This document shows, piece by piece, positions 1-64,000 of a stretch of 64,000 nucleotides of DNA. Positions within the stretch are counted from its first letter, which is position 1. Every line of letters begins with the position of its first letter. The notes beneath the pieces were generated by a model. The model saw nothing but the letters and a program-made list of their open reading frames with translations, did not search any database and was not told where the DNA came from. The stretch is taken from positions 28,213 to 92,212 of the IMG/VR virus record IMGVR_UViG_3300042330_000433, one strand, 5' to 3'. Source of the DNA: a virus. The position numbers and the translations under genes were made by a program.

Positions 1-2
1 TA

Positions 3-413
3 CATATTAAATCAGCTTTAACAACTGTTAAACCAACTGTTAGAACAGCTATACCTTTTAATTTTGTAAGTAAGCAACGTGCTATATATAGTAAAAATTC
101 ACCTTTTAATAAAGCTGTATTTGCTTTTTTAGATAATGATAGATATATTTACATATTGAGTACAAATAATGCTCATAAATTAATAGAGTGTTTAACAATT
201 ACTGGTATATTTGAAGATCCATTAGAATTATTAAATTATACAAATTGTTGTGATTGTAATGATGCTATACCTTGTTTTAATAAAATGACAAGTAATTATC
301 CATTACAACCTCATTATATTGATTTAATTAAAAATGAAATTGTAAGTGAAGAACTTAAAAAATTAAGAATTTCAGAAGATGAAATAAATAATAGTGTAGA
401 TGACAAGCAATAA
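3..413 (+). CDS. Tail ring protein (crAss-like), 5'-truncated by window edge
   Basis: Frame is open from nt 3 (HIKSALTTVKP...) into the 156..413 ORF; lies just upstream of IHF-like, tail tubular and muzzle genes as in crAss-like synteny. Confidence 0.55.
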   Translation, partial: HIKSALTTVKPTVRTAIPFNFVSKQRAIYSKNSPFNKAVFAFLDNDRYIYILSTNNAHKLIECLTITGIFEDPLELLNYTNCCDCNDAIPCFNKMTSNYPLQPHYIDLIKNEIVSEELKKLRISEDEINNSVDDKQ

Positions 414-924
414 AAATCCTAGAACTGAAGGCAAAATTAAAACACATTTTGGAATGAAAGATTATTTTAAATATTTTAAAAAAGAATATCCTACTATAGA
501 TATTACCAATAAAAAATATTATGACATAATTGCAGATTTTAATGAAAAAATATGTGAATTAATTATTAATGATAATGTTGAATATAACTTACCAAATTTA
601 GGTTCTTCATTATGTGTTAAAAAAACTAAAAAAGTACCTAAGATTGTAGATGGTAAATTACTAAATACAACTCCTGTAGATTGGGTAGCTACAAATAAAT
701 TATGGAATGAAGATGAAGAAGCTAAAGAAAAGAAACTTTTAGTTAGATATAGTAATTATCATACTTCAAAATATGTTTTTAGAATTTATTTTAAAAAATA
801 TGTTTATCCATTTAAAAACAAAAAATATTTCAAATTTAAATCTAATAGAACATTCGCAAGATTATTAGCTAAAAGAATTAAAGATGAAGAACAAGACAAA
901 TATGATGCATTTTTATTATACTAA
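400..924 (+). CDS. IHF/HU-like basic protein of the crAss tail module
   Basis: Lys-rich; YNLPNLGSSLCVKK and VDWVATNKLW motifs; synteny. Confidence 0.6.
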   Translation: MTSNKNPRTEGKIKTHFGMKDYFKYFKKEYPTIDITNKKYYDIIADFNEKICELIINDNVEYNLPNLGSSLCVKKTKKVPKIVDGKLLNTTPVDWVATNKLWNEDEEAKEKKLLVRYSNYHTSKYVFRIYFKKYVYPFKNKKYFKFKSNRTFARLLAKRIKDEEQDKYDAFLLY

Positions 925-927
925 AAT

Positions 928-1641
928 ATGACAAATTCAAATTACAAATCGTTAGGTTCAATTATATGGTCTTTATTAAAGAATCCATTAGCTGAACAAT
1001 TAACATACGAAGAAGCTGCTGAGTATGCTTTAGAAGGAATTAAATTACTTGGTGCGCCAGTTATATATTTATCTAAAGTAGAACGGAAAGTTTTACAATT
1101 ACATAAAACAGATATACCTTGTGATTTATTATACATAGAAGGTGTTAAATATTTTGGAAATAACAGTGAAGGTGTAGCTATGAGAGAAGCTACAAATTCT
1201 TTTCATATTGATTCAAATCAATTAGAATCAAATGATTATGGAAATAATGAGTTTACTTATAAAATACAAAAAGGTATTTTGTTTAGTTCAATGGCTGAAG
1301 GGTGTGTAGATATTGCTTATAAAGGTATTGCTACAGATGATGAAGGTTATCCTTTAATACCAGATAATCAAAAAGTTCAATTAGCTTTAGAATACTATAT
1401 TTTAAGTAGATATTTAGAACCACTATGGTTAATGGGTAAAGTAACAGATAAAGCTTTTGAATATATTCAACAAAAAAGATTTTTCTATATGGCTAGTGCA
1501 CAAACAGGTGTAATGATGCCTAGTATAGATAAAATGGAAAGTTTAATGAATGGTATTAATAGATTGATTGTAAATACAACTTCTCACAAAGATAGCTTTA
1601 AAAAATTAGGAGAAAAAGAATATATAAAAAAATATAATTAA
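928..1641 (+). CDS. Tail tubular / ring protein (P22 gp4-like, crAss type)
   Basis: IAYKGIATDDEGYPLIPDN motif; directly upstream of the stabilization protein. Confidence 0.7.
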   Translation: MTNSNYKSLGSIIWSLLKNPLAEQLTYEEAAEYALEGIKLLGAPVIYLSKVERKVLQLHKTDIPCDLLYIEGVKYFGNNSEGVAMREATNSFHIDSNQLESNDYGNNEFTYKIQKGILFSSMAEGCVDIAYKGIATDDEGYPLIPDNQKVQLALEYYILSRYLEPLWLMGKVTDKAFEYIQQKRFFYMASAQTGVMMPSIDKMESLMNGINRLIVNTTSHKDSFKKLGEKEYIKKYN

Positions 1642-1643
1642 CA

Positions 1644-4600
1644 ATGAATAAATCCGTAACTCAGACTTATAATGGAATGCAACAAGACCTTACTAAGTCT
1701 AAATTCTCAAATAATTTTTATTTTGAAGGTAAAAATATTAGAATTGTTACAACTGATTCACAAAGTACAAATTCTGTAACTAATGAAAAAGGTAATTCTT
1801 TAATACTTTCTATACCTACTCCTATAATAAATTATACTACAAAAATTATAACTTATGGTTTAAACACTTTAAGTTATACAACTGATGAAATTAATAATAC
1901 TTATTTTATATCTGGATTTTCATATGGACAATCTGGAAATCAAGTAATTGTTGGTCATTGTACAATAAGAAATAATATTATTTTATTTACAACTGATAAT
2001 AATGGTTTTGATTGTATTTGGAAAGTAAATGATACTACTTATAATATAGAATTATTATATTTAAGAAATTTAGGTTTTAGTACAAATAATCCTATACAAT
2101 GTATTAATAATTATGAAAATGAAATAATTGATAAAATATATTGGGTAGATGGTAAACATCAAACAAGATTTTTAAATATATATAATTCAATTGCAAATTT
2201 AGATGCTGAAAATTTAATAGATTTAAGTATTAATAATATTCAATTTGTTGGAACTTTTAATTTAGATCAACCTGAAATAATTGATGTATTACAAGGTAGT
2301 ATTCATACTGCAGGTGTTATACAATATGCTTATAATTTATATAGAATAAATGGAACTCAAACTAAAATTAGTCCGCTAAGTGAACAAGTTGCTTTAGATA
2401 AAGGAACTGATAGTGGAGGCGGTGGTGTTAATGAAATTGTAGGTTCATTACCTGTTATAAAAATTGATAATATTGATCCAACTTATACTAATATAAGATT
2501 ATATGCTGTAAAATACACTTCATTCAATGAAACACCTGAAATATCTCTAATATTAGATAGAAGTATAAATGATGTAAGTGAGATTATATATTATGATGAT
2601 GGTAATATTATAAATACAATTAGTTTAGAAGAATTTTTATTTTTAGGTTCTGATATAATTATACCTAAACATATTAATACTAAAGAAAACAGATTATTTT
2701 TTGCAAATTATAAAGAAAATAATTTTGATATAAATACATATGGTGAAGTAAATAGTATTGATACTAGAGCATATTCTTTTCCAACAAGTTCAACAACAGT
2801 TAATGTTTATAATTCATTATATGATAACTCTGGTATACTAGATTCATTAGAAGCACCAATAACAATTAATTCTTCCGTAATATCTGGAGCAACAATTGTA
2901 CCTTATGAAAATTCTACTATTAATATTAATTATGATGTTAATAATAAACAATTTAATAATAATATTATTGGTGGTGAAGGTGCTTATTTAAAATATAAAC
3001 TTGTAAGAAATCAAGTTGGCGGTATCAATTTTACAACTGAAGATACTAAAGGTAAGTTTTTAAAAGATAATGAGATATACAGATTAGGTATTCAATTTTA
3101 TAATAAATATGGTCAAAATAGTTTACCTAAATGGATTGCTGATTTTAAAACAATTGTTGTAGGAAACCAATCTAATTTAAATGGATATTATGCTTCTATT
3201 GAAATTACATTAAAACCTTTATTTTATACATGGTTAGCTAATAATAATAATTTTTTAGATGAAAATGGTAATTATGATGATGCTTTAAAACCAGTAGGTT
3301 ATAAATTATTAAGAGCTGAAAGAACATTATTAGATAAAACTATTATTTGTCAAGGTTTAATTAACGGTATGTTATCTCAAGTTATTGGTGATGATACTGG
3401 TGGTTCTGGTGGAATTGATGCAGCGGCTATTATACGAGCAAACAATGGTTTAAAAATACCGTCAATGATGCGTAGATTTGATGAATATTTATGTCCAATG
3501 TGGAGAAATGAATGTTATTCTAGACTTGATAAATTTACAGGTGATCATCCTGAATTTGTTAATAATTTTATACCTTTTGAAGTAAATGGAGATGCTGCTA
3601 ATGAAGTTTATAAAGCTACAGAAGCTGATCGATGGACTGCTGGTACATATCAATTTACTAAATTAATGCAATTATTTTCACCTGAAGTAATGTTTAATAG
3701 TTTACAATCACTTGGGGATTGCACTTTAGTTAATATAGGTGGATTTGAAAATGATTTTAATTCTTCTTGGGCTCAAGTAAGACAAGTAAAAACTAAAGAA
3801 GTTACAACAGATGGTAAAACTTTTAATGCAATATCTCCACATGATATTAAAGCTTATGATACTGGAAACTTTCAATTAAATTTTGGTGAAAGAGATCAAA
3901 TTCAATTTCATGGTTTTTTTGGACACGGTCAAGATGATGAAATAAATTTTGTTCAAACATTTAGAAAATATACTGGTAATTTTATAAATTCAAATACATT
4001 AAACACTCATAAAAATATTTATGGTATACCTTTACTTGTTGAAAAAGGTCAAGGTAGAACTAGTTATAATAATGACCCAGATATGGTTTTCTATAATTCT
4101 TTAGAAAATTTATCAGCAGATAGAGTTTTAAACTTTGTAAATACTTGGGGTGCTAAAAATATTACATTTGCTTTAGGTAATGATACTTTAGATACTGAAA
4201 ATAGAGAAGGTATGGAAGAATTATATACAAATTCTGGTATAATGGATAGTGGTACAGGTTTAATATGTGAATTTAGAATACCTCAAGCATTAGTATATCT
4301 TGGAAATATATACGGTGGTAATTCTTATGAGTCTAAAAAAAGAACTAATTATATTGAAATTGGAACATATAATGATATTATCAATAATATATATAATTGT
4401 AAACACGCAGGTGATACTTTTATATCTAATTTTAAATTTACAAAATTAGTAAAAACAGATACTGAAGTTTATTCAAAAAATTCTTTTCAATTTACAGAAA
4501 TTGTAGAATTTAGAGTTGAAACAACTGTTGATTTAAAAAATAGAAATGATCTTTCAATAGAAGAATGGGATGCTAGATTTCAACCAAGATATGAAGAATA

Positions 4601-5732
4601 TCAAAAATATAATAAAGTGTATTCACAAGAACCTACTTTAATATTAAGAAGAGATTTGGATTATAAATTTAAAAGAGTAGATTCTTTTGACACTAATGTA
4701 ATATGTAGTAAATTAAAATCTCCAGGTGAAGTAATTGATAATTGGACAGATATTGAAGTTAATAATATATTAACATTAAAAGGACAGTTTGGACCAATCA
4801 ATTGTTTACATTCTCATAAAGATGAATTATATACTTTACAAGATACAGGTTTTGCAAGATTATCAATTAATCCTAGAGTTCAAGTTCAAGGTGATGATGG
4901 TTTAGCTTTACAATTAGGAACTGGTCAAGTATTAGATGATTACAATTATATTTCTACAGAATCAGGAACTTTAAATAAATGGTCAGTAATTAGCTCACCA
5001 TCTACACTATATTACTACGATACTTTAAATAAGTCATTAAATAGTTTTACAGGTGGTTTAAAAGGATTGTCTGATGAAAAAGGTATGCATATATACTTTA
5101 CAAATAATACTGTCTTAAATAGTCTTAAAATAGATAATCCATTAATTGGTACAGGTGTAAGTGCAGGATATGATTATATTAATAATGAATTATTTATGAG
5201 TTTTCATCAACCTAATCCATTTACAATATGTTACAATGAAAGTAAACAATATTTTACAAGTTTTTATGATTATATTCCTAATAGATATATTTCAAAAGGT
5301 CATTATTTAATTACTACAAATCCTGCTAATAATAGTATTTACTTACAATATGCAGGAGAATATAATACTTTTTATGGTGTTAAATATCCTTCTAGTGTTA
5401 CATTTAATGTTAATCCAGAACCAACTAAAGATTGTGTATTTAACAATATTAATTTTAAATCTGATGTTACTTTAAATAATGTAGATCAAGTAAATAGAAC
5501 ATTAACTCATATACAAGCTTATAATGACTATCAAGATAGTGGTTTAATACCATTAATTGTTGGTAGAAATAATAATCTTAGACGTAAGTTTAGAGATTGG
5601 AATGCTTTAATACCTAGACAAAGTAGAAATAGAATTAGATCTCCTTATATGAAACTTAAAGTTCAGTTTACAAATCCTGATAATTTAAAAATGATATTAC
5701 ACGATTTAAACATTTATTATACAACATATTAA
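1644..5732 (+). CDS. Tail stabilization / muzzle protein (P22 gp10-like)
   Basis: 1362 aa, beta-rich; N-terminal GMQQDL, KIYWVDG, C-terminal RRKFRDW...RIR; synteny. Confidence 0.8.
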   Translation: MNKSVTQTYNGMQQDLTKSKFSNNFYFEGKNIRIVTTDSQSTNSVTNEKGNSLILSIPTPIINYTTKIITYGLNTLSYTTDEINNTYFISGFSYGQSGNQVIVGHCTIRNNIILFTTDNNGFDCIWKVNDTTYNIELLYLRNLGFSTNNPIQCINNYENEIIDKIYWVDGKHQTRFLNIYNSIANLDAENLIDLSINNIQFVGTFNLDQPEIIDVLQGSIHTAGVIQYAYNLYRINGTQTKISPLSEQVALDKGTDSGGGGVNEIVGSLPVIKIDNIDPTYTNIRLYAVKYTSFNETPEISLILDRSINDVSEIIYYDDGNIINTISLEEFLFLGSDIIIPKHINTKENRLFFANYKENNFDINTYGEVNSIDTRAYSFPTSSTTVNVYNSLYDNSGILDSLEAPITINSSVISGATIVPYENSTININYDVNNKQFNNNIIGGEGAYLKYKLVRNQVGGINFTTEDTKGKFLKDNEIYRLGIQFYNKYGQNSLPKWIADFKTIVVGNQSNLNGYYASIEITLKPLFYTWLANNNNFLDENGNYDDALKPVGYKLLRAERTLLDKTIICQGLINGMLSQVIGDDTGGSGGIDAAAIIRANNGLKIPSMMRRFDEYLCPMWRNECYSRLDKFTGDHPEFVNNFIPFEVNGDAANEVYKATEADRWTAGTYQFTKLMQLFSPEVMFNSLQSLGDCTLVNIGGFENDFNSSWAQVRQVKTKEVTTDGKTFNAISPHDIKAYDTGNFQLNFGERDQIQFHGFFGHGQDDEINFVQTFRKYTGNFINSNTLNTHKNIYGIPLLVEKGQGRTSYNNDPDMVFYNSLENLSADRVLNFVNTWGAKNITFALGNDTLDTENREGMEELYTNSGIMDSGTGLICEFRIPQALVYLGNIYGGNSYESKKRTNYIEIGTYNDIINNIYNCKHAGDTFISNFKFTKLVKTDTEVYSKNSFQFTEIVEFRVETTVDLKNRNDLSIEEWDARFQPRYEEYQKYNKVYSQEPTLILRRDLDYKFKRVDSFDTNVICSKLKSPGEVIDNWTDIEVNNILTLKGQFGPINCLHSHKDELYTLQDTGFARLSINPRVQVQGDDGLALQLGTGQVLDDYNYISTESGTLNKWSVISSPSTLYYYDTLNKSLNSFTGGLKGLSDEKGMHIYFTNNTVLNSLKIDNPLIGTGVSAGYDYINNELFMSFHQPNPFTICYNESKQYFTSFYDYIPNRYISKGHYLITTNPANNSIYLQYAGEYNTFYGVKYPSSVTFNVNPEPTKDCVFNNINFKSDVTLNNVDQVNRTLTHIQAYNDYQDSGLIPLIVGRNNNLRRKFRDWNALIPRQSRNRIRSPYMKLKVQFTNPDNLKMILHDLNIYYTTY

Positions 5733-5761
5733 AATATAATATAAAATAAATAATAAAAAAC

Positions 5762-5792
5762 TTGTTTTATATATAAATATTTTGTATATTTG
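5762..5792 (+). promoter_or_regulatory. Bacteroidota sigma-A promoter
   Basis: TTG (5762-5764), 20 nt spacer, TATATTTG (5785-5792) matching TAnnTTTG; intergenic. Confidence 0.7.
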
Positions 5793-5820
5793 TATATAAC
5801 TCATTTAATAATAAATAACT

Positions 5821-5853
5821 AAGGAGAAGAATTAATTTTCTTCTCCTTTTTTT
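5821..5853 (+). terminator. Intrinsic terminator
   Basis: AAGGAGAAGAA-TTAATT-TTCTTCTCCTT followed by a T run. Confidence 0.8.
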
Positions 5854-5869
5854 ATAACTAATAAATAAT

Positions 5870-6454
5870 ATGATAGGTATTTATAAAATAACTTCTCCAA
5901 CTAATAGAATTTATATAGGTCAAAGTAATAATATAGAACTTAGATTTAAATTTTATAAAAATTTAAGATGTAAATCTCAAATACGATTATATCGTTCATT
6001 TTTAAAACATAATGTTGATCAACACAAATTTGAAATAATTGAAGAATGTGATATTAAAGAATTAAATAATAAAGAACGATATTGGCAAGATTATTATGAT
6101 GTAATATCTAACAAAGGTATGAATTGTATATTAACTAATGCAGATAATAAATCTGGAAAATTATCAAAATTTACAAAAAATAAATTAAGTAAATCTACAA
6201 AAGGTGTTAAAAAATCTCCAGAACATTGTAAAAAATTAGGTTTAGCTAAAAAAGGTATTAAATTATCAGAAAACCATAAATTAAAAGTAAGTTTAAATAG
6301 TAAACAATCTAAAAAAGTAATAAATTTAGAAACAAATACGATATATAATTCAATAAAAGAAGCTTCTATTAAATTAAATATAAATTATAGAACGTTATCT
6401 TGGAGAATAAATAATAATCATAAAACATTAAAATTTTTAAATAATGAACAATAA
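5870..6454 (+). CDS. GIY-YIG homing endonuclease with NUMOD3/NUMOD1-like tail
   Basis: MIGIYKITSPTNRIYIGQS; KKSPEHCKKL and KLSENHKLK repeats; KKVINLETNTIYNSIKEAS. Confidence 0.9.
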   Translation: MIGIYKITSPTNRIYIGQSNNIELRFKFYKNLRCKSQIRLYRSFLKHNVDQHKFEIIEECDIKELNNKERYWQDYYDVISNKGMNCILTNADNKSGKLSKFTKNKLSKSTKGVKKSPEHCKKLGLAKKGIKLSENHKLKVSLNSKQSKKVINLETNTIYNSIKEASIKLNINYRTLSWRINNNHKTLKFLNNEQ

Positions 6455-8102
6455 ATTAACAGAATTTAATACTGGAGGAACACATTCAGAAAACAAATAT
6501 GGTGGAATACCAATTGGATCAAATACTACTGTTGAAGAAAATGAAAGTAAAAAAGATAATTTTATTTATAGTGACAGAATTCCTATAAATGAAGATACAA
6601 TTAAACAATTTAATCTTCCAAATTATATAAAAAATAAAAGTATTTCTGGAGCTGCAAAAAGTATCAATGATAAATTTAAAGATAGGCAAGATAAATATGC
6701 AACAGAAACTAAAAATACTTTATTAGATAGATTAGCTCAAGCACAAGAATCTATTAAAGCACAAGAAGCTCAAATGAATCAGTCTATGATGGCTAATTCA
6801 CAACAAGTTCCAGATATGATGAATGGTGAAATACCAGCAGGTATGGAAGAATTTACACAAACAGAACAAATGTTTATGGGTGGTGAAGTTCCTACAGAAG
6901 GTGTTGCTGGAGCAGAAGGAATGGATCCTATGTTATCTGCAGGTACTAAAATGTTACCTAGTTTACTTAGTGGAGATAAAAATCAAATGATCACATCAGG
7001 TGTTGAAACAGGTTTTGGTTTAGCAGGTACAGCTATTGGTGGTCCTGTAGGTGGTATGATTGGTAGCACTGTAGGTAAAGCTGTATCTCCAATGATTTCT
7101 AAATTACTAAATGATAAGAAACAACAAAAAATGTTAAACCAACAAGCTATTAAAGCAAGTTCTACTTTTTCTAGTGATTTTGCATTAGGTGGACCAATTT
7201 ATCCTAATTTTACTAAAGTTAATCCATATGAAGGAGAACTTGGTAGTTCTAAATTTGATTATCCATTTACAAAATTTCCTAAACCAGATTTACCAGCAAT
7301 TGAAGCACCTAATTTAGAAGGTTTAGATCCTGGTATTGAAATAAATGATTTGTCTGAAAGAAATGGATATTCTAATCCTAATTTAGCACCAGATCCTAAA
7401 ACTACTAATATGGGTAAAATGTATCCTAAAGCAGATTTATCAAAAGTAGGTGATTATTTAGATAAAAATGGTGGTAAATTTTTAAAATATGCACCAGTTG
7501 CTATGAATGCTTATCAACTATCTAAATTAAAACCTGCTGAAAATAAAAGATTAGATAGAATGTCTGGTAGATATAATCCAGAATATGTTGATGAAAAAAC
7601 ATTACAAAATATTGCAGGTAATGATATGGATAATACTGTTAATGCAATTACTCAAAGTGGTGGTTCACAAGGTGCTGTTAGAAATGCAATTCTTGGAGCA
7701 GGATTAAATAGAACTAAAGGTTTATCAAATGCTTACATTTCAGCTAATGCTCAAAATAGAGCTACTAATGATAAAGCTCAAAGTTTTAATAGTAATATTG
7801 ATCAGTTTAATGCACAAACACAACATCAAGAACAACAAAACTGGGAACAAAATGAAGCTGCTGTTAGAAATGAAAAATCTAAATATTTAGCTGCTATTGG
7901 AAATGATCTTGGTGAAGTTGGTAAAGAAGAAGTTAATAAAAATCAAATTGCTGAATCTTTAGGTTACTCTTGGGATGGTAAATATATGGTTGATAAAAAA
8001 ACTGGAGAAAAAATAGCATATGAAGATGCAATTGCACAATCAAAAATGCAAACAAAAGCATATGGTGGATTTATAAAAATGAATAAAATAGGAAGAAAAT
8101 AA
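6444..8102 (+). CDS. Virion cargo/ejection protein
   Basis: FNTGGTHSENKYGGIP...VEENE N-terminus; Gly-rich hydrophobic segment GLAGTAIGGPVGGMIG; Q/N-rich coils; no Cys seen; follows the muzzle gene. Confidence 0.65.
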   Translation: MNNKLTEFNTGGTHSENKYGGIPIGSNTTVEENESKKDNFIYSDRIPINEDTIKQFNLPNYIKNKSISGAAKSINDKFKDRQDKYATETKNTLLDRLAQAQESIKAQEAQMNQSMMANSQQVPDMMNGEIPAGMEEFTQTEQMFMGGEVPTEGVAGAEGMDPMLSAGTKMLPSLLSGDKNQMITSGVETGFGLAGTAIGGPVGGMIGSTVGKAVSPMISKLLNDKKQQKMLNQQAIKASSTFSSDFALGGPIYPNFTKVNPYEGELGSSKFDYPFTKFPKPDLPAIEAPNLEGLDPGIEINDLSERNGYSNPNLAPDPKTTNMGKMYPKADLSKVGDYLDKNGGKFLKYAPVAMNAYQLSKLKPAENKRLDRMSGRYNPEYVDEKTLQNIAGNDMDNTVNAITQSGGSQGAVRNAILGAGLNRTKGLSNAYISANAQNRATNDKAQSFNSNIDQFNAQTQHQEQQNWEQNEAAVRNEKSKYLAAIGNDLGEVGKEEVNKNQIAESLGYSWDGKYMVDKKTGEKIAYEDAIAQSKMQTKAYGGFIKMNKIGRK

Positions 8103-10087
8103 TGGCAAATAGATTTGATAATGGTTCAGTTTCAGCATATAAACCTCAAAGTTTTCAAGAACTGGCGTTTGTTCCTATGATGAAACGTAAACAACATGAT
8201 GAATTAGAAGCAGCTTATATAAATGCTAAAGTTAATACGGATCCTTTAGATGTACATAAAGATGAAGCACTTCGTCTTAAAAATGAAATTGAAGGTAAAG
8301 TAAGTTCTTTATCAGAACAACTTTCTACAAAAGGTATTACACCAGAAGCTAGAAGTTCATTTTTAAAATTTAATAAAGAATATCAAGACTTAATTTCACC
8401 AACTGGTAGAATAGGTCAAATAAATAATGCTAAAAAAGTATATGCTGAAGAATTTAAAGAATATTTAGAAGATGCTACTAAAAATAAAGGATTTTCAAGA
8501 GAAGATGCTTTATATAATTGGCAAACACAACATCATCCTAAATATACAGGATATAATGATGCTAGAGAAATTAAAAATATTGATTCATATGGTGCACCAA
8601 AAAGACATATTTTACAAGAAGATTTAAAATTAGTTAAATCTTTATTAGGAGAAAACACACAAACTATTATGAAAAATAATGGTTTCAGTTTTGGAGAAGG
8701 ACCAAATGGTAGTATAATTATACAAGATGGTAAAGGAAGACTTGTTGAAACTAGCAATTATCCTCAATTAAAAGAAGCTCAAGAATATTTAACTAGTAGA
8801 TGGATTCAACCTACAGGTGAAGGAACAATATCTGCTAGATTTGAAAGACAAGATCCTAAAAGAATTATTGATGAAATTAATAATGGTTTAGGTATGATGA
8901 AATCTTACAAATTAGATGACACTAGAGAAACTGATTATTCAATTCAAGGATATACTGCTCCAGAGAAAAATGTAGATCCAACAGGAGTTATTATTAGTAA
9001 TGATAGTACTTTAACTTCAGATGCTGTAGCACAACCTACTTATACTAATGCTTTAGATGAAATTAAAAGATTAAGTTCTTCAAAAAGTAGAAATTCAGCA
9101 GATCAAGCTAAATTAGAAGATTTAATTGAATTAAGACAAAATGCTGATAAAAAATTAAATGCTAATCCTAAATATAATGAATTAACAAAATCTTATAATA
9201 ATGCTCAAAAAGCTTATGAAGATTATGCTAATAAAATGGGAACATTTAAAGATGGTAAATGGCAAAGAGATCCTAATAAAAAAGATCCAACTACATCAAA
9301 TGTTGCTTTTAAATTATCACAATTAAAAGTAAAAGCTGATGAAATTAATACTCAAAGAAGTAAAATAAAAGATAAAGCTTGGGCAAAATCTTCTTCATTA
9401 AGACATAATTATTCATATATGCCATCTACTCCAAAAGAAGAATCTAATTGGAATTTACATAATGAAAATATATTCAATGTAATGAAAGGTGTTGATTTAG
9501 GTAATGTATTAGATTTAACAAGTATTCATACAGCAAGTGGTAGTAAGAAAAATATTGAAGATGTTGATGTTCAAAATATTCAAGAATTATTAAAACATGG
9601 TGATCCAAAATCATTTAAAATTAATAATATTAAAACATATGGTAATAGTAAAACACCTGAAATAACAATGACTTTTAATACTACAGAAAAAGCTTCAGGA
9701 TATGATTTAAAAGGTACAACTGGTTTATTTTCATCAGGTGATGATAATTATGGTGGAGCTAACAAACCAGTTACTGTTACTTTTAAATTGAAAAAATTAA
9801 CTAACTCACCAGATACTGGTTCTGCAGTAGGTTATAAAAATTTAAGTGGTGCTATTGCAGATGCTTGGAAAGATAAAGGTAGAATAAATCAAGTTACTGG
9901 AAATTTCCAAGGAGCGGAAATTTCAACAGCTTTAATTAGTAATAGTTATGCTGATTTAACTAATGATCAATTAGCTCAACGTGCTAGTAGAGATTCTGAT
10001 GCATTAACAGCTTTATATTTAAGAGCTTCAAAAAAAGGAGTTACACCAAAAGTATTACTTCAAAAATACAAAAATAATAAAAGATAA
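8102..10087 (+). CDS. Putative ejection/internal virion protein
   Basis: 661 aa, helical, no Cys seen; start overlaps upstream stop; lies in the ejection gene block. Confidence 0.55.
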   Translation: MANRFDNGSVSAYKPQSFQELAFVPMMKRKQHDELEAAYINAKVNTDPLDVHKDEALRLKNEIEGKVSSLSEQLSTKGITPEARSSFLKFNKEYQDLISPTGRIGQINNAKKVYAEEFKEYLEDATKNKGFSREDALYNWQTQHHPKYTGYNDAREIKNIDSYGAPKRHILQEDLKLVKSLLGENTQTIMKNNGFSFGEGPNGSIIIQDGKGRLVETSNYPQLKEAQEYLTSRWIQPTGEGTISARFERQDPKRIIDEINNGLGMMKSYKLDDTRETDYSIQGYTAPEKNVDPTGVIISNDSTLTSDAVAQPTYTNALDEIKRLSSSKSRNSADQAKLEDLIELRQNADKKLNANPKYNELTKSYNNAQKAYEDYANKMGTFKDGKWQRDPNKKDPTTSNVAFKLSQLKVKADEINTQRSKIKDKAWAKSSSLRHNYSYMPSTPKEESNWNLHNENIFNVMKGVDLGNVLDLTSIHTASGSKKNIEDVDVQNIQELLKHGDPKSFKINNIKTYGNSKTPEITMTFNTTEKASGYDLKGTTGLFSSGDDNYGGANKPVTVTFKLKKLTNSPDTGSAVGYKNLSGAIADAWKDKGRINQVTGNFQGAEISTALISNSYADLTNDQLAQRASRDSDALTALYLRASKKGVTPKVLLQKYKNNKR

Positions 10088-10090
10088 AAA

Positions 10091-13000
10091 ATGGAAGATG
10101 AAGAATTAAATAGTTATGATAAGAATTTTTTAGATTCTTTAGATGCTGGATATAAAAAATTTAATACTCCTAAAAATAAAAAATTAGCAACTAGAAATGC
10201 TTTTGATTCAGAAATACATCGTGTTAATTTTGATAGTTCTAATCAAGATGAATTAAGAGAAGGAATTAATCCTTTTCTTAATCAATTTGTAGATTTAAAT
10301 GCTGAAGATCCATACAATGAAATAAGAGCTTCTAATCAATCAGGTGGTGAGCAATTAATGAAAGGTTTTGGTAGAGCTACTTCTAAAGCATTAACTGAAG
10401 TAGCTAAATTACCAGGGGTTGTAGCAGGTTCACTTGCAGCTCCATTTGTGGAAGATGGTAAAGGAATGGATATGGCATTTAATAATGCTTGGATAAGATC
10501 TTTGGATGAAATACATGAAAAAATAAATACTGATTTATTACCTGTGTATACTGCAAAAGCAGTTTCAGAAGGTAATTTATGGGATAATATATCTTCTACT
10601 TCATTTTGGGCAACTGATGGAGCTGATGGTATTGGTTTCGTTGCTGCAATGTTTGTTCCTGGAGCAATATTTCAATATGCAGGTTTAGGTGGTAAATTAA
10701 TTAACACCTTAGCTAATTCTTCTAAATTAGCTAAATATACATCAATGGTTGGTAAAGCTGAAGATGCTGTAAACACTTTAAAGTTTATGGGTGTTAGTGG
10801 TAGAAATATTGATAGTGGTATGGCTATCTTTGGAAATACTATATTTGAAGCAGGTGCTGAAGCAAAAGGTGTGGGTGATGATTTAGATTCTAAAAAAGAA
10901 GATTTTTTAAATACTTATATTAATAAAGGTTATAGTCCTGAAGAAGCTGAAGAATTATTTAATGAACAAAGAGCTCTTGCAATGAAAGATACTTTTATAG
11001 CAAATGTTGGAATATTACTTGGACCAAATGCTATAATGCATAAAGCTATTTGGGGCAAAGCTGCTCAAAAATATGAAAAAACTACAGAACAAGGTATAAA
11101 AAGTATTGCAGAAAGAACAGGAACTAGTCTTGGTAGAGTAGGTGGTGCGTTTGCTTCTGAAGGTTTTTGGGAAGAAGGTTCTCAAACTACTGTTGAAAAT
11201 ATGTATGTTGATAAAGCAATGCGTGGTGAACTTGGTAAAAATTTTACAAGTGATGCTTCTATTGGTGATTTTACTAAAGAATATATAAATACTATAAGTA
11301 GTACAGATGGTCAAAAAGCAATATTCTTAGGTGGAGCAATTGGTGGACCAATGATGTCATATCAAGGTAGGAAACAAGATGTAGCTAATAGAAAAAGTAC
11401 AAATTTAATTTTAGATAATATTGATAAACAAATTACTAATTTTAATACAACTTTTGATAATGATATTTATTTAAAAAATGAAGATGGTACATTTCAATTT
11501 GAAGTTGATGAAAATAATGAACCAACTACTAAAAGAAAATTAAATTATAAAAAAGTAAGAGAAGTAGCAAAAGCTTTAAACTATACAGAACAACAATCTG
11601 AATTATTAGATTTAGCAATTGAATCAGGTAATATAGATGTAGTTGAACAAATAAAACAAGATGCTATTTTTAATTTAATTATACCTGCAATATTTAATGG
11701 TGAAGCAGGATTAACTGCTTTAGAACAAAAACTTACTGCAGATAGTAAATTTAATGAACTAGTTGAAAGAGATAATATTTCAGATGAAAAGAATAAAACA
11801 AAAACTTTTGTTAAAGAAACTTTAGAAACTGCAAAATATCTTCAAAAACAAAATGAAAAATTTACAGATTTTAGTAAAGATGTAATTCAATTAGAAAATG
11901 AAAAAGCAACTTTTGAACAAAAAACTGATTTTTTAAATAAATTAAATACAAGTTATTTAAATACAAAACATGTTTTAAGACAACTTGAAAAAAACTTAAA
12001 AACTGAAGAAACTAAAAGAAGTAATATTTTAGAAGAACTTGGTTTAGAAACTAATTTACAAACTGAAGATGAATTATTAGTTAATGCTGAAACAAATAAT
12101 GAATTACTAAAACAAACTAATGATAAAATTAGAGAAATAGAATCTAACATAAAAGATAATAAAAAATCTATTTCTGAAATTTGGCAAAGTAAATTAATTA
12201 ATAAAAGTTTTAATGATTATATAAAAGCAGATGAAGCTGAAACTAAAGAAGCATCTGAAGAAAAAGTTTTAGAAGCTCAAGAAGTTTTAGATACAATTAA
12301 ATCATTTGAAGATGAAGAAGATTTAAAAAATTACTTTTCTAAATTACCTCAAATTCAAAAAGATAATCATATTATTAGTGAAGAAGTTCAAGAACAATTT
12401 AGAAAAATTAAAGAAGCTCAAGCTTTACAAAAACAAATTAATGAAGTTGAAGCTTTAGATAAAGATAAAGAAAAGTTTGAAAAAGATTCATTTATACCAA
12501 CTGATACAACACCTGAAACTAAAGAATCTATAGTAGAAACAACAGTACAAGGTTTAGAAACATTACAAACTTCTGATAATCCAGAAGTTGATAAGTCTGA
12601 TAATATTATAGATAAAAGTGCAAATGGTATTCAGTCAGTAAATGAAGCTACTAATCCAACAAATGTTGCTAAAAATCAAGGTGCTGCTAGAATTATAAGT
12701 ACAAATCTTACTACTGGTAAAGCATTATTTCCTAATTTAGAAAGTTTTGTAACTTATGAAAAAGAACCTAGAGATAAAACTAAAGATAGAGTAACTTTTG
12801 ATGTAGGTGATATTAATCCTAAAAATGAATCTTTTACTGCAAATGAAATTTTTAAAAGAATTAAAAATGGTGAAATTTTAACTAAAGATGAAATTGAATA
12901 TGCTGCTAAGTATTTACCAATTAGTGTTACTTTATCTAATAAAGGTAATTCAGCAACATCATTTATTGATTCTATGTCAAGTCAATCACCAAAAATTGTA

Positions 13001-14317
13001 GAAATAGAAACGTTACCACTTCGTAGAAGTATTATAAATGCTTTAATTGAAAACAAAGGTTCTTTTGATGGTATTATAGGTAAAGTTAATAAACAATTCA
13101 CAGGAGCTCTTAAATTAGGTGAACAAAATTCTAATATATTAGAGTTAGATGTATTTAAAAATATGTCTGAAGAAGATAAAATTAAATATTTTAAAAAAAA
13201 TACCGTATATGTTACTAATAAAGGAGAAGTTAAATATACTTCTAATAATGTAACTGATAATACTAAAGTTTTATCAAGTAGTAATAAAGGTGAAGTGTTT
13301 CTTAAAATACCAATGGTTAATGGTGAAATATTTTATTTAAAATTAAATACTAGTAGATTAAGTGATGAAAAAGCTGAATCTGTATTAGATTTAATTATAC
13401 TACGTTCTAATATATTAAATAAACAACAAGAATTTAATATAGATGAATTAGAAAAATATATTACAGATAACTTACCAAGTTTATTAACTGAATTTAATTT
13501 TGTTAAAAATAATAATGATAGCATTGATGTTACTTTAGAAAAAGTAATTAATTTTGTAGTGTTTTCTCAAAATACAAATGCTAAAACTAAATTAATTTTA
13601 GGTAATGACGGTAAATTAGTATTAGGAGAATTATTACATAAAGTTAATTCACAAATTCCAGAATGGAGTGGTCAATTAGAAAGTTATACTTATACTACCG
13701 ATAGTTTAAATAATTTAGACAGTAATCAAAAACAAGCAATTGTAGAGTATCTTAAATATAAAAGACATAATGTTTTAATTACTAAAGATAGCTCTGCTAC
13801 ATTTAATAATGATGATTATATTAAATATTTATTAGGTATTAATTCAGATTATGCTGTATTAACAACTAATGCTGTAGTGAATGAACCAACATTTCAAGGT
13901 TATTCTAATATATATTTAGATCAAACTGTTGTAAATAAAAAAGCTAAAAAACAAGTTGTAGCTGAAGAAACTAAAGAAGTTAAACTGGATACTACTGAAG
14001 ATTTATTAGGTTCATTAGAAGGTATGTTTGGTGATGATGTTGTTCAAACAGTTAAACCAATAGCACCACCAGAAGTTGTTGCTCAACAAGAATTAGATTT
14101 TGAAACTAAAAAAATTAAATCTAATAAACTAAATGATATATTTAAAAATGCAGATGCTAAAACTAAAGCTAAAATAGTTGCTGTAATAGCTAAACAATTA
14201 GGAATGATGGATAAAGTTAATCCTAAAGATATGAATAGTAGTTTTAATGAATTATTTAAAGAACTTAAAGATAACGAAACTTTACAACAAGAAATTAAAA
14301 AAATATGTGGATTATAA
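10091..14317 (+). CDS. Large ejection protein
   Basis: 1408 aa; Gly/Ala-rich hydrophobic N-terminal segments, EGFWEEGSQ, coiled coils; directly upstream of the virion RNAP. Confidence 0.65.
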   Translation: MEDEELNSYDKNFLDSLDAGYKKFNTPKNKKLATRNAFDSEIHRVNFDSSNQDELREGINPFLNQFVDLNAEDPYNEIRASNQSGGEQLMKGFGRATSKALTEVAKLPGVVAGSLAAPFVEDGKGMDMAFNNAWIRSLDEIHEKINTDLLPVYTAKAVSEGNLWDNISSTSFWATDGADGIGFVAAMFVPGAIFQYAGLGGKLINTLANSSKLAKYTSMVGKAEDAVNTLKFMGVSGRNIDSGMAIFGNTIFEAGAEAKGVGDDLDSKKEDFLNTYINKGYSPEEAEELFNEQRALAMKDTFIANVGILLGPNAIMHKAIWGKAAQKYEKTTEQGIKSIAERTGTSLGRVGGAFASEGFWEEGSQTTVENMYVDKAMRGELGKNFTSDASIGDFTKEYINTISSTDGQKAIFLGGAIGGPMMSYQGRKQDVANRKSTNLILDNIDKQITNFNTTFDNDIYLKNEDGTFQFEVDENNEPTTKRKLNYKKVREVAKALNYTEQQSELLDLAIESGNIDVVEQIKQDAIFNLIIPAIFNGEAGLTALEQKLTADSKFNELVERDNISDEKNKTKTFVKETLETAKYLQKQNEKFTDFSKDVIQLENEKATFEQKTDFLNKLNTSYLNTKHVLRQLEKNLKTEETKRSNILEELGLETNLQTEDELLVNAETNNELLKQTNDKIREIESNIKDNKKSISEIWQSKLINKSFNDYIKADEAETKEASEEKVLEAQEVLDTIKSFEDEEDLKNYFSKLPQIQKDNHIISEEVQEQFRKIKEAQALQKQINEVEALDKDKEKFEKDSFIPTDTTPETKESIVETTVQGLETLQTSDNPEVDKSDNIIDKSANGIQSVNEATNPTNVAKNQGAARIISTNLTTGKALFPNLESFVTYEKEPRDKTKDRVTFDVGDINPKNESFTANEIFKRIKNGEILTKDEIEYAAKYLPISVTLSNKGNSATSFIDSMSSQSPKIVEIETLPLRRSIINALIENKGSFDGIIGKVNKQFTGALKLGEQNSNILELDVFKNMSEEDKIKYFKKNTVYVTNKGEVKYTSNNVTDNTKVLSSSNKGEVFLKIPMVNGEIFYLKLNTSRLSDEKAESVLDLIILRSNILNKQQEFNIDELEKYITDNLPSLLTEFNFVKNNNDSIDVTLEKVINFVVFSQNTNAKTKLILGNDGKLVLGELLHKVNSQIPEWSGQLESYTYTTDSLNNLDSNQKQAIVEYLKYKRHNVLITKDSSATFNNDDYIKYLLGINSDYAVLTTNAVVNEPTFQGYSNIYLDQTVVNKKAKKQVVAEETKEVKLDTTEDLLGSLEGMFGDDVVQTVKPIAPPEVVAQQELDFETKKIKSNKLNDIFKNADAKTKAKIVAVIAKQLGMMDKVNPKDMNSSFNELFKELKDNETLQQEIKKICGL

Positions 14318-14318
14318 T

Positions 14319-14349
14319 TTGGTTATATCAAATTAATTTCGTATATTTG
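14319..14349 (+). promoter_or_regulatory. Bacteroidota sigma-A promoter for the virion RNAP gene
   Basis: TTG (14319-14321), 20 nt spacer, TATATTTG (14342-14349); shares GTATATTTGTATA with the promoter at 5784. Confidence 0.7.
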
Positions 14350-14364
14350 TATAAATTATAAAAT

Positions 14365-17300
14365 ATGGCATGTACAAGAGTATCAATTACAGGTAAATCC
14401 GAATCAATATTATTTGATACAATCTATAATAATTTAGCAAATCAAAATGAACAGCTTGCTGATGAAATGTTTAGTCATTTTAAAAGTGAGCTTTTTAAAA
14501 AAGATTTTGGTAATTTTATTGAAGATTATAATAATAATATTATATCTGATAGAACAGACGAAAATGGTGAACCAAAACTGTTTTATAATGAAACAGCTAA
14601 AAAATATTATTATCTAAATAAAGATAATGAAACAATATATTTTCCTTTAGTTAATAGAGGACTTCGTTCTATTTGGAATTATGACCAAATTAATAAAATT
14701 AAATCTAGATTAGCATTAGCTTATTTTAGTAAATCTAAATTAGATTTTAATAATATTAATTTTGATAAAGCTTCACCATTACCTAAATTAAAAGATTTTA
14801 TTCTTAAAGAAATTCAAGATAAAATTAATTCTTTAGAAGAAGAAGGTGAATACTTTTCAGCAATGTCATTAGAAGAGTCTTTAAATAATTTAGATGAATT
14901 AGTTTCAAATGTAGAAAGTTTCTTTAAAGAAATGAATCTTGAAATTAAAGAAGATGAAGAAAATGGTGAATGGATAGTTGAAGAAGAAGGTAAAGATCCA
15001 GTATTTAATCAACATTCTGCTGAAAGAAATACTAAAAAAAGTGTAAGTACAAATGTGAAACTAAGATTAAGTTTACTTAAAGATAATGAAAACTTAGATC
15101 CTATTTGGAATGAACCTACTTTTCTTAACAGAGATATGGTTTATGCTGCATTACAGGGTGTTTTATGTGAAGAAATTCCACTTCCTGGTGAAGATATATT
15201 TGAATTGCATAAAAGTGCTTTAAATCGCATATTAGCAAAGAAACCATTTCTTAAAGAATTACATAGTTATTTAAATAGTCCTGACATTACTGAAAATCAA
15301 AAAAGTGAATTTAGTCAAGCTTTTAATTTAATTAAAAATAATCATATTGTTAGTCAGTATATTACTGATAAAAATAATGTAGTTACACATAAAAATTTAC
15401 AAATTTCAGATACAGGTTCTAAAACTACAAAAGTTAAAGAACAATGGGATGAAAATTTTCAAAATATATTTTTATCTAAAACTAATAAATTAAAAGATGA
15501 TTCTGTAAAAAGAATAATTAATGCAGGTAAAGTTATTAAATCTAATATTGATAATATTCAAGAATTTAATAAATCTATTAAAACTGGTGTTGAATCTGAA
15601 TTACAACCTAAATTTACTAAATTAGTTGAAGATATAAATTTATTTTTAAAAGCATTAGGTATTGAAACTACTCAAGAAGGTTTACAAATATATTTAGATA
15701 ATTATGGTAAAGATATTTCTTTACAAGATATGACTAATAATTTACTTACATTAGCTATTCAAACAGAATATGTAGTTAAAGGACTTAGTTCTAAATATGA
15801 AAAAGAAACTAAAGATTATAGTAGCTTTTTAACATTATCTCAAACATTTAATAAATTAGCAGCTGCTGAAGCATTTATGTTAACTGAAGGTTCTGATGCA
15901 ACTATATTAACAGGTGGTAAACAAAAATGGATTTATTCTTATCCATCTTATTTATCTAGTACTATTAATCAATGGAAGAGAAATCCTCAAATATTATTAG
16001 ATTTATATAAATCAGGTCAATATCAATTAGGTTCTTATTATATGGGAGTTTTAACAGCTTCTACTGATGTTAATGGTAATAAACTAGGATATAATTCAAA
16101 TGCTGAACAAATTGAAGCATCTCGTAAATTACTTGATAAAATTGATTTAGGTATCATGAATCAAATGAGTACTGAAACTGATTTTAAAAAGACTACTGAT
16201 TTATCATATAAAGATTATCTTACAGATTATATTAATAAAGTAATTATTGGAGAATTTTCAAGAACGACTACACCTGCTGATAAAACTACAGATTTACAGA
16301 TTAAATTTAATTTACCTGTATCTTCTTATAATGGAATAGTAGATGGTCAGTTACAATTAAAAAAACAAACTAAAGATATATTCTTTAATTATTTTGCATC
16401 TGAATATCATAGAATGTTAGAAGCAAGTAATGAAGTTGATAATGCTAATAATGGAGTAAGTAATGATAAATTAACACCTCATTATCATTATCAGTATCAA
16501 GTTAAAAATTCTAAAGGTGAATCAATAGTTAATCCAAATCCTTATGATAAATCAGGTAATGCTTTTAAATCTCAATACTTTGAAAATTTATCACCTAATT
16601 CTAAAAATCAAACTGAATTAGAAAAACAATTAACTGATCGTTTATATACAGGTAGTAAATTTAATTATAGTTTGTTAGAAAGAGGATTAGATCCTGAATT
16701 AGATCAATTATTTGATTCATATCTTCAAGAAAACTTTCATAAAAGATTTACTGAAACTTTAAATTATTTACAAAGTTCTGATATTTTTATTAGAAATGCT
16801 AAAGGATTTATTGTTCCTAATAAAATAGATAAAAATACATTAGATACTCAATATAAAAACATATCTGAATTACAAAAAGCTTATGCTATTACTTCAGATT
16901 TTATGGTTAATGGATTAATTAACAATATTGAATTTTCTAAAATGTTTAGTGGTGATGTTGCTTACTATAAAAATATGGTAGATTATAAAAAACGTGTACC
17001 TGCAACATATACTGATGGATTACAATTAAGAATAAATAAAGATAATGAAACATTTAAAATTGCTACAATTGAAAGTGTTAATCGTAAATCACCATTTTAT
17101 GATTTATTAGTTGAATCTTTAGGTAAAAATGAAGCTAAACCATATGAATCTATAAATAGTGCTGATGCACAAGCTTGGATTACTCCTGCAAGATGGAAAT
17201 TTTTAATTAAAGCTTTAGGTAAATGGACTACAGGTGCAGACAGTCATGAATCTGTATATCATAAAATGATGGATACTAGTGGTAAAAATTTAATTTATAC

Positions 17301-20300
17301 TCAAAAAGAACTTAAATTAGCTGCTCAACCATTAAAAGGTGTATATTTTTATAGAGATGCTTCTGGTAAACCTGTTTATTTAAAATATTCGCAAGCTGTT
17401 TTATCACAAGCATTAGTTAAAAATTCTGATTTAGAAAAGTTATTCAATAAAATGAATGCTGATAAAATTGATGAAGTTATTACATTTGATGGTGTAAAAG
17501 TAGGATCTATTGAACCAACTAAAATACATGATGATAATGGAAATATTAAAGATGAATTTGAGTTAAATAGTCAAACTTTATTTAATAGAGGGTGGAAACT
17601 TCAACAAGATTTACCAACTAAAACATTTAAAGATTTAGATGTTGGTTCACAAATTCAGAAAAATATATTTGCAGGTTTATTACATAATAAAACTCTTGAA
17701 GGATTTGAATTAGATGGTAATCTATATAATGGTCAACAAATTATTACTGAAATAGTAAAAGCTGTCACAGGTTTAACTAATGAAGGTTTGAATTCACTTA
17801 AAAAAGAATTTAAAATTGATGATAATTTTAAAATTGGTAATATATCAGGTTTTTATAAATCATTAATTGCTGAATTAGTTAAAAGAGGTGGTTCTGAGAA
17901 TGTAGTAACTGCTTTAAATGCAGAAACAACTATTGTAGGTATTCCACAATCAGCAGGTAAATTATTTAATATATTTGCTTCAGTGATGAATAGCAGACTT
18001 ATTAAAATTAAAACTAATGGTGGTTCATTTATTCAAATGAGTAACTTTGGTTTAAATAAAATTGAAGCTGAATCACAAGGAGTTAGATGGTCGCCATTAG
18101 CAGATAATACTACTAATGAACCTTATATTTATGTAAATCCAGATACAAATAGACCAACTGTTAAACCAGGTGGAATATTATTGTCAGGATCATTTTTATC
18201 AAAACATGTTCCTAATTGGAGAAAATATTCTAATGAAGAATTATTTGTTAGTTATGATGGTGGTGAACCTATTATTAATAAAAAAATACAAGAAACTATA
18301 ATTGGTTATAGAATTCCTAATCAAGGTCTTGCATCCAATGATGCATTAAGAATTGTAGGAATACTTCCAGAAGCATCTGGAGATACTGTTGTAGCTTATA
18401 CAGGTATTACTACTAAAACAGGTTCAGATTTTGACGTTGATAAAATGTATGTAATGTTTCCATCTTATAGTAAAAACTCTGAAACTGATAGATTAGAATA
18501 TAATAATTATGATGAAAACAATATTACTAAAAAAGGATTACAAAATAGATTAATTGAATTATATAAATCTGTATTAACACATCTTGAAGTATATAAATCT
18601 GTAATGAAACCAATTGATATTGATTTTATACAGAATGAACTTAATGCTTTATTTCCAGGTACATCTACTATATTTATGAATCATTTTGATCCAGAAGTAG
18701 ATCTTAAATTAAGATATTCTTTTTTAGGTGGTAAAGCTGGAGTTGGTCAAGAGGCTAATGCAATGGTTGATATTAGTAGAGAAGGTAATCTATCTTTATT
18801 AGGAGTTAAAAATATATTATGGGGTCATCACAATGAATTAAATGAATCTAAATTTGATGAAGAATTTTCAGAAGAATTATCTGAAGAAGAATTAGATTAT
18901 TATGCAGCTCAAATGCTTAAACCTAATAGTTCTACAGAACGTATTAATGAATTTAAAGATGAACTACGTAAAGTAAAAATTGGTGATTCATTAACAGCTA
19001 TTTTGAATGCATTTGTAGATATTGCAAAAGATCCTTATATTTCAAAAGGTAACTGGATTATGTCAACAACTAATGTTGGTAATATGTTACTTAGATTAGG
19101 AGCACATCCATTATATGTAGTTAACTTTTTAGCAAATCCAATTATTAAACAATATGTAGATTTTCAAAAATCTAAAGAGGGTTTAACAGATGTTCAAGAT
19201 AGTGGTGATACAATTGAAAAATTTAAAAAAGAAATTGTAATTAATGCACTTGATAAAGTAGAAGGTTATACAATTAGTCTTGGTAATATATATAAAGATT
19301 ACTTTAGTCAATTAAATATAGATTATAAAAAAGAAAGATTAGCTTATCAATTAGATAATAAAATTATTACATTGCAAGAATATAATAGTTCTATTGAAAG
19401 TATAGATAAAAGTTTTAAAAATGTATCTGAAGTTTTATTAAAAAAATTAAAAATTCCTGTTGAAGAATTAACAAGGGTTATTGATAATATGAAACAACAA
19501 CATGATATAGCTTTTAATCCTAATAAATTAAATATATTTGATAGAAAAACTAATCAATGGGATAAATATAAATTAAATTTAGAATATTTTAGAAATCAAA
19601 ATACTACTAAAACACCAGATATTAACTTTCAAATTAATTTACTTAATGCTTTTAAAGAATTACAAGAGTATAGTAAAAATGTAAGAGAAAATGTTGTTGT
19701 ATCTAAACTAGATACTGATGGTATGGGTAAAAGTCATAATGATTTATTTGCATTATTTAATCAAAAAGAACAAATAATGACTAAAGTTAATAATGAAGTA
19801 ATAGGAGCTATAAAAGGCTTTAATACTAAGTTTGAAGGTACAACATTAGAAGCTTATTATAATAGCTTAAAATGGGTTAAAAACGTAGTAGAAAACAATG
19901 CTTTGTTATTTCCTACAGGTACATCTCAAATACAATCTATATTTAATGAAGTTTCTAATGATTTATACGGTACTAATTTAGTTAACTCTGAATTAGTAAC
20001 AAAGTTATCTAAAGATTATAATACATATTTGTTAAACAAAGTATTTGATATATCTATTGAAGAAAATGATGATATACTTACTAATTTACCTAAAAGATTA
20101 CATGATTTTAATGAAGAAAATAAAGGTAAGTACTTTTTATTAGATGAATTAAATATTAAAATTTCTAAATCTAAAAAATATCAATCTAGTATTGAATTAA
20201 ATAATAGAAAGAAATCTACAACATATGAAACATTATTTACTAATTCATGGAAAGATTTAATGATAGATAATCCATCATTAGCTGAAGATTTAATTAAATA

Positions 20301-21846
20301 TTCTTTTATTACTTCTGGGTTTCAAATGAATACTACTCAATTTTTTACTTATATTCCAGCTGAATATTTTATTCAAAAAGATATAAATAATAGAGTTAAT
20401 GAAATTAATAATCAAAATCAATATGATTTTTTAGATAAATTTTATTTAAATAATTTAACTGATAAAAAATTAGTAAGAAAGGTATTTAAAGATAATATTG
20501 TAGCTGATGGTGTAAATATAAATAATGGTTTTGTTAATTTATATGACAAAAAAGGAAATTATTATGTAGAATTACATACTGCACCTTCAGTAGATGCTGA
20601 TCCAACTGTTAAAATTAAACCTAGATATTATAAATTAATAGGTTATGATACAGAACAAAAAGGTGTTTATGCTAGAATTCAAGAATTAGATAAAAAGTTA
20701 AATAACAAAATTTTATATAACTTTAATGACTATACAGAATTAATTAATGATGATATTATAAAACTTCAAAAATTAGTATCATTTGATAGAAATATGCAAA
20801 GTATTGATAATGAAATTGAAACTAATAATATTAAAGTTGAACAAGTATCTGAAGTTAAAGAAGTTGTTAAATCTGAAGTTATTGAATCTGATCTTTATAA
20901 AAAATATGGTATAAAAGGAATTGAAATTGTAAACAGATATTCTATTGAAGATACTAAAAATAATCTAGATAAAATTTATGTTTTTGGTGATAATACTAAA
21001 AGAGTAGGTACTGCAGGACAAGCTTCTATAAGAAATAGTGTAAATGCTGTAGGAATTGCTACAAAATTAATACCATCAAATAATGAAAGTTCATTTATGT
21101 CTGATAATGATTTTGAATCAAATAAACAATTTATAGATAGTGATATAAATAAATTAATAGAAAAATCAGATGAAAAAATAATTGTATTTCCAAAAGATGG
21201 TTTAGGTACAGGTTTAGCTAAATTGAAAGAAAAAGCTCCTCAAACTTATCAATATTTAAAAGATCAATTATTAGAAAATTTTGGTTTTGATAATGATACT
21301 GGAGAAATAACTAATTTAATAAAAACAGAATCTATTAAAAAAGAAATAGTAAATAAATCTGAAATATTAAAACCATTATTTATTAAAGATACCACTGCTA
21401 ATGTAGTTAAAGGTTCTGTTGTAAATTATAATGGTAAAAAATGGATTGTTTGGAATATAACAGACAAAGATAAAGCTCAGCTAATAGATACTGAAGGTAA
21501 TAAATTTAGTGGTACACCTAATTTAGATAAATTAAGTCCAATTGGTAATTATATTACTACTGAATTTAATGGTACTGATTATATTGTAACACAAAATGAA
21601 AATATTTATTCATTAGATACTGGTAAGCAAGTATTTACTAATTTAGATGGTTCAACTAAATCTAAAAAAGAAAAAATTATTAATCAGATAATTGAAGAAA
21701 ATAATTTAATGCCAGAAGATAATACATCAGAAGAAGAATTTGATTTAGATTCTTTAGATTATGGTGAGATTACTGAAAGTGAATTAAATACTTTAACAGA
21801 AGAAGAAAAAGCTACAATAGCTTGGCAAAAATTAAATTGTAAATAA
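14365..21846 (+). CDS. Virion-packaged single-chain RNA polymerase (phi14:2 gp66-like) with C-terminal accessory domains
   Basis: GYRIPNQ and catalytic GSDFDVDK (18421-18444); DYKKR, DAQAW, AFVDIAKDP motifs; 2493 aa. Confidence 0.9.
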   Translation: MACTRVSITGKSESILFDTIYNNLANQNEQLADEMFSHFKSELFKKDFGNFIEDYNNNIISDRTDENGEPKLFYNETAKKYYYLNKDNETIYFPLVNRGLRSIWNYDQINKIKSRLALAYFSKSKLDFNNINFDKASPLPKLKDFILKEIQDKINSLEEEGEYFSAMSLEESLNNLDELVSNVESFFKEMNLEIKEDEENGEWIVEEEGKDPVFNQHSAERNTKKSVSTNVKLRLSLLKDNENLDPIWNEPTFLNRDMVYAALQGVLCEEIPLPGEDIFELHKSALNRILAKKPFLKELHSYLNSPDITENQKSEFSQAFNLIKNNHIVSQYITDKNNVVTHKNLQISDTGSKTTKVKEQWDENFQNIFLSKTNKLKDDSVKRIINAGKVIKSNIDNIQEFNKSIKTGVESELQPKFTKLVEDINLFLKALGIETTQEGLQIYLDNYGKDISLQDMTNNLLTLAIQTEYVVKGLSSKYEKETKDYSSFLTLSQTFNKLAAAEAFMLTEGSDATILTGGKQKWIYSYPSYLSSTINQWKRNPQILLDLYKSGQYQLGSYYMGVLTASTDVNGNKLGYNSNAEQIEASRKLLDKIDLGIMNQMSTETDFKKTTDLSYKDYLTDYINKVIIGEFSRTTTPADKTTDLQIKFNLPVSSYNGIVDGQLQLKKQTKDIFFNYFASEYHRMLEASNEVDNANNGVSNDKLTPHYHYQYQVKNSKGESIVNPNPYDKSGNAFKSQYFENLSPNSKNQTELEKQLTDRLYTGSKFNYSLLERGLDPELDQLFDSYLQENFHKRFTETLNYLQSSDIFIRNAKGFIVPNKIDKNTLDTQYKNISELQKAYAITSDFMVNGLINNIEFSKMFSGDVAYYKNMVDYKKRVPATYTDGLQLRINKDNETFKIATIESVNRKSPFYDLLVESLGKNEAKPYESINSADAQAWITPARWKFLIKALGKWTTGADSHESVYHKMMDTSGKNLIYTQKELKLAAQPLKGVYFYRDASGKPVYLKYSQAVLSQALVKNSDLEKLFNKMNADKIDEVITFDGVKVGSIEPTKIHDDNGNIKDEFELNSQTLFNRGWKLQQDLPTKTFKDLDVGSQIQKNIFAGLLHNKTLEGFELDGNLYNGQQIITEIVKAVTGLTNEGLNSLKKEFKIDDNFKIGNISGFYKSLIAELVKRGGSENVVTALNAETTIVGIPQSAGKLFNIFASVMNSRLIKIKTNGGSFIQMSNFGLNKIEAESQGVRWSPLADNTTNEPYIYVNPDTNRPTVKPGGILLSGSFLSKHVPNWRKYSNEELFVSYDGGEPIINKKIQETIIGYRIPNQGLASNDALRIVGILPEASGDTVVAYTGITTKTGSDFDVDKMYVMFPSYSKNSETDRLEYNNYDENNITKKGLQNRLIELYKSVLTHLEVYKSVMKPIDIDFIQNELNALFPGTSTIFMNHFDPEVDLKLRYSFLGGKAGVGQEANAMVDISREGNLSLLGVKNILWGHHNELNESKFDEEFSEELSEEELDYYAAQMLKPNSSTERINEFKDELRKVKIGDSLTAILNAFVDIAKDPYISKGNWIMSTTNVGNMLLRLGAHPLYVVNFLANPIIKQYVDFQKSKEGLTDVQDSGDTIEKFKKEIVINALDKVEGYTISLGNIYKDYFSQLNIDYKKERLAYQLDNKIITLQEYNSSIESIDKSFKNVSEVLLKKLKIPVEELTRVIDNMKQQHDIAFNPNKLNIFDRKTNQWDKYKLNLEYFRNQNTTKTPDINFQINLLNAFKELQEYSKNVRENVVVSKLDTDGMGKSHNDLFALFNQKEQIMTKVNNEVIGAIKGFNTKFEGTTLEAYYNSLKWVKNVVENNALLFPTGTSQIQSIFNEVSNDLYGTNLVNSELVTKLSKDYNTYLLNKVFDISIEENDDILTNLPKRLHDFNEENKGKYFLLDELNIKISKSKKYQSSIELNNRKKSTTYETLFTNSWKDLMIDNPSLAEDLIKYSFITSGFQMNTTQFFTYIPAEYFIQKDINNRVNEINNQNQYDFLDKFYLNNLTDKKLVRKVFKDNIVADGVNINNGFVNLYDKKGNYYVELHTAPSVDADPTVKIKPRYYKLIGYDTEQKGVYARIQELDKKLNNKILYNFNDYTELINDDIIKLQKLVSFDRNMQSIDNEIETNNIKVEQVSEVKEVVKSEVIESDLYKKYGIKGIEIVNRYSIEDTKNNLDKIYVFGDNTKRVGTAGQASIRNSVNAVGIATKLIPSNNESSFMSDNDFESNKQFIDSDINKLIEKSDEKIIVFPKDGLGTGLAKLKEKAPQTYQYLKDQLLENFGFDNDTGEITNLIKTESIKKEIVNKSEILKPLFIKDTTANVVKGSVVNYNGKKWIVWNITDKDKAQLIDTEGNKFSGTPNLDKLSPIGNYITTEFNGTDYIVTQNENIYSLDTGKQVFTNLDGSTKSKKEKIINQIIEENNLMPEDNTSEEEFDLDSLDYGEITESELNTLTEEEKATIAWQKLNCK

Positions 21847-24800
21847 ATGGCAAATTGCATAAATACAAGCTCAAAAGAATATATTGAGTTATTAGAACAA
21901 TCAAAATTAAATCCATTAATCCTGAAGGCTAGAATTTCTATCTTTCAGGATAAAAATGGTTTAGATTCATATCCTAAATTAGAAGATATTTTAAAATCCA
22001 ATCAAGTTAATACAACTTTAAAAGCTGTAGATATTTTACAATCTGATAAAGCTAAACAAATATTTGAAAAAGGTAAAAAAGCTGGTTGGGATTTAAATAA
22101 AATTCTTACAGAACTTCAAATACCTAAAGAACAGAAGCAATTACTTTTAGATTTAAATATTACTGATAGAGAACAATTAGCTGTAGAATTAGCTTTTAAA
22201 TATAGCTACAGTGTTGAAGTTAATACTACTAAAAGTAAAGGTAATGAAGATGGTTTTAGTTTAGATGATCATTATGATTTAGATTTTAAAGATCAATACA
22301 GAGAAAGTAATGGTAAGTATTATGAAATAAATATTTACGGTGATAATGAAGCTCAAGAAATAAGTAAAGAAGTTTATGATATAGCTAAACAAAATTATAA
22401 AAATAATGAATTAGAAAAAGAAAATAATAAACCTAATAGTTCATATTATTCTAACCTAACAGTTCCAGGTGGTACTAATTATACAGAAAATGAAATAGCT
22501 ACACCATTAATTACACCTAGTATTAAAGGTCATGCTCAATTTAGCACAGATAATGGAATAGGATGGTTTAGAAGTGATGATGCTTTAGTTAATAATGGTT
22601 TAACACAAGAAGAATTAGATAATATTCCACAAGAATATTTAGAAGAAGCTTTACATACAACTAAAACTAGAAGAATACTTGAAGTACAATCTGATTTATT
22701 TCAGAAAGGTAGAGATAAAGAATGGTTATCTAGAGAAATGAATAGTTTAACTCCAGAAGAAGTAGCTAATGAACCTGAATGGCTTAGACCTATTGGAACA
22801 ATTGTTAAAAGTGATAGTAAAAAAAATGCATTTTTAAATCTATTAATAAAAGATTCTAACTGGGTTACATTCTTTGTTAAATCTATTATACAAGATAGTG
22901 CTAAAAAAGGATATGAGAAAGTGTTATTTCCAAGTGGAGATACAGCTAGTAAAGTTGAAGGTCATACAACATTAGAAGAGTTTAAAAAACAGAAAGAAGA
23001 TAGAATTAAAGAACTTGAAAAAACAAAAAATAAAGTTAAAAATTCTAATAAAGATGAATATGCTGATGCTGCTTACGGTGAAGTTTTAGGAAAAAATGAT
23101 TATTTAAATAGTGTAAATAATGAAATAAATCAACTTAAACAAGAACTTGAAAGAGTTGAAGGACCAGAAGGATTTGGTGCTTTAAAACCTATTTATAGCT
23201 TCTATGAAAATACTGTAACTAATATTCTTAATAAAACTTACGGTAAAGATAATGTAAATGTTATTACTGATGAATATGGTAATACTTGGAATGAAATTAC
23301 TTTAGATAATAAAAGAGATACTTCTACTATTTTTATGAAACAAGATTTATCTGAATTTGTAAATGAAACAGGTGAAAATTTATTTCAAGATAATCAAAGT
23401 CAAGGTATCCAATCTAATAAAATTTATAAATCTAATGAATTATTATTTGGTAATAAATCTAAAATTACAGTTGATGAAGTATTAGATAATATTATTACTA
23501 ATTTTCCTAATTTAGATAGTACAACTAAAGAATTAATTAAAAGATCAAAAAAATTACTTAACAAATCTAAAGCGACTGTTAAGTTTATTAATGAATCTGA
23601 ATTATCTGATGATTTAACTATTATGCAATATGAATCAGATAATAATGAAATTCAAATTAGTAAAGCTAGATTATCTAAATATAATGAAAAAGAATCTGTA
23701 ATTGCATTTTTACATGAAGTAGTACATGGTCAAACTGTACAAGCTATGTTAAAACCTGCAAATGAAAGAACTTTTGCGGAACAAGACTTAGTTGATGTAA
23801 TTGAAGCATTTTTATCTAAATATAAAAATAGTGATATAAAATCAGAATATGGTTTTACTGATAAATTTGAATTTGTAGCTGAATTTTATGCTAATCCTGA
23901 TTTTAGAAATAAAGTTAAAGAAACTTCAGAAGTTTGGTGGCAAAAAATAATGAATGCTATTAGAAGATTATTTGATATTCCAGCTAATCCTGAATATAAA
24001 AAGTTATTTGATACAATTATTAATTATGTTGAATTAGAATCTCAAGATTATGTTGGTATTAAAAGATATGATAATATTTTTCAAAAACAAGTTCAACCTG
24101 AAAATATTGAATTAGATACTATTGAAAAACAATTACAACATACAGTTAATCAAGCTAAAGATAGGATTACTCAATTAATTAAAAGAACTAAAGCTGCAGC
24201 TAATGTTAAAAATAAAGAAGAACATAAAAACTTTATTAAATTATTTGAAGCTTTATTAGATGAAATTGTTTTAGCTGAAAGAAATAATAAATGGAAATCT
24301 ATTACTTCATATGCTAAATCATTTTCTAGTGCTGTAAGTAAGCTTAATAATAGTTTAAATAAAGCATTACGTATTGGAGTAGTAACTCATAATAATATAA
24401 TTTATCATAAAGAACAATTTGATTTATTTAGACCTGTAAGTGTTGCTGGTAAATATATAATTGCTGAAGATATATATGAATTATATAAAAATGATCCTTT
24501 TATTGAAAATTTAGTTAAAGCTGATAATTTAGATATTAATGATGATTTATATAATACTTTAGATAATTTATCTACAAAAGATTTAGATACTTTTGAAATG
24601 TTAAAACTTGTTGATAGTTATGAAGAATATTTATCAGCATATGATTTATTAGATGAAATTAATTCTTTAATTACTAGAAGTCAAAATGATAAAACATTAG
24701 AAAGAAAAGATAAAGTTCAAATTGAAGAAATTAAAAAAGTATTACATAATTTAAAAGATGGTCATCAAAATTTAACAGATTCATTTATAAATATTAAAAA

Positions 24801-27462
24801 AGCATATGCTGTTACAGAATTTTCTAAGCCTGAAAATAACACTAAAGTTGTTACAGAATGGAAAAATAAATTGTTTGCAGAACATACTAAATTAAATATT
24901 AAATCTGAAACTAAAGAAGAATATTTTGGTAGAATGATTCAAACAAAACATAAATCTGATTATCAAAATGCTTTAAGAGAAAGTGCTCGTAAAATTGTAT
25001 ATGATCCTTACTTTGATATTTCAACATTTGATAGAAATACTACAGATATTTTAAATATAAATTCTCCATTAATCAATCTTATATCAAATACTATTGGTAA
25101 AATGAGAGATAATATTATAAATGCTTATCATGATAAACAATTTCAACTAAATAAAATATTTAAAAAATATTCTAAAGAAAAAGGACAAAATAAGCAATCT
25201 GAAATGTATGGAAATATTATTGAATTAAGTCAAAATGATCAATATTATTTAAAAGGAGAATACTCTACTAAATTTTTAGATTCTGTTCAAAATGAATTAT
25301 ATCCTATATTAGATAAAATAACTGAATTAAAAGAAAAATATAGTTCACAATTTGATACTAAAAAAGAAGCTTTAAAAGCATTAAATAAAGATGTAGAATA
25401 TAAAGCTTTAAAATCTAAAAGAAAAGCTTGGTTTAGTGCTAATACTATTTCTATTAATGAAGAAACTGTTCCACATCCTAAATACAAGAATGCTGAAGTT
25501 ACAGGTGTTGAAAAAGAATTATTAGATTATTTTAAATCTGAAACAGATAATAATAATGTAACTGTTTATAATAATCATGTTAGTTTAGTTAAATCTGTAT
25601 ATGGTGCTAAATTTTACAAAATTCCTTCTGTTACTAAATCTAATTTAGAAAGAACACTTGAGGGTGATGTTAAAGGTCAACTAAAAGATAAATGGACTGA
25701 TTTAACAGAAGTTAAAGTTGATGATGTAAATTATGGTGAAGCGGTAGATAGTAAAAACAAAGAAAAAAGAACTGTTAAAATTGGATTTAGAGGTAAGCTT
25801 GATTCAAAAGATCAATCTTTAGATTTATTTACTGTATATAGAAAAGAAGCTTTAAATGCAATTAATTATAAAGAAAAAAAATCTAATGAAATAAAACTTA
25901 AATTATTTGTAAATATAGCTTCATCTAAAGAATATAAAAAACGTTCTATTCAAACTGGTAAATGGTTACAAAATAAATATGCAACACATGCTCCAGGAAC
26001 TACATTTAGTGGTGAATTTTCTCAAGAACTTAAAAAAATTGAAGGTCTTTTAGAAACTCATTTATATGATGTGTTATCTTATAGTGGTGGTAAAATATTT
26101 GGTTCAAAATTAGAAGCAACTAAATTAGCATCTATGGTAAATGGATTTGCTGCAAATATTGCAATGACTGCTAACTTAGGTTCAGGAGTTGTCAATGTGT
26201 TAAATGGTGTTACTCAAATGTTTTTAACTTCTGCTGGTGGATATACATTTAATAAAACAGACTTATTAAAAGCTGAAGCTCATTATAGTAAAAATATAAT
26301 GAATATATTAGCTGATTTAAATCAACCTGTTAAACAATCATTTCATAACCAAATGTTAGATATGTTTGATATATTTGGTGGATTTGATACTGCTACTCAA
26401 GAATTTATACGCAATAGTTATGCTAAAAAAATCATTTCAACTCATTCAATGAATGGATTAAATGAAATGGGTGAGCATATGATGAATGCTATATTAACTG
26501 AATCTATCTTAAGAGGTATTAAAGTTATGAATTCTGAAAGAAAATATATTAATAAAGAAGGAACTATAGTTGAAGAATCAAATGCAGCTTCATTATTTGA
26601 TATGTTATCATTAAATTCTGATGGTAAACTTGTTATGAGTGATAAAGTTGTTTATACTAAAAAGAATATTGATTCTAAATATCATGAAGGTGGTAAACAA
26701 CATATTAATTATGTAATTAAAAAGAAAGCTCATGATATATTTGGTGTATACGACCCATTAATGAAAGCTGAAATTGCTAAAACATGGTGGGGTAAAACAC
26801 TAATGATGTTTAAAAACTTCTTTTTATCTTCTTTAAAACATAGATATAAAGGAATTCAAACTTCATTAACAGCTAAAGAAGATTTAACTGAAGATGATAT
26901 GTCATTTAATAATGCAGAACAAGAGTTTACAGAAGGTATTTATACTACATTCATACGTTTTATAAGACAAGGTGTTATACCTAACTTAAATGGTTTTAAA
27001 TTAGCTTATATGAGAGATAATTATAATGCTTTATCTGATTATGAAAAAGCTAATTTAAAAAATACTACATTAGAGGTTTGTTTAACTATGGTTATACTTC
27101 CTTTATTAGGTATGCTTTTAGGTGCAGCTGCAGGAGATGATGATGATGAATTATTTTTTGCAATGTATGCTTTTAGAAGACTTGAATCAGAACTTTCACA
27201 ATTTAGAAATCCAATGGAGTTACAAAGAATGATTGCTAATCCAGTTGCAGCTAACAGATTTATTCAAAACTGTGCAAACGTAGTAAATGATGTTGTAACA
27301 CCTATTAATTTTAATCCTCAAAGAAATGAAACTTTCTTTGATTATTTTAGTGAAGATTCAAAACATAACAATGTATTAGTAAAACATGTTAAAAAAATAA
27401 CTCCTTTCTACGCTCAATTAGACAAAGAATATAAAAATCTCTACAATCTATTGAATAAATAA
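21847..27462 (+). CDS. Large multidomain ejection protein with zincin-like metallopeptidase domain
   Basis: HEVVH (23713-23727) plus downstream EFVAEF; EVQSD domain; hydrophobic helix near the C-terminus. Confidence 0.7.
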   Translation: MANCINTSSKEYIELLEQSKLNPLILKARISIFQDKNGLDSYPKLEDILKSNQVNTTLKAVDILQSDKAKQIFEKGKKAGWDLNKILTELQIPKEQKQLLLDLNITDREQLAVELAFKYSYSVEVNTTKSKGNEDGFSLDDHYDLDFKDQYRESNGKYYEINIYGDNEAQEISKEVYDIAKQNYKNNELEKENNKPNSSYYSNLTVPGGTNYTENEIATPLITPSIKGHAQFSTDNGIGWFRSDDALVNNGLTQEELDNIPQEYLEEALHTTKTRRILEVQSDLFQKGRDKEWLSREMNSLTPEEVANEPEWLRPIGTIVKSDSKKNAFLNLLIKDSNWVTFFVKSIIQDSAKKGYEKVLFPSGDTASKVEGHTTLEEFKKQKEDRIKELEKTKNKVKNSNKDEYADAAYGEVLGKNDYLNSVNNEINQLKQELERVEGPEGFGALKPIYSFYENTVTNILNKTYGKDNVNVITDEYGNTWNEITLDNKRDTSTIFMKQDLSEFVNETGENLFQDNQSQGIQSNKIYKSNELLFGNKSKITVDEVLDNIITNFPNLDSTTKELIKRSKKLLNKSKATVKFINESELSDDLTIMQYESDNNEIQISKARLSKYNEKESVIAFLHEVVHGQTVQAMLKPANERTFAEQDLVDVIEAFLSKYKNSDIKSEYGFTDKFEFVAEFYANPDFRNKVKETSEVWWQKIMNAIRRLFDIPANPEYKKLFDTIINYVELESQDYVGIKRYDNIFQKQVQPENIELDTIEKQLQHTVNQAKDRITQLIKRTKAAANVKNKEEHKNFIKLFEALLDEIVLAERNNKWKSITSYAKSFSSAVSKLNNSLNKALRIGVVTHNNIIYHKEQFDLFRPVSVAGKYIIAEDIYELYKNDPFIENLVKADNLDINDDLYNTLDNLSTKDLDTFEMLKLVDSYEEYLSAYDLLDEINSLITRSQNDKTLERKDKVQIEEIKKVLHNLKDGHQNLTDSFINIKKAYAVTEFSKPENNTKVVTEWKNKLFAEHTKLNIKSETKEEYFGRMIQTKHKSDYQNALRESARKIVYDPYFDISTFDRNTTDILNINSPLINLISNTIGKMRDNIINAYHDKQFQLNKIFKKYSKEKGQNKQSEMYGNIIELSQNDQYYLKGEYSTKFLDSVQNELYPILDKITELKEKYSSQFDTKKEALKALNKDVEYKALKSKRKAWFSANTISINEETVPHPKYKNAEVTGVEKELLDYFKSETDNNNVTVYNNHVSLVKSVYGAKFYKIPSVTKSNLERTLEGDVKGQLKDKWTDLTEVKVDDVNYGEAVDSKNKEKRTVKIGFRGKLDSKDQSLDLFTVYRKEALNAINYKEKKSNEIKLKLFVNIASSKEYKKRSIQTGKWLQNKYATHAPGTTFSGEFSQELKKIEGLLETHLYDVLSYSGGKIFGSKLEATKLASMVNGFAANIAMTANLGSGVVNVLNGVTQMFLTSAGGYTFNKTDLLKAEAHYSKNIMNILADLNQPVKQSFHNQMLDMFDIFGGFDTATQEFIRNSYAKKIISTHSMNGLNEMGEHMMNAILTESILRGIKVMNSERKYINKEGTIVEESNAASLFDMLSLNSDGKLVMSDKVVYTKKNIDSKYHEGGKQHINYVIKKKAHDIFGVYDPLMKAEIAKTWWGKTLMMFKNFFLSSLKHRYKGIQTSLTAKEDLTEDDMSFNNAEQEFTEGIYTTFIRFIRQGVIPNLNGFKLAYMRDNYNALSDYEKANLKNTTLEVCLTMVILPLLGMLLGAAAGDDDDELFFAMYAFRRLESELSQFRNPMELQRMIANPVAANRFIQNCANVVNDVVTPINFNPQRNETFFDYFSEDSKHNNVLVKHVKKITPFYAQLDKEYKNLYNLLNK

Positions 27463-27467
27463 AAGGT

Positions 27468-27505
27468 AAAAAAAAAGGCACATACTTAATTGTATGTGCC
27501 TTTTT
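27468..27505. terminator. Bidirectional intrinsic terminator between the convergent modules
   Basis: AAAAAGGCACATAC-TTAATT-GTATGTGCCTTTTT with A and T runs on either side. Confidence 0.9.
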
Positions 27506-27519
27506 GCATTTATAATAAT

Positions 27520-27735
27520 TTATTCTACATGAAATTGAAGAGGTTTTACTAACTTACCATTTTCAATTTCAATTTCAATTTCTTCCATGTAACCATGTTC
27601 ATAAAAATTACCACTTTCAACTTCTTCTTTAGTACTACCTAATTGTTTTAATGCATCTTCTTCAGTGTTTTGCATTGTTACAAAATAAGAACCATCTTGT
27701 CCATCACTATATGTTAAAAATACTTTTAATTTCAT
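27520..27735 (-). CDS. Hypothetical acidic protein
   Basis: ORF in a tightly packed - strand operon. Confidence 0.6.
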   Translation of the reverse strand: MKLKVFLTYSDGQDGSYFVTMQNTEEDALKQLGSTKEEVESGNFYEHGYMEEIEIEIENGKLVKPLQFHVE

Positions 27736-27736
27736 A

Positions 27737-27922
27737 TTAATTTAATTTTGTAATGTCATATGTTTCATGAACAATAGTATCATTATTATCTTCTAATTCT
27801 TCAAGAGTTATACCTCTTTCATCAGCAATATGTTGTAAAACTTGTTCTTCATTATCTGCTTCATAAATAGTTCCACTGACACAATCCCATCCGTTTTGTG
27901 GATTTGTTACAACAAACAACAT
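27737..27922 (-). CDS. Hypothetical protein
   Basis: Tightly packed ORF. Confidence 0.6.
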   Translation of the reverse strand: MLFVVTNPQNGWDCVSGTIYEADNEEQVLQHIADERGITLEELEDNNDTIVHETYDITKLN

Positions 27923-28155
27923 TATTTAATTAATTTTAAACAAGTTAATGCTTCATTTTTTTTAATATGTAAATTAAAGAAACTACCTTTACTTTCAGCT
28001 TTATTTAACTTATTAAAAAATTGTTGTGATACGGGTGTGTAAACATATTGTTTACCTGATTTAAAATCTACAGTTAAATCTTTTCTACCTTTATCATATG
28101 TCAAACTCTTAATTACAGAGCTTTTTGGTGTATTTATTTTATTATTCATAATCAA
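27922..28155 (-). CDS. KTSC domain protein
   Basis: SSVIKSLTYD...LTVDFKSGKQYVY...AESKGSFFN matches the KTSC pattern. Confidence 0.85.
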   Translation of the reverse strand: MIMNNKINTPKSSVIKSLTYDKGRKDLTVDFKSGKQYVYTPVSQQFFNKLNKAESKGSFFNLHIKKNEALTCLKLIK

Positions 28156-28447
28156 TTATTTCTATTTTTTTAGGTTTAACTTCTTTCCAAGTTTGTTTAG
28201 CATTAAATTCTTCTTGCATATACCAAGGACTTTTACCAAGATGTGCAGAATAGCATTTACCAGTTTCAACATCTTTAATTACATATTTAAGAGTAACTGA
28301 GGATTTCTCTTGGTCAAATTCAACTTGTTTTTCACTTACAGTTTCATATAACATTTCTTCAGTATCATAATCTTTATAAACACCACCTTCATACATTATA
28401 TCACTTATTTCTTCTTCTGTAAATTTTCTTTCTAAAGTATTACTCAT
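28142..28447 (-). CDS. Hypothetical protein
   Basis: Overlapping packed ORF. Confidence 0.6.
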   Translation of the reverse strand: MSNTLERKFTEEEISDIMYEGGVYKDYDTEEMLYETVSEKQVEFDQEKSSVTLKYVIKDVETGKCYSAHLGKSPWYMQEEFNAKQTWKEVKPKKIEIIDYE

Positions 28448-28448
28448 A

Positions 28449-28626
28449 TTATTTTATTTGTATATTTAATTCATTAACAACCATTCATTGACAATTACTT
28501 ATATCTAAGTCTATTTCTTCAGATGTTAAAAAATGTTCAACATCTTCCCACATATTCATATCATATTCATAAACTAAAACTTCTTGAGTACTTGAACATA
28601 ATATTATTATTTTTTTTTATAAACAT
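28449..28626 (-). pseudogene. Small disrupted gene (frameshift in A9 run plus internal TGA)
   Basis: MFIKK / +1 frame IIILCSSTQEVLVYEYDMNMWEDVEHFLTSEEIDLDISNCQ*MVVNELNIQIK*; fills the gap between thyX and the next gene exactly. Confidence 0.55.
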
Positions 28627-29363
28627 TATTCTAATGACATTATTAATTCTTTGTATTTTTCACATTTTTCTTCAAACTTAATTCTATCATCAATAACTTT
28701 AAGTACATTATCAAATTTACCTTTAGTTTCAGTTTGAACTAAATTCCACATTTGTTGTGCAATTTCTCTAATTTCTAATTGAGCATGTTCACTATTTCTT
28801 AATTTAATAAAATTAGCAAAACTTCTCATATTAAAAGTTACATCAGCTTGAATTTGTGAATTATATGTTTTAAAAAATCTAGCACTTTCTTTAGCTCTTT
28901 TACGACCTAATACTGGTGTAATTTGTTCTAAAGAGGCATGATATAATTTATTACCTAATTCATTATATCTTTCTAAAAGTTGTTTCCAAGTTTCATAACC
29001 TGAAGTAAATTTTTTAGTAAACTTATTAAATTTAGAATCATCAAATTCAATTCCAATCCAATCTTCAGGTAAATAAAATTTATCTTCTTTTAATTCTTTA
29101 TATCTAGCTGATTCACCATTGATATTAGCCATTCTATGTTTTAATAAATGAATATGACTAGCTATTTCAGTATCAACTAAAAAGTGTACTGAAACTTTCT
29201 CGAATGGTGTTTCGTGATGATTAGACCAAAGCATTTCTAATAAATTAGGAATTCTTTCTCTTTTAGCATCTGTAATATCTCTTGATGTACTAGTCCAAGC
29301 AGATTGTGCTACAACTTCATCACTTCCATAGAATCCTAATAATTCTACTTTATTGTTATTCAT
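28626..29363 (-). CDS. thyX: Flavin-dependent thymidylate synthase
   Basis: HETPFE, LKHRMANINGESARY, N-x-RSFANF, HAQLEIR. Confidence 0.92.
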   Translation of the reverse strand: MNNNKVELLGFYGSDEVVAQSAWTSTSRDITDAKRERIPNLLEMLWSNHHETPFEKVSVHFLVDTEIASHIHLLKHRMANINGESARYKELKEDKFYLPEDWIGIEFDDSKFNKFTKKFTSGYETWKQLLERYNELGNKLYHASLEQITPVLGRKRAKESARFFKTYNSQIQADVTFNMRSFANFIKLRNSEHAQLEIREIAQQMWNLVQTETKGKFDNVLKVIDDRIKFEEKCEKYKELIMSLE

Positions 29364-29679
29364 TCTTTATATTTTTATCAACATATCTATCATCCATATC
29401 TTTTTTAAAAAGATACATATAAGATAAAAACATTGCATTACACAATATATGACCTACATGTGAAAGTTTACTTTCAGGGTCATCATTTTCTCCTTCCATA
29501 AAAGCATTTAAATGTCTTTGTAAACTTTCTGTTACTTCAGAGTATTTAAGTCCTTTTTTCCAATTATTAGCTGAATATTTATTAGCACCAAACATTAATA
29601 CTTTAACCATTGGTTCTAATGATTTCCAACTAACTAAACTCCATTTTATTTTTCCTTCATTATATCTCTCTGCATTCAT
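29356..29679 (-). CDS. dATP/dGTP diphosphohydrolase domain protein (DUF5664-like)
   Basis: FGANKYSANNWKKG, SLQRHL, DPESKLSHVGH. Confidence 0.85.
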   Translation of the reverse strand: MNAERYNEGKIKWSLVSWKSLEPMVKVLMFGANKYSANNWKKGLKYSEVTESLQRHLNAFMEGENDDPESKLSHVGHILCNAMFLSYMYLFKKDMDDRYVDKNIKNE

Positions 29680-29688
29680 ATTTTAAAT

Positions 29689-29722
29689 AAAGCCACTACC
29701 TAATTGATAGTGGCTTTTTTTT
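29689..29722. terminator. Terminator hairpin
   Basis: AAAGCCACTA-cctaattga-TAGTGGCTTT plus a T run on the + strand. Confidence 0.75.
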
Positions 29723-29733
29723 GTTTCTATTTA

Positions 29734-30480
29734 TTAACCTTGTACTTCAACATGGTTATTATTAATAACAGTTGCATCATCTTCATTTACAACAAATGTC
29801 CAAGTGCTAATTCTGTTTCCACTATTAGGATTATTTGCAGTAATAACTGAACTAGACAATTCATTTAATACATCACGAAATACAGGTAATTCATTAAAAA
29901 CATTTGTAGTAGTTGACATAATAAATACAGCACATCTACTACCTTGGTTACCTTGAAAACTTGCAATAATATCTTGAATAATAGATACATAAATATCTCT
30001 AAAAGTTTCATCAATATTAATTTCAGGATTTAAAGTAAATGCAGTAGTGTGTTGTCTTAAATAGTTAGTAAAATTTTCCTTCATTGCTAGTAAATGATCA
30101 ACTATATTATTTAATCCTAAAAAAGAAAATACTCCACAACTTGCTGCAATTCTACTAAAATTTACAATTTGTCTTGAATCGTAATTAAATACATTCCTTC
30201 CAATAAATGGACAACTAACTGTAAAACCAAAAGTATCATTTTCTTTTACCACAGCTGTAGTAATGTTTAATTCATTAATTACTGGAATTACTGGTGTTGG
30301 TGGTGGAACTGGTCGAGCAGGTCTTTCAGCAATTACTCTAAATAAATTTTTAGCATAATTTTTTTGAACACCATTATCATTTATTAAAGTGTATCTAGTT
30401 TCTGATTCTTCAATTAAATCGTAATCTTCATTTACACTAATTGATTTATTATTTCCAGTTTTTAAACATTTTAATCTCAT
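29734..30480 (-). CDS. Hypothetical protein (small beta-rich N-domain, Pro linker, SCG...NPNSGN domain)
   Basis: 248 aa ORF; RPARPVPPPTP linker. Confidence 0.6.
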   Translation of the reverse strand: MRLKCLKTGNNKSISVNEDYDLIEESETRYTLINDNGVQKNYAKNLFRVIAERPARPVPPPTPVIPVINELNITTAVVKENDTFGFTVSCPFIGRNVFNYDSRQIVNFSRIAASCGVFSFLGLNNIVDHLLAMKENFTNYLRQHTTAFTLNPEINIDETFRDIYVSIIQDIIASFQGNQGSRCAVFIMSTTTNVFNELPVFRDVLNELSSSVITANNPNSGNRISTWTFVVNEDDATVINNNHVEVQG

Positions 30481-30481
30481 A

Positions 30482-30784
30482 TTATATATTTTTGTATTTT
30501 TTTGTTGTTATGTATTTGTAAAATTTCTTTAGTTTGAAATTAATACGTTCTTTAATTAATTCATTAGAAAATATTTCAGTAATAACTTTTAGTCTTATTT
30601 TAACATCTCCTATTTCTTCTATAATTTTTAAATCTGATACTAAATCAGGTTTATTTTGTTTTTGTTTTAAAATTAAAGCTAATTCTAATAACTCTTCTAT
30701 TGTTTTAGAAATTGTATAATCTCTATCATTAACATTAAGTAAATGATCATATACAATGTCTTTTTCATTTTGTTCCATTAGCAA
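30482..30784 (-). CDS. MazG-like nucleotide pyrophosphohydrolase
   Basis: KTIEELLEL...IIEEIGDV. Confidence 0.7.
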   Translation of the reverse strand: MLMEQNEKDIVYDHLLNVNDRDYTISKTIEELLELALILKQKQNKPDLVSDLKIIEEIGDVKIRLKVITEIFSNELIKERINFKLKKFYKYITTKKYKNI

Positions 30785-31047
30785 TAATTATTTTTTAGTA
30801 ACCATTCATATTCTTCAACATTCCAAATATAATTTTCGATATCAATATCTGGAATTAATCTTAAATTGCACAATAATTGACCAAATCTTAAGTCTGGATT
30901 ATTATTCCACATTTTTTCAATATCATCCCAAGTATCATAAATATTATGAATTATTTCAGGATTGTTTGTATTTAAAAAATGAGATAATATTTTATCATTA
31001 TTTTCAAATAAATACAAACAAATTGGTATTCTTGTTTTACTTCGCAT
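30778..31047 (-). CDS. Hypothetical protein (DUF1040/YihD-like)
   Basis: MRSKTRI...WNNNPDLRFGQLLCNL. Confidence 0.55.
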   Translation of the reverse strand: MRSKTRIPICLYLFENNDKILSHFLNTNNPEIIHNIYDTWDDIEKMWNNNPDLRFGQLLCNLRLIPDIDIENYIWNVEEYEWLLKNNYC

Positions 31048-32308
31048 TATCTCTATATTTTGTTAAACAATCTTGAACTCCATCACAATAAATTATATTG
31101 TAATCAGTTACATCTTGAATCATTTTATTAAACCACACAACTTCTTGTGTACCTTGTGTTACAATAATAAATACATTGCCAACTTTATCTTTATTTTGTC
31201 TTAATCTACCCATCATTTGAATAAGTTTCACTTGTGAGCTATAATAAGACATTATAAAGCAATTATCTAAATCTGGTAAGTTAGCACCTTGAACTAATTT
31301 TTTAAAAGATCCAATTACAGTAATTATATCTTTTTCAAAATTATTTAAAATTACATTATTTACACTATCTGAATTTAAAGATGATACTATATTTGGTGTA
31401 ATTTTTTTTAAAGATTCTAAACTTGTTCCAAAAACAATACTTTTAGTTTTAATATTAGCTAATAAAACTTTAATAATACAAACTTTACTTAATAAATTAT
31501 AAAGTATATTACTTCTTTTATTAGAAGCTTGAATTATTTTTAATTGTCTTTTTTCTTCAAATCTAACCCAATCTTCATTTTCTTTAGGTTCTAAATTTAC
31601 AGCTTCATTAAATAGTTTAGTTGCATATGAATAAGCACTAGCTTCAGTTTGATAAAAAGGTGAATGTTTTGCACCACCTAATACATTCTTATTAACACTA
31701 TCCAATTTATTTTGTATAACATAAATATTTAATTTACGAGAAGTGTTATCTAGTTGTCCTTGATTAACTGTGTATTTAAAGCAAATAGGAGCGATTTTAG
31801 CAATCATTTCATATTTGTTAATCATATCTTTACCAAAGAAATTTCGAAGCGGCAAATCCTTTTTAATTGTATAATATTGTTCACTTTTTAATAATGCTGT
31901 TAATCCAATAACTGCATCATATTTATTATAAATGTGAAATTTAATATATTCAGGTGTTAATTGTTCGTGAATTTCATCACAACCAACTAAACCAAATTTA
32001 TAATTTTTCCATTTATAAACTTCTTGATAGCAATGAAACTGTAAATTATACATTGCTAGAACGTCAACATTATAAATTTTATTAAAAACTTTAATTTGTT
32101 CTTGTAAATCTCTATCTCTGGCAGTTGTTTCAGCTAAAAATAAATGTACAGTATCTTGTTGATGTTTTGGCATAGTCATTAATGCTTTTAAAAATATAAA
32201 CATTTTTCCAATACCTGTAATAGCTTCAACTGTACCTCTTTTACCTAAATAAATCCATTTTTCTATCGCATCATCTTGTATTCTATTTTTCTTTTCGTTT
32301 AATTCCAT
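31037..32308 (-). CDS. Superfamily 2 helicase
   Basis: TGIGK Walker A, DEIH, GLTA, QMMGRLR. Confidence 0.85.
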   Translation of the reverse strand: MELNEKKNRIQDDAIEKWIYLGKRGTVEAITGIGKMFIFLKALMTMPKHQQDTVHLFLAETTARDRDLQEQIKVFNKIYNVDVLAMYNLQFHCYQEVYKWKNYKFGLVGCDEIHEQLTPEYIKFHIYNKYDAVIGLTALLKSEQYYTIKKDLPLRNFFGKDMINKYEMIAKIAPICFKYTVNQGQLDNTSRKLNIYVIQNKLDSVNKNVLGGAKHSPFYQTEASAYSYATKLFNEAVNLEPKENEDWVRFEEKRQLKIIQASNKRSNILYNLLSKVCIIKVLLANIKTKSIVFGTSLESLKKITPNIVSSLNSDSVNNVILNNFEKDIITVIGSFKKLVQGANLPDLDNCFIMSYYSSQVKLIQMMGRLRQNKDKVGNVFIIVTQGTQEVVWFNKMIQDVTDYNIIYCDGVQDCLTKYRDNAK

Positions 32309-32322
32309 TTATGTTAAAATAA

Positions 32323-32394
32323 AGAGAGAAGTTGGGATTTGAACCCTTTTTTCCTGGAAATTTACCATGTGGTGAACGTTACACCCTTCTCTCT
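32323..32394 (-). ncRNA. tRNA-like element A
   Basis: 9-bp closing stem AGAGAGAAG/CTTCTCTCT; GGG-TTCAAAT-CCC T-arm; two short internal hairpins; no canonical anticodon arm. Confidence 0.55.
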
Positions 32395-32443
32395 ATTATT
32401 AATTAATTATTTATAACAATTTTTTATTAGATATTAATATCAT

Positions 32444-33010
32444 TTATTCACATGATTTACATTCGTTAATCTTATTGTAAACATTTTTAATCCAAGTTTT
32501 AAATTGATCTAAAGTCATATCTGATTTACATCTATTACATATTCTACAACATGGTACAACATTATTTTCAATATAACCTTTTGTATTATCAATTCTATCT
32601 ACTCCATTATAAATGTAAGTTCCAGTTTTATTTTGATTTTTTGCTTTATTTGAAGGTACTTGATCACAATAATGACAATTTTTATTTACAATTTCTAAAA
32701 ACTTTTCTTTTGATATTTTAAATTCGTAATTTCTATTTCTAGCATGTCTAAGATATTGTGTGAAAACACCATTGATAGCAGATTCACCATTAGGTAATGT
32801 TTTTAATAATTTTTTACAATTATTACACATTTTACCTTTTAAAGATCTTAATGTCCATAATCCAATAATTGATTCTTTATCACATTTACAAAGACATTTA
32901 TAAAAAGGTTGTCTAGATTTATTATAGTTTTTAAGATATTCAAAAGATATTATTTGATAATTATTATAAATTTTACCAATATAACTTTCAATATTAATTA
33001 CCCCTGACAT
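32444..33010 (-). CDS. HNH homing endonuclease
   Basis: CHYC...NGVDRIDNTKGYIENNVVPCCRICNRCK; N-terminal CLCKC. Confidence 0.85.
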   Translation of the reverse strand: MSGVINIESYIGKIYNNYQIISFEYLKNYNKSRQPFYKCLCKCDKESIIGLWTLRSLKGKMCNNCKKLLKTLPNGESAINGVFTQYLRHARNRNYEFKISKEKFLEIVNKNCHYCDQVPSNKAKNQNKTGTYIYNGVDRIDNTKGYIENNVVPCCRICNRCKSDMTLDQFKTWIKNVYNKINECKSCE

Positions 33011-34623
33011 GAATCACAATTATTAATATCTCTTGCAAATGATTGAGCTGCATTTTGACTAAATTGATAATACAAAGTTTTAACACCTTCTTCCCAAGCA
33101 TAAATATAAAGTTTATTTATATCTTTAGCTGATACAGAAGGGTGAATTGTTAAATTAACACTTTGTGATTGATCAATAAATTGTTGTCTTTGAGCAGCTT
33201 GTAAAATTACTTCTTTAGGTGTTATTTCAATAAATGATTTAAATACTTCTTTAGTTGGAAAATCTAAATGTTGAACAGATCCATCATTTTTTAAAATAGA
33301 TTCCCAAACTTCTGTTGTATTTAAATTATATTTATCTAATTCCTCAATTAATTTAGGATTTTTATAAACACTCTTAATTTTAGCTAAATCTTTTACAAAA
33401 TAATTAGATTTGATTGGTTCAATACCCATAGAAACTTGTCCTAAAATATATGAACTTGACTTAGTTGGAGCAATTGCTAATAATGTTGTATTAGCAAAAC
33501 CTTTTCTAAGTGATTTCATACCTAAATATTCACAACAAAATTGCGATGCTAAATCACTTTTTTCTTTTAAAGTTTTAAAGATTTTATAATTTTTTTGTTT
33601 AGCTTCTAAAGATTCAAAAGGTATTAAATTTTCTTGTAAATAACTATGATAACCTAATACACCTAAACCAATGGCTCTATGTTCTTTAGCAAATCTCCAT
33701 GCTCTTTTCATTCCAGGTAATGTTTCAGATTTAGTAATAAAATCTGACATAACTGCATTTAAAAATAAAACATAAGTTTCAATAGCTTCAGTTTTTTCTA
33801 TTTCATCCCAATGAAGTAAATTAATAGAACCTAAACAACATACAAATGAATTGTAAGTATCATTAGGTAAAGCTATTTCTGAACATAAATTACTATGATT
33901 GATAGTTAATCCTAATTCTTTATAAGGAGTATTATTATTAACATTATCTTTAAAGAATAAATATGGAAAACCAAATTCACTTCTTCTTTGAATAACTTTT
34001 GCCCAAATAATTCTTTTATCAGAATCACCTGCAATCATAGATTTCATCCATTCATCTGTAATGGTAATACCATACTGTAAATTTTGGATTGGATTACCTT
34101 CTGTACCAATATCTAATAATTCATTAATATCAGCATGTTCAATTGGTAAATATACTGCACATGAACCACGTCTTGTATCAGATTGCTTAAATACATCAAC
34201 TACTGTATCATATATTCTTGCATAATGAACTGGTCCATCAGCTTGTCCACCAATTGATATTTTAGAACCTCTTTTTCTAATATTTCCCAAATATGCAGAT
34301 GTACCTCCGCCATATTTAGACATCATACCAATTTCTCTACCAGCATTTAAAATACTATCAGATGAATCATCAATATTAGTTCCAAAACAACTAATTGCAA
34401 GACCTTTTTCTTTTCCAAAATTAACCCATACTGGTGTAGATAAAGAATAAAATCCTTTTTTCATATATCCTAAAAATTTCATGGCATAATCTTTTATACC
34501 TAATATTTTTTCAGCATGGTTTGCAATTTCTATTAATCTTTCTTCTGGACTTTGTCCTTCACTTAAATAACCACGAGATAAAAATTTTCTCGAGTCATCA
34601 TTTAACCACTTATATTCACTCAT
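32998..34623 (-). CDS. nrdA: Ribonucleotide reductase class I alpha subunit
   Basis: ISCF, SNLCSEI, AIAPTKSS, KTLYY, C-terminal CDSC; no ATP cone. Confidence 0.95.
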   Translation of the reverse strand: MSEYKWLNDDSRKFLSRGYLSEGQSPEERLIEIANHAEKILGIKDYAMKFLGYMKKGFYSLSTPVWVNFGKEKGLAISCFGTNIDDSSDSILNAGREIGMMSKYGGGTSAYLGNIRKRGSKISIGGQADGPVHYARIYDTVVDVFKQSDTRRGSCAVYLPIEHADINELLDIGTEGNPIQNLQYGITITDEWMKSMIAGDSDKRIIWAKVIQRRSEFGFPYLFFKDNVNNNTPYKELGLTINHSNLCSEIALPNDTYNSFVCCLGSINLLHWDEIEKTEAIETYVLFLNAVMSDFITKSETLPGMKRAWRFAKEHRAIGLGVLGYHSYLQENLIPFESLEAKQKNYKIFKTLKEKSDLASQFCCEYLGMKSLRKGFANTTLLAIAPTKSSSYILGQVSMGIEPIKSNYFVKDLAKIKSVYKNPKLIEELDKYNLNTTEVWESILKNDGSVQHLDFPTKEVFKSFIEITPKEVILQAAQRQQFIDQSQSVNLTIHPSVSAKDINKLYIYAWEEGVKTLYYQFSQNAAQSFARDINNCDSCQG

Positions 34624-35597
34624 TAAAACAAATCATTTTCAGTTATACTCTTACTTTTTTTATTGTAATCAATGGATTTCTTATAAAAGAAGTCACCTTC
34701 TTTTGTTGAACTGATTTCCACATCAAACCATAATGTTGGTTCAAGTAATTCTATGTTTGTTTCAAATGCGTTTTTTAAGTTAATTTTATTTAGTGAATTA
34801 TTAAACCTATTTTTTATAAATTCTTTAATTTGAGCTTTAGATATAAAATCTAATTCTCCTTTTTCAAATATCCAATCTAATATTTCACATTCTGCAGTAT
34901 AAGCTTTCTTACAAGCAGAATATATTAAATCTTCAAATTCTTTGTCGAACCATTCAGGAAATTCAGACTGAATAATGTTAATTATTTCAGCACCAAAATT
35001 ACCATGAATATCTTCTTCTTTACTAGTAGATTCTACTACATTTGATATACCTTTAAATAAATTTTTATCTTTATTAAAAGACATCATTATTAAAAATTGA
35101 CTAAATAAAGATACGTGTTCAATAAATAATGAAAATAACAATACTGATTTAGTATACATTTTATTATCACCACTTCTAGCACCGCTTAAATATTTTTCAA
35201 GATATTTAATTCTATTCTTTATTGCAGGAATTTCAACAACTGTTTCAAATTCTTTTTGTAGACCTAATATAGTTAACAATTTTGCATAAGCATCTTTATG
35301 TCTAACTTCTGATTCTGCAAATGTCATACCAACATCACCAATTTCAGGAATTGGCATATGTTTGTACATATCTGCCCAAAAAGTTTTAACATTAACTTCT
35401 ATTTGTGCAATAGCTAACATTGTTTTTTTTATTACATCTTTTTCTACATCAGTAGTTTTAACATAATAATCTGAGATATCTGTAGTAAAATTATACTCAG
35501 TATCTATCCAATATGAATGTCTGATTGCATCTTTGTATTTGAGCAATTCAGGATACTCATAGGGCATTATATTTATTCTCTTATCGAATATACTCAT
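34623..35597 (-). CDS. nrdB: Ribonucleotide reductase class I beta subunit
   Basis: ESEVRHKDAY, EHVSLFSQF, KEEDIH, DFF. Confidence 0.95.
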   Translation of the reverse strand: MSIFDKRINIMPYEYPELLKYKDAIRHSYWIDTEYNFTTDISDYYVKTTDVEKDVIKKTMLAIAQIEVNVKTFWADMYKHMPIPEIGDVGMTFAESEVRHKDAYAKLLTILGLQKEFETVVEIPAIKNRIKYLEKYLSGARSGDNKMYTKSVLLFSLFIEHVSLFSQFLIMMSFNKDKNLFKGISNVVESTSKEEDIHGNFGAEIINIIQSEFPEWFDKEFEDLIYSACKKAYTAECEILDWIFEKGELDFISKAQIKEFIKNRFNNSLNKINLKNAFETNIELLEPTLWFDVEISSTKEGDFFYKKSIDYNKKSKSITENDLF

Positions 35598-36175
35598 TAA
35601 TTATTTTTATCATTCAACATTTGTGCTGTTGCACTCTCTTTCAACTTTAAAGTTTCGTTACTAACTTCAACTTTTTCTCCGAGTTCTGAATGTAAATCTA
35701 ATTTTATTTTTAGTTTTTCTTCGAGTTGTTTTTTTAATTTTTCATCCTTATAAAGGATTTGTTTGATCTTTAAAATCAGATTTATTCCAGCAGGAATTTT
35801 TCCATACATTTGTGTCCAAAATTTCAGTATTAATTTCTTAGCATCTTCACCAAATTCTGAATATTTGCTATTTTGTAAAGCATAATATTCTGGTAAATAT
35901 TCTTCTGGAAATTTAAAAACATAAACTACTTCTGAACCAATATCTATTAATTTAACAAAATATTGATTGTCAATTAATCTATGTTCATACGCTGTAAATT
36001 CTGGATTTTTAAAACTAAATTCATGTTTAATAAATATACATTCTTGAAATTCATTATTTTCATCAAACATATATGTATTATCTAAATAATTTATGAATTT
36101 AGTTTCTATTCCAATAACTTCAGATATAAGTGGTAGTAAATAAGTCTTACTTGAGTTATATCTTAAATTACTCAT
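35597..36175 (-). CDS. Hypothetical protein
   Basis: 192 aa; YLLPL...KYSEF; coupled to nrdB. Confidence 0.6.
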   Translation of the reverse strand: MSNLRYNSSKTYLLPLISEVIGIETKFINYLDNTYMFDENNEFQECIFIKHEFSFKNPEFTAYEHRLIDNQYFVKLIDIGSEVVYVFKFPEEYLPEYYALQNSKYSEFGEDAKKLILKFWTQMYGKIPAGINLILKIKQILYKDEKLKKQLEEKLKIKLDLHSELGEKVEVSNETLKLKESATAQMLNDKNN

Positions 36176-37196
36176 TTATTTCTATAAAATTATCTTTTAA
36201 ATATACTTCACCATTGTTATCAACAATTTGTTTAGGTATATTATATTCATTATTATCAAAACACCATTTAATTTCTTCACATAGTTCAATTAAACCTTTA
36301 TATCTATATTTACCTATATTAAAACCCTTAATACTAGCATTTAGCCAATTTTTAGACATTTTAAATAACATAGGTATCTTTTCTTTTTTAGAAATATATA
36401 AAAATTCAAAATCTTGTAAAGTATAACCTTTTAAATTTAACATTTCACAGATAGCATTAAATGCTAATGTATAAATAGCTCCTTGGAAATAATATCTCCA
36501 TTTAACAAAGCTATTTTCAAATTCAGCAGCATTATCTGTACCTGTTTTTAAATCTATAAATCTTACTTTTTTATTTTTGTGATCAATTAAAATCTTATCA
36601 ATTACTCCTCTAAAATTAAAACCTAAATGTTTGAATTCAAAATAAAACTGATTTTTATGTTCAAATTCTTCATTGGTAATAACATCTTTAGAATAATTAT
36701 GTGTTTTTAGTATTTCTGCTAATTCTTTAGCATCTTCTAGCTCTTTAGTTGTTACAATTATTTTATCAAATGTTTCAAATATACATTTTAAATACTCCCA
36801 AAATTCAGGAATATTAAAATTAGCTAATAAAGTATCTTGTTTTTGTCTTTTCCATAAATTATTATGGGCAATAATTTGTAAAACTTGTTCTTTATTAGGA
36901 ATATTTGTGTAATTTTTTACAATAATATCACATAACAAACCTAAAGTTGCAGTTGGTTTTTCTCCATCAAATACATAATAATGTTTATTAAAATAATCTT
37001 TATCTTCAAATATTAAATTATCTACTAAAGATCCAATTTTTAAGGCTTGAGTATCATTTGTTTTAGCTCTCACTAAAGCAACTGCACCATTTCTATCAAA
37101 ATCAGAAACTTTACTATAAGATAAATCTTTTAATTTAATATCATTATTCAGTATTTGATTTAATTTGCTTACTTTCTTCTTCTCCATCAATTTCAT
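36168..37196 (-). CDS. PD-(D/E)XK exonuclease (RecB/Cas4-like fold)
   Basis: LSYS, GSLVD, RGVIDK...IDLKT, YYFQGAIY. Confidence 0.85.
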   Translation of the reverse strand: MKLMEKKKVSKLNQILNNDIKLKDLSYSKVSDFDRNGAVALVRAKTNDTQALKIGSLVDNLIFEDKDYFNKHYYVFDGEKPTATLGLLCDIIVKNYTNIPNKEQVLQIIAHNNLWKRQKQDTLLANFNIPEFWEYLKCIFETFDKIIVTTKELEDAKELAEILKTHNYSKDVITNEEFEHKNQFYFEFKHLGFNFRGVIDKILIDHKNKKVRFIDLKTGTDNAAEFENSFVKWRYYFQGAIYTLAFNAICEMLNLKGYTLQDFEFLYISKKEKIPMLFKMSKNWLNASIKGFNIGKYRYKGLIELCEEIKWCFDNNEYNIPKQIVDNNGEVYLKDNFIEINE

Positions 37197-37419
37197 ATAT
37201 AATCAAATCCATTAATAAATCTTGCAATTTATCAGCTATTGTATTTTCAAAATGAAAATCCTGTCCTTCATCAGAATAGTTATTTTCTATTTCAGTATCT
37301 ACAAGTAGTCTTGCTGCATTTATTTGATTTGTTTCTATGTAATTTATGAATTGAGTGTAATTTTTATCAGCAAAAAGCAAAGCTGCTAATTGTTCAATTA
37401 TAATAATGTTTTCTTTCAT
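37144..37419 (-). CDS. Hypothetical protein
   Basis: Packed ORF. Confidence 0.55.
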   Translation of the reverse strand: MKENIIIIEQLAALLFADKNYTQFINYIETNQINAARLLVDTEIENNYSDEGQDFHFENTIADKLQDLLMDLIIYEIDGEEESKQIKSNTE

Positions 37420-37429
37420 TTTTTATTTT

Positions 37430-37885
37430 TTATAAAACTCTTATAAAAACTCCTGGTTTTTCTTTAGAATAACTACTATATTCACCATCAATTTCCATTG
37501 GAAATGGTAAAAATATTGTAGTATCATCATCTTCAATAATGTCGTGAGCAGTAAGTAAATCCGCAATAAGCTGGTTAGCATTATTAAAATCGTATCTATG
37601 CTTACTGCCACGTACAAAATGAAAACCAATTTTATAAGGTTTTACTGTTAAATGTTTTTCAAAAAATTCTCTAGTTTTTTCAAATTCATTTTCTTTAGTT
37701 ACATAACATTTTACTATTTTTCTACTAGCAGAATAAGATTGTATTCCTAATGCTCGTATATATTTAGTAACTGCTTTTGAACTGAAAATACCTTTTGAAG
37801 TTTTAACCTTTGAATTTTTTAGACTTGGGACATTCCCATTTATGAATAAATATTCATTACCATTGAATTCTAAATTCTCTACCAT
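37430..37885 (-). CDS. RusA-like Holliday junction resolvase
   Basis: GNVPSLKNSK...RYDFNN...DLL...IEDD. Confidence 0.7.
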   Translation of the reverse strand: MVENLEFNGNEYLFINGNVPSLKNSKVKTSKGIFSSKAVTKYIRALGIQSYSASRKIVKCYVTKENEFEKTREFFEKHLTVKPYKIGFHFVRGSKHRYDFNNANQLIADLLTAHDIIEDDDTTIFLPFPMEIDGEYSSYSKEKPGVFIRVL

Positions 37886-38531
37886 TTTGTTCTGTAATTT
37901 CTTGGTTAATATCTTCTAACGCGTCGACATTAAGAGTTTGAAATTGCAAAACATTATGTTTTCTTTGATTAATTTTACTAGTGTAGTGCGTACCATTATC
38001 ACCTATAAAAGCAAAAATTACACCTGAATGAATTAACATATCATTTAAATATGTAATAAAATAATTAATAAATTTTGACCATTCTTCTACATCTGGTTTT
38101 TTAGTAGTACCTGTTAAAGCAGTATTTAATAAAAATACACCTTGATCTGTCCAATGTGATAAAGTATAATCTTTATCTACCATAAGACCTCCGCAAATAT
38201 GATTTTCTATACCATTAAATAAATTAAATAATGTAGGATCAAAATCATTGATTAAACTATCTTTATTAGCAAAAGCTAATCCATTACTTCTATGATTAAA
38301 AGTAGGAGTACAATTAATTATTACTACAGTAATATTATTTAATCTAACATCTTTGAACGATTTGAAAATGTCTTTTTTTGAAGGATAATAGTCTTTTTTA
38401 TTTTTATAATTTTCATGTAATGATAACATTAAGTTATACATATCTTCAGTTTGTAAAAATTTATTTAATAAATCAGACCATTGACCCATCAATAAAGAAT
38501 AATCAATTTCTAGTTTATAGTCAATCATCAT
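37857..38531 (-). CDS. Uracil-DNA glycosylase-like protein with degenerate active site
   Basis: YPSKKDIF, NGLAF, LSHWTDQGVFLLNTALT; GQDPY replaced by NCTPT; no HPS motif. Confidence 0.75.
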   Translation of the reverse strand: MMIDYKLEIDYSLLMGQWSDLLNKFLQTEDMYNLMLSLHENYKNKKDYYPSKKDIFKSFKDVRLNNITVVIINCTPTFNHRSNGLAFANKDSLINDFDPTLFNLFNGIENHICGGLMVDKDYTLSHWTDQGVFLLNTALTGTTKKPDVEEWSKFINYFITYLNDMLIHSGVIFAFIGDNGTHYTSKINQRKHNVLQFQTLNVDALEDINQEITEQNGREFRIQW

Positions 38532-38625
38532 CTGATTTTAAATTATTTTCATCTTTATAATATAATAAATCTGGATTATTAATTTCTTCTACTAAAGAAT
38601 TGGGATAATCAATTTTAAAACGCAT
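38521..38625 (-). CDS. Small hypothetical protein (34 aa)
   Basis: MRFKIDYPNSLVEEINNPDLYIIKDENNLKSDDD fills the intergenic gap. Confidence 0.4.
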   Translation of the reverse strand: MRFKIDYPNSLVEEINNPDLLYYKDENNLKSDDD

Positions 38626-38631
38626 TGTAGA

Positions 38632-40473
38632 TTATTCAAGTTGTTGTTTTAATCTTGCCAAAGATGCATCTTGACTAGTTTTAAGTTCATTAACAAATAG
38701 TTTTTCTAATTCAGCATCTGAATCAAATTTTGATTCAGCTTTTTGTTTTAAAGCTGAATTTTTTGATGGTTGTTTAGAACTTGAAAGTCTTACGCCACTA
38801 AATTCATCATCCGTTACTAATTTTGAAGTAGCCATGTTAAATGAAGAATTAGTGGTGAAACTTTTAGGAACACTATAGCGCATTGGTTCTCTAGTGTTTC
38901 TATTTGGTCTATAACTATCATTAAAATCATTAAAATTAGAAAGACTTTTGGTATTATCTTTAGTATCAATATGATTCCATCTAATAACTTTATTACAATG
39001 TATTAAATCTTCATCACCTTCAATTTTACCTCTAGAATTTATTTCTTCTAATCTTCTTACTCGAGTATTGATATAAGAAATATGATAGTTTAATAAATTA
39101 TTTTTTTCACTTTTTTTTAATATTTTTTCATTTCTTAGATATTCATCAATAAAATTTCTAAGATTATCTAATTTAGTAACATTAGAAAAATCTTTTAAAA
39201 TTAATTCAGTATTGTTTACTGTATAATCTAAAATATAAATATTAATTAATAAAAAATTAATAATTTTATCAATATCATAAGTTGGTGTATGAATTCTAAA
39301 TTCAATAGTTTGCTTATTACCAAAAATAATAGGTACTAAATTATTAGCATAATATCTAGTGTTAATATTCCATTTTTGATTACCACTTGGATCTCTTGGA
39401 TGTTCTTTAACATTATCTAAATTATTATTATATGCTGCAAATGGTGTACCTTCTGATAAATAACTAAATATTACATCAAAATTTTTATTAACTTGCTCTT
39501 TGTTTTTAATATCAATTGAAGCATCTAATAAACTATTAACTTTATTAATAGGAAATGGTTTTGAATAATTTTTTCTTTTTACACCAAAATTATATTTCTT
39601 GTATAAAGGAAACATTGAAAACATTTCATCTTGAAAAAATGAAGCTACTTTCCAAAAAGCTAATAGAAATTCAGGTGTTCTAGGTATATTACCAACATGA
39701 TAGTGTAAAGCACAAGATGTATTATACTCTGTTTTACTTTCTAAATGATAAGCAGAATCAATTAATGCCTGTAATCCTATTTCTCCAGATAAAGGTATTG
39801 TAACATACTCTAAACCACTAATAGAACCATCTCTTAAAGGTATTAAAGGTAATACTTTTAAAATATTTTCATTTAGTATACCTTTTACAGTTTCAAATTC
39901 TAAACCAAAAGTATATTTTTTTAGTAAAGGAGCGTAAGTTTTTACACTTTTGGTAATATTAGGTTTATAGTTGGCATTAAATTTTTTAGTAAATTTATCA
40001 GTAATTCCTCTAGAATCATAAGGGAAAGATTCTTTATATTCTTTACTAACATCTTTAATTAAATTAAATAATTTTGCCTTTTTAATAGATATATGATAAA
40101 ATATACCAGTAGATTTTTCTTCTCTATAATCTAATGAGATTATAGATTTATTTAAACATACATGATAGTTATTATCTTTATCAATTAATATTATATTATA
40201 TAATGGGTTGCTTTCAAACAACCCAGTAATTAATTTGTTTTCTTCAAATCTAACTATTCCTTCAATTAAATTTGCATTAGGAAGTGTATATTTACCAACG
40301 GTGTGATTAAATACTAAATTTTCAGGTCTAATATATCTTTTGTTTATTAAATATATTTGTCCAGAATTTTCTTTACTTACATCACCAATTGAATAATATT
40401 GACCATCCACTAATCGACATGTACTTTCAGGAACTTCAAATCCTTCAATATTTTTTACAATTTTATCTTCCAT
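38632..40473 (-). CDS. Putative amidoligase (glutamine-synthetase-fold COOH-NH2 ligase)
   Basis: FGLEFET, DGSISGLEYVT, CALHYHVG, RYYANN, TIEFR. Confidence 0.85.
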   Translation of the reverse strand: MEDKIVKNIEGFEVPESTCRLVDGQYYSIGDVSKENSGQIYLINKRYIRPENLVFNHTVGKYTLPNANLIEGIVRFEENKLITGLFESNPLYNIILIDKDNNYHVCLNKSIISLDYREEKSTGIFYHISIKKAKLFNLIKDVSKEYKESFPYDSRGITDKFTKKFNANYKPNITKSVKTYAPLLKKYTFGLEFETVKGILNENILKVLPLIPLRDGSISGLEYVTIPLSGEIGLQALIDSAYHLESKTEYNTSCALHYHVGNIPRTPEFLLAFWKVASFFQDEMFSMFPLYKKYNFGVKRKNYSKPFPINKVNSLLDASIDIKNKEQVNKNFDVIFSYLSEGTPFAAYNNNLDNVKEHPRDPSGNQKWNINTRYYANNLVPIIFGNKQTIEFRIHTPTYDIDKIINFLLINIYILDYTVNNTELILKDFSNVTKLDNLRNFIDEYLRNEKILKKSEKNNLLNYHISYINTRVRRLEEINSRGKIEGDEDLIHCNKVIRWNHIDTKDNTKSLSNFNDFNDSYRPNRNTREPMRYSVPKSFTTNSSFNMATSKLVTDDEFSGVRLSSSKQPSKNSALKQKAESKFDSDAELEKLFVNELKTSQDASLARLKQQLE

Positions 40474-40474
40474 T

Positions 40475-42511
40475 TTATTTATTATTTCCTATTTTATCAA
40501 TAATTAAAGAATCTAAATTCATTAGATAATCATTGTTAACTTCCATAACATCTGTTACTACATCAGAATTAGCAGAATGTTTTGCTAAACTATTATTTGC
40601 ATTTTGAACTGTTATATAAACATTCATCATTTCAGATTCAAGAGTATCCTTTATTTCAGAATCATATTCAATTTCTTCTTCAATTTTAGGATCTTCATCA
40701 ATTTGAGAATTTCTAGCAATATGTTCTATATCAGAAAATATATCTTCATGATCAATAAAATGTTCTGTTTTAATTTGATTAACATCAAATATATCACCTA
40801 ACTTTTTTAATTCTGTATTATGATATATTTTAAAAGGCACATCTAATTTAATTTCTGAGCTTTCTCCTAAAATAATAGGTGTAGAATTTTCTAATAAATC
40901 AATAGAACTCTCACATATTTCAATATTAATTAAGTTTCCTTTTTCAATATTATATATTTTACCACTTTGAAGAAATGAATGTTTCTTTGTATATGGCAAT
41001 CTATTATATGTAATTTCTTGATTATGATCAGGTTTTCTTTTTTTATTAAGATCTATAATTGGATGTTTTGACATTTCAGATAAATCTAAGAATGTATATT
41101 TATCTTTAAATTTATTAGTAACTGCTTCATAATCCATTGAAGTTTCTAACATTACACCTTTATGGAAATAAATTAAAGGTGGTTCAACTTGTTTCTTAAA
41201 TGTAAAAGGTTTAACAATATTACCTGATTTAAAATCTGGTGTTTCAGTACCATTTAAGAATCTACCTTCATCCATATCAAAAAATCTATCTAATAATTCA
41301 TAACTTGCAGCCATAGCTTTGTTAGAATCATCTGCTAAATGAAAGAAACCATAACCAAATATAAAAGTATAAACACCATTAATTAAATGACCATTTCTTC
41401 TATAACGTAAGTTTCTAAAATTAATACCTGATTTAAAATATTTATCATCTGTTTCATCATAAATATTTGTAATAATAGAATTATCTAATAACTTGTAATT
41501 TAATTTCGATTGTTTAGGGCTCCTTTTTTTAGTCGTATCTATGTCCAAGGTACAATTGGCCGTGGCCGTATGTATCTTCCTTGTCATAGGAGCCATCGTA
41601 AAATTTTTGTTATGACTCGTAATAAATGATTTTTTCTGAGCAGCTTTACTTCTATCTACTTTATAAGTAACAGCAGAATCAATATCTCCATTTTTAATTT
41701 TATAAACAATATTATGTTTAAATTCAAAAATATTTTTATTTAATTTACCACCAATTGCAATTAAAGGTTCCTCTAAAGAAGATATATATAAAGAATTTTT
41801 ACTTTCTTTATAATAATATAAAGGTCTTTCTTCAAATTTATCAGGATTAGTATCACTAGTTTCTTTTCTTGATGCACCATGAAACGCATAAACTGTATCA
41901 GGTTCAGTTAAATCTTGAAAAACTAAAGCTGCTCCACCAATATAAGAATCTAAAACTTTAATATCTTTAGAATTATAAATACATTCTAATAAAATTTCTG
42001 AATCATTTTTAGAACGAATCCATTTACCTCTTGTACCATTTTCATTCATTTCCCATAAGTCAGCTATAACACCATATTCCTTAGCTAAATCACCATGGTT
42101 TGTTAATGTACCATTATGACAGCCTATAAATGAATAACCTTCTTTTAGTTCACCAAATCCAAATGGATGTGCATTATATTCATTAGCTGCTCCAACGCTA
42201 GTTCTTCTTGTATGACCAAATACAACAGGTACTTCTTTTGGTTTCAAATATTCTTTTTCTATTAAAAAATCATAATAATTTTTATTAGTGGTTAATCCAT
42301 AATAAATCTCACCATCAGTTGTAACACCACATGAATCTCCACCTCTAGAATTATTGTAAAGTCCTAAAATGTCAAATTTTGCTTTATTGAAAGATTTTGG
42401 ATTACTTCCAGCCCATGCAAAAATACCACAACCTAATGTATTATGTTTTGGTTTAAATATTATTAAACTAAGAATTTGGAATAATAAAAGTATTAATATT
42501 ATATTTATCAT
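40475..42511 (-). CDS. Class II (Ntn) glutamine amidotransferase with hydrophobic N-terminal extension
   Basis: CGIF at residue 28, RGGDSCG, GHTR, NAHPF, HNGTL, NDSE. Confidence 0.88.
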   Translation of the reverse strand: MINIILILLLFQILSLIIFKPKHNTLGCGIFAWAGSNPKSFNKAKFDILGLYNNSRGGDSCGVTTDGEIYYGLTTNKNYYDFLIEKEYLKPKEVPVVFGHTRRTSVGAANEYNAHPFGFGELKEGYSFIGCHNGTLTNHGDLAKEYGVIADLWEMNENGTRGKWIRSKNDSEILLECIYNSKDIKVLDSYIGGAALVFQDLTEPDTVYAFHGASRKETSDTNPDKFEERPLYYYKESKNSLYISSLEEPLIAIGGKLNKNIFEFKHNIVYKIKNGDIDSAVTYKVDRSKAAQKKSFITSHNKNFTMAPMTRKIHTATANCTLDIDTTKKRSPKQSKLNYKLLDNSIITNIYDETDDKYFKSGINFRNLRYRRNGHLINGVYTFIFGYGFFHLADDSNKAMAASYELLDRFFDMDEGRFLNGTETPDFKSGNIVKPFTFKKQVEPPLIYFHKGVMLETSMDYEAVTNKFKDKYTFLDLSEMSKHPIIDLNKKRKPDHNQEITYNRLPYTKKHSFLQSGKIYNIEKGNLINIEICESSIDLLENSTPIILGESSEIKLDVPFKIYHNTELKKLGDIFDVNQIKTEHFIDHEDIFSDIEHIARNSQIDEDPKIEEEIEYDSEIKDTLESEMMNVYITVQNANNSLAKHSANSDVVTDVMEVNNDYLMNLDSLIIDKIGNNK

Positions 42512-42518
42512 TTGTTTT

Positions 42519-43340
42519 TTATATTGTTATTTTTTCTTTTTTTTCAGTAATATTAAGTACTGTTAATAATTCTTTTGCTGATTCTAAATCATTAGAATCA
42601 ATTGCAGCTCTAACTTGTTCTGAATATTTATTAATTAATTCATCACATTCATTATCTAAAACAAAGTTTACAGCTTTTAATGTTTGATTAAAAACCCAAC
42701 TCATTGTTTCTGGAGTGTGAATCCAAAAATTAGATAATGCTCTACATTCAACTCCAAATTCTTTAAATCTAAAACTTCCTGCTTTACCATATAACTCTCT
42801 TCGACGCGTATCATTGTCTTTAAAAAGAGCTGGTAATACTACAAACATATCAAATGCTTTTACTATTTTTTCAGTTTGTTCTTCATTAGGATTTGGATAA
42901 CCAATTGCAACATGTCCTCCAGCACATCTTAAATTTGTATTAGAATCTGGTGTTGGGTTGTTATCACCTAAATATACATTATAATCAGGTTCACAACCAA
43001 ATGTTGAAGCTTGTAAAGTTTGTAGATATTTTTCATTAACTTCATCACTAACTTTTGTACTAAAATTATAACCATTAGCTTGAGCTAATACTAATAAATA
43101 ATCTTGACAAACCTGATGATTTTCTATCCATTCTTCTTCTGTTGAACAAGGTGGAATATTATATTCAAACATAATACCATCTTCTTGAATGGCATGACCT
43201 TCTTCTGTAATAGGTCTAGGTGAATATTTACTTCCACCTTCAGTTAAACCTTCAGCTGATACAATTTCATTTTCATCGCAAATAAAAATTTCTGGATCTG
43301 CACCTAATGTTACGTTATATTTGTTTTCTACTTTTTTCAT
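42519..43340 (-). CDS. phiEco32-like COOH-NH2 ligase type 2
   Basis: LGADPEIF, QEDG, FGCEPD, RCAGGHV, RRELYGKAG, GVECRALSNFW. Confidence 0.9.
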   Translation of the reverse strand: MKKVENKYNVTLGADPEIFICDENEIVSAEGLTEGGSKYSPRPITEEGHAIQEDGIMFEYNIPPCSTEEEWIENHQVCQDYLLVLAQANGYNFSTKVSDEVNEKYLQTLQASTFGCEPDYNVYLGDNNPTPDSNTNLRCAGGHVAIGYPNPNEEQTEKIVKAFDMFVVLPALFKDNDTRRRELYGKAGSFRFKEFGVECRALSNFWIHTPETMSWVFNQTLKAVNFVLDNECDELINKYSEQVRAAIDSNDLESAKELLTVLNITEKKEKITI

Positions 43341-44029
43341 TATACTTTTAAATAATAATTAATTAATACATGTATCATTTGTTTAGTTTGTTGAGGACAA
43401 TTTGGACTTTCAGGGTGACCTTGAATACATAATGAATTTGTTTTAGAATAAAAAACAACTTCTGGCTCTACAAAATTTTTTGGTAAATCAATATTTACAT
43501 CATTACCATTTAAGTATTTATTACTTAAAAAATATTTAGAGTATCCAAGAATAATAAAATTTTCTTCATTCATTCCAAAAGGATACATCATTTGATGATG
43601 TGTAGAAGTTATTTTATAAATTGAATCAGTATAAGGTGTTGACATTTCAATTTCATGTAATCCACCCACTGCATGACCTTCTACATGTTGAATTAATTTA
43701 CCACCTGACCAAACTGTAAGTGCTTGAGCACCTCTACAAATTCCTAATTTAGGTGTATTTTTGAAACGATTAAATAAATATTCTTTTTCATATTTATCAC
43801 GTTCAATATTATATTTAGTTTTTGAACCAGTATTTTCATTATAATATTGAGGAGTAACATCTTCTCCTCCAATAAATAATACTAAATCAATTTTTTCTTT
43901 ACCTGTATAATTTGAGGATTTTACAACTGTTACATCATAAAATTCAGATAAAAAAGCAATATAATTATCATTATTTATTTTACCATTTACATATACTGTA
44001 ATTTTATTTTTAGTCATTCTGATCGTCAC
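43340..44029 (-). CDS. Class I glutamine amidotransferase / peptidase C26
   Basis: GGEDV, GICRGAQ, STHHQ, QGHPE triad. Confidence 0.9.
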   Translation of the reverse strand: MTIRMTKNKITVYVNGKINNDNYIAFLSEFYDVTVVKSSNYTGKEKIDLVLFIGGEDVTPQYYNENTGSKTKYNIERDKYEKEYLFNRFKNTPKLGICRGAQALTVWSGGKLIQHVEGHAVGGLHEIEMSTPYTDSIYKITSTHHQMMYPFGMNEENFIILGYSKYFLSNKYLNGNDVNIDLPKNFVEPEVVFYSKTNSLCIQGHPESPNCPQQTKQMIHVLINYYLKV

Positions 44030-44735
44030 TTAAAAGTTCATTAATAATAATTTTTGCATATGCACAATTCATTTCTTCAGGATGATATTGTAAACCTGCT
44101 ATTTTTAATGTAGAATGTTTAAAACCTTCAATAATAATAGGTTCAGGTTCAGTATTAATAACTGCACCAGCTTTATTATAATAATTCCAACCTCTAACAT
44201 TATTTTCTTCAGAATAACAATTATCATATCTTTGAGAATAACAAATAACTTCCAATCCTTTTCCTAAAATATTAACAGATTGATGATGCATTGTATTAAT
44301 ATACCATCTATTGTTATTATTTTCAAATTGCATTTCTTGTTTAGTTTCTTCTCTTTTATCACCTTGATGATGACCAAGTATATGTTGATTTAATGTTCCA
44401 CCAAACCAAGTATTTAAACGTTGCATACCTCTACAAATACCAAAGATTGGTTTATTTGCTTTAATAAATTGAGGAATCAACATTTTATCTAAATATTCAT
44501 AATGTTGATTAGCACGAGTATCCATTACTCCTGGTACACTGTTATATGTTGAAACATCAACATCAGCACCACCTGGTAATACTAACATATCAATTTCATC
44601 AACAATTTTATCTAAATTGTCTGTAGTAGAAATTAATCTAACATAACCAAATTGACTAAAAAATTGCATATATGGAAATGTTTGACCAACTTTACCATTA
44701 TATGAATCAGCATATATACCTATTGTTTTTTTCAT
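44010..44735 (-). CDS. Second class I glutamine amidotransferase / peptidase C26
   Basis: PGGADV, GICRGMQ, MHHQ, QYHPE. Confidence 0.9.
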   Translation of the reverse strand: MKKTIGIYADSYNGKVGQTFPYMQFFSQFGYVRLISTTDNLDKIVDEIDMLVLPGGADVDVSTYNSVPGVMDTRANQHYEYLDKMLIPQFIKANKPIFGICRGMQRLNTWFGGTLNQHILGHHQGDKREETKQEMQFENNNNRWYINTMHHQSVNILGKGLEVICYSQRYDNCYSEENNVRGWNYYNKAGAVINTEPEPIIIEGFKHSTLKIAGLQYHPEEMNCAYAKIIINELLSDDQND

Positions 44736-44736
44736 T

Positions 44737-45159
44737 TTATTTTTTTATTGTTTTTTCTTTTTTGTATATTTTTGTTAAATCTAATAACATTAATGTCATT
44801 GAAGAACCATTTGTAGAACTATACGGTTTACTAAATTTAATTACATCTTTATCATCTTTAAACATTTTTTTTACAGTATCTACATATTGTTTTTTAATAT
44901 CAACTAATATAACTTTATTAATTTTAGAAAGAATCATTTCTTTACTATTATGTTTAAAAGATGTTAATATTGATGCAAAATAATTAAATAAATAAATATC
45001 ACTATCTGTATTATTCAAATTAATAAAATTTTTTATATTTGTTGAAATTTTATGACCATTTGCGTAATTATCATACATACATTGATATTGAATACTACCA
45101 TTTGGATTTATTACTTCTTTAACACTTGTAATGTACATTCCATTTATTACATTTTCCAT
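44737..45159 (-). CDS. Hypothetical protein in the ligase cluster
   Basis: ILVDIK...PYSSTNGSSM. Confidence 0.6.
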   Translation of the reverse strand: MENVINGMYITSVKEVINPNGSIQYQCMYDNYANGHKISTNIKNFINLNNTDSDIYLFNYFASILTSFKHNSKEMILSKINKVILVDIKKQYVDTVKKMFKDDKDVIKFSKPYSSTNGSSMTLMLLDLTKIYKKEKTIKK

Positions 45160-45555
45160 CTACTTTCTTTTTAATAAAATTATATATTGATTAATACCTC
45201 TAACTTTTACAGTTTGTTCTACATACATAGTTTTATTTGAAACTTTTTTAAAACTTTCTTTAAATTTATTAAATCTTGATGTATTTCTAATTATAATTAA
45301 TTTAAGATAATTACCTGGTGTAATCAAATTAGTTGTATAGTTAGTTAATTCTTCAATTGTTAAAGTATCAATAAGTTTATTAATATTATTAATAGAACTT
45401 ATTTGACAATTACTTGTTGGTGAAGGATGAAGTACTACGTCAATTTTTAAGTTTTCTTTACCAATTTGTAATTTTTGAATATTACCATTATTTGAAAGAA
45501 TATTTAATTCACGAGCAGGTACTGATTTTTTATTTTCTAGCATTGTATTTTTCAA
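45160..45555 (-). CDS. Hypothetical protein in the ligase cluster
   Basis: SPTSNCQISSI. Confidence 0.55.
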   Translation of the reverse strand: MKNTMLENKKSVPARELNILSNNGNIQKLQIGKENLKIDVVLHPSPTSNCQISSINNINKLIDTLTIEELTNYTTNLITPGNYLKLIIIRNTSRFNKFKESFKKVSNKTMYVEQTVKVRGINQYIILLKRK

Positions 45556-46414
45556 TTAAAAGTTCTGGTAATTTTTCTTTGTATTTTTCTAATGTAACTG
45601 TACCCATACTTGGAGCAGAATTAATTTCTACAACAATAAATTCACAAGATTTTCTTTTTTTACCATCTCCATCAGTGTTGTTCTGCACTCTTAAATCACA
45701 TGCTCCAAAATCTAAACCACATGATTTTAATGCATTAACACAATGTTCTACAATTTCATTCCAATTTATAGGTTTATCAAAATTAGGATTTTCTTCAAGA
45801 ATCCAAACACAATTATCATCATGACGTTGCCATGAATTTGGATGGTCTTTAAATTCTTGTTTTAACATTTTTCTACAAGTGTAAAAACAACCATCTTTAG
45901 TAACATGTAATCTATATTCTTTATTGTAATTACAATACTTTTCTAAAATATAATGAGAAGGTGTTTTACCGTTCATGAAAGCATCATATTCAGCACGAGT
46001 TTTAAATAATGTATTACCTTTACCTCTACTACCATGATGTGATTTTGCAACAATAGGATATTCTACAGTTCTTAACCATTCTTCTACATTAGTATTATTA
46101 TTAGTAGTTTTAGCTACCCAACTTGCTGTTTTGACATTTAATTTTTCAAAACATTGTTTCATTAATAATTTAGATGAACTATTTTTAATTGCTTCAGGAG
46201 AATTTAATTCAATTCTTGTACCTGATGTTGACGCTGCATCATCTAATTCTGTTAATGAACCAAATCTAATTACACTTCTAAAAGGTAAAGATCTCAATTG
46301 TGTTCTAAAAGGGTTATGTGATGGATGTCTACTTCTAATCATTGGTTTAAATTTACCAACAAGTTTTTCTCCTATTTTTTTAATTGTATTTGCTTTTTTT
46401 ACTACAGTTCCCAT
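45530..46414 (-). CDS. ATP-grasp peptide ligase (RimK/YheCD-like)
   Basis: PIVAK..HGSRGKG, EYRLHV, GLDFGACD, VEINSAPS. Confidence 0.88.
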   Translation of the reverse strand: MGTVVKKANTIKKIGEKLVGKFKPMIRSRHPSHNPFRTQLRSLPFRSVIRFGSLTELDDAASTSGTRIELNSPEAIKNSSSKLLMKQCFEKLNVKTASWVAKTTNNNTNVEEWLRTVEYPIVAKSHHGSRGKGNTLFKTRAEYDAFMNGKTPSHYILEKYCNYNKEYRLHVTKDGCFYTCRKMLKQEFKDHPNSWQRHDDNCVWILEENPNFDKPINWNEIVEHCVNALKSCGLDFGACDLRVQNNTDGDGKKRKSCEFIVVEINSAPSMGTVTLEKYKEKLPELLIEKYNARK

Positions 46415-46415
46415 A

Positions 46416-46880
46416 TTATCTATTGTTTTTTACTTCTTTGTATATTTGTTTGCGGTAATCTAACCAATCACCGCCTGAAACTTTTACTTTATTTGATACT
46501 TTTAATGAACTAAAAAATGTAGTTGCATTTCCATAAGGAGTATAAATTAAACTTTTTTCAAAAGCTTCTGTTTCTTGAGTTTCATCATTATGTTGACGAA
46601 TGTGTTCTAATTTTTTGTAGACTTCTTCTGATACATCATATACTTCCATTCTAATAGATGTATTACCATCTCTTATTAGTACAGGATATAATCCAAATAC
46701 ATACATATCATAAATTGGTTCTGTATCAAAACTACCTAAAAAAATTTGATTACCTACTATATGATGTGAAACACCACCTTTACGCAAGCTACCATATAAA
46801 GCTACTAAGTATCTTTTTTTTTCTTCTTCTTTCATTCTTTTTAAAAAGGTACGGCGTTGTTTATTAATTCTATTAAGCAT
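46416..46880 (-). CDS. Gamma-glutamylcyclotransferase-like (AIG2) protein; true start probably nearer 46836
   Basis: VALYGSLRKG, YPVL, MEVYDV; lacks the LEG catalytic motif. Confidence 0.8.
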   Translation of the reverse strand: MLNRINKQRRTFLKRMKEEEKKRYLVALYGSLRKGGVSHHIVGNQIFLGSFDTEPIYDMYVFGLYPVLIRDGNTSIRMEVYDVSEEVYKKLEHIRQHNDETQETEAFEKSLIYTPYGNATTFFSSLKVSNKVKVSGGDWLDYRKQIYKEVKNNR

Positions 46881-47881
46881 TCTTTTGCTATTTTTTGACC
46901 ATGATTTTTTACTAAATCACTAAAGTCTTTAGATTTATATTCATCAGGTATTTCTAATTGCCATAAATTAAACTTACTTGTTAAATTATCACTAAATTGT
47001 CTACCCCAGTTAACTTCTTTATCAAAATCATTATCATAAAGTAAATATACTTTTTTAAATCTTGATTTTAATTCATTAATTATATTTTCTTTAGGTAAAG
47101 CAGATTCAGTTTGTAAACTTACTGCAGGAATACCTGTTACATTTACAATTGACATTACATCTTTTAAAGATTTTGTAACTATTAATTTATCACCAGTTGC
47201 AGGCATTTGCTCCCAACCTTGCCATACTGAATCATCATGGGTATTTAACCATTTATAATTACCATTGTTTGGTTGATATATTTTAAATGTTTCTTTACCA
47301 TCTTTTATTTCAGTATAAGAATAAGCTAATGTATCTGCTTTAATAATTTTTTTTTCAATTCCAGCATGTATATATGCAACAGGTCTAACTCTATATTTTT
47401 GCAATGTTTCATGAGTTATACCAAATTGACTCCAATATGCTAAATCTTGTAATGTCCAATCTCTAGATGTTTTAGCTAACGCTTTAGCATTTAATTGTTT
47501 TAAAATTTCTTCTCTTGTTGTTAAATAATTTGATGAATTAACATTTGTTTTAAATGTATTTTTTATAATGAATTCATTTTCTAACCCTGCATCTAAAGCA
47601 ATTTTACTTAATGCTTCAAACCAAGTTATTCCAAATTTAAGCATCACAAATTTAACACATTCTCCATGACCTAATACAAAATCATTAAAGCAAATTTCTC
47701 CAGATTCTCCTTTAAAAAATCCAAATGAATTTCTTTTATCTTCTCTTAATGGTGAAGATATATTACCTTTTGTACTAACATCTTCTGTCATATACATTCT
47801 GTATATTTCTAAATCAGTAATCTTTTCAAGTAATAATTCTTTTGTAATAGGTTTTAAATTTAAATTAATTAGTACATTCAT
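46841..47881 (-). CDS. DNA primase (Toprim)
   Basis: SPLRED, KIYQP, TKSLKDVM, YDNDFD, KDFSD. Confidence 0.85.
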   Translation of the reverse strand: MNVLINLNLKPITKELLLEKITDLEIYRMYMTEDVSTKGNISSPLREDKRNSFGFFKGESGEICFNDFVLGHGECVKFVMLKFGITWFEALSKIALDAGLENEFIIKNTFKTNVNSSNYLTTREEILKQLNAKALAKTSRDWTLQDLAYWSQFGITHETLQKYRVRPVAYIHAGIEKKIIKADTLAYSYTEIKDGKETFKIYQPNNGNYKWLNTHDDSVWQGWEQMPATGDKLIVTKSLKDVMSIVNVTGIPAVSLQTESALPKENIINELKSRFKKVYLLYDNDFDKEVNWGRQFSDNLTSKFNLWQLEIPDEYKSKDFSDLVKNHGQKIAKECLIELINNAVPF

Positions 47882-47883
47882 AG

Positions 47884-48018
47884 TTAATATTGTATAAAAT
47901 GTATTTTTCCTGACATTTCAAATGAATCCACAGGTATTGTTTCTATAAAATCTATAACTGGATATGATTTTAGTTCTTCGTGTATTGCTTTGTTTATTTC
48001 TATTTCATCGTTTGACAT
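47884..48018 (-). CDS. Small hypothetical protein (44 aa)
   Basis: MSNDEIEINKAIHEELKSYPVIDF...; stop lies 2 nt before the primase start. Confidence 0.45.
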   Translation of the reverse strand: MSNDEIEINKAIHEELKSYPVIDFIETIPVDSFEMSGKIHFIQY

Positions 48019-48042
48019 ATTTTAGTTATTTAATTTATTTAG

Positions 48043-48102
48043 TGGACTGATTGGGACTCGAACCCATGAATTCAAACTTGTTACCCAACAAGCTACAGCC
48101 CA
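48043..48102 (-). ncRNA. tRNA-like element B (no anticodon arm)
   Basis: 7-bp acceptor TGGGCTG/CAGTCCA, T8A9, hairpin GCTTGTT-GGGT-AACAAGT, short linker, TGGG-TTCGAGT-CCCA. Confidence 0.7.
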
Positions 48103-48129
48103 AAATAAAGAGGGTTTTTACACCCTCTT
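48102..48129 (-). terminator. Terminator after the SSB gene
   Basis: AAGAGGGT-GTAAAA-ACCCTCTT-TATTTT on the - strand. Confidence 0.65.
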
Positions 48130-48141
48130 ATTATTATAATA

Positions 48142-48744
48142 TTAGATCCAAGATTGTTTAGTAACTGGAGTTTCAGACGCAGATGTTCCTGCAATAGGAG
48201 CATCTTCTGTAATTCTTTCCATTTGGTCATCATATTGATTACCTTTTCTAACAACTCTTAGTCTTGATGGTGTAGTTCCAAAAGCTTCGATGAAATCAAA
48301 GTTTCTGTATACACCTAGATAAGATTTTGGTTTACTAACTGAACCATAAGTTACGAAAATATTCACTTTTTTACCTTCACAATTTTGAGCTGTTAATTTC
48401 ATTAACACATCAACTGCTTCTTGAGGATTATTTACTGCTGGAAAGACATAGTCATTTCCTAATACTGATTTAGCAATTGATAGTACTCTACCAACATTTA
48501 GTTTAGCTAATGATGCATTTTTAGCATCATCGTACATCTCATTTGGTTTTGGGTAATAAATACCCATATTAACTTGACCACCAGCTGTATCAGTAAAAAT
48601 TACTTTATAATCTGGTGCCAAGTCTGGCATTTCTGGTGTTTTCTTTTCTACACTAATTGAAACATTTTCAACTTTACCAGCTTCACCGTTATTGAAAATT
48701 AAATTTGATTGAGTTTTAAAATCTTCTCCGTTTAAATCGAACAT
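48142..48744 (-). CDS. Putative single-stranded DNA-binding protein
   Basis: Lies between AAA ATPase and primase; beta-rich with a flexible tail ending in W-I. Confidence 0.55.
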   Translation of the reverse strand: MFDLNGEDFKTQSNLIFNNGEAGKVENVSISVEKKTPEMPDLAPDYKVIFTDTAGGQVNMGIYYPKPNEMYDDAKNASLAKLNVGRVLSIAKSVLGNDYVFPAVNNPQEAVDVLMKLTAQNCEGKKVNIFVTYGSVSKPKSYLGVYRNFDFIEAFGTTPSRLRVVRKGNQYDDQMERITEDAPIAGTSASETPVTKQSWI

Positions 48745-48814
48745 ACTTATATATTTTAAATTATTATTTTGGCTTATAAAAATGAGTTTTTGAATAGAAC
48801 TCTAACTATTTTTA

Positions 48815-49585
48815 TTAATCTACGAAAATTTTATCCCAATGAGATATAAATTCTCCTTTTTCATTCATTTCTAATAATACAATTTCTTGATTTTTTAGAT
48901 GTTCTGGTCTTGCACCTACAGACAATGTTTCAGCTGTTTTAAAATTAGCGATTGTTTGATTATCTTTACGGTATAAGTAACAGATAGCATCGCTTTTAGA
49001 ACATAATATAGCAGGCATTTTTCCTACTAAATCTAAACCACGTTGATTCACTTCTTTTCCGTTGAATTCAGCTAGTTTATCTTTAGTATGACCTGATATA
49101 ATCAAAGTTTCACAAAGTGCTTCTAATTCATCTAAAATCATATTCATTGCAAGTCTTAACCAGTAATATCCAGCACCCTGTGGTAATTCTAATACATTAT
49201 CACCTTGAAAATTACGACCAATTGGTGTATTTCTATATAGTTTTAATGCTAAATCAGGTGCATAGAAGTCTTCTAACGCAGAAACTGTATCAATTGATAT
49301 ATATTTATATACATATCCTTTTTTTTCCGTATTTGCATCTGTAATAGTGTCAATAATTTGTTTTAATGCTATAATAGGTTTTATTCCTTGTTTTGTAGCT
49401 TCTTCTAAAACATTTATTTTTAATCCTGACACAAATCCAGATCCGTTTTCAAGATCTAAAATTAAATTATTTTCTAATCTACTTAAAGCTTCTGTTTTAC
49501 CAGACTTAGGTGAACTAAAAATAATTAATTTACTTGGGTTTTTTTTAGAAGGCCCACTTACTTCTTTTGGTAGTGCTATACTCAT
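48815..49585 (-). CDS. AAA ATPase (AAA_24 / Sak4-like)
   Basis: SSPKSGKT, LDLENGS, IDTVSALED, ISGH. Confidence 0.85.
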   Translation of the reverse strand: MSIALPKEVSGPSKKNPSKLIIFSSPKSGKTEALSRLENNLILDLENGSGFVSGLKINVLEEATKQGIKPIIALKQIIDTITDANTEKKGYVYKYISIDTVSALEDFYAPDLALKLYRNTPIGRNFQGDNVLELPQGAGYYWLRLAMNMILDELEALCETLIISGHTKDKLAEFNGKEVNQRGLDLVGKMPAILCSKSDAICYLYRKDNQTIANFKTAETLSVGARPEHLKNQEIVLLEMNEKGEFISHWDKIFVD

Positions 49586-49618
49586 TTTATCTTTTTCATC
49601 CGACCACCTACCACTTTT

Positions 49619-50737
49619 TTAATTTCTAATTGTTTTAATAAATTCATAAACTTGGTTAATACCTTGTTTATCATCTGGCTTTGGTAATTCTTTAAAATAA
49701 TTTACTGCTCCATCAAAATATAATGGACATATTGTACCTCCACCACCTTCACGTCCACCAAGAATTTCTAAAAATCTAATATTGTCTTTAAATATTTGAA
49801 TATCATATCCTAAATAATCAGGGATTTCATGTCTAAAAGGACTAAATAAACCTATAATATAATCAAAATCTCTTTGAGTTGTTTTATTATCTGCTAAACC
49901 ATCTAACGAAGGTTTAAGTTTATTATATTTTTTATTTTCTAAACTTTCTTGTGAACTCATTTGTTGTTGTATGGCAACAGGTATATACTTAAATCTATTT
50001 CTAAGTTTTACAAAATAATCAGAACTTAGTTTACCTATTGTTTCATGCAATGTCATTGGTAAACCATTATCTTGATTTTTTTCAGGAGTTAATAAACTAA
50101 TATGATCTACAATAATTATAACGTATTCTTCAGGATCATTTGGTTCATAATGATCTTCTACTTTTATAGTTTCATTGTTGTTTTTTATCTCTCTGTAAAT
50201 AATTTTACCATTTGATAAAGCATAATCTCTAACAACTTTATAAATTCCATAAGGATTTCTTATATCATCAATAAATTCAACTACTTCTTCAATCTTTTTA
50301 AAATAAGGTTCATATTTTTGTATCACATTTAAGACATCTTGTGATAATATTTTATCAGCTTTTGTAGATCTTAAATCTTTAGGTGCTATTCTTAAACCTT
50401 CTTTTACATAAAGTATATTTGAAAAAGCTGATAACATTTTTTGTTCAGATGTCATTTCAAGAGTAAAATAAAATATTTTTAATCTTACATCTAAATTATA
50501 ATCTATAACTTGTTGAATTGTATTATATAATACTAACCAATCAGCAATTTGAGTTTTACCAACTTTACTATTAGCAGTGAATAATAAACTTTTACCTTGT
50601 TCTAATCCTGGAAATTCATTTTCAAACCTAGGAAATCCTGTAGGTATACAATTTATTTTACCATCTAATAGACGTTGTCTTTTATTAACAATTGTTTTAA
50701 AAGTTCTGTTAAATAAACTTTGTTTTTCTTCACTCAA
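49619..50737 (-). CDS. DnaB-like (SF4) replicative helicase
   Basis: IPTGF, ANSKVGKT, FTLEM, IVDHISLL, QQQ, GGREG. Confidence 0.85.
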   Translation of the reverse strand: MSEEKQSLFNRTFKTIVNKRQRLLDGKINCIPTGFPRFENEFPGLEQGKSLLFTANSKVGKTQIADWLVLYNTIQQVIDYNLDVRLKIFYFTLEMTSEQKMLSAFSNILYVKEGLRIAPKDLRSTKADKILSQDVLNVIQKYEPYFKKIEEVVEFIDDIRNPYGIYKVVRDYALSNGKIIYREIKNNNETIKVEDHYEPNDPEEYVIIIVDHISLLTPEKNQDNGLPMTLHETIGKLSSDYFVKLRNRFKYIPVAIQQQMSSQESLENKKYNKLKPSLDGLADNKTTQRDFDYIIGLFSPFRHEIPDYLGYDIQIFKDNIRFLEILGGREGGGGTICPLYFDGAVNYFKELPKPDDKQGINQVYEFIKTIRN

Positions 50738-50769
50738 TATTAAATTTTATTTAATATTAATATAAAGTA

Positions 50770-51456
50770 TTAGTTATTTCTAGATAATATACTTAAATTG
50801 TTAGCTGTATTTTTGTTTTTAAAGTCATCTACTATTTTAAATTTAAGATTTTTTGTTAAAAAATCAATAGAATCCATTTCAGAACTTTCTAATAAATAGC
50901 ATATTTTATTTGTATTCAAATATTTAGCCATATAATCATCAAGTTCATCAATATCTTCTTTTGTAAATTCACTATAATTAGAATCTTCATCTCTATATTT
51001 TCTTGGAAAATCATATAATAGCACAGCTCCGCAACATTTTTCAATTTCTTTAGTTTTAAATAAAGTAATATTATGTTTTAAATTTACCAATCCACCATAT
51101 TTGTTAATATGTAAGTTTGGTAAAGGATATTTTTCATTTAAAATTTTAACATATTCATTATCTTTATCATTTTTGTAGTTATAAAGTAATAAATTTCTTG
51201 GCATATTACCGTTAAATAAGCTAAATGAATATGCATCACTAAATCCTAAATTATTATTAACAACATTACCTGTTTTAATTTGATTTTGATAAATTGTTAA
51301 ACCATGTTCTCTTATAATAATTCTTCCTTCAAAATAAGTATTAAAAATAAAACCAAAAACAATATCATTTGTAAAATAAGATTGTTCACCAATAGTTAAT
51401 TTATTATTACCTATAGTATAAGTTTCGTTTTTAATTTGTTTTTTTGTTATGTTCAT
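50770..51456 (-). CDS. Hypothetical protein
   Basis: CCGAVLL...FKNKNTAN. Confidence 0.6.
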   Translation of the reverse strand: MNITKKQIKNETYTIGNNKLTIGEQSYFTNDIVFGFIFNTYFEGRIIIREHGLTIYQNQIKTGNVVNNNLGFSDAYSFSLFNGNMPRNLLLYNYKNDKDNEYVKILNEKYPLPNLHINKYGGLVNLKHNITLFKTKEIEKCCGAVLLYDFPRKYRDEDSNYSEFTKEDIDELDDYMAKYLNTNKICYLLESSEMDSIDFLTKNLKFKIVDDFKNKNTANNLSILSRNN

Positions 51457-51464
51457 ACTTTATA

Positions 51465-51881
51465 TTAAATAGTATTCATAATTTTTTCATAGTCTTCTAG
51501 ACTATATCCATCAACACCTTTAACTTTGTAGTATCTATCTCTACTATATGTAGTGATATATTTACCTGGAACTCCTTCCATATATTTAACTACTACTTTG
51601 TTAATTTGTGTACACCAAACAATAGATATACATTTATCTTCATCTACAATTTCTTTTAATATTTTTAGAATAGCTTGTAGTGATGTAAATTTATATCTTG
51701 CTTTAACCATTAAATGTAATTCACTTATACTTCTATAAGCTGATTTTCTATCACATTGAATGGTTGTACATTCTTTATTACTGTATGTAATAACACCTTT
51801 TGCTTTTAAGATAGATCTCATAAAAGGTTTACGTGTTTTATATACAGGAATATCAGTTTCTTTTACATAAATCAAATTCAT
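51465..51881 (-). CDS. Hypothetical protein
   Basis: QCD...RSISEL...WCTQINK. Confidence 0.6.
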   Translation of the reverse strand: MNLIYVKETDIPVYKTRKPFMRSILKAKGVITYSNKECTTIQCDRKSAYRSISELHLMVKARYKFTSLQAILKILKEIVDEDKCISIVWCTQINKVVVKYMEGVPGKYITTYSRDRYYKVKGVDGYSLEDYEKIMNTI

Positions 51882-52480
51882 ACTTTGTTATTTATTTTTG
51901 TAATTAAATCTTTTTTTCTTTTAGGTTGTTTGTATGAACGTAATTTATTAATTTCTTCATTTGAAGCTTTTATAATAAATTGTTCAATTACATTAGTGTC
52001 ATCTACACTTACTTTTTTAATAGTTTGTTTTAGTAAACTAACATTCTGATTATATATAGAGTTAAATGATTTTGTAATATCATTATATTTATTTTTTTCA
52101 TTTACTCTTTTACCATAAACAGGATCATCTCCATTAATTAAAAATGCACAATGATATTGCATACCTGTACCATAACCTAATGGTACTTCTTGACAATATA
52201 TTAGTTTATAATGTTCACTAATTTTTTCAACAATAGTTATATCAGTAAGATGTGTAAAAAACATTTTTTTATTAGTTCTTAATAATATTTTATTAAAGTT
52301 TTTTATTAGATTTTCATCATCATTTCTAAAAATTTGACCTAAATATTCAAATGTACATAACTTACAATTAGTAGCATTACTATAATAATATATAGTTGAA
52401 TATGTACTCATTTTAATACGACAACTATCACCTAATGATTGTCCACCTTCTATTATATTTTTTACTTCAAATATATCCAT
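51878..52480 (-). CDS. Hypothetical protein
   Basis: NATNCKLC...PLGYG. Confidence 0.6.
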   Translation of the reverse strand: MDIFEVKNIIEGGQSLGDSCRIKMSTYSTIYYYSNATNCKLCTFEYLGQIFRNDDENLIKNFNKILLRTNKKMFFTHLTDITIVEKISEHYKLIYCQEVPLGYGTGMQYHCAFLINGDDPVYGKRVNEKNKYNDITKSFNSIYNQNVSLLKQTIKKVSVDDTNVIEQFIIKASNEEINKLRSYKQPKRKKDLITKINNKV

Positions 52481-52483
52481 GTT

Positions 52484-53080
52484 TTAATTTAATTTTGTAG
52501 TCCAGTCATCTACTGGTTTGTTATCAATTTCATCTATAAATGCAGATAATCTACTAGATTCTCCGTGTGCATCTTTTTTATAAATAAAATAATCAGCTTG
52601 TTGTAAATAATTTAAATTATCTAAAGATTTAATATATAATTTAGCAGCTTTTAATATATCTTCTTTATTATAAGAAGGATTATCTTGCATCCATTTATAC
52701 ATTTTATCACTACAAGCTTTTTCTGAACCCATACTTCCAGGTTTTAAACCTTTCCATAATAGTCTAAATTCTTTAATAAAGTCATCGAGTTCTAGTTGTA
52801 TAGCTCTCGATGACTTCTTAATTTTAGTTTTATTTTTTATTGAACCTATACTATCAATAGTAACTAATTCAATTAATTGAATAGCTTTACCTCTTAAATG
52901 TAATTGTTTTTCATCATCTATTTTTATAAATTGTCTTTCTTGTAAAGATTTATAACATTTCTCATAAATAGAAGTATATTTTCCAATTCCATGTAAATAT
53001 AATAATGTTAAAAATTCTTCAATTGATAATTCATGCCCTTCTAAAAAATTAAAATCTAATATAAAAGCTTGATTTTGCAT
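52484..53080 (-). CDS. Hypothetical protein, possibly a replication initiator-like wHTH
   Basis: N-terminal helical/wHTH-like region, FRLLW, YLQQADYFI. Confidence 0.45.
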   Translation of the reverse strand: MQNQAFILDFNFLEGHELSIEEFLTLLYLHGIGKYTSIYEKCYKSLQERQFIKIDDEKQLHLRGKAIQLIELVTIDSIGSIKNKTKIKKSSRAIQLELDDFIKEFRLLWKGLKPGSMGSEKACSDKMYKWMQDNPSYNKEDILKAAKLYIKSLDNLNYLQQADYFIYKKDAHGESSRLSAFIDEIDNKPVDDWTTKLN

Positions 53081-53475
53081 TACACTTCTTCTACAATTTT
53101 TTTAGTACGATTCATCCAATCACCAGATTCAATCAAACTTGATTCATGAGGTTGACGAACATAAGTATAAACACCTGCTTTACCCCAAGGAGTTTCAATT
53201 TGAATTTTATCATAGAAATAAGGTGTTTCTCCAGGAGTGTATCCTTCTAAACCATCTACTCTACGAGCTTCTTCTGCATTTACTGCATAAACTTCCATAA
53301 CTACAGCTGTTTTACCACCTTCTTTCAGTCCAGGAAAGCCACCTAATGAATACAAATTATAAATTGGATCTGTTGTATAAGTTCCTTTATAATCTGCATT
53401 TTCAAGCAATCTATGGTTACCATTACCTTTACGTAATGTGCCATACACGGCTATTAAAATATTTCTTTTTTCCAT
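53080..53475 (-). CDS. Gamma-glutamylcyclotransferase (AIG2-like)
   Basis: AVYGTLRKG, FPGL, MEVYAV, VDGLEGY, IESGDW. Confidence 0.9.
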   Translation of the reverse strand: MEKRNILIAVYGTLRKGNGNHRLLENADYKGTYTTDPIYNLYSLGGFPGLKEGGKTAVVMEVYAVNAEEARRVDGLEGYTPGETPYFYDKIQIETPWGKAGVYTYVRQPHESSLIESGDWMNRTKKIVEEV

Positions 53476-53478
53476 TTT

Positions 53479-53970
53479 TTATTTAATTAATTCACTTAAT
53501 AATTTTGGTTTATAATCTATTACTTCTGCAGATACATTAATATAACGTTTGTCTGGTAAAGTATTTTCATGCACATGACCATGAATATTAATATTAAATC
53601 TATACTCAAGTTCTTGTGGATGTATTGGAATATGTGTAAATATTAAATTACCAAATTCTTTGTTTTTAACATATTGTACAGCACAAACTTTATTAACATA
53701 TTGTAATAAATATGGTACATGTTGAGGTTCATCATGATTTCCTAATATAACTTTTTTAATTCCATTAAGTCTATTAAGTATTTCATAATTATTTTTTTCC
53801 ATAGTTATATCACCTAGCAACCAAGTTACATCTTTTTTAGATACAATTTTATTCCATTCTGATATAATATGTTCATTCATTTCATCAGCATTATTAAAAC
53901 CACGTTTAATAGCCATATTATGATGATGAAAATGTGGATCTGAATAATATCTAACTAAACTCATTACCAA
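53479..53970 (-). CDS. Calcineurin-like metallophosphoesterase
   Basis: SDPHF, LGD, GNHD, THIP, HGHVH. Confidence 0.9.
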   Translation of the reverse strand: MVMSLVRYYSDPHFHHHNMAIKRGFNNADEMNEHIISEWNKIVSKKDVTWLLGDITMEKNNYEILNRLNGIKKVILGNHDEPQHVPYLLQYVNKVCAVQYVKNKEFGNLIFTHIPIHPQELEYRFNINIHGHVHENTLPDKRYINVSAEVIDYKPKLLSELIK

Positions 53971-54155
53971 TCATCATTAGTTTCAAAATTATCTTCATTT
54001 AATGAAAATACATAATCATCAGCTAATTCTTTTGGAACTGTACCTTTACCTTTACATAATGTACAAGTTTTATATTTAAAACCTTTTTTTTTTAATGGTT
54101 CCATTACTTCAACTATTCCAAAACATTTTGGACATTCTTCTTCTTGTGTAGTCAT
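53964..54155 (-). CDS. Small zinc-finger protein
   Basis: CPKCFG...CTLCKGKG. Confidence 0.65.
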   Translation of the reverse strand: MTTQEEECPKCFGIVEVMEPLKKKGFKYKTCTLCKGKGTVPKELADDYVFSLNEDNFETNDDW

Positions 54156-54889
54156 TATTTTAAATTTTTTAATAATTCATTAAATGTAATTTTACAATTA
54201 AAATATTCAACATAAGAATTTGAAGAATTTTCAGCATAAGTATATGGATTATGATAAAATACATATTTATTAATAGTAGAGCATTTAGAATAATTAATTT
54301 TATTACTTTTAGATAATTTTATCAATTCTTTAAATACTTGATAAGTAGTACAATCAGGAAAATAATATTTACATATTAAATATATATCATCTAAACTACG
54401 TCTTCTACCTGTATCACATATAACTTTATTATTTTTATTAACTGTATTATAAATATCATTATATTCTTTAAAAAACTTTAATAAAAATCCATATAATGTA
54501 ATATCATGATTATACATTGATAAATTATATAATCCTTCTTTTTTAACTAAAGAATCACCATATTTATTTAATGCTAATTCAACATTGTTTAATACATCAG
54601 TTTTTTTTCTTAATTCTTTTAATTCTTTTTTAAGCTTAAGTTTTTCATAATTTGCACGAATATACCAATCATAAAAATCTTTTACAATATAAAAAGGTAA
54701 AGATAAAATAAGTAATGAAGGTATAAATATTATCGCACCTAAAAATATAATAGGTATAATTATAATATTTATAATACTTAATAATGTACCAGAATTTTCA
54801 CCAATTTTAGTAAATTCATCAATTGATAGAATTGGACCATCTTGAAATTTTTGTAGTTCTTTATATAACCACGTTTGTTTTATTTTCAT
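54155..54889 (-). CDS. Membrane-anchored hypothetical protein
   Basis: Long hydrophobic segment; C-terminal domain resembles 51465..51881. Confidence 0.6.
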   Translation of the reverse strand: MKIKQTWLYKELQKFQDGPILSIDEFTKIGENSGTLLSIINIIIIPIIFLGAIIFIPSLLILSLPFYIVKDFYDWYIRANYEKLKLKKELKELRKKTDVLNNVELALNKYGDSLVKKEGLYNLSMYNHDITLYGFLLKFFKEYNDIYNTVNKNNKVICDTGRRRSLDDIYLICKYYFPDCTTYQVFKELIKLSKSNKINYSKCSTINKYVFYHNPYTYAENSSNSYVEYFNCKITFNELLKNLK

Positions 54890-54955
54890 TTTTTATTATT
54901 TTTACTAAATAATTTAAATCTTTATACACTTGTAATAAACCAGCTCTATCATCTA

Positions 54956-55440
54956 GTTATGTGCAAGGCTACGATTGCTTTTCAAAACAACCCATATTTT
55001 CAAGATACAACTCTACTGTTTCCCAACATACAAAATGGCGTTCTGAAATTTCTAAATTATATTTTAACGGACAACCTAAAGCACTATCATCAATCATTAA
55101 TTCAGCATAACTTTTTGGTGAAGTAGTCCAATTAAATTGTGTCGGATTTTTTTGAATACCATAAAGCGGAATGTCATTTTCTTTAAACCAATTTACCGCA
55201 TCGGTTAAAAATTTACCTGTTACATTTTGAATTGTTGGGTCAATAACTGGTTTTGCTTCTGTTCTATCAGAACGCATTGTAAATAATATTAATTGATGTC
55301 CGTTATCGGTCAATCTTTTTAATACTTTTTCAGCTCCGATACTTTTACCTACTTTTGGAAAATCGTGAGTTACACAAGTTCCGTCGAAATCAATGTTTAT
55401 AGTCATAAAATTTGTTTTAAAAACCCGCCCAGCACATAAC
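54956..55440 (-). mobile_element. Integron-type gene-cassette-like insertion
   Basis: On the - strand it begins GTTATGTGC (55440-55432) and ends GCACATAAC (54964-54956) 4 nt after the stop codon; CpG-rich relative to flanks. Confidence 0.55.
54969..55406 (-). CDS. HAD-superfamily phosphatase-like protein
   Basis: IDFDGT motif I, FTMR, PKSY, MIDD; start moved to MTINIDFDG. Confidence 0.85.
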   Translation of the reverse strand: MTINIDFDGTCVTHDFPKVGKSIGAEKVLKRLTDNGHQLILFTMRSDRTEAKPVIDPTIQNVTGKFLTDAVNWFKENDIPLYGIQKNPTQFNWTTSPKSYAELMIDDSALGCPLKYNLEISERHFVCWETVELYLENMGCFEKQS

Positions 55441-55626
55441 AAGTGTTTTACGCCATTGTGGGTTTAGGTTTAATATAAAATGTTGTAATCCAAAAACTAC
55501 TACACTTTCTACGCCTTCAATTCTACTTTTACGTGGTGTAAAATTAGAATATAATTTAGTCATTCCATCAGGATACATGACTTGATGATTAACTTTATAG
55601 CTATCAACTAATAATAATGGGTTCAT
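55417..55626 (-). pseudogene. nadV: Truncated nicotinamide phosphoribosyltransferase (N-terminal ~50 aa only)
   Basis: MNPLLLVDSYKVNHQVMYP...YSNFTPR...VVFGLQHFI, then unrelated sequence. Confidence 0.8.
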
Positions 55627-55801
55627 ATTTTTTTTTATTTGTTTGTTCTTTAATTTCTAAATAATCACTAATTGCATGAATACTTGTACATATTCCTAAA
55701 TCATTATATATCAATTCTGATATGATAATAGGATTATCTACTTTATATTCATTTTTAATTAGGTCTATAGCCATTGCTAATTCAGAATATGGTTTTGACA
55801 T
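55604..55801 (-). CDS. Hypothetical protein
   Basis: Packed ORF. Confidence 0.5.
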   Translation of the reverse strand: MSKPYSELAMAIDLIKNEYKVDNPIIISELIYNDLGICTSIHAISDYLEIKEQTNKKKYEPIIIS

Positions 55802-55802
55802 T

Positions 55803-56351
55803 TTATTTTATTAAGTTAATAATTTTATTACATTCATTAATATATTCTTTATAATATTTGAAAGATGTTTTATTTTTTCTAGTCCCTTTTAATTTTCTAG
55901 ATAAATTGGAAGATGAAATATTGAAATTTTCTGCTACTTTTTTTACAGAAGGATAAATAATCATTGTGTTTAAATCAATAACTTCTTTAGACATACTTGA
56001 TAATTTTTTAATATTTCTTTTTTGTGAAATTTTCATTTTTTCAATAGTTTCTTCAGATAGTTTACCAGATTTATCATTTGTTTCTGTTAATCTACAATTT
56101 AATCCGTTTTTTCCTGTAGAATTATATAAATCTTGATAATATCTTTCTCTATTATTTAATTCAGATTCTTCACATTCTTCTAATATTTGAAACATATGAT
56201 TATTAAAACCATATTTTAAAAAAGAATGATACAATTTTATTTGTGTTTTACAACTTTTTAAAGAATAAATATAATATCTTTTTTCAATATTAATACTTTG
56301 TCCAATATAAATTTTATTTGAAGGAGAAGTTATTTTATAAATACCTATCAT
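55803..56351 (-). CDS. GIY-YIG homing endonuclease
   Basis: MIGIYKITSPSNKIYIGQS; NUMOD-like tail; coupled to the polymerase stop. Confidence 0.9.
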   Translation of the reverse strand: MIGIYKITSPSNKIYIGQSINIEKRYYIYSLKSCKTQIKLYHSFLKYGFNNHMFQILEECEESELNNRERYYQDLYNSTGKNGLNCRLTETNDKSGKLSEETIEKMKISQKRNIKKLSSMSKEVIDLNTMIIYPSVKKVAENFNISSSNLSRKLKGTRKNKTSFKYYKEYINECNKIINLIK

Positions 56352-58231
56352 TAAAATAAAGTTAATTGATTATTATTATTTAATTGATCTATTATTTTTT
56401 GAACAGAAGATATATAATATTTATAATTAATATTATAATCAATCCATTCTTTTTTTTCATAATTATTAAAAATTATTACACCTTCGCCAACATTAACATG
56501 TTGCATTGTACCAACACCATTTTTTTGTTTAAATAAATAAGGTGCATTTTTACTAAAATAATATCTATTAAGTTGTTGTTGTATTATTCCATTATGATAC
56601 ACTATAAAATCTTTAGATATTTTATTAGATTTACAATAATCATATATATGTAAATTATATTTATCAGGATTTGTAATAAAATCTTTAGGTTCAATATTAT
56701 TTACATAATAAGCATTTAAAGCTTTAGCAATTACTTGTTCGTTACAAGAATCTCCTAATGGAACTTCACGTCGATCATATTCATTAAATGGTAATTTAAA
56801 CATTCCTTTTCTTTTAATAGAATTTGATTCTGTTACAGCTAAATAATTATTAACATTAGAATATATTATTTTAGAATAATATTCATGTTCTAAATCTAAA
56901 TTAAAAAGTTTACAAGTTTCATCTAATAAAGATTGATATTTTCCAAGTTCTATTTTAGGAACAATCACTTCAATTCCATCTGTATTAGCACTTACAACCT
57001 GCCAATTATTAATAAGACATACTTCAATACACTTTGTTAAAATTAATTGTCCTATAAGTCTTAATTTCATTGCACCTTCTGGATAATATAACCAAGAATG
57101 TTCATTATCAAGTAAACCTGATGTTGAATTTAAAATAAGTTTAAGAAATAAATCTTTAGACTTGTTTTTTTCTTTTTTAGCAATTAATCTTTCATTTTTA
57201 ACATGTCTATATTTATTTAATACTTCAGGTTGTCTGATACAACCATAGTTTAACATTAAATTAGGATATAGTGAAGCAACATCTGAAGTAACAACTTGAT
57301 TAATATCATTAGTATAATATTGTTCATTATTGTTTACACTGTGTAGACCACCTATACCATAAGACAATTTAATAGAAGTATTATTAAAATTAACAATTAA
57401 ATCTTGACTAAAACTATTTGTTGAGTTACAAACATCTTTCCAAAGTTTTTGAAATATAGGTAATTGAAAATTAGGATTAAATTCTTTTAATAATTCACCT
57501 AATTGTAAAGTTGGTTTAGTGTATCTTTGTTTTCTTGCTTGATTTTTATCTAAATTTAAAGACTTACAATAATCATCTAACAAAGCTTCTGAAGCAATTT
57601 TAGGGGCATCCCAACTCCAACAATCTAATCCGTATTCTTTGACAATAGAACTTCTTAAATTAACTTCAGATTCCATTTCAGTTAATAATAATTCAGTAAT
57701 ACCTAAATCATGTACTTTATTGTAATGCCTTAATTTTGGTAAATCTTTAACAATTAATATAGTATCTGGTTTATAAGGTAGTTCTTGAATTGTGTCATAA
57801 CCTAATTGTACAGCTAATGATTTCAATGACATTTTTTTAGATATTCTAAGCATTTTAGACCAATAACAAAATAAATCTATTGATGTATATTGTTTTTTAT
57901 ACCATTTTGCTTTTTTAATATTATTATCATTAAAATCATCATTAATTAATTTGTCAGAAAATTGTTTTAATTTAATACAAACTTTGTTTAATGGTAGATT
58001 TTTAAAAATATTATAATTTAGAATTAAATGATTTAACACAACTTCATCATAATGCAAACCATTAAAAGATACTAAAAATCCTTTAAAAGTTGTCATATAT
58101 TGATAAATTTGTGCTAAATCATTATATTCTTCTGAAAGTTCATAAAATTTAATTTCTTTAGTATTAAAATTTTTAATACCTAAGCAAAAATAATTTTTAT
58201 AACATTCAATGTCTATTATGTGTTTATCCAT
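56351..58231 (-). CDS. Family B DNA polymerase
   Basis: DIECY, FNGLHYD, YNKVHD exonuclease motifs; SDVASLYP, KLILNSTSG, ANTDG. Confidence 0.92.
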   Translation of the reverse strand: MDKHIIDIECYKNYFCLGIKNFNTKEIKFYELSEEYNDLAQIYQYMTTFKGFLVSFNGLHYDEVVLNHLILNYNIFKNLPLNKVCIKLKQFSDKLINDDFNDNNIKKAKWYKKQYTSIDLFCYWSKMLRISKKMSLKSLAVQLGYDTIQELPYKPDTILIVKDLPKLRHYNKVHDLGITELLLTEMESEVNLRSSIVKEYGLDCWSWDAPKIASEALLDDYCKSLNLDKNQARKQRYTKPTLQLGELLKEFNPNFQLPIFQKLWKDVCNSTNSFSQDLIVNFNNTSIKLSYGIGGLHSVNNNEQYYTNDINQVVTSDVASLYPNLMLNYGCIRQPEVLNKYRHVKNERLIAKKEKNKSKDLFLKLILNSTSGLLDNEHSWLYYPEGAMKLRLIGQLILTKCIEVCLINNWQVVSANTDGIEVIVPKIELGKYQSLLDETCKLFNLDLEHEYYSKIIYSNVNNYLAVTESNSIKRKGMFKLPFNEYDRREVPLGDSCNEQVIAKALNAYYVNNIEPKDFITNPDKYNLHIYDYCKSNKISKDFIVYHNGIIQQQLNRYYFSKNAPYLFKQKNGVGTMQHVNVGEGVIIFNNYEKKEWIDYNINYKYYISSVQKIIDQLNNNNQLTLF

Positions 58232-58290
58232 ATGTTTAGTTTAAAGTGAGTCATACTTTAACTAATGGATTTTAAAAAATAATTACTAAC

Positions 58291-58533
58291 TTATTTTATA
58301 ATTATTGTACCTTCAATTAAACCAAAAGAAGATTTTTCATTAAAATAATATTTGTTGTCAATAGTATCTTTAGAAAGAATCCACAAACTAGTTTCTTTCC
58401 AAGTAGCATTTACAAAAATTCTATTTTCAGGTAAACTAATATTTTCAGTTCCGCCCCAATGTCTAGCTCTACTATTTTCTGTACAGCTGATTAATGTTAA
58501 AACTAACATTAAAATAAATAATATTTTTTTCAT
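58291..58533 (-). CDS. Putative lipoprotein
   Basis: MKK, hydrophobic core, LISC lipobox. Confidence 0.7.
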   Translation of the reverse strand: MKKILFILMLVLTLISCTENSRARHWGGTENISLPENRIFVNATWKETSLWILSKDTIDNKYYFNEKSSFGLIEGTIIIK

Positions 58534-58534
58534 T

Positions 58535-58996
58535 TTATTTCCAAGTTATCATGGTACAATGCTTATTTTTAAAGTCTTTATACCAAATTTTAAATAAAGA
58601 ATCTTTTTTTTCTTTATATTTATAAGGTCTGTTAGTAATATAACTTGATATTTTATATACTATAACACTTACTATTATACAAAACCAAGCTAAAATACCC
58701 ATCATTTGAAAATCACTGATAAAACTTTCTTTATTAAATTCATACCAAAATAATAAAATTGGAGATATTAATGTAGTTAATAATAAACCACAAACTGTTA
58801 ATATGATTAAACATATTAATATTGCTTTAACACTTCCCCAAAAATAATCACATGTATTTGTAGGTTTGTAATCGTTAAATGTTAAATAAAACTTTAACCA
58901 TTTTGAATTTCTACTTAATTCCATTTTTTCTTTTTTTAAACAATTTCTCCCAATAATTTTTTCGTTTACAATCTTCTGTTGATAAGTTAGAAGCAT
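58535..58996 (-). CDS. Membrane protein (start probably near 58924)
   Basis: Two hydrophobic helices; CDYFW. Confidence 0.6.
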   Translation of the reverse strand: MLLTYQQKIVNEKIIGRNCLKKEKMELSRNSKWLKFYLTFNDYKPTNTCDYFWGSVKAILICLIILTVCGLLLTTLISPILLFWYEFNKESFISDFQMMGILAWFCIIVSVIVYKISSYITNRPYKYKEKKDSLFKIWYKDFKNKHCTMITWK

Positions 58997-59096
58997 CTGT
59001 AAATATTATATATACAATTTGTAATATTTGACCAAGTAATAAAACTATTGCAAATACTAATAAACTATATAATAATATATCAAAGAAAGTTTTCAC
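58911..59096 (-). CDS. Small membrane protein
   Basis: Single hydrophobic helix. Confidence 0.45.
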   Translation of the reverse strand: MKTFFDILLYSLLVFAIVLLLGQILQIVYIIFTDASNLSTEDCKRKNYWEKLFKKRKNGIK

Positions 59097-59551
59097 TATT
59101 CTTCAGTTTCTTCTTCTGGAGTTTCAACAATAACTTTACCAGCTTCTTGAAACGCACCAAAATATTCTTTAGTTAAAGAATCAACACCTTCAATTTTAGC
59201 AAACAATTTTGCAGCAGATTGGTTGAATTCTTTTTTCTTAGCAACTTCTAAAGCATCAAGTTTTTTTCTTTCTTCAGTTAAAGAATTGTTAAGAGCAACA
59301 TAACCTTTTAAAAGAGTTTTTAAACCTTCTTTAACTTCTTGTTTAGTTGCAGCACTTTCTTCAGCAAAAAGTTCTTTTACTAAATCATAAGTGTCATCAC
59401 CATCGTTATTTGACAATTTTACCTTTCTAACAGGTTTTAAATTTTCATCTCCTTTAACAATTGCTGTTAATTTTTTTACAGTTTGGTTAAATCCTTCTAA
59501 TACTTTTTTAGCTTCTTTACCTTGTTCTGCGTTTTGATCTTGTGTATTCAT
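59096..59551 (-). CDS. Coiled-coil hypothetical protein
   Basis: 151 aa helical ORF. Confidence 0.65.
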   Translation of the reverse strand: MNTQDQNAEQGKEAKKVLEGFNQTVKKLTAIVKGDENLKPVRKVKLSNNDGDDTYDLVKELFAEESAATKQEVKEGLKTLLKGYVALNNSLTEERKKLDALEVAKKKEFNQSAAKLFAKIEGVDSLTKEYFGAFQEAGKVIVETPEEETEE

Positions 59552-59560
59552 TTTGTTTTT

Positions 59561-60013
59561 TTAAAATGTTATTTGTTCTATTTTTTTGTAATCTACTACA
59601 TTATTAAGATTTTTAATTTCTGTAAAATCTTTAACTTTTAATGTTTCATCTATAATTGGATGCAAATCATTAAATTTTATGAAATCATAACTTTTAATAT
59701 AATCATTTAAATCTTTAGATAACTTACTTCTAAGAAGTTGATAATTATCTAAATTTAAATCAATATTAATTAATTTATGATTATAAACAGTACATACGGG
59801 ATAGTTTTTTCTAATGTATTCATTATACATTATCCATCCATATTTTTGTTTAAAAAATTTTGAAAAATATGTTCTAAATAAAGATAATCTATCATTATAG
59901 TCATCTTTTTTATCATTTATTTTCCAATTGTGTAATACTTTATTAACTTCTAATATAGTATTCTCGACAATAAACTGATAGTTACTATTGTCAAATGAAA
60001 CATTTTGTTCCAT
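59561..60013 (-). CDS. Hypothetical protein
   Basis: 150 aa ORF. Confidence 0.55.
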   Translation of the reverse strand: MEQNVSFDNSNYQFIVENTILEVNKVLHNWKINDKKDDYNDRLSLFRTYFSKFFKQKYGWIMYNEYIRKNYPVCTVYNHKLINIDLNLDNYQLLRSKLSKDLNDYIKSYDFIKFNDLHPIIDETLKVKDFTEIKNLNNVVDYKKIEQITF

Positions 60014-60018
60014 AATTT

Positions 60019-60192
60019 TTACAATTCAAAAGATATTGCACCTAAATCGTGCATGGTATCTTTAAATACTTCGTTAATCTGCTCTTGAGATCTTGCGCGA
60101 CCTTTTTCATTAACAAGTACTTGATTATTAATACCACTTACTTGTTTTGTACCATCAGCAAAGTGATAGGTTACAGTACTTAATTCGTTCAT
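60019..60192 (-). CDS. Small hypothetical protein (57 aa, not in the ORF track)
   Basis: MNELSTVTYHFADGTKQVSGINNQVLVNEKGRARSQEQINEVFKDTMHDLGAISFEL. Confidence 0.6.
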   Translation of the reverse strand: MNELSTVTYHFADGTKQVSGINNQVLVNEKGRARSQEQINEVFKDTMHDLGAISFEL

Positions 60193-60221
60193 AAATTAAA
60201 TTTGTTATTAATTAGTTAAAA

Positions 60222-60298
60222 AACCTCTCTTACAGCGCTCCTATGGAATTACCCAATGGTCTGTCAGCAGGTATGCTTCAGGGTTTCTGAGAGAGGTT
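60222..60298 (-). ncRNA. GC-rich multibranch structured RNA candidate
   Basis: AACCTCTCT/AGAGAGGTT closing stem, inner CAG/CTG and CCTG/TAGG stems, two hairpins, followed by a T run. Confidence 0.5.
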
Positions 60299-60341
60299 AA
60301 ATTTATATAGATACTTTAAACCCTTGTTCTCTATATATATT

Positions 60342-60668
60342 TTATGCAGTTACAGCTACTCTAACTGCATTGACCGCATTAACTGCATTCACACGTAATG
60401 GAGATTTGATTTGTTGTTTAAAATCATTCCACATTTCCGTTCTTTGTTGTCTTGGTACAAGACTAATGTCTTCACCATTTTCATTTTTAGCAATCAAGTG
60501 ATTCATACTTTTTCTAAAAGCTAAAAATCTACCAATTTGTTTTTCTTTTACATCTCCGTGACGAACTTTTGTAGTTCTTGAGATAATTTCTTGGTCACCA
60601 TTAATAATGTGACATGTTGTAGCATTGTTTTTGTAGCTCCAACGAACTGATAATCCACCTAAATTCAT
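60342..60668 (-). CDS. Hypothetical protein
   Basis: HGD...IGRFLAF; C-terminal (VNA)3 repeat. Confidence 0.6.
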   Translation of the reverse strand: MNLGGLSVRWSYKNNATTCHIINGDQEIISRTTKVRHGDVKEKQIGRFLAFRKSMNHLIAKNENGEDISLVPRQQRTEMWNDFKQQIKSPLRVNAVNAVNAVRVAVTA

Positions 60669-60702
60669 AATAATTAATTTTAATTGTTGTTTTTATTTTA
60701 TT

Positions 60703-60894
60703 TTATTTTTTGTTAGATGTATAATGTATCCATATAAATAATATGAATAATAACCAAAATACTAATATTCCTATTGGTAATAATATTGGACATAATACCC
60801 AGAACCAATTCCATTCAATGATATTTGTTAATTTTAAAAAAACAAATAATACTGTTAGAGCTAATAAAAACTCTGTGTCTAATTTAAATATCAT
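60703..60894 (-). CDS. Small membrane protein (transmembrane Fragile-X-F-like)
   Basis: FVFLKLTNIIEWNWFWVLCPI. Confidence 0.7.
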   Translation of the reverse strand: MIFKLDTEFLLALTVLFVFLKLTNIIEWNWFWVLCPILLPIGILVFWLLFILFIWIHYTSNKK

Positions 60895-60920
60895 AATTTT
60901 TATTTTTAATTGTTAGTTTG

Positions 60921-61025
60921 TGACCAATGCAGACTCGAACTGCACTTCCGTTCCATTCTAATAGAGCATATAAATTTGGACAATATATACTTCTAAACCA
61001 GAGAGGTTACTCATACCTTTGGTCG
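60921..61025 (-). ncRNA. tRNA-like element C (expanded centre)
   Basis: GACCAA/TTGGTC acceptor, AGGT/ACCT hairpin, perfect TGCAG-TTCGAGT-CTGCA T-arm, about 60 nt non-canonical middle. Confidence 0.65.
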
Positions 61026-61041
61026 GTATTGTTAAGAAATT

Positions 61042-61678
61042 TTATAAATATTTAAAAGTTGTATTATTTTTATGATATGTTTTATTAGGATTTAATTTAC
61101 CTAATAAAGTATAATAATTTATATTAAATATTTCTGAAACTTCTTTTACTGAATTGTAAACTATATTAGTATCAGTATTAATTACTTTTTTACAAACATA
61201 TTTATTAGTTTCATTTTTTTTTAAATTTTGTATTTAAACCATTTTTTATTTTTCTTTTATATATTTTATTTAAAGAATTTTTATTTCTAGTATTGATCAT
61301 TTTTTGGATAGATTCTTCAGATAATGATTTATAAATTCTTTTAGATAATTTTAAACCTTTACTAATTTTTAATTTAGTTTCTTCAGATAATTTACCCGAT
61401 TTATCATCAGTATTTGTTAATTTACAATTTAAACCAATATTTAAAACATCATAATAATCTTGATAATATCTTTCTTTTTCATTTAATTCTTTAATATCAC
61501 ATTCTTCAATTATTTCAAATTGATGATTTTCAACACCGTATTTTAAAAATGAACGATATAATACAGTTTGTTTTTTACATTCTAAAGATTTATATTTTTT
61601 AATTCTTTTTTCATAATTAATTGTTTGTCCTATATAAATTTTATTACTAGGACTTGTTATTTTATATATTCCTATCAT
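61042..61678 (-). pseudogene. GIY-YIG homing endonuclease frameshifted at an A9 run
   Basis: MIGIYKITSPSNKIYIGQT from 61678; stop at 61211; NUMOD1-like KKVINTDTNIVYNSVKEVS continues in the +1 frame to 61042. Confidence 0.75.
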
Positions 61679-61717
61679 AATTATTGTATTTGATTCATAA
61701 TACGAATTGATAAAAAT

Positions 61718-61757
61718 AAAAAAAAACTGAAGGATATAACTAAATATACCCTCCAGC
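61718..61757 (-). terminator. Intrinsic terminator downstream of the tRNA-like array
   Basis: GCTGGAGGGTATA...TATATCCTTCAGT plus long T run; G-U pairs form only on the - strand. Confidence 0.8.
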
Positions 61758-61794
61758 AACTAACTAAAATAAACTATTATGAAAATCTATTTGA

Positions 61795-61862
61795 GCTGGT
61801 AGAGGGAGTCGAACCCCACTCAATACTAATGAAAGCATTCAGAACATTCTCATTGTACCAGT
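61795..61862 (-). ncRNA. tRNA-like element D
   Basis: CTGGTA/TACCAG acceptor; GGGG-TTCGACT-CCCT T-arm; one long hairpin AATGAGA...TTTCATT in place of the D and anticodon arms. Confidence 0.65.
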
Positions 61863-61886
61863 CACTCGAAAGAGTATTTTAATAGT

Positions 61887-61960
61887 TGTGAGTGTAGGAG
61901 TCGAACCTACATTCCCCAATATAGAACATATTGTGGTCTTACCTATTAGAAGAACTCACG
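61887..61960 (-). ncRNA. tRNA-like element E (cloverleaf with aberrant anticodon arm; possible pseudo-tRNA)
   Basis: GTGAGT/ACTCAC acceptor; TCT-AATAGGTA-AGA D-arm; extended CAATAT-GTTCT-ATATTG arm without U33/R37; GTAGG-TTCGACT-CCTAC. Confidence 0.7.
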
Positions 61961-61966
61961 TGGGTT

Positions 61967-62023
61967 ATTTAAATATAGGATTTCAACCTTGTACGAACAA
62001 ATGCACCTTGCTAATATTTAAAT
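61967..62023 (-). ncRNA. tRNA-like element F (minimal)
   Basis: ATTTAAATAT/ATATTTAAAT stem; TAG; CAA-GGTGCAT-TTG hairpin; AGG-TTGAAAT-CCT. Confidence 0.45.
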
Positions 62024-62026
62024 GTG

Positions 62027-62092
62027 TAATAATAAGTGTGAGGAATCAAACTTCACATGCGTGGACTTTACATTTAAGTGAACTTATTATTA
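62027..62092 (-). ncRNA. tRNA-like element G (no anticodon arm)
   Basis: 11-bp stem TAATAATAAGT/ACTTATTATTA; ACTT-AAATGTA-AAGT; 8-nt linker; GTGAAG-TTTGATT-CCTCAC. Confidence 0.55.
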
Positions 62093-62131
62093 AGAGTTTG
62101 CACTATTGATGGCTGTGCTTCCAATATGTTT

Positions 62132-62434
62132 TTATTCACATTCAGGACACATTGTTTCGTAATATTTTGTATATAAACGAATTGTATCTCTTTTAGAATA
62201 AATAAAAGGTATATTACTTTTAACTGCAGTAATTTGATATGTTGATTTTTTTACATACCATTTGTTTAAATCAGCATTAATTAACAAACTACTTTTTTGT
62301 TCATTAGTTAATAAATTATGTCTTTTATAATATGTATAAACATATTCAGATTTAAAATACCAACCAAATAATATTATTCCTAAAAATAAACTAATTACTA
62401 AATATTTTATATTTTCCATAATTCTTTGTAACAC
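62132..62434 (-). CDS. Membrane-anchored hypothetical protein
   Basis: N-terminal hydrophobic helix; C-terminal CPEC. Confidence 0.55.
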   Translation of the reverse strand: MLQRIMENIKYLVISLFLGIILFGWYFKSEYVYTYYKRHNLLTNEQKSSLLINADLNKWYVKKSTYQITAVKSNIPFIYSKRDTIRLYTKYYETMCPECE

Positions 62435-63342
62435 TCTGCAGGTTTTCTAATTATAAAATATAATACAAAAAATAATAATGACTGAATTATTACAGGTGCT
62501 ATATAACCAAAACTATATAACCAAGTAGTTAATAAAATTAAAATCATTATAAAATAAAAACTAATATTTTTATTTATAACTTTTTCAGAATTATAACTTT
62601 TATCTCTGATAGTATATTCTTTTTGATAATCTATATTTGTTAGAAAATAATTATATTTTCTAATATCAGAATATGATTTACCCCAAGAGTGTATTTCTAA
62701 AAATACATCATTTTCTGAAATATATCTAGAATCATCATTTTCTCTATAAAATAGAGTACAACAATTATTTTTTTTACTACCATCAAATGATTCTCTAGGA
62801 GCCATAATGAACCAATTTGAAACACCTGTTTTAATTTTAGATTTAATTACAGTTTTTGAAGGTTTAACTTCATATTCTTCTTCAATTTGTATTGGATCAC
62901 CAAATCTGTCTTTTTCAAAATTCCCATCACTGCTTTTTTTGTAAACTTTTCTTGTTTCCATTTTAGCAGGAATAATTGATTTATAATTATGTTCTGCAAT
63001 AAAATTTTGAATTATTTCAGGTAAACCTTCAAAAGGTGAACCTTTATAATTAGAAGCTCTTGAAATTACTAAATCATATTCATTACAAAGCTTTTTAATA
63101 TCTGAACCTAAAAAAGCTGGTTTGTTAAAAAGAATAGCAGATTGTTTTTTAGAATTTTTAACATTAACTTCTTGCGAAACTTTATCAATATGTTCATTTA
63201 AACCAATTGTTCTTAGAATTTCTAAATTTTCTTTTGGTTTATCTAATAATAACAATGTATCCTTATCATTTTTTGATTTAAAGATAAGGTCTTCTTTACC
63301 AGCATATCTGTCAAGTAAAGAACTGTTTCTATTTTTTAACAT
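62407..63342 (-). CDS. Hypothetical protein with C-terminal transmembrane helices
   Basis: 311 aa; FIMAP, IHSWG, two hydrophobic segments. Confidence 0.6.
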   Translation of the reverse strand: MLKNRNSSLLDRYAGKEDLIFKSKNDKDTLLLLDKPKENLEILRTIGLNEHIDKVSQEVNVKNSKKQSAILFNKPAFLGSDIKKLCNEYDLVISRASNYKGSPFEGLPEIIQNFIAEHNYKSIIPAKMETRKVYKKSSDGNFEKDRFGDPIQIEEEYEVKPSKTVIKSKIKTGVSNWFIMAPRESFDGSKKNNCCTLFYRENDDSRYISENDVFLEIHSWGKSYSDIRKYNYFLTNIDYQKEYTIRDKSYNSEKVINKNISFYFIMILILLTTWLYSFGYIAPVIIQSLLFFVLYFIIRKPAECYKELWKI

Positions 63343-63344
63343 AA

Positions 63345-63962
63345 CTATTTAATTGTTTTACCTAATTCTACTAATTGTCTTAACGCACCAAATTCTGGAT
63401 TAAAGAATCCTGTAATCATAGCTTCAAAATGAATAAAACTAAAATAACCTAATATTAAAGAGCTAACTCCTAAAATAATACATGGTATAATATTCTTACT
63501 TTTTGTAATACCTGATTCATCTAAATCTGTATCAGAATATTTATCATAAGCTTGCCAAAATCTATATACTGAATAAAAAAATAATAATTCACAAAATAAA
63601 TAACATATTGACCATACTCTTTGTTGATATACTAATAAATTCCAGCTATATAAAGAAACATCTTTAATTGTATTATAAATTTCTTTCATAGCGGCTTTTG
63701 CATCAGGTGCAACTGATTTTACATCATTGTACATAGTAGAAATACCATTTTTAGTGTCACCATAAACAGTACTTACACCATTTGATGTTTGACCCAAGAA
63801 AGATTTGTTTGTTTCTTTAACAGAAGATGTAGCAGCATTTAAACTGTTTTGTGTTTTAGTTAAAGCACTTTCAATTGGTTGAATAATAGTATTAGTTTTT
63901 TCTGTTGCAGTAACTAATAATGTTTGGATTAATAATAATCCGAGTAAAATGAATTTTTTCAT
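63345..63962 (-). CDS. Membrane protein with signal peptide
   Basis: MKKFILLGLLLIQ; two later hydrophobic helices; FFNPEFGAL. Confidence 0.65.
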   Translation of the reverse strand: MKKFILLGLLLIQTLLVTATEKTNTIIQPIESALTKTQNSLNAATSSVKETNKSFLGQTSNGVSTVYGDTKNGISTMYNDVKSVAPDAKAAMKEIYNTIKDVSLYSWNLLVYQQRVWSICYLFCELLFFYSVYRFWQAYDKYSDTDLDESGITKSKNIIPCIILGVSSLILGYFSFIHFEAMITGFFNPEFGALRQLVELGKTIK

Positions 63963-64000
63963 AATGTTTAATTTAATTGTTTATTAATTTTGTTTATAAT

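What the first reader, a model, noticed from the sequence alone, without database searches (positions are those of the whole stretch)
14306..21858. Terminal cysteines suggest the three giant ejection proteins are chained head to tail
Seen (manual count): the 1408-aa protein has a single Cys, third from its C-terminus (KKICGL, 14306). The 2493-aa RNAP has Cys3 (MAC, 14371), a penultimate Cys (KLNCK, 21838) and only one internal Cys that I found. The 1871-aa protein starts MANC (21856). The outer ends of the trio lack Cys, and the two upstream cargo proteins have none. Known: ejected proteins such as N4 vRNAP are Cys-depleted. Inference: intermolecular disulfides (or metal clasps) link protein 1 to the RNAP to protein 3 into one ~5770-residue chain. 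This would fix stoichiometry and ejection order, and could be released on reduction in the cytoplasm.
Basis: partly seen in the sequence, partly recalled or inferred. Interest (0 to 1): 0.78.

Follow-up and report, generated by a model that had tools for sequence, protein, structure and literature searches.

The report
Terminal cysteines link crassvirus cargo proteins
Three giant proteins that this crAss-like phage probably packs in its particle and injects (its RNA polymerase is the middle one) are almost cysteine-free except for one cysteine at each end that faces the next protein; across the phage order these cysteines occur where the chain is broken into separate proteins and are absent where the genes are fused, which points to end-to-end disulfide links that no paper I found describes for crassviruses.

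Summary
P1 (10091-14317) has one Cys, third from its end. The RNA polymerase (14365-21846) has Cys3, Cys2492 of 2493 and a non-conserved Cys268. The trio holds 0.12% Cys against 1.26% in the window's other ORFs.

The pattern is a rule. It holds in all 20 RNAP lineages sampled, in 91 of 91 P1 homologs, in all full-length RNAP homologs, and in cultured phi14:2 and crAss001, where one gene lies on the opposite strand. Fusions behave as predicted:
- P1+RNAP fusions keep only the C-terminal Cys (21 of 21).
- RNAP+P3 fusions keep only the N-terminal Cys (3 of 3).
- Two triple fusions have no Cys.
- A break moved into P3 carries the Cys with it.
- A gene split by a group I intron has no Cys pair.

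In the unrelated cyanophage A-4L the same signature (sole Cys at -3 of gp27, sole Cys5 of gp26) is a disulfide seen by cryo-EM.

The best reading is a head-to-tail, probably disulfide, chain. The bond itself is untested in any crassvirus. This scan has already noted the same rule on more than 100 other crAss genomes. I found no paper describing it.

The parts
10091..14317 (+). P1, first giant cargo protein (1408 aa), ortholog of phi14:2 g067
   Evidence: ORF. phmmer E 9.8e-77 to g067, a virion protein verified by mass spectrometry. One Cys only.
14306..14308 (+). Cys1406 codon of P1, third residue from the C-terminus (EIKKICGL tail)
   Evidence: One of only 20 invariant columns among 90 homologs. 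91 of 91 homologs have a Cys in the last 5 residues.
14318..14364 (+). 47-nt spacer between the P1 and RNAP genes, with a conserved TATATTTG element
   Evidence: Same length and near-identical sequence in L001, L003 and L004. It contains stop codons, so no read-through fusion is possible. The promoter role is inferred from its likeness to the Bacteroidota -7 consensus TAnnTTTG (my own knowledge).
14365..21846 (+). Virion RNA polymerase (2493 aa), ortholog of phi14:2 gp66 and crAss001 gp50
   Evidence: phmmer E 1.4e-195 to PDB 6VR4. E 4.4e-200 to g066.
14371..14373 (+). Cys3 codon of the RNAP (MAC)
   Evidence: Invariant column in 66 homologs. 67 of 68 homologs have a Cys at position 3-5.
15166..15168 (+). 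Cys268 codon of the RNAP, not conserved
   Evidence: Shared only with a few close relatives (P0093, P0097, P0119, P0125) and absent in most.
20932..21267 (+). DUF7831 accessory domain in the RNAP C-terminal extension (aa 2190-2301)
   Evidence: Pfam PF25176, E 3.5e-36. This region is absent from phi14:2 gp66, whose alignment ends near residue 2109.
21838..21840 (+). Cys2492 codon of the RNAP, penultimate residue (KLNCK)
   Evidence: All 58 full-length homologs end with a Cys in the last 5 residues, whatever the C-terminal domain.
21847..27462 (+). P3, third giant cargo protein (1871 aa), ortholog of phi14:2 g065 and crAss001 gp49; HEVVH motif at residue 623
   Evidence: phmmer E 4.5e-105 to g065 and 2.4e-22 to gp49; HExxH motif found. 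The gp66 preprint describes gp65 orthologs as carrying a zincin-like protease domain.
21856..21858 (+). Cys4 codon of P3 (MANC)
   Evidence: Every P3 in the related loci has a Cys at position 2-8 and none near its C-terminus.
27079..27273 (+). Stretch holding P3 Cys1745 and Cys1809, both non-conserved
   Evidence: Absent in L004, L005, L011, L012 and phi14:2 g065, which have only the N-terminal Cys.
6444..10087 (+). Cargo protein 1 (6444-8102) and the next cargo ORF (8102-10087), both without Cys and so outside the chain
   Evidence: Pfam crAss_CARG1, E 3.8e-14. Zero Cys. The equivalent ORFs in L001-L012 also have zero Cys, apart from one Cys in L010.
1644..5732 (+). Muzzle protein, a structural protein that is not Cys-depleted (13 Cys)
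   Evidence: Pfam crAss_MUZ, E 6.3e-203. 13 Cys. Cys depletion is therefore specific to the cargo proteins.

Best explanation
P1, the virion RNA polymerase and P3 are packaged cargo proteins of a crassvirus. In the virion they are joined head to tail in gene order by two intermolecular disulfides: P1 Cys1406 to RNAP Cys3, and RNAP Cys2492 to P3 Cys4. This gives one thread of about 5770 residues.

Shown here:
- The Cys positions.
- The tenfold Cys depletion elsewhere in the trio.
- The order-wide rule that a Cys pair sits at every protein break and nowhere else.

Inferred:
- The two facing Cys bond to each other.
- The bond is a disulfide that forms once the termini dock inside the particle.
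- The Cys sit at the extreme ends so that the joined chain stays essentially linear and can be threaded, partly unfolded, through the narrow tail like a single polypeptide.
- Other Cys are selected against because stray cross-links or loops would jam the passage.
- The host's reducing cytoplasm cuts the links and frees the three proteins.

In evolutionary terms, the Cys pair stands in for the peptide bond each time the giant polyprotein gene is split.
For: 1. Positions and depletion in the window.
2. Conservation. All 20 RNAP lineages at 50% identity follow the rule. 91 of 91 P1 homologs have a Cys in the last 5 residues, none has one in the first 10, and 82 of 91 have exactly one Cys. RNAP Cys3 is invariant. 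Every full-length RNAP homolog ends with a Cys in its last 5 residues, despite unrelated C-terminal tails and accessory domains.
3. Natural fusions.
   - In 21 of 21 P1+RNAP fusions there is no N-terminal Cys and a Cys in the last 10 residues; in 18 of them it is the only Cys in about 4500 aa.
   - In 3 of 3 RNAP+P3 fusions Cys4 is kept and there is no C-terminal Cys.
   - The triple fusions L058 (5542 aa) and P0164 (4714 aa) have no Cys.
   - Where the break lies about 360 residues inside P3 (P0160-63, P0165-69, P0171), the Cys sits at that new end.
4. Negative control. In L085 the RNAP gene is split by a group I intron with a LAGLIDADG ORF. That is a gene break without a protein break, and no Cys pair is present.
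5. Independence from gene adjacency. crAss001 gp47 (sole Cys at -3) is on the opposite strand from gp50 (Cys5, Cys -9) and gp49 (sole Cys5). L001 and L006 have other genes inserted between RNAP and P3.
6. phi14:2 shows the exact four-Cys pattern in virion proteins verified by mass spectrometry.
7. Experimental precedent. A-4L gp27 (1717 aa, sole Cys at 1715) and the next gene product gp26 (1114 aa, sole Cys5) are disulfide-bonded in the cryo-EM structure (PMC12002296).
8. crAss001 virions contain structural disulfides (PMC10172136).
9. Both Cys codons occur at the conserved sites.
10. The window encodes an O2-dependent class I ribonucleotide reductase, which suggests an aerobic host in which virion thiols can oxidise (inference).
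Against: - No direct observation of a covalent link between these proteins exists for any crassvirus. The cargo was not resolved in the crAss001 maps.
- Gut crassviruses live in an anaerobic habitat and assemble in a reducing cytoplasm, so oxidation needs explaining. I found no thiol oxidase or thioredoxin-fold gene among the 32 other window ORFs scanned against Pfam.
- The gp66 preprint suggests that fused polyproteins are cleaved into their components. If that is true, Cys-free fused forms work unlinked and the link would be dispensable.
- The window carries three extra, non-conserved Cys (RNAP 268; P3 1745 and 1809), so Cys exclusion is not absolute.
- L010 P1 carries its conserved EEIC motif 32 residues from the end rather than at it.
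Confidence: 0.7

Rival explanations
1. The facing terminal Cys are joined through a bridging metal ion (a zinc or iron clasp) rather than a disulfide. The chain topology is the same but the chemistry differs.
For: The comparative pattern shows only that the facing ends are paired, not how. A metal bridge could form in a reducing cytoplasm or in an anaerobic gut.
Against: Each terminus contributes a single conserved ligand. No second conserved Cys or His lies next to it in the tails (EIKKICG, MAC, NCK, MNC). Known clasps and hooks use two ligands per partner (my own knowledge). One Zn(Cys)4 node made of all four termini is excluded, because P1+RNAP fusions work with two Cys and other forms with one pair only. 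In A-4L the identical signature is a disulfide.
Confidence: 0.07
2. Each terminal Cys bonds to something other than the neighbouring cargo protein. The partner could be the same Cys of a second copy (homodimers) or a Cys of a structural protein such as the portal, the muzzle or a ring protein, anchoring the cargo in the particle.
For: Structural proteins are Cys-rich (the muzzle has 13 Cys), and crAss001 uses inter-protein disulfides in its tail and portal vertex. Sequence alone cannot name the partner.
Against: - This does not explain why the outer ends (P1 N-terminus, P3 C-terminus) never carry a Cys in any lineage.
- It does not explain why the number of terminal Cys is always twice the number of breaks.
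- It does not explain why a fusion removes both facing Cys together and leaves the other pair.
- The facing-pair geometry is what is seen in A-4L.
Confidence: 0.1
3. The Cys are part of non-covalent docking or packaging signals at the termini, or act only transiently during assembly, so no lasting link exists in the mature virion.
For: The flanking residues are also conserved within lineages (EIKKICG; M-A/S-C-K/T), which would fit a docking motif. Formation of the bond in anaerobic hosts is unexplained.
Against: Across lineages the flanks differ widely and only the Cys is invariant. In proteins otherwise purged of Cys, keeping just this residue argues for thiol chemistry. The A-4L precedent shows docking plus a disulfide.
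Confidence: 0.1
4. The pattern is chance, or reflects a signal at the DNA or RNA level (start and stop context, translational coupling, read-through or frameshift fusion) rather than protein chemistry.
For: In the window the RNAP stop is directly followed, in frame, by the P3 start (TAA ATG). TGT is an AT-rich codon in a 24% GC genome.
Against: - Chance: P about 5e-9 in the window alone, and the pattern recurs in 20 lineages.
- The Cys position varies (2-8 from the start, 1-10 from the end).
- Both codons are used.
- Frames and spacers differ between loci: a 47-nt spacer with stops, a +1 offset, and inserted genes.
- In crAss001 the partner genes are on opposite strands.
- Other window ORFs rarely show a terminal Cys.
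Confidence: 0.01

Closest known systems
Cyanopodophage A4 / Anabaena phage A-4L pre-ejectosome proteins gp27 and gp26 (PNAS 2025, PMC12002296)
   Same: Two consecutive, co-directional genes for large ejection proteins. The upstream protein has a single Cys third from its C-terminus (1715 of 1717). The downstream one has a single Cys at position 5. Cryo-EM shows these two residues disulfide-bonded, with the C-terminal helix of gp27 docked in gp26.
   Different: There is no detectable sequence similarity to the crass trio (best E about 0.3). A4 has one link rather than two or more, no RNA polymerase, and an ordered pentameric core on the portal rather than unresolved cargo. The paper reports the bond as a structural detail, not as an evolutionary rule tied to gene fission and fusion.
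RNA-polymerase cargo block of cultured crassviruses: phi14:2 g067-g066-g065 (gp66 = PDB 6VR4) and crAss001 gp47, gp50, gp49
   Same: These are orthologous proteins in the same order after the muzzle and cargo genes, and they are virion proteins by mass spectrometry. They show the same terminal-Cys pattern. phi14:2 has exactly four Cys in 5398 residues, all at the facing ends.
   Different: The window's RNAP has an extra C-terminal extension with DUF7831 and three extra non-conserved Cys. The papers on these phages that I could search do not mention the cargo cysteines. The gp66 preprint has no occurrence of 'cystein' or 'disulf'. The crAss001 atlas has no occurrence of 'cysteine', and its disulfide mentions concern tail and portal-vertex proteins.
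Fused RNAP polyproteins of some Crassvirales (noted in the gp66 preprint, 10.1101/2020.03.07.982082)
   Same: The same three modules appear in the same order as one polypeptide (L058; P0164; partial fusions L013, L015, L018-20, P0160-P0184).
   Different: The fused forms lack the junction Cys, and full fusions lack Cys altogether. The preprint proposes that such polyproteins are cleaved. Here the split forms appear to be re-joined through Cys pairs.
Bacteriophage N4 virion RNA polymerase gp50 (Schitoviridae)
   Same: A giant ejected polymerase thought to pass through the tail unfolded or loosely folded (PMC13434306), and completely Cys-free over 3500 residues, as are gp51 and gp52. This resembles the fully fused crass forms.
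   Different: It is a single chain of a different polymerase family, so no linking is needed. It has no terminal Cys.
Structural disulfides of the crAss001 virion (gp57 dimer; tail hub and ring proteins; PMC10172136)
   Same: They show that crassvirus particles do use inter-subunit disulfides.
   Different: Those links join folded structural proteins at internal positions. They are not at the extreme termini of ejected cargo.

Membership tests
Crassvirales RNA-polymerase cargo block (g067-g066-g065 type) | The middle protein is a gp66-type two-barrel virion RNA polymerase | tested here: met
   phmmer E 1.4e-195 to PDB 6VR4 over residues 32-2109.
Crassvirales RNA-polymerase cargo block (g067-g066-g065 type) | The flanking giant proteins are orthologous to g067 and g065 | tested here: met
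   P1 to g067, E 9.8e-77. P3 to g065, E 4.5e-105, and to crAss001 gp49, E 2.4e-22.
Crassvirales RNA-polymerase cargo block (g067-g066-g065 type) | The block lies downstream of the muzzle protein and cargo protein 1 in the structural module | tested here: met
   Pfam crAss_MUZ on 1644-5732 and crAss_CARG1 on 6444-8102. Same order as in phi14:2 and crAss001.
Crassvirales RNA-polymerase cargo block (g067-g066-g065 type) | The proteins are present in the virion and are ejected | not testable with these tools
   Known only for the orthologs, by mass spectrometry.
Disulfide-stapled consecutive ejection proteins (A4 gp27-gp26 type) | The upstream protein has a Cys at its extreme C-terminus, the next protein has one at its extreme N-terminus, and there are few or no other Cys | tested here: met
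   Window. A-4L. Order-wide.
Disulfide-stapled consecutive ejection proteins (A4 gp27-gp26 type) | Sequence homology to A4 gp27 or gp26 | tested here: not met
   blastp best E about 0.3 and no phmmer hit. The likeness is one of mechanism, not of family.
Disulfide-stapled consecutive ejection proteins (A4 gp27-gp26 type) | A disulfide between the two Cys is observed physically | not testable with these tools
   Needs non-reducing gels, cross-link mass spectrometry or a structure. The one complex prediction gave no verdict.
Split intein / protein trans-splicing | Intein halves (tens of residues) lie between the extein end and the chain terminus, with Cys as the first intein residue and as the +1 extein residue | tested here: not met
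   Only 0-9 residues follow the C-terminal Cys and only 1-7 precede the N-terminal Cys. That leaves no room for intein halves.
Zinc clasp / zinc hook | Two metal ligands (CxxC or similar) are contributed by each partner | tested here: not met
   There is a single conserved Cys per terminus and no conserved neighbouring Cys or His.

The most novel reading that the evidence does not exclude
Terminal-Cys staples are a general, convergently evolved device of tailed phages with giant ejected proteins. It occurs in Crassvirales and, independently, in cyanophage A4.

Under this reading, the staple lets a polyprotein gene be split, for instance by mobile elements, or fused at will, while the products still travel through the tail as one linear thread in a fixed order and 1:1:1 ratio. 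Reduction in the host cytoplasm then acts as an arrival-triggered switch that releases the three proteins and perhaps activates the self-inhibited RNA polymerase.
Probability: 0.35. Interest if true: 0.85.

Novelty: new variant of a known kind. Interest (0 to 1): 0.72.

Why it matters
How crassviruses, among the most abundant viruses of the human gut, store megadalton amounts of cargo protein and push it through a narrow tail in the right order is an open question (PMC10172136; PMC13434306). A covalent head-to-tail chain would explain several things at once:
- the order and stoichiometry of ejection;
- the extreme Cys depletion of these proteins;
- why the same modules can be encoded as one, two, three or more genes without loss of function.

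The hypothesis can be tested in a day on the cultured phages phi14:2 or crAss001. It also gives annotators a simple sequence rule for telling real protein ends from intron- or error-induced breaks in these giant genes.

Tried and rejected
- **Complex prediction.** P1 residues 1150-1408 with RNAP residues 1-450, both as alignments, gave no verdict: score 0.19, under the mark of 0.32. It counts neither for nor against.
I could not fetch the genomic context of the database proteins, so the partners of the fused forms P0160-P0184 were not examined.
- **Reaching the truncated RNAP gene calls.** Searches with P0108 led only to an unsplit relative (L084) and to no close phage record. P0157 then gave L085.
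- **Read-through or frameshift fusion: rejected.** Frames and spacers differ between loci, and the P1-RNAP spacer has stops.
- **Split intein or native-ligation chemistry: rejected.** There is too little sequence beyond the Cys.
- **A single Zn(Cys)4 node of all four termini: rejected.** Forms with only one pair exist.
- **Alternative pairing (RNAP N-end with RNAP C-end, P1 with P3): less parsimonious.** A P1+RNAP fusion would then leave two orphan Cys.
- **Homology between A4 gp26/gp27 and the crass trio:** none found.
- **A phage-encoded thiol oxidase or thioredoxin in the window:** none among the 32 other ORFs scanned against Pfam. Small ORFs and the rest of the genome were not scanned.
- **T7 gp14-gp16:** Cys-poor (a single Cys at position 2 of gp14; gp16 read only to residue 1302) but with no facing pair, so the device is not universal among podophages.
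- **Literature searches** for a description of the rule found none.

Full report
**What is there**

The window is part of a crAss-like phage genome with 24% G+C. Pfam finds the crassvirus muzzle protein on 1644-5732 and cargo protein 1 on 6444-8102. Three giant co-directional ORFs follow:
- P1: 10091-14317, 1408 aa.
- A 2493-aa protein: 14365-21846.
- P3: 21847-27462, 1871 aa.

The middle protein is the virion RNA polymerase, with phmmer E 1.4e-195 to PDB 6VR4, phi14:2 gp66. P1 and P3 are orthologs of phi14:2 g067 (E 9.8e-77) and g065 (E 4.5e-105). Both are virion proteins by mass spectrometry according to the record. The crAss001 counterparts gp47, gp50 and gp49 are virion cargo by mass spectrometry (PMC10172136).

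**The observation**

- P1 has one Cys, residue 1406 of 1408.
- The RNAP has Cys3, Cys268 and Cys2492 of 2493.
- P3 has Cys4.
- The two upstream cargo ORFs have none.

The trio contains 7 Cys in 5772 residues (0.12%). The window's other 45 ORFs hold 1.26%, which would give about 73. With the 7 Cys placed uniformly, four or more falling in the four inner 5-residue end windows has P = 5e-9. Control ORFs rarely have a Cys at an end: 1 of 45 at the N-end and 7 of 45 at the C-end. The muzzle protein has 13 Cys, so the depletion is specific to cargo.

**Conservation**

I fetched 80 related IMG/VR loci and read the ORFs from the DNA.
- Every separate RNAP has a Cys at position 3-7 and another within its last 10 residues.
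- Every P3 has a Cys at position 2-8 and none at its C-end.
- Every P1 has a Cys 1-4 residues from its end and none at its N-end.

Two apparent exceptions dissolve. In L053, L056 and L060 the P3 start was mis-called; the ATG just after the RNAP stop gives MAKKC. L010 P1 keeps the conserved EEIC motif but has a 31-residue extension after it.

The RNAPs fall into 20 clusters at 50% identity and 14 at 40%.

Independent checks in the 5.8-billion-protein database agree.
- 91 of 91 P1 homologs have a Cys in the last 5 residues, none has one in the first 10, and 82 have exactly one Cys.
- 67 of 68 RNAP homologs have Cys at position 3-5.
- All 58 full-length RNAP homologs end with a Cys in the last 5 residues, although their tails and C-terminal accessory domains (AlkB, SF1 helicase, DUF7831, NADAR) differ.
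- In alignments, P1 C1406 is one of 20 invariant columns and RNAP C3 is invariant.
- Both Cys codons are used at these sites.

**Cultured phages**

phi14:2 shows the pattern in pure form. g067 has one Cys, its last residue. g066 has two, at positions 3 and 2179 of 2180. g065 has one, at position 3.

In crAss001, gp47 (sole Cys 2339 of 2341) lies on the opposite strand from gp50 (Cys 5, 1334, 2404 of 2412) and gp49 (sole Cys5). The rule therefore does not depend on gene adjacency or translational coupling. In L001 and L006, unrelated genes (a ferritin-like ORF and a T5orf172-domain ORF) sit between RNAP and P3, and the pair is still there.

**Natural experiments**

Mapping the modules on long ORFs gives the following.
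- 21 of 21 P1+RNAP fusions have no N-terminal Cys and a Cys in the last 10 residues. In 18 of them it is the only Cys in about 4500 residues.
- The P1+RNAP fusions in the loci (L013, L015, L018-20) have no Cys at the fused junction. Where the downstream P3 was read (L015, L018-20), it keeps its N-terminal Cys.
- 3 of 3 RNAP+P3 fusions (P0181-83) keep Cys4 and have no C-terminal Cys.
- Two full fusions, L058 (5542 aa) and P0164 (4714 aa), have no Cys at all.
- In P0160-63, P0165-69 and P0171 the chain runs on through the first 360 or so residues of P3 and then ends, and the Cys sits at that new end.

The reverse control is L085. There the RNAP gene is interrupted inside the catalytic DFDxD codons by a group I intron. 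Two Rfam Intron_gpI segments (E 2e-6 and 6e-4, both below the family's gathering score) flank a LAGLIDADG ORF (Pfam E 5e-24). This is a gene break without a protein break, and it has no Cys on either side. The ten RNAP homologs without a C-terminal Cys end at or just after the DFD motif and are probably gene calls truncated the same way.

In short, the number of terminal Cys equals twice the number of protein breaks, and which Cys survive in which fusion gives the pairing: P1 C-end with RNAP N-end, and RNAP C-end with P3 N-end.

**Mechanism**

The pairing is strongly supported. The chemistry is inferred. Three things favour a disulfide.
- Each end offers one conserved ligand only.
- crAss001 particles contain inter-protein disulfides.
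- The identical signature in the unrelated Anabaena phage A-4L is a disulfide resolved by cryo-EM. gp27 has 1717 aa and a sole Cys at 1715. The next gene product, gp26, has 1114 aa and a sole Cys at position 5 (PMC12002296). A4 gp26 and gp27 show no sequence similarity to the crass proteins, so this is an analogy, not membership.

My inference on function runs as follows. Links at the extreme ends keep the joined chain linear, so it can pass through the tail partly unfolded, as proposed for crassvirus cargo. Other Cys are purged to avoid loops and stray cross-links. N4's single-chain vRNAP and its two ejection proteins have no Cys at all. The links would survive the oxidising periplasm and be cut in the cytoplasm. 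The window's O2-dependent class I ribonucleotide reductase suggests an aerobic host, where oxidation of virion thiols is unproblematic.

**Weak points**

- No crassvirus experiment shows the link.
- Formation of the bond in anaerobic gut hosts is unexplained.
- I found no thiol oxidase in the window.
- The gp66 preprint proposes that fused polyproteins are cleaved. If so, linkage would be dispensable in those phages.
- The complex prediction gave no verdict.

**Novelty**

Four literature searches found no description of the rule. The gp66 preprint has no occurrence of 'cystein' or 'disulf'. The crAss001 atlas has no occurrence of 'cysteine', and its disulfide mentions concern tail and portal-vertex proteins.

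Earlier notes of this scan report the same rule on more than 100 other crAss genomes. I used them as a lead to the A4 paper and re-tested the claims here.

Relative to published work this is a new variant of a known kind. A terminal disulfide between consecutive ejection proteins is known in one cyanophage. Here it appears as an order-wide rule with two or more links, includes the virion RNA polymerase, and tracks gene fission and fusion.

Noticed in passing
L085:14100-15070 (IMGVR_UViG_3300040771_000130): The RNAP gene is interrupted inside the catalytic DFDxD codons by a group I intron. Rfam Intron_gpI segments lie at 14149-14286 and 15018-15050, both below the family's gathering score, and flank a LAGLIDADG homing endonuclease ORF at 14328-14981. 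Ten of the 68 database RNAP homologs end at or just after the DFD motif and are probably gene calls truncated the same way.
   Followed up: partly
window:20932-21267 and homologs P0098-P0152: The C-terminal part of crass virion RNAPs is a variable slot for accessory domains: DUF7831 in this window, and AlkB, SF1 helicase, NADAR or PF18760 in relatives. The many tblastn hits of the RNAP in Caulobacter, Rhizobium and Brevundimonas phages may be due to such a shared domain. I did not check this.
   Followed up: no
window:14318-14364: The 47-nt spacer between P1 and the RNAP gene keeps its length and nearly its sequence in L001, L003 and L004. It contains TATATTTG, which fits the Bacteroidota -7 promoter consensus TAnnTTTG. 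This may be an internal promoter for the RNAP gene.
   Followed up: partly
window:38632-47881 and 53080-53475 (- strand): A cluster of amidoligase-like, glutamine amidotransferase (three ORFs), phiEco32-like COOH-NH2 ligase, ATP-grasp and gamma-glutamyl cyclotransferase (two ORFs) genes. It looks like a peptide-ligase or modification system of unknown target.
   Followed up: no
window:28626-29363, 32998-34623, 34623-35597 (- strand): ThyX plus class I ribonucleotide reductase large and small subunits. The small subunit needs O2, which suggests an aerobic host. crAss001, by contrast, is annotated with a B12-dependent reductase.
   Followed up: no
window:5870-6454 (+) and 55803-56351 (-): Two GIY-YIG homing-endonuclease-like ORFs, both starting MIGIYKIT (Pfam GIY-YIG E about 1e-6, with NUMOD-type DNA-binding tails). 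One is inserted between the muzzle gene and the cargo protein 1 gene.
   Followed up: partly
L001:17479-17988 and L006:16524-17321: Extra genes are inserted between RNAP and P3 in relatives: a ferritin-like ORF in L001 and a T5orf172/treble-clef ORF, probably a mobile nuclease, in L006. The RNAP-P3 junction seems to be a hot spot for insertions.
   Followed up: partly
L089 (T7), L083 (N4), L088 (A-4L): Ejection proteins of unrelated podophages are also almost Cys-free.
- N4 gp50, gp51 and gp52 have 0 Cys.
- T7 gp15 has 0, gp16 has 0 in its first 1302 residues, and gp14 has only Cys2.
- A-4L gp29 has 0, while gp27 and gp26 have one each at the facing ends.

Cys avoidance may be general for proteins that pass through the tail.
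   Followed up: partly
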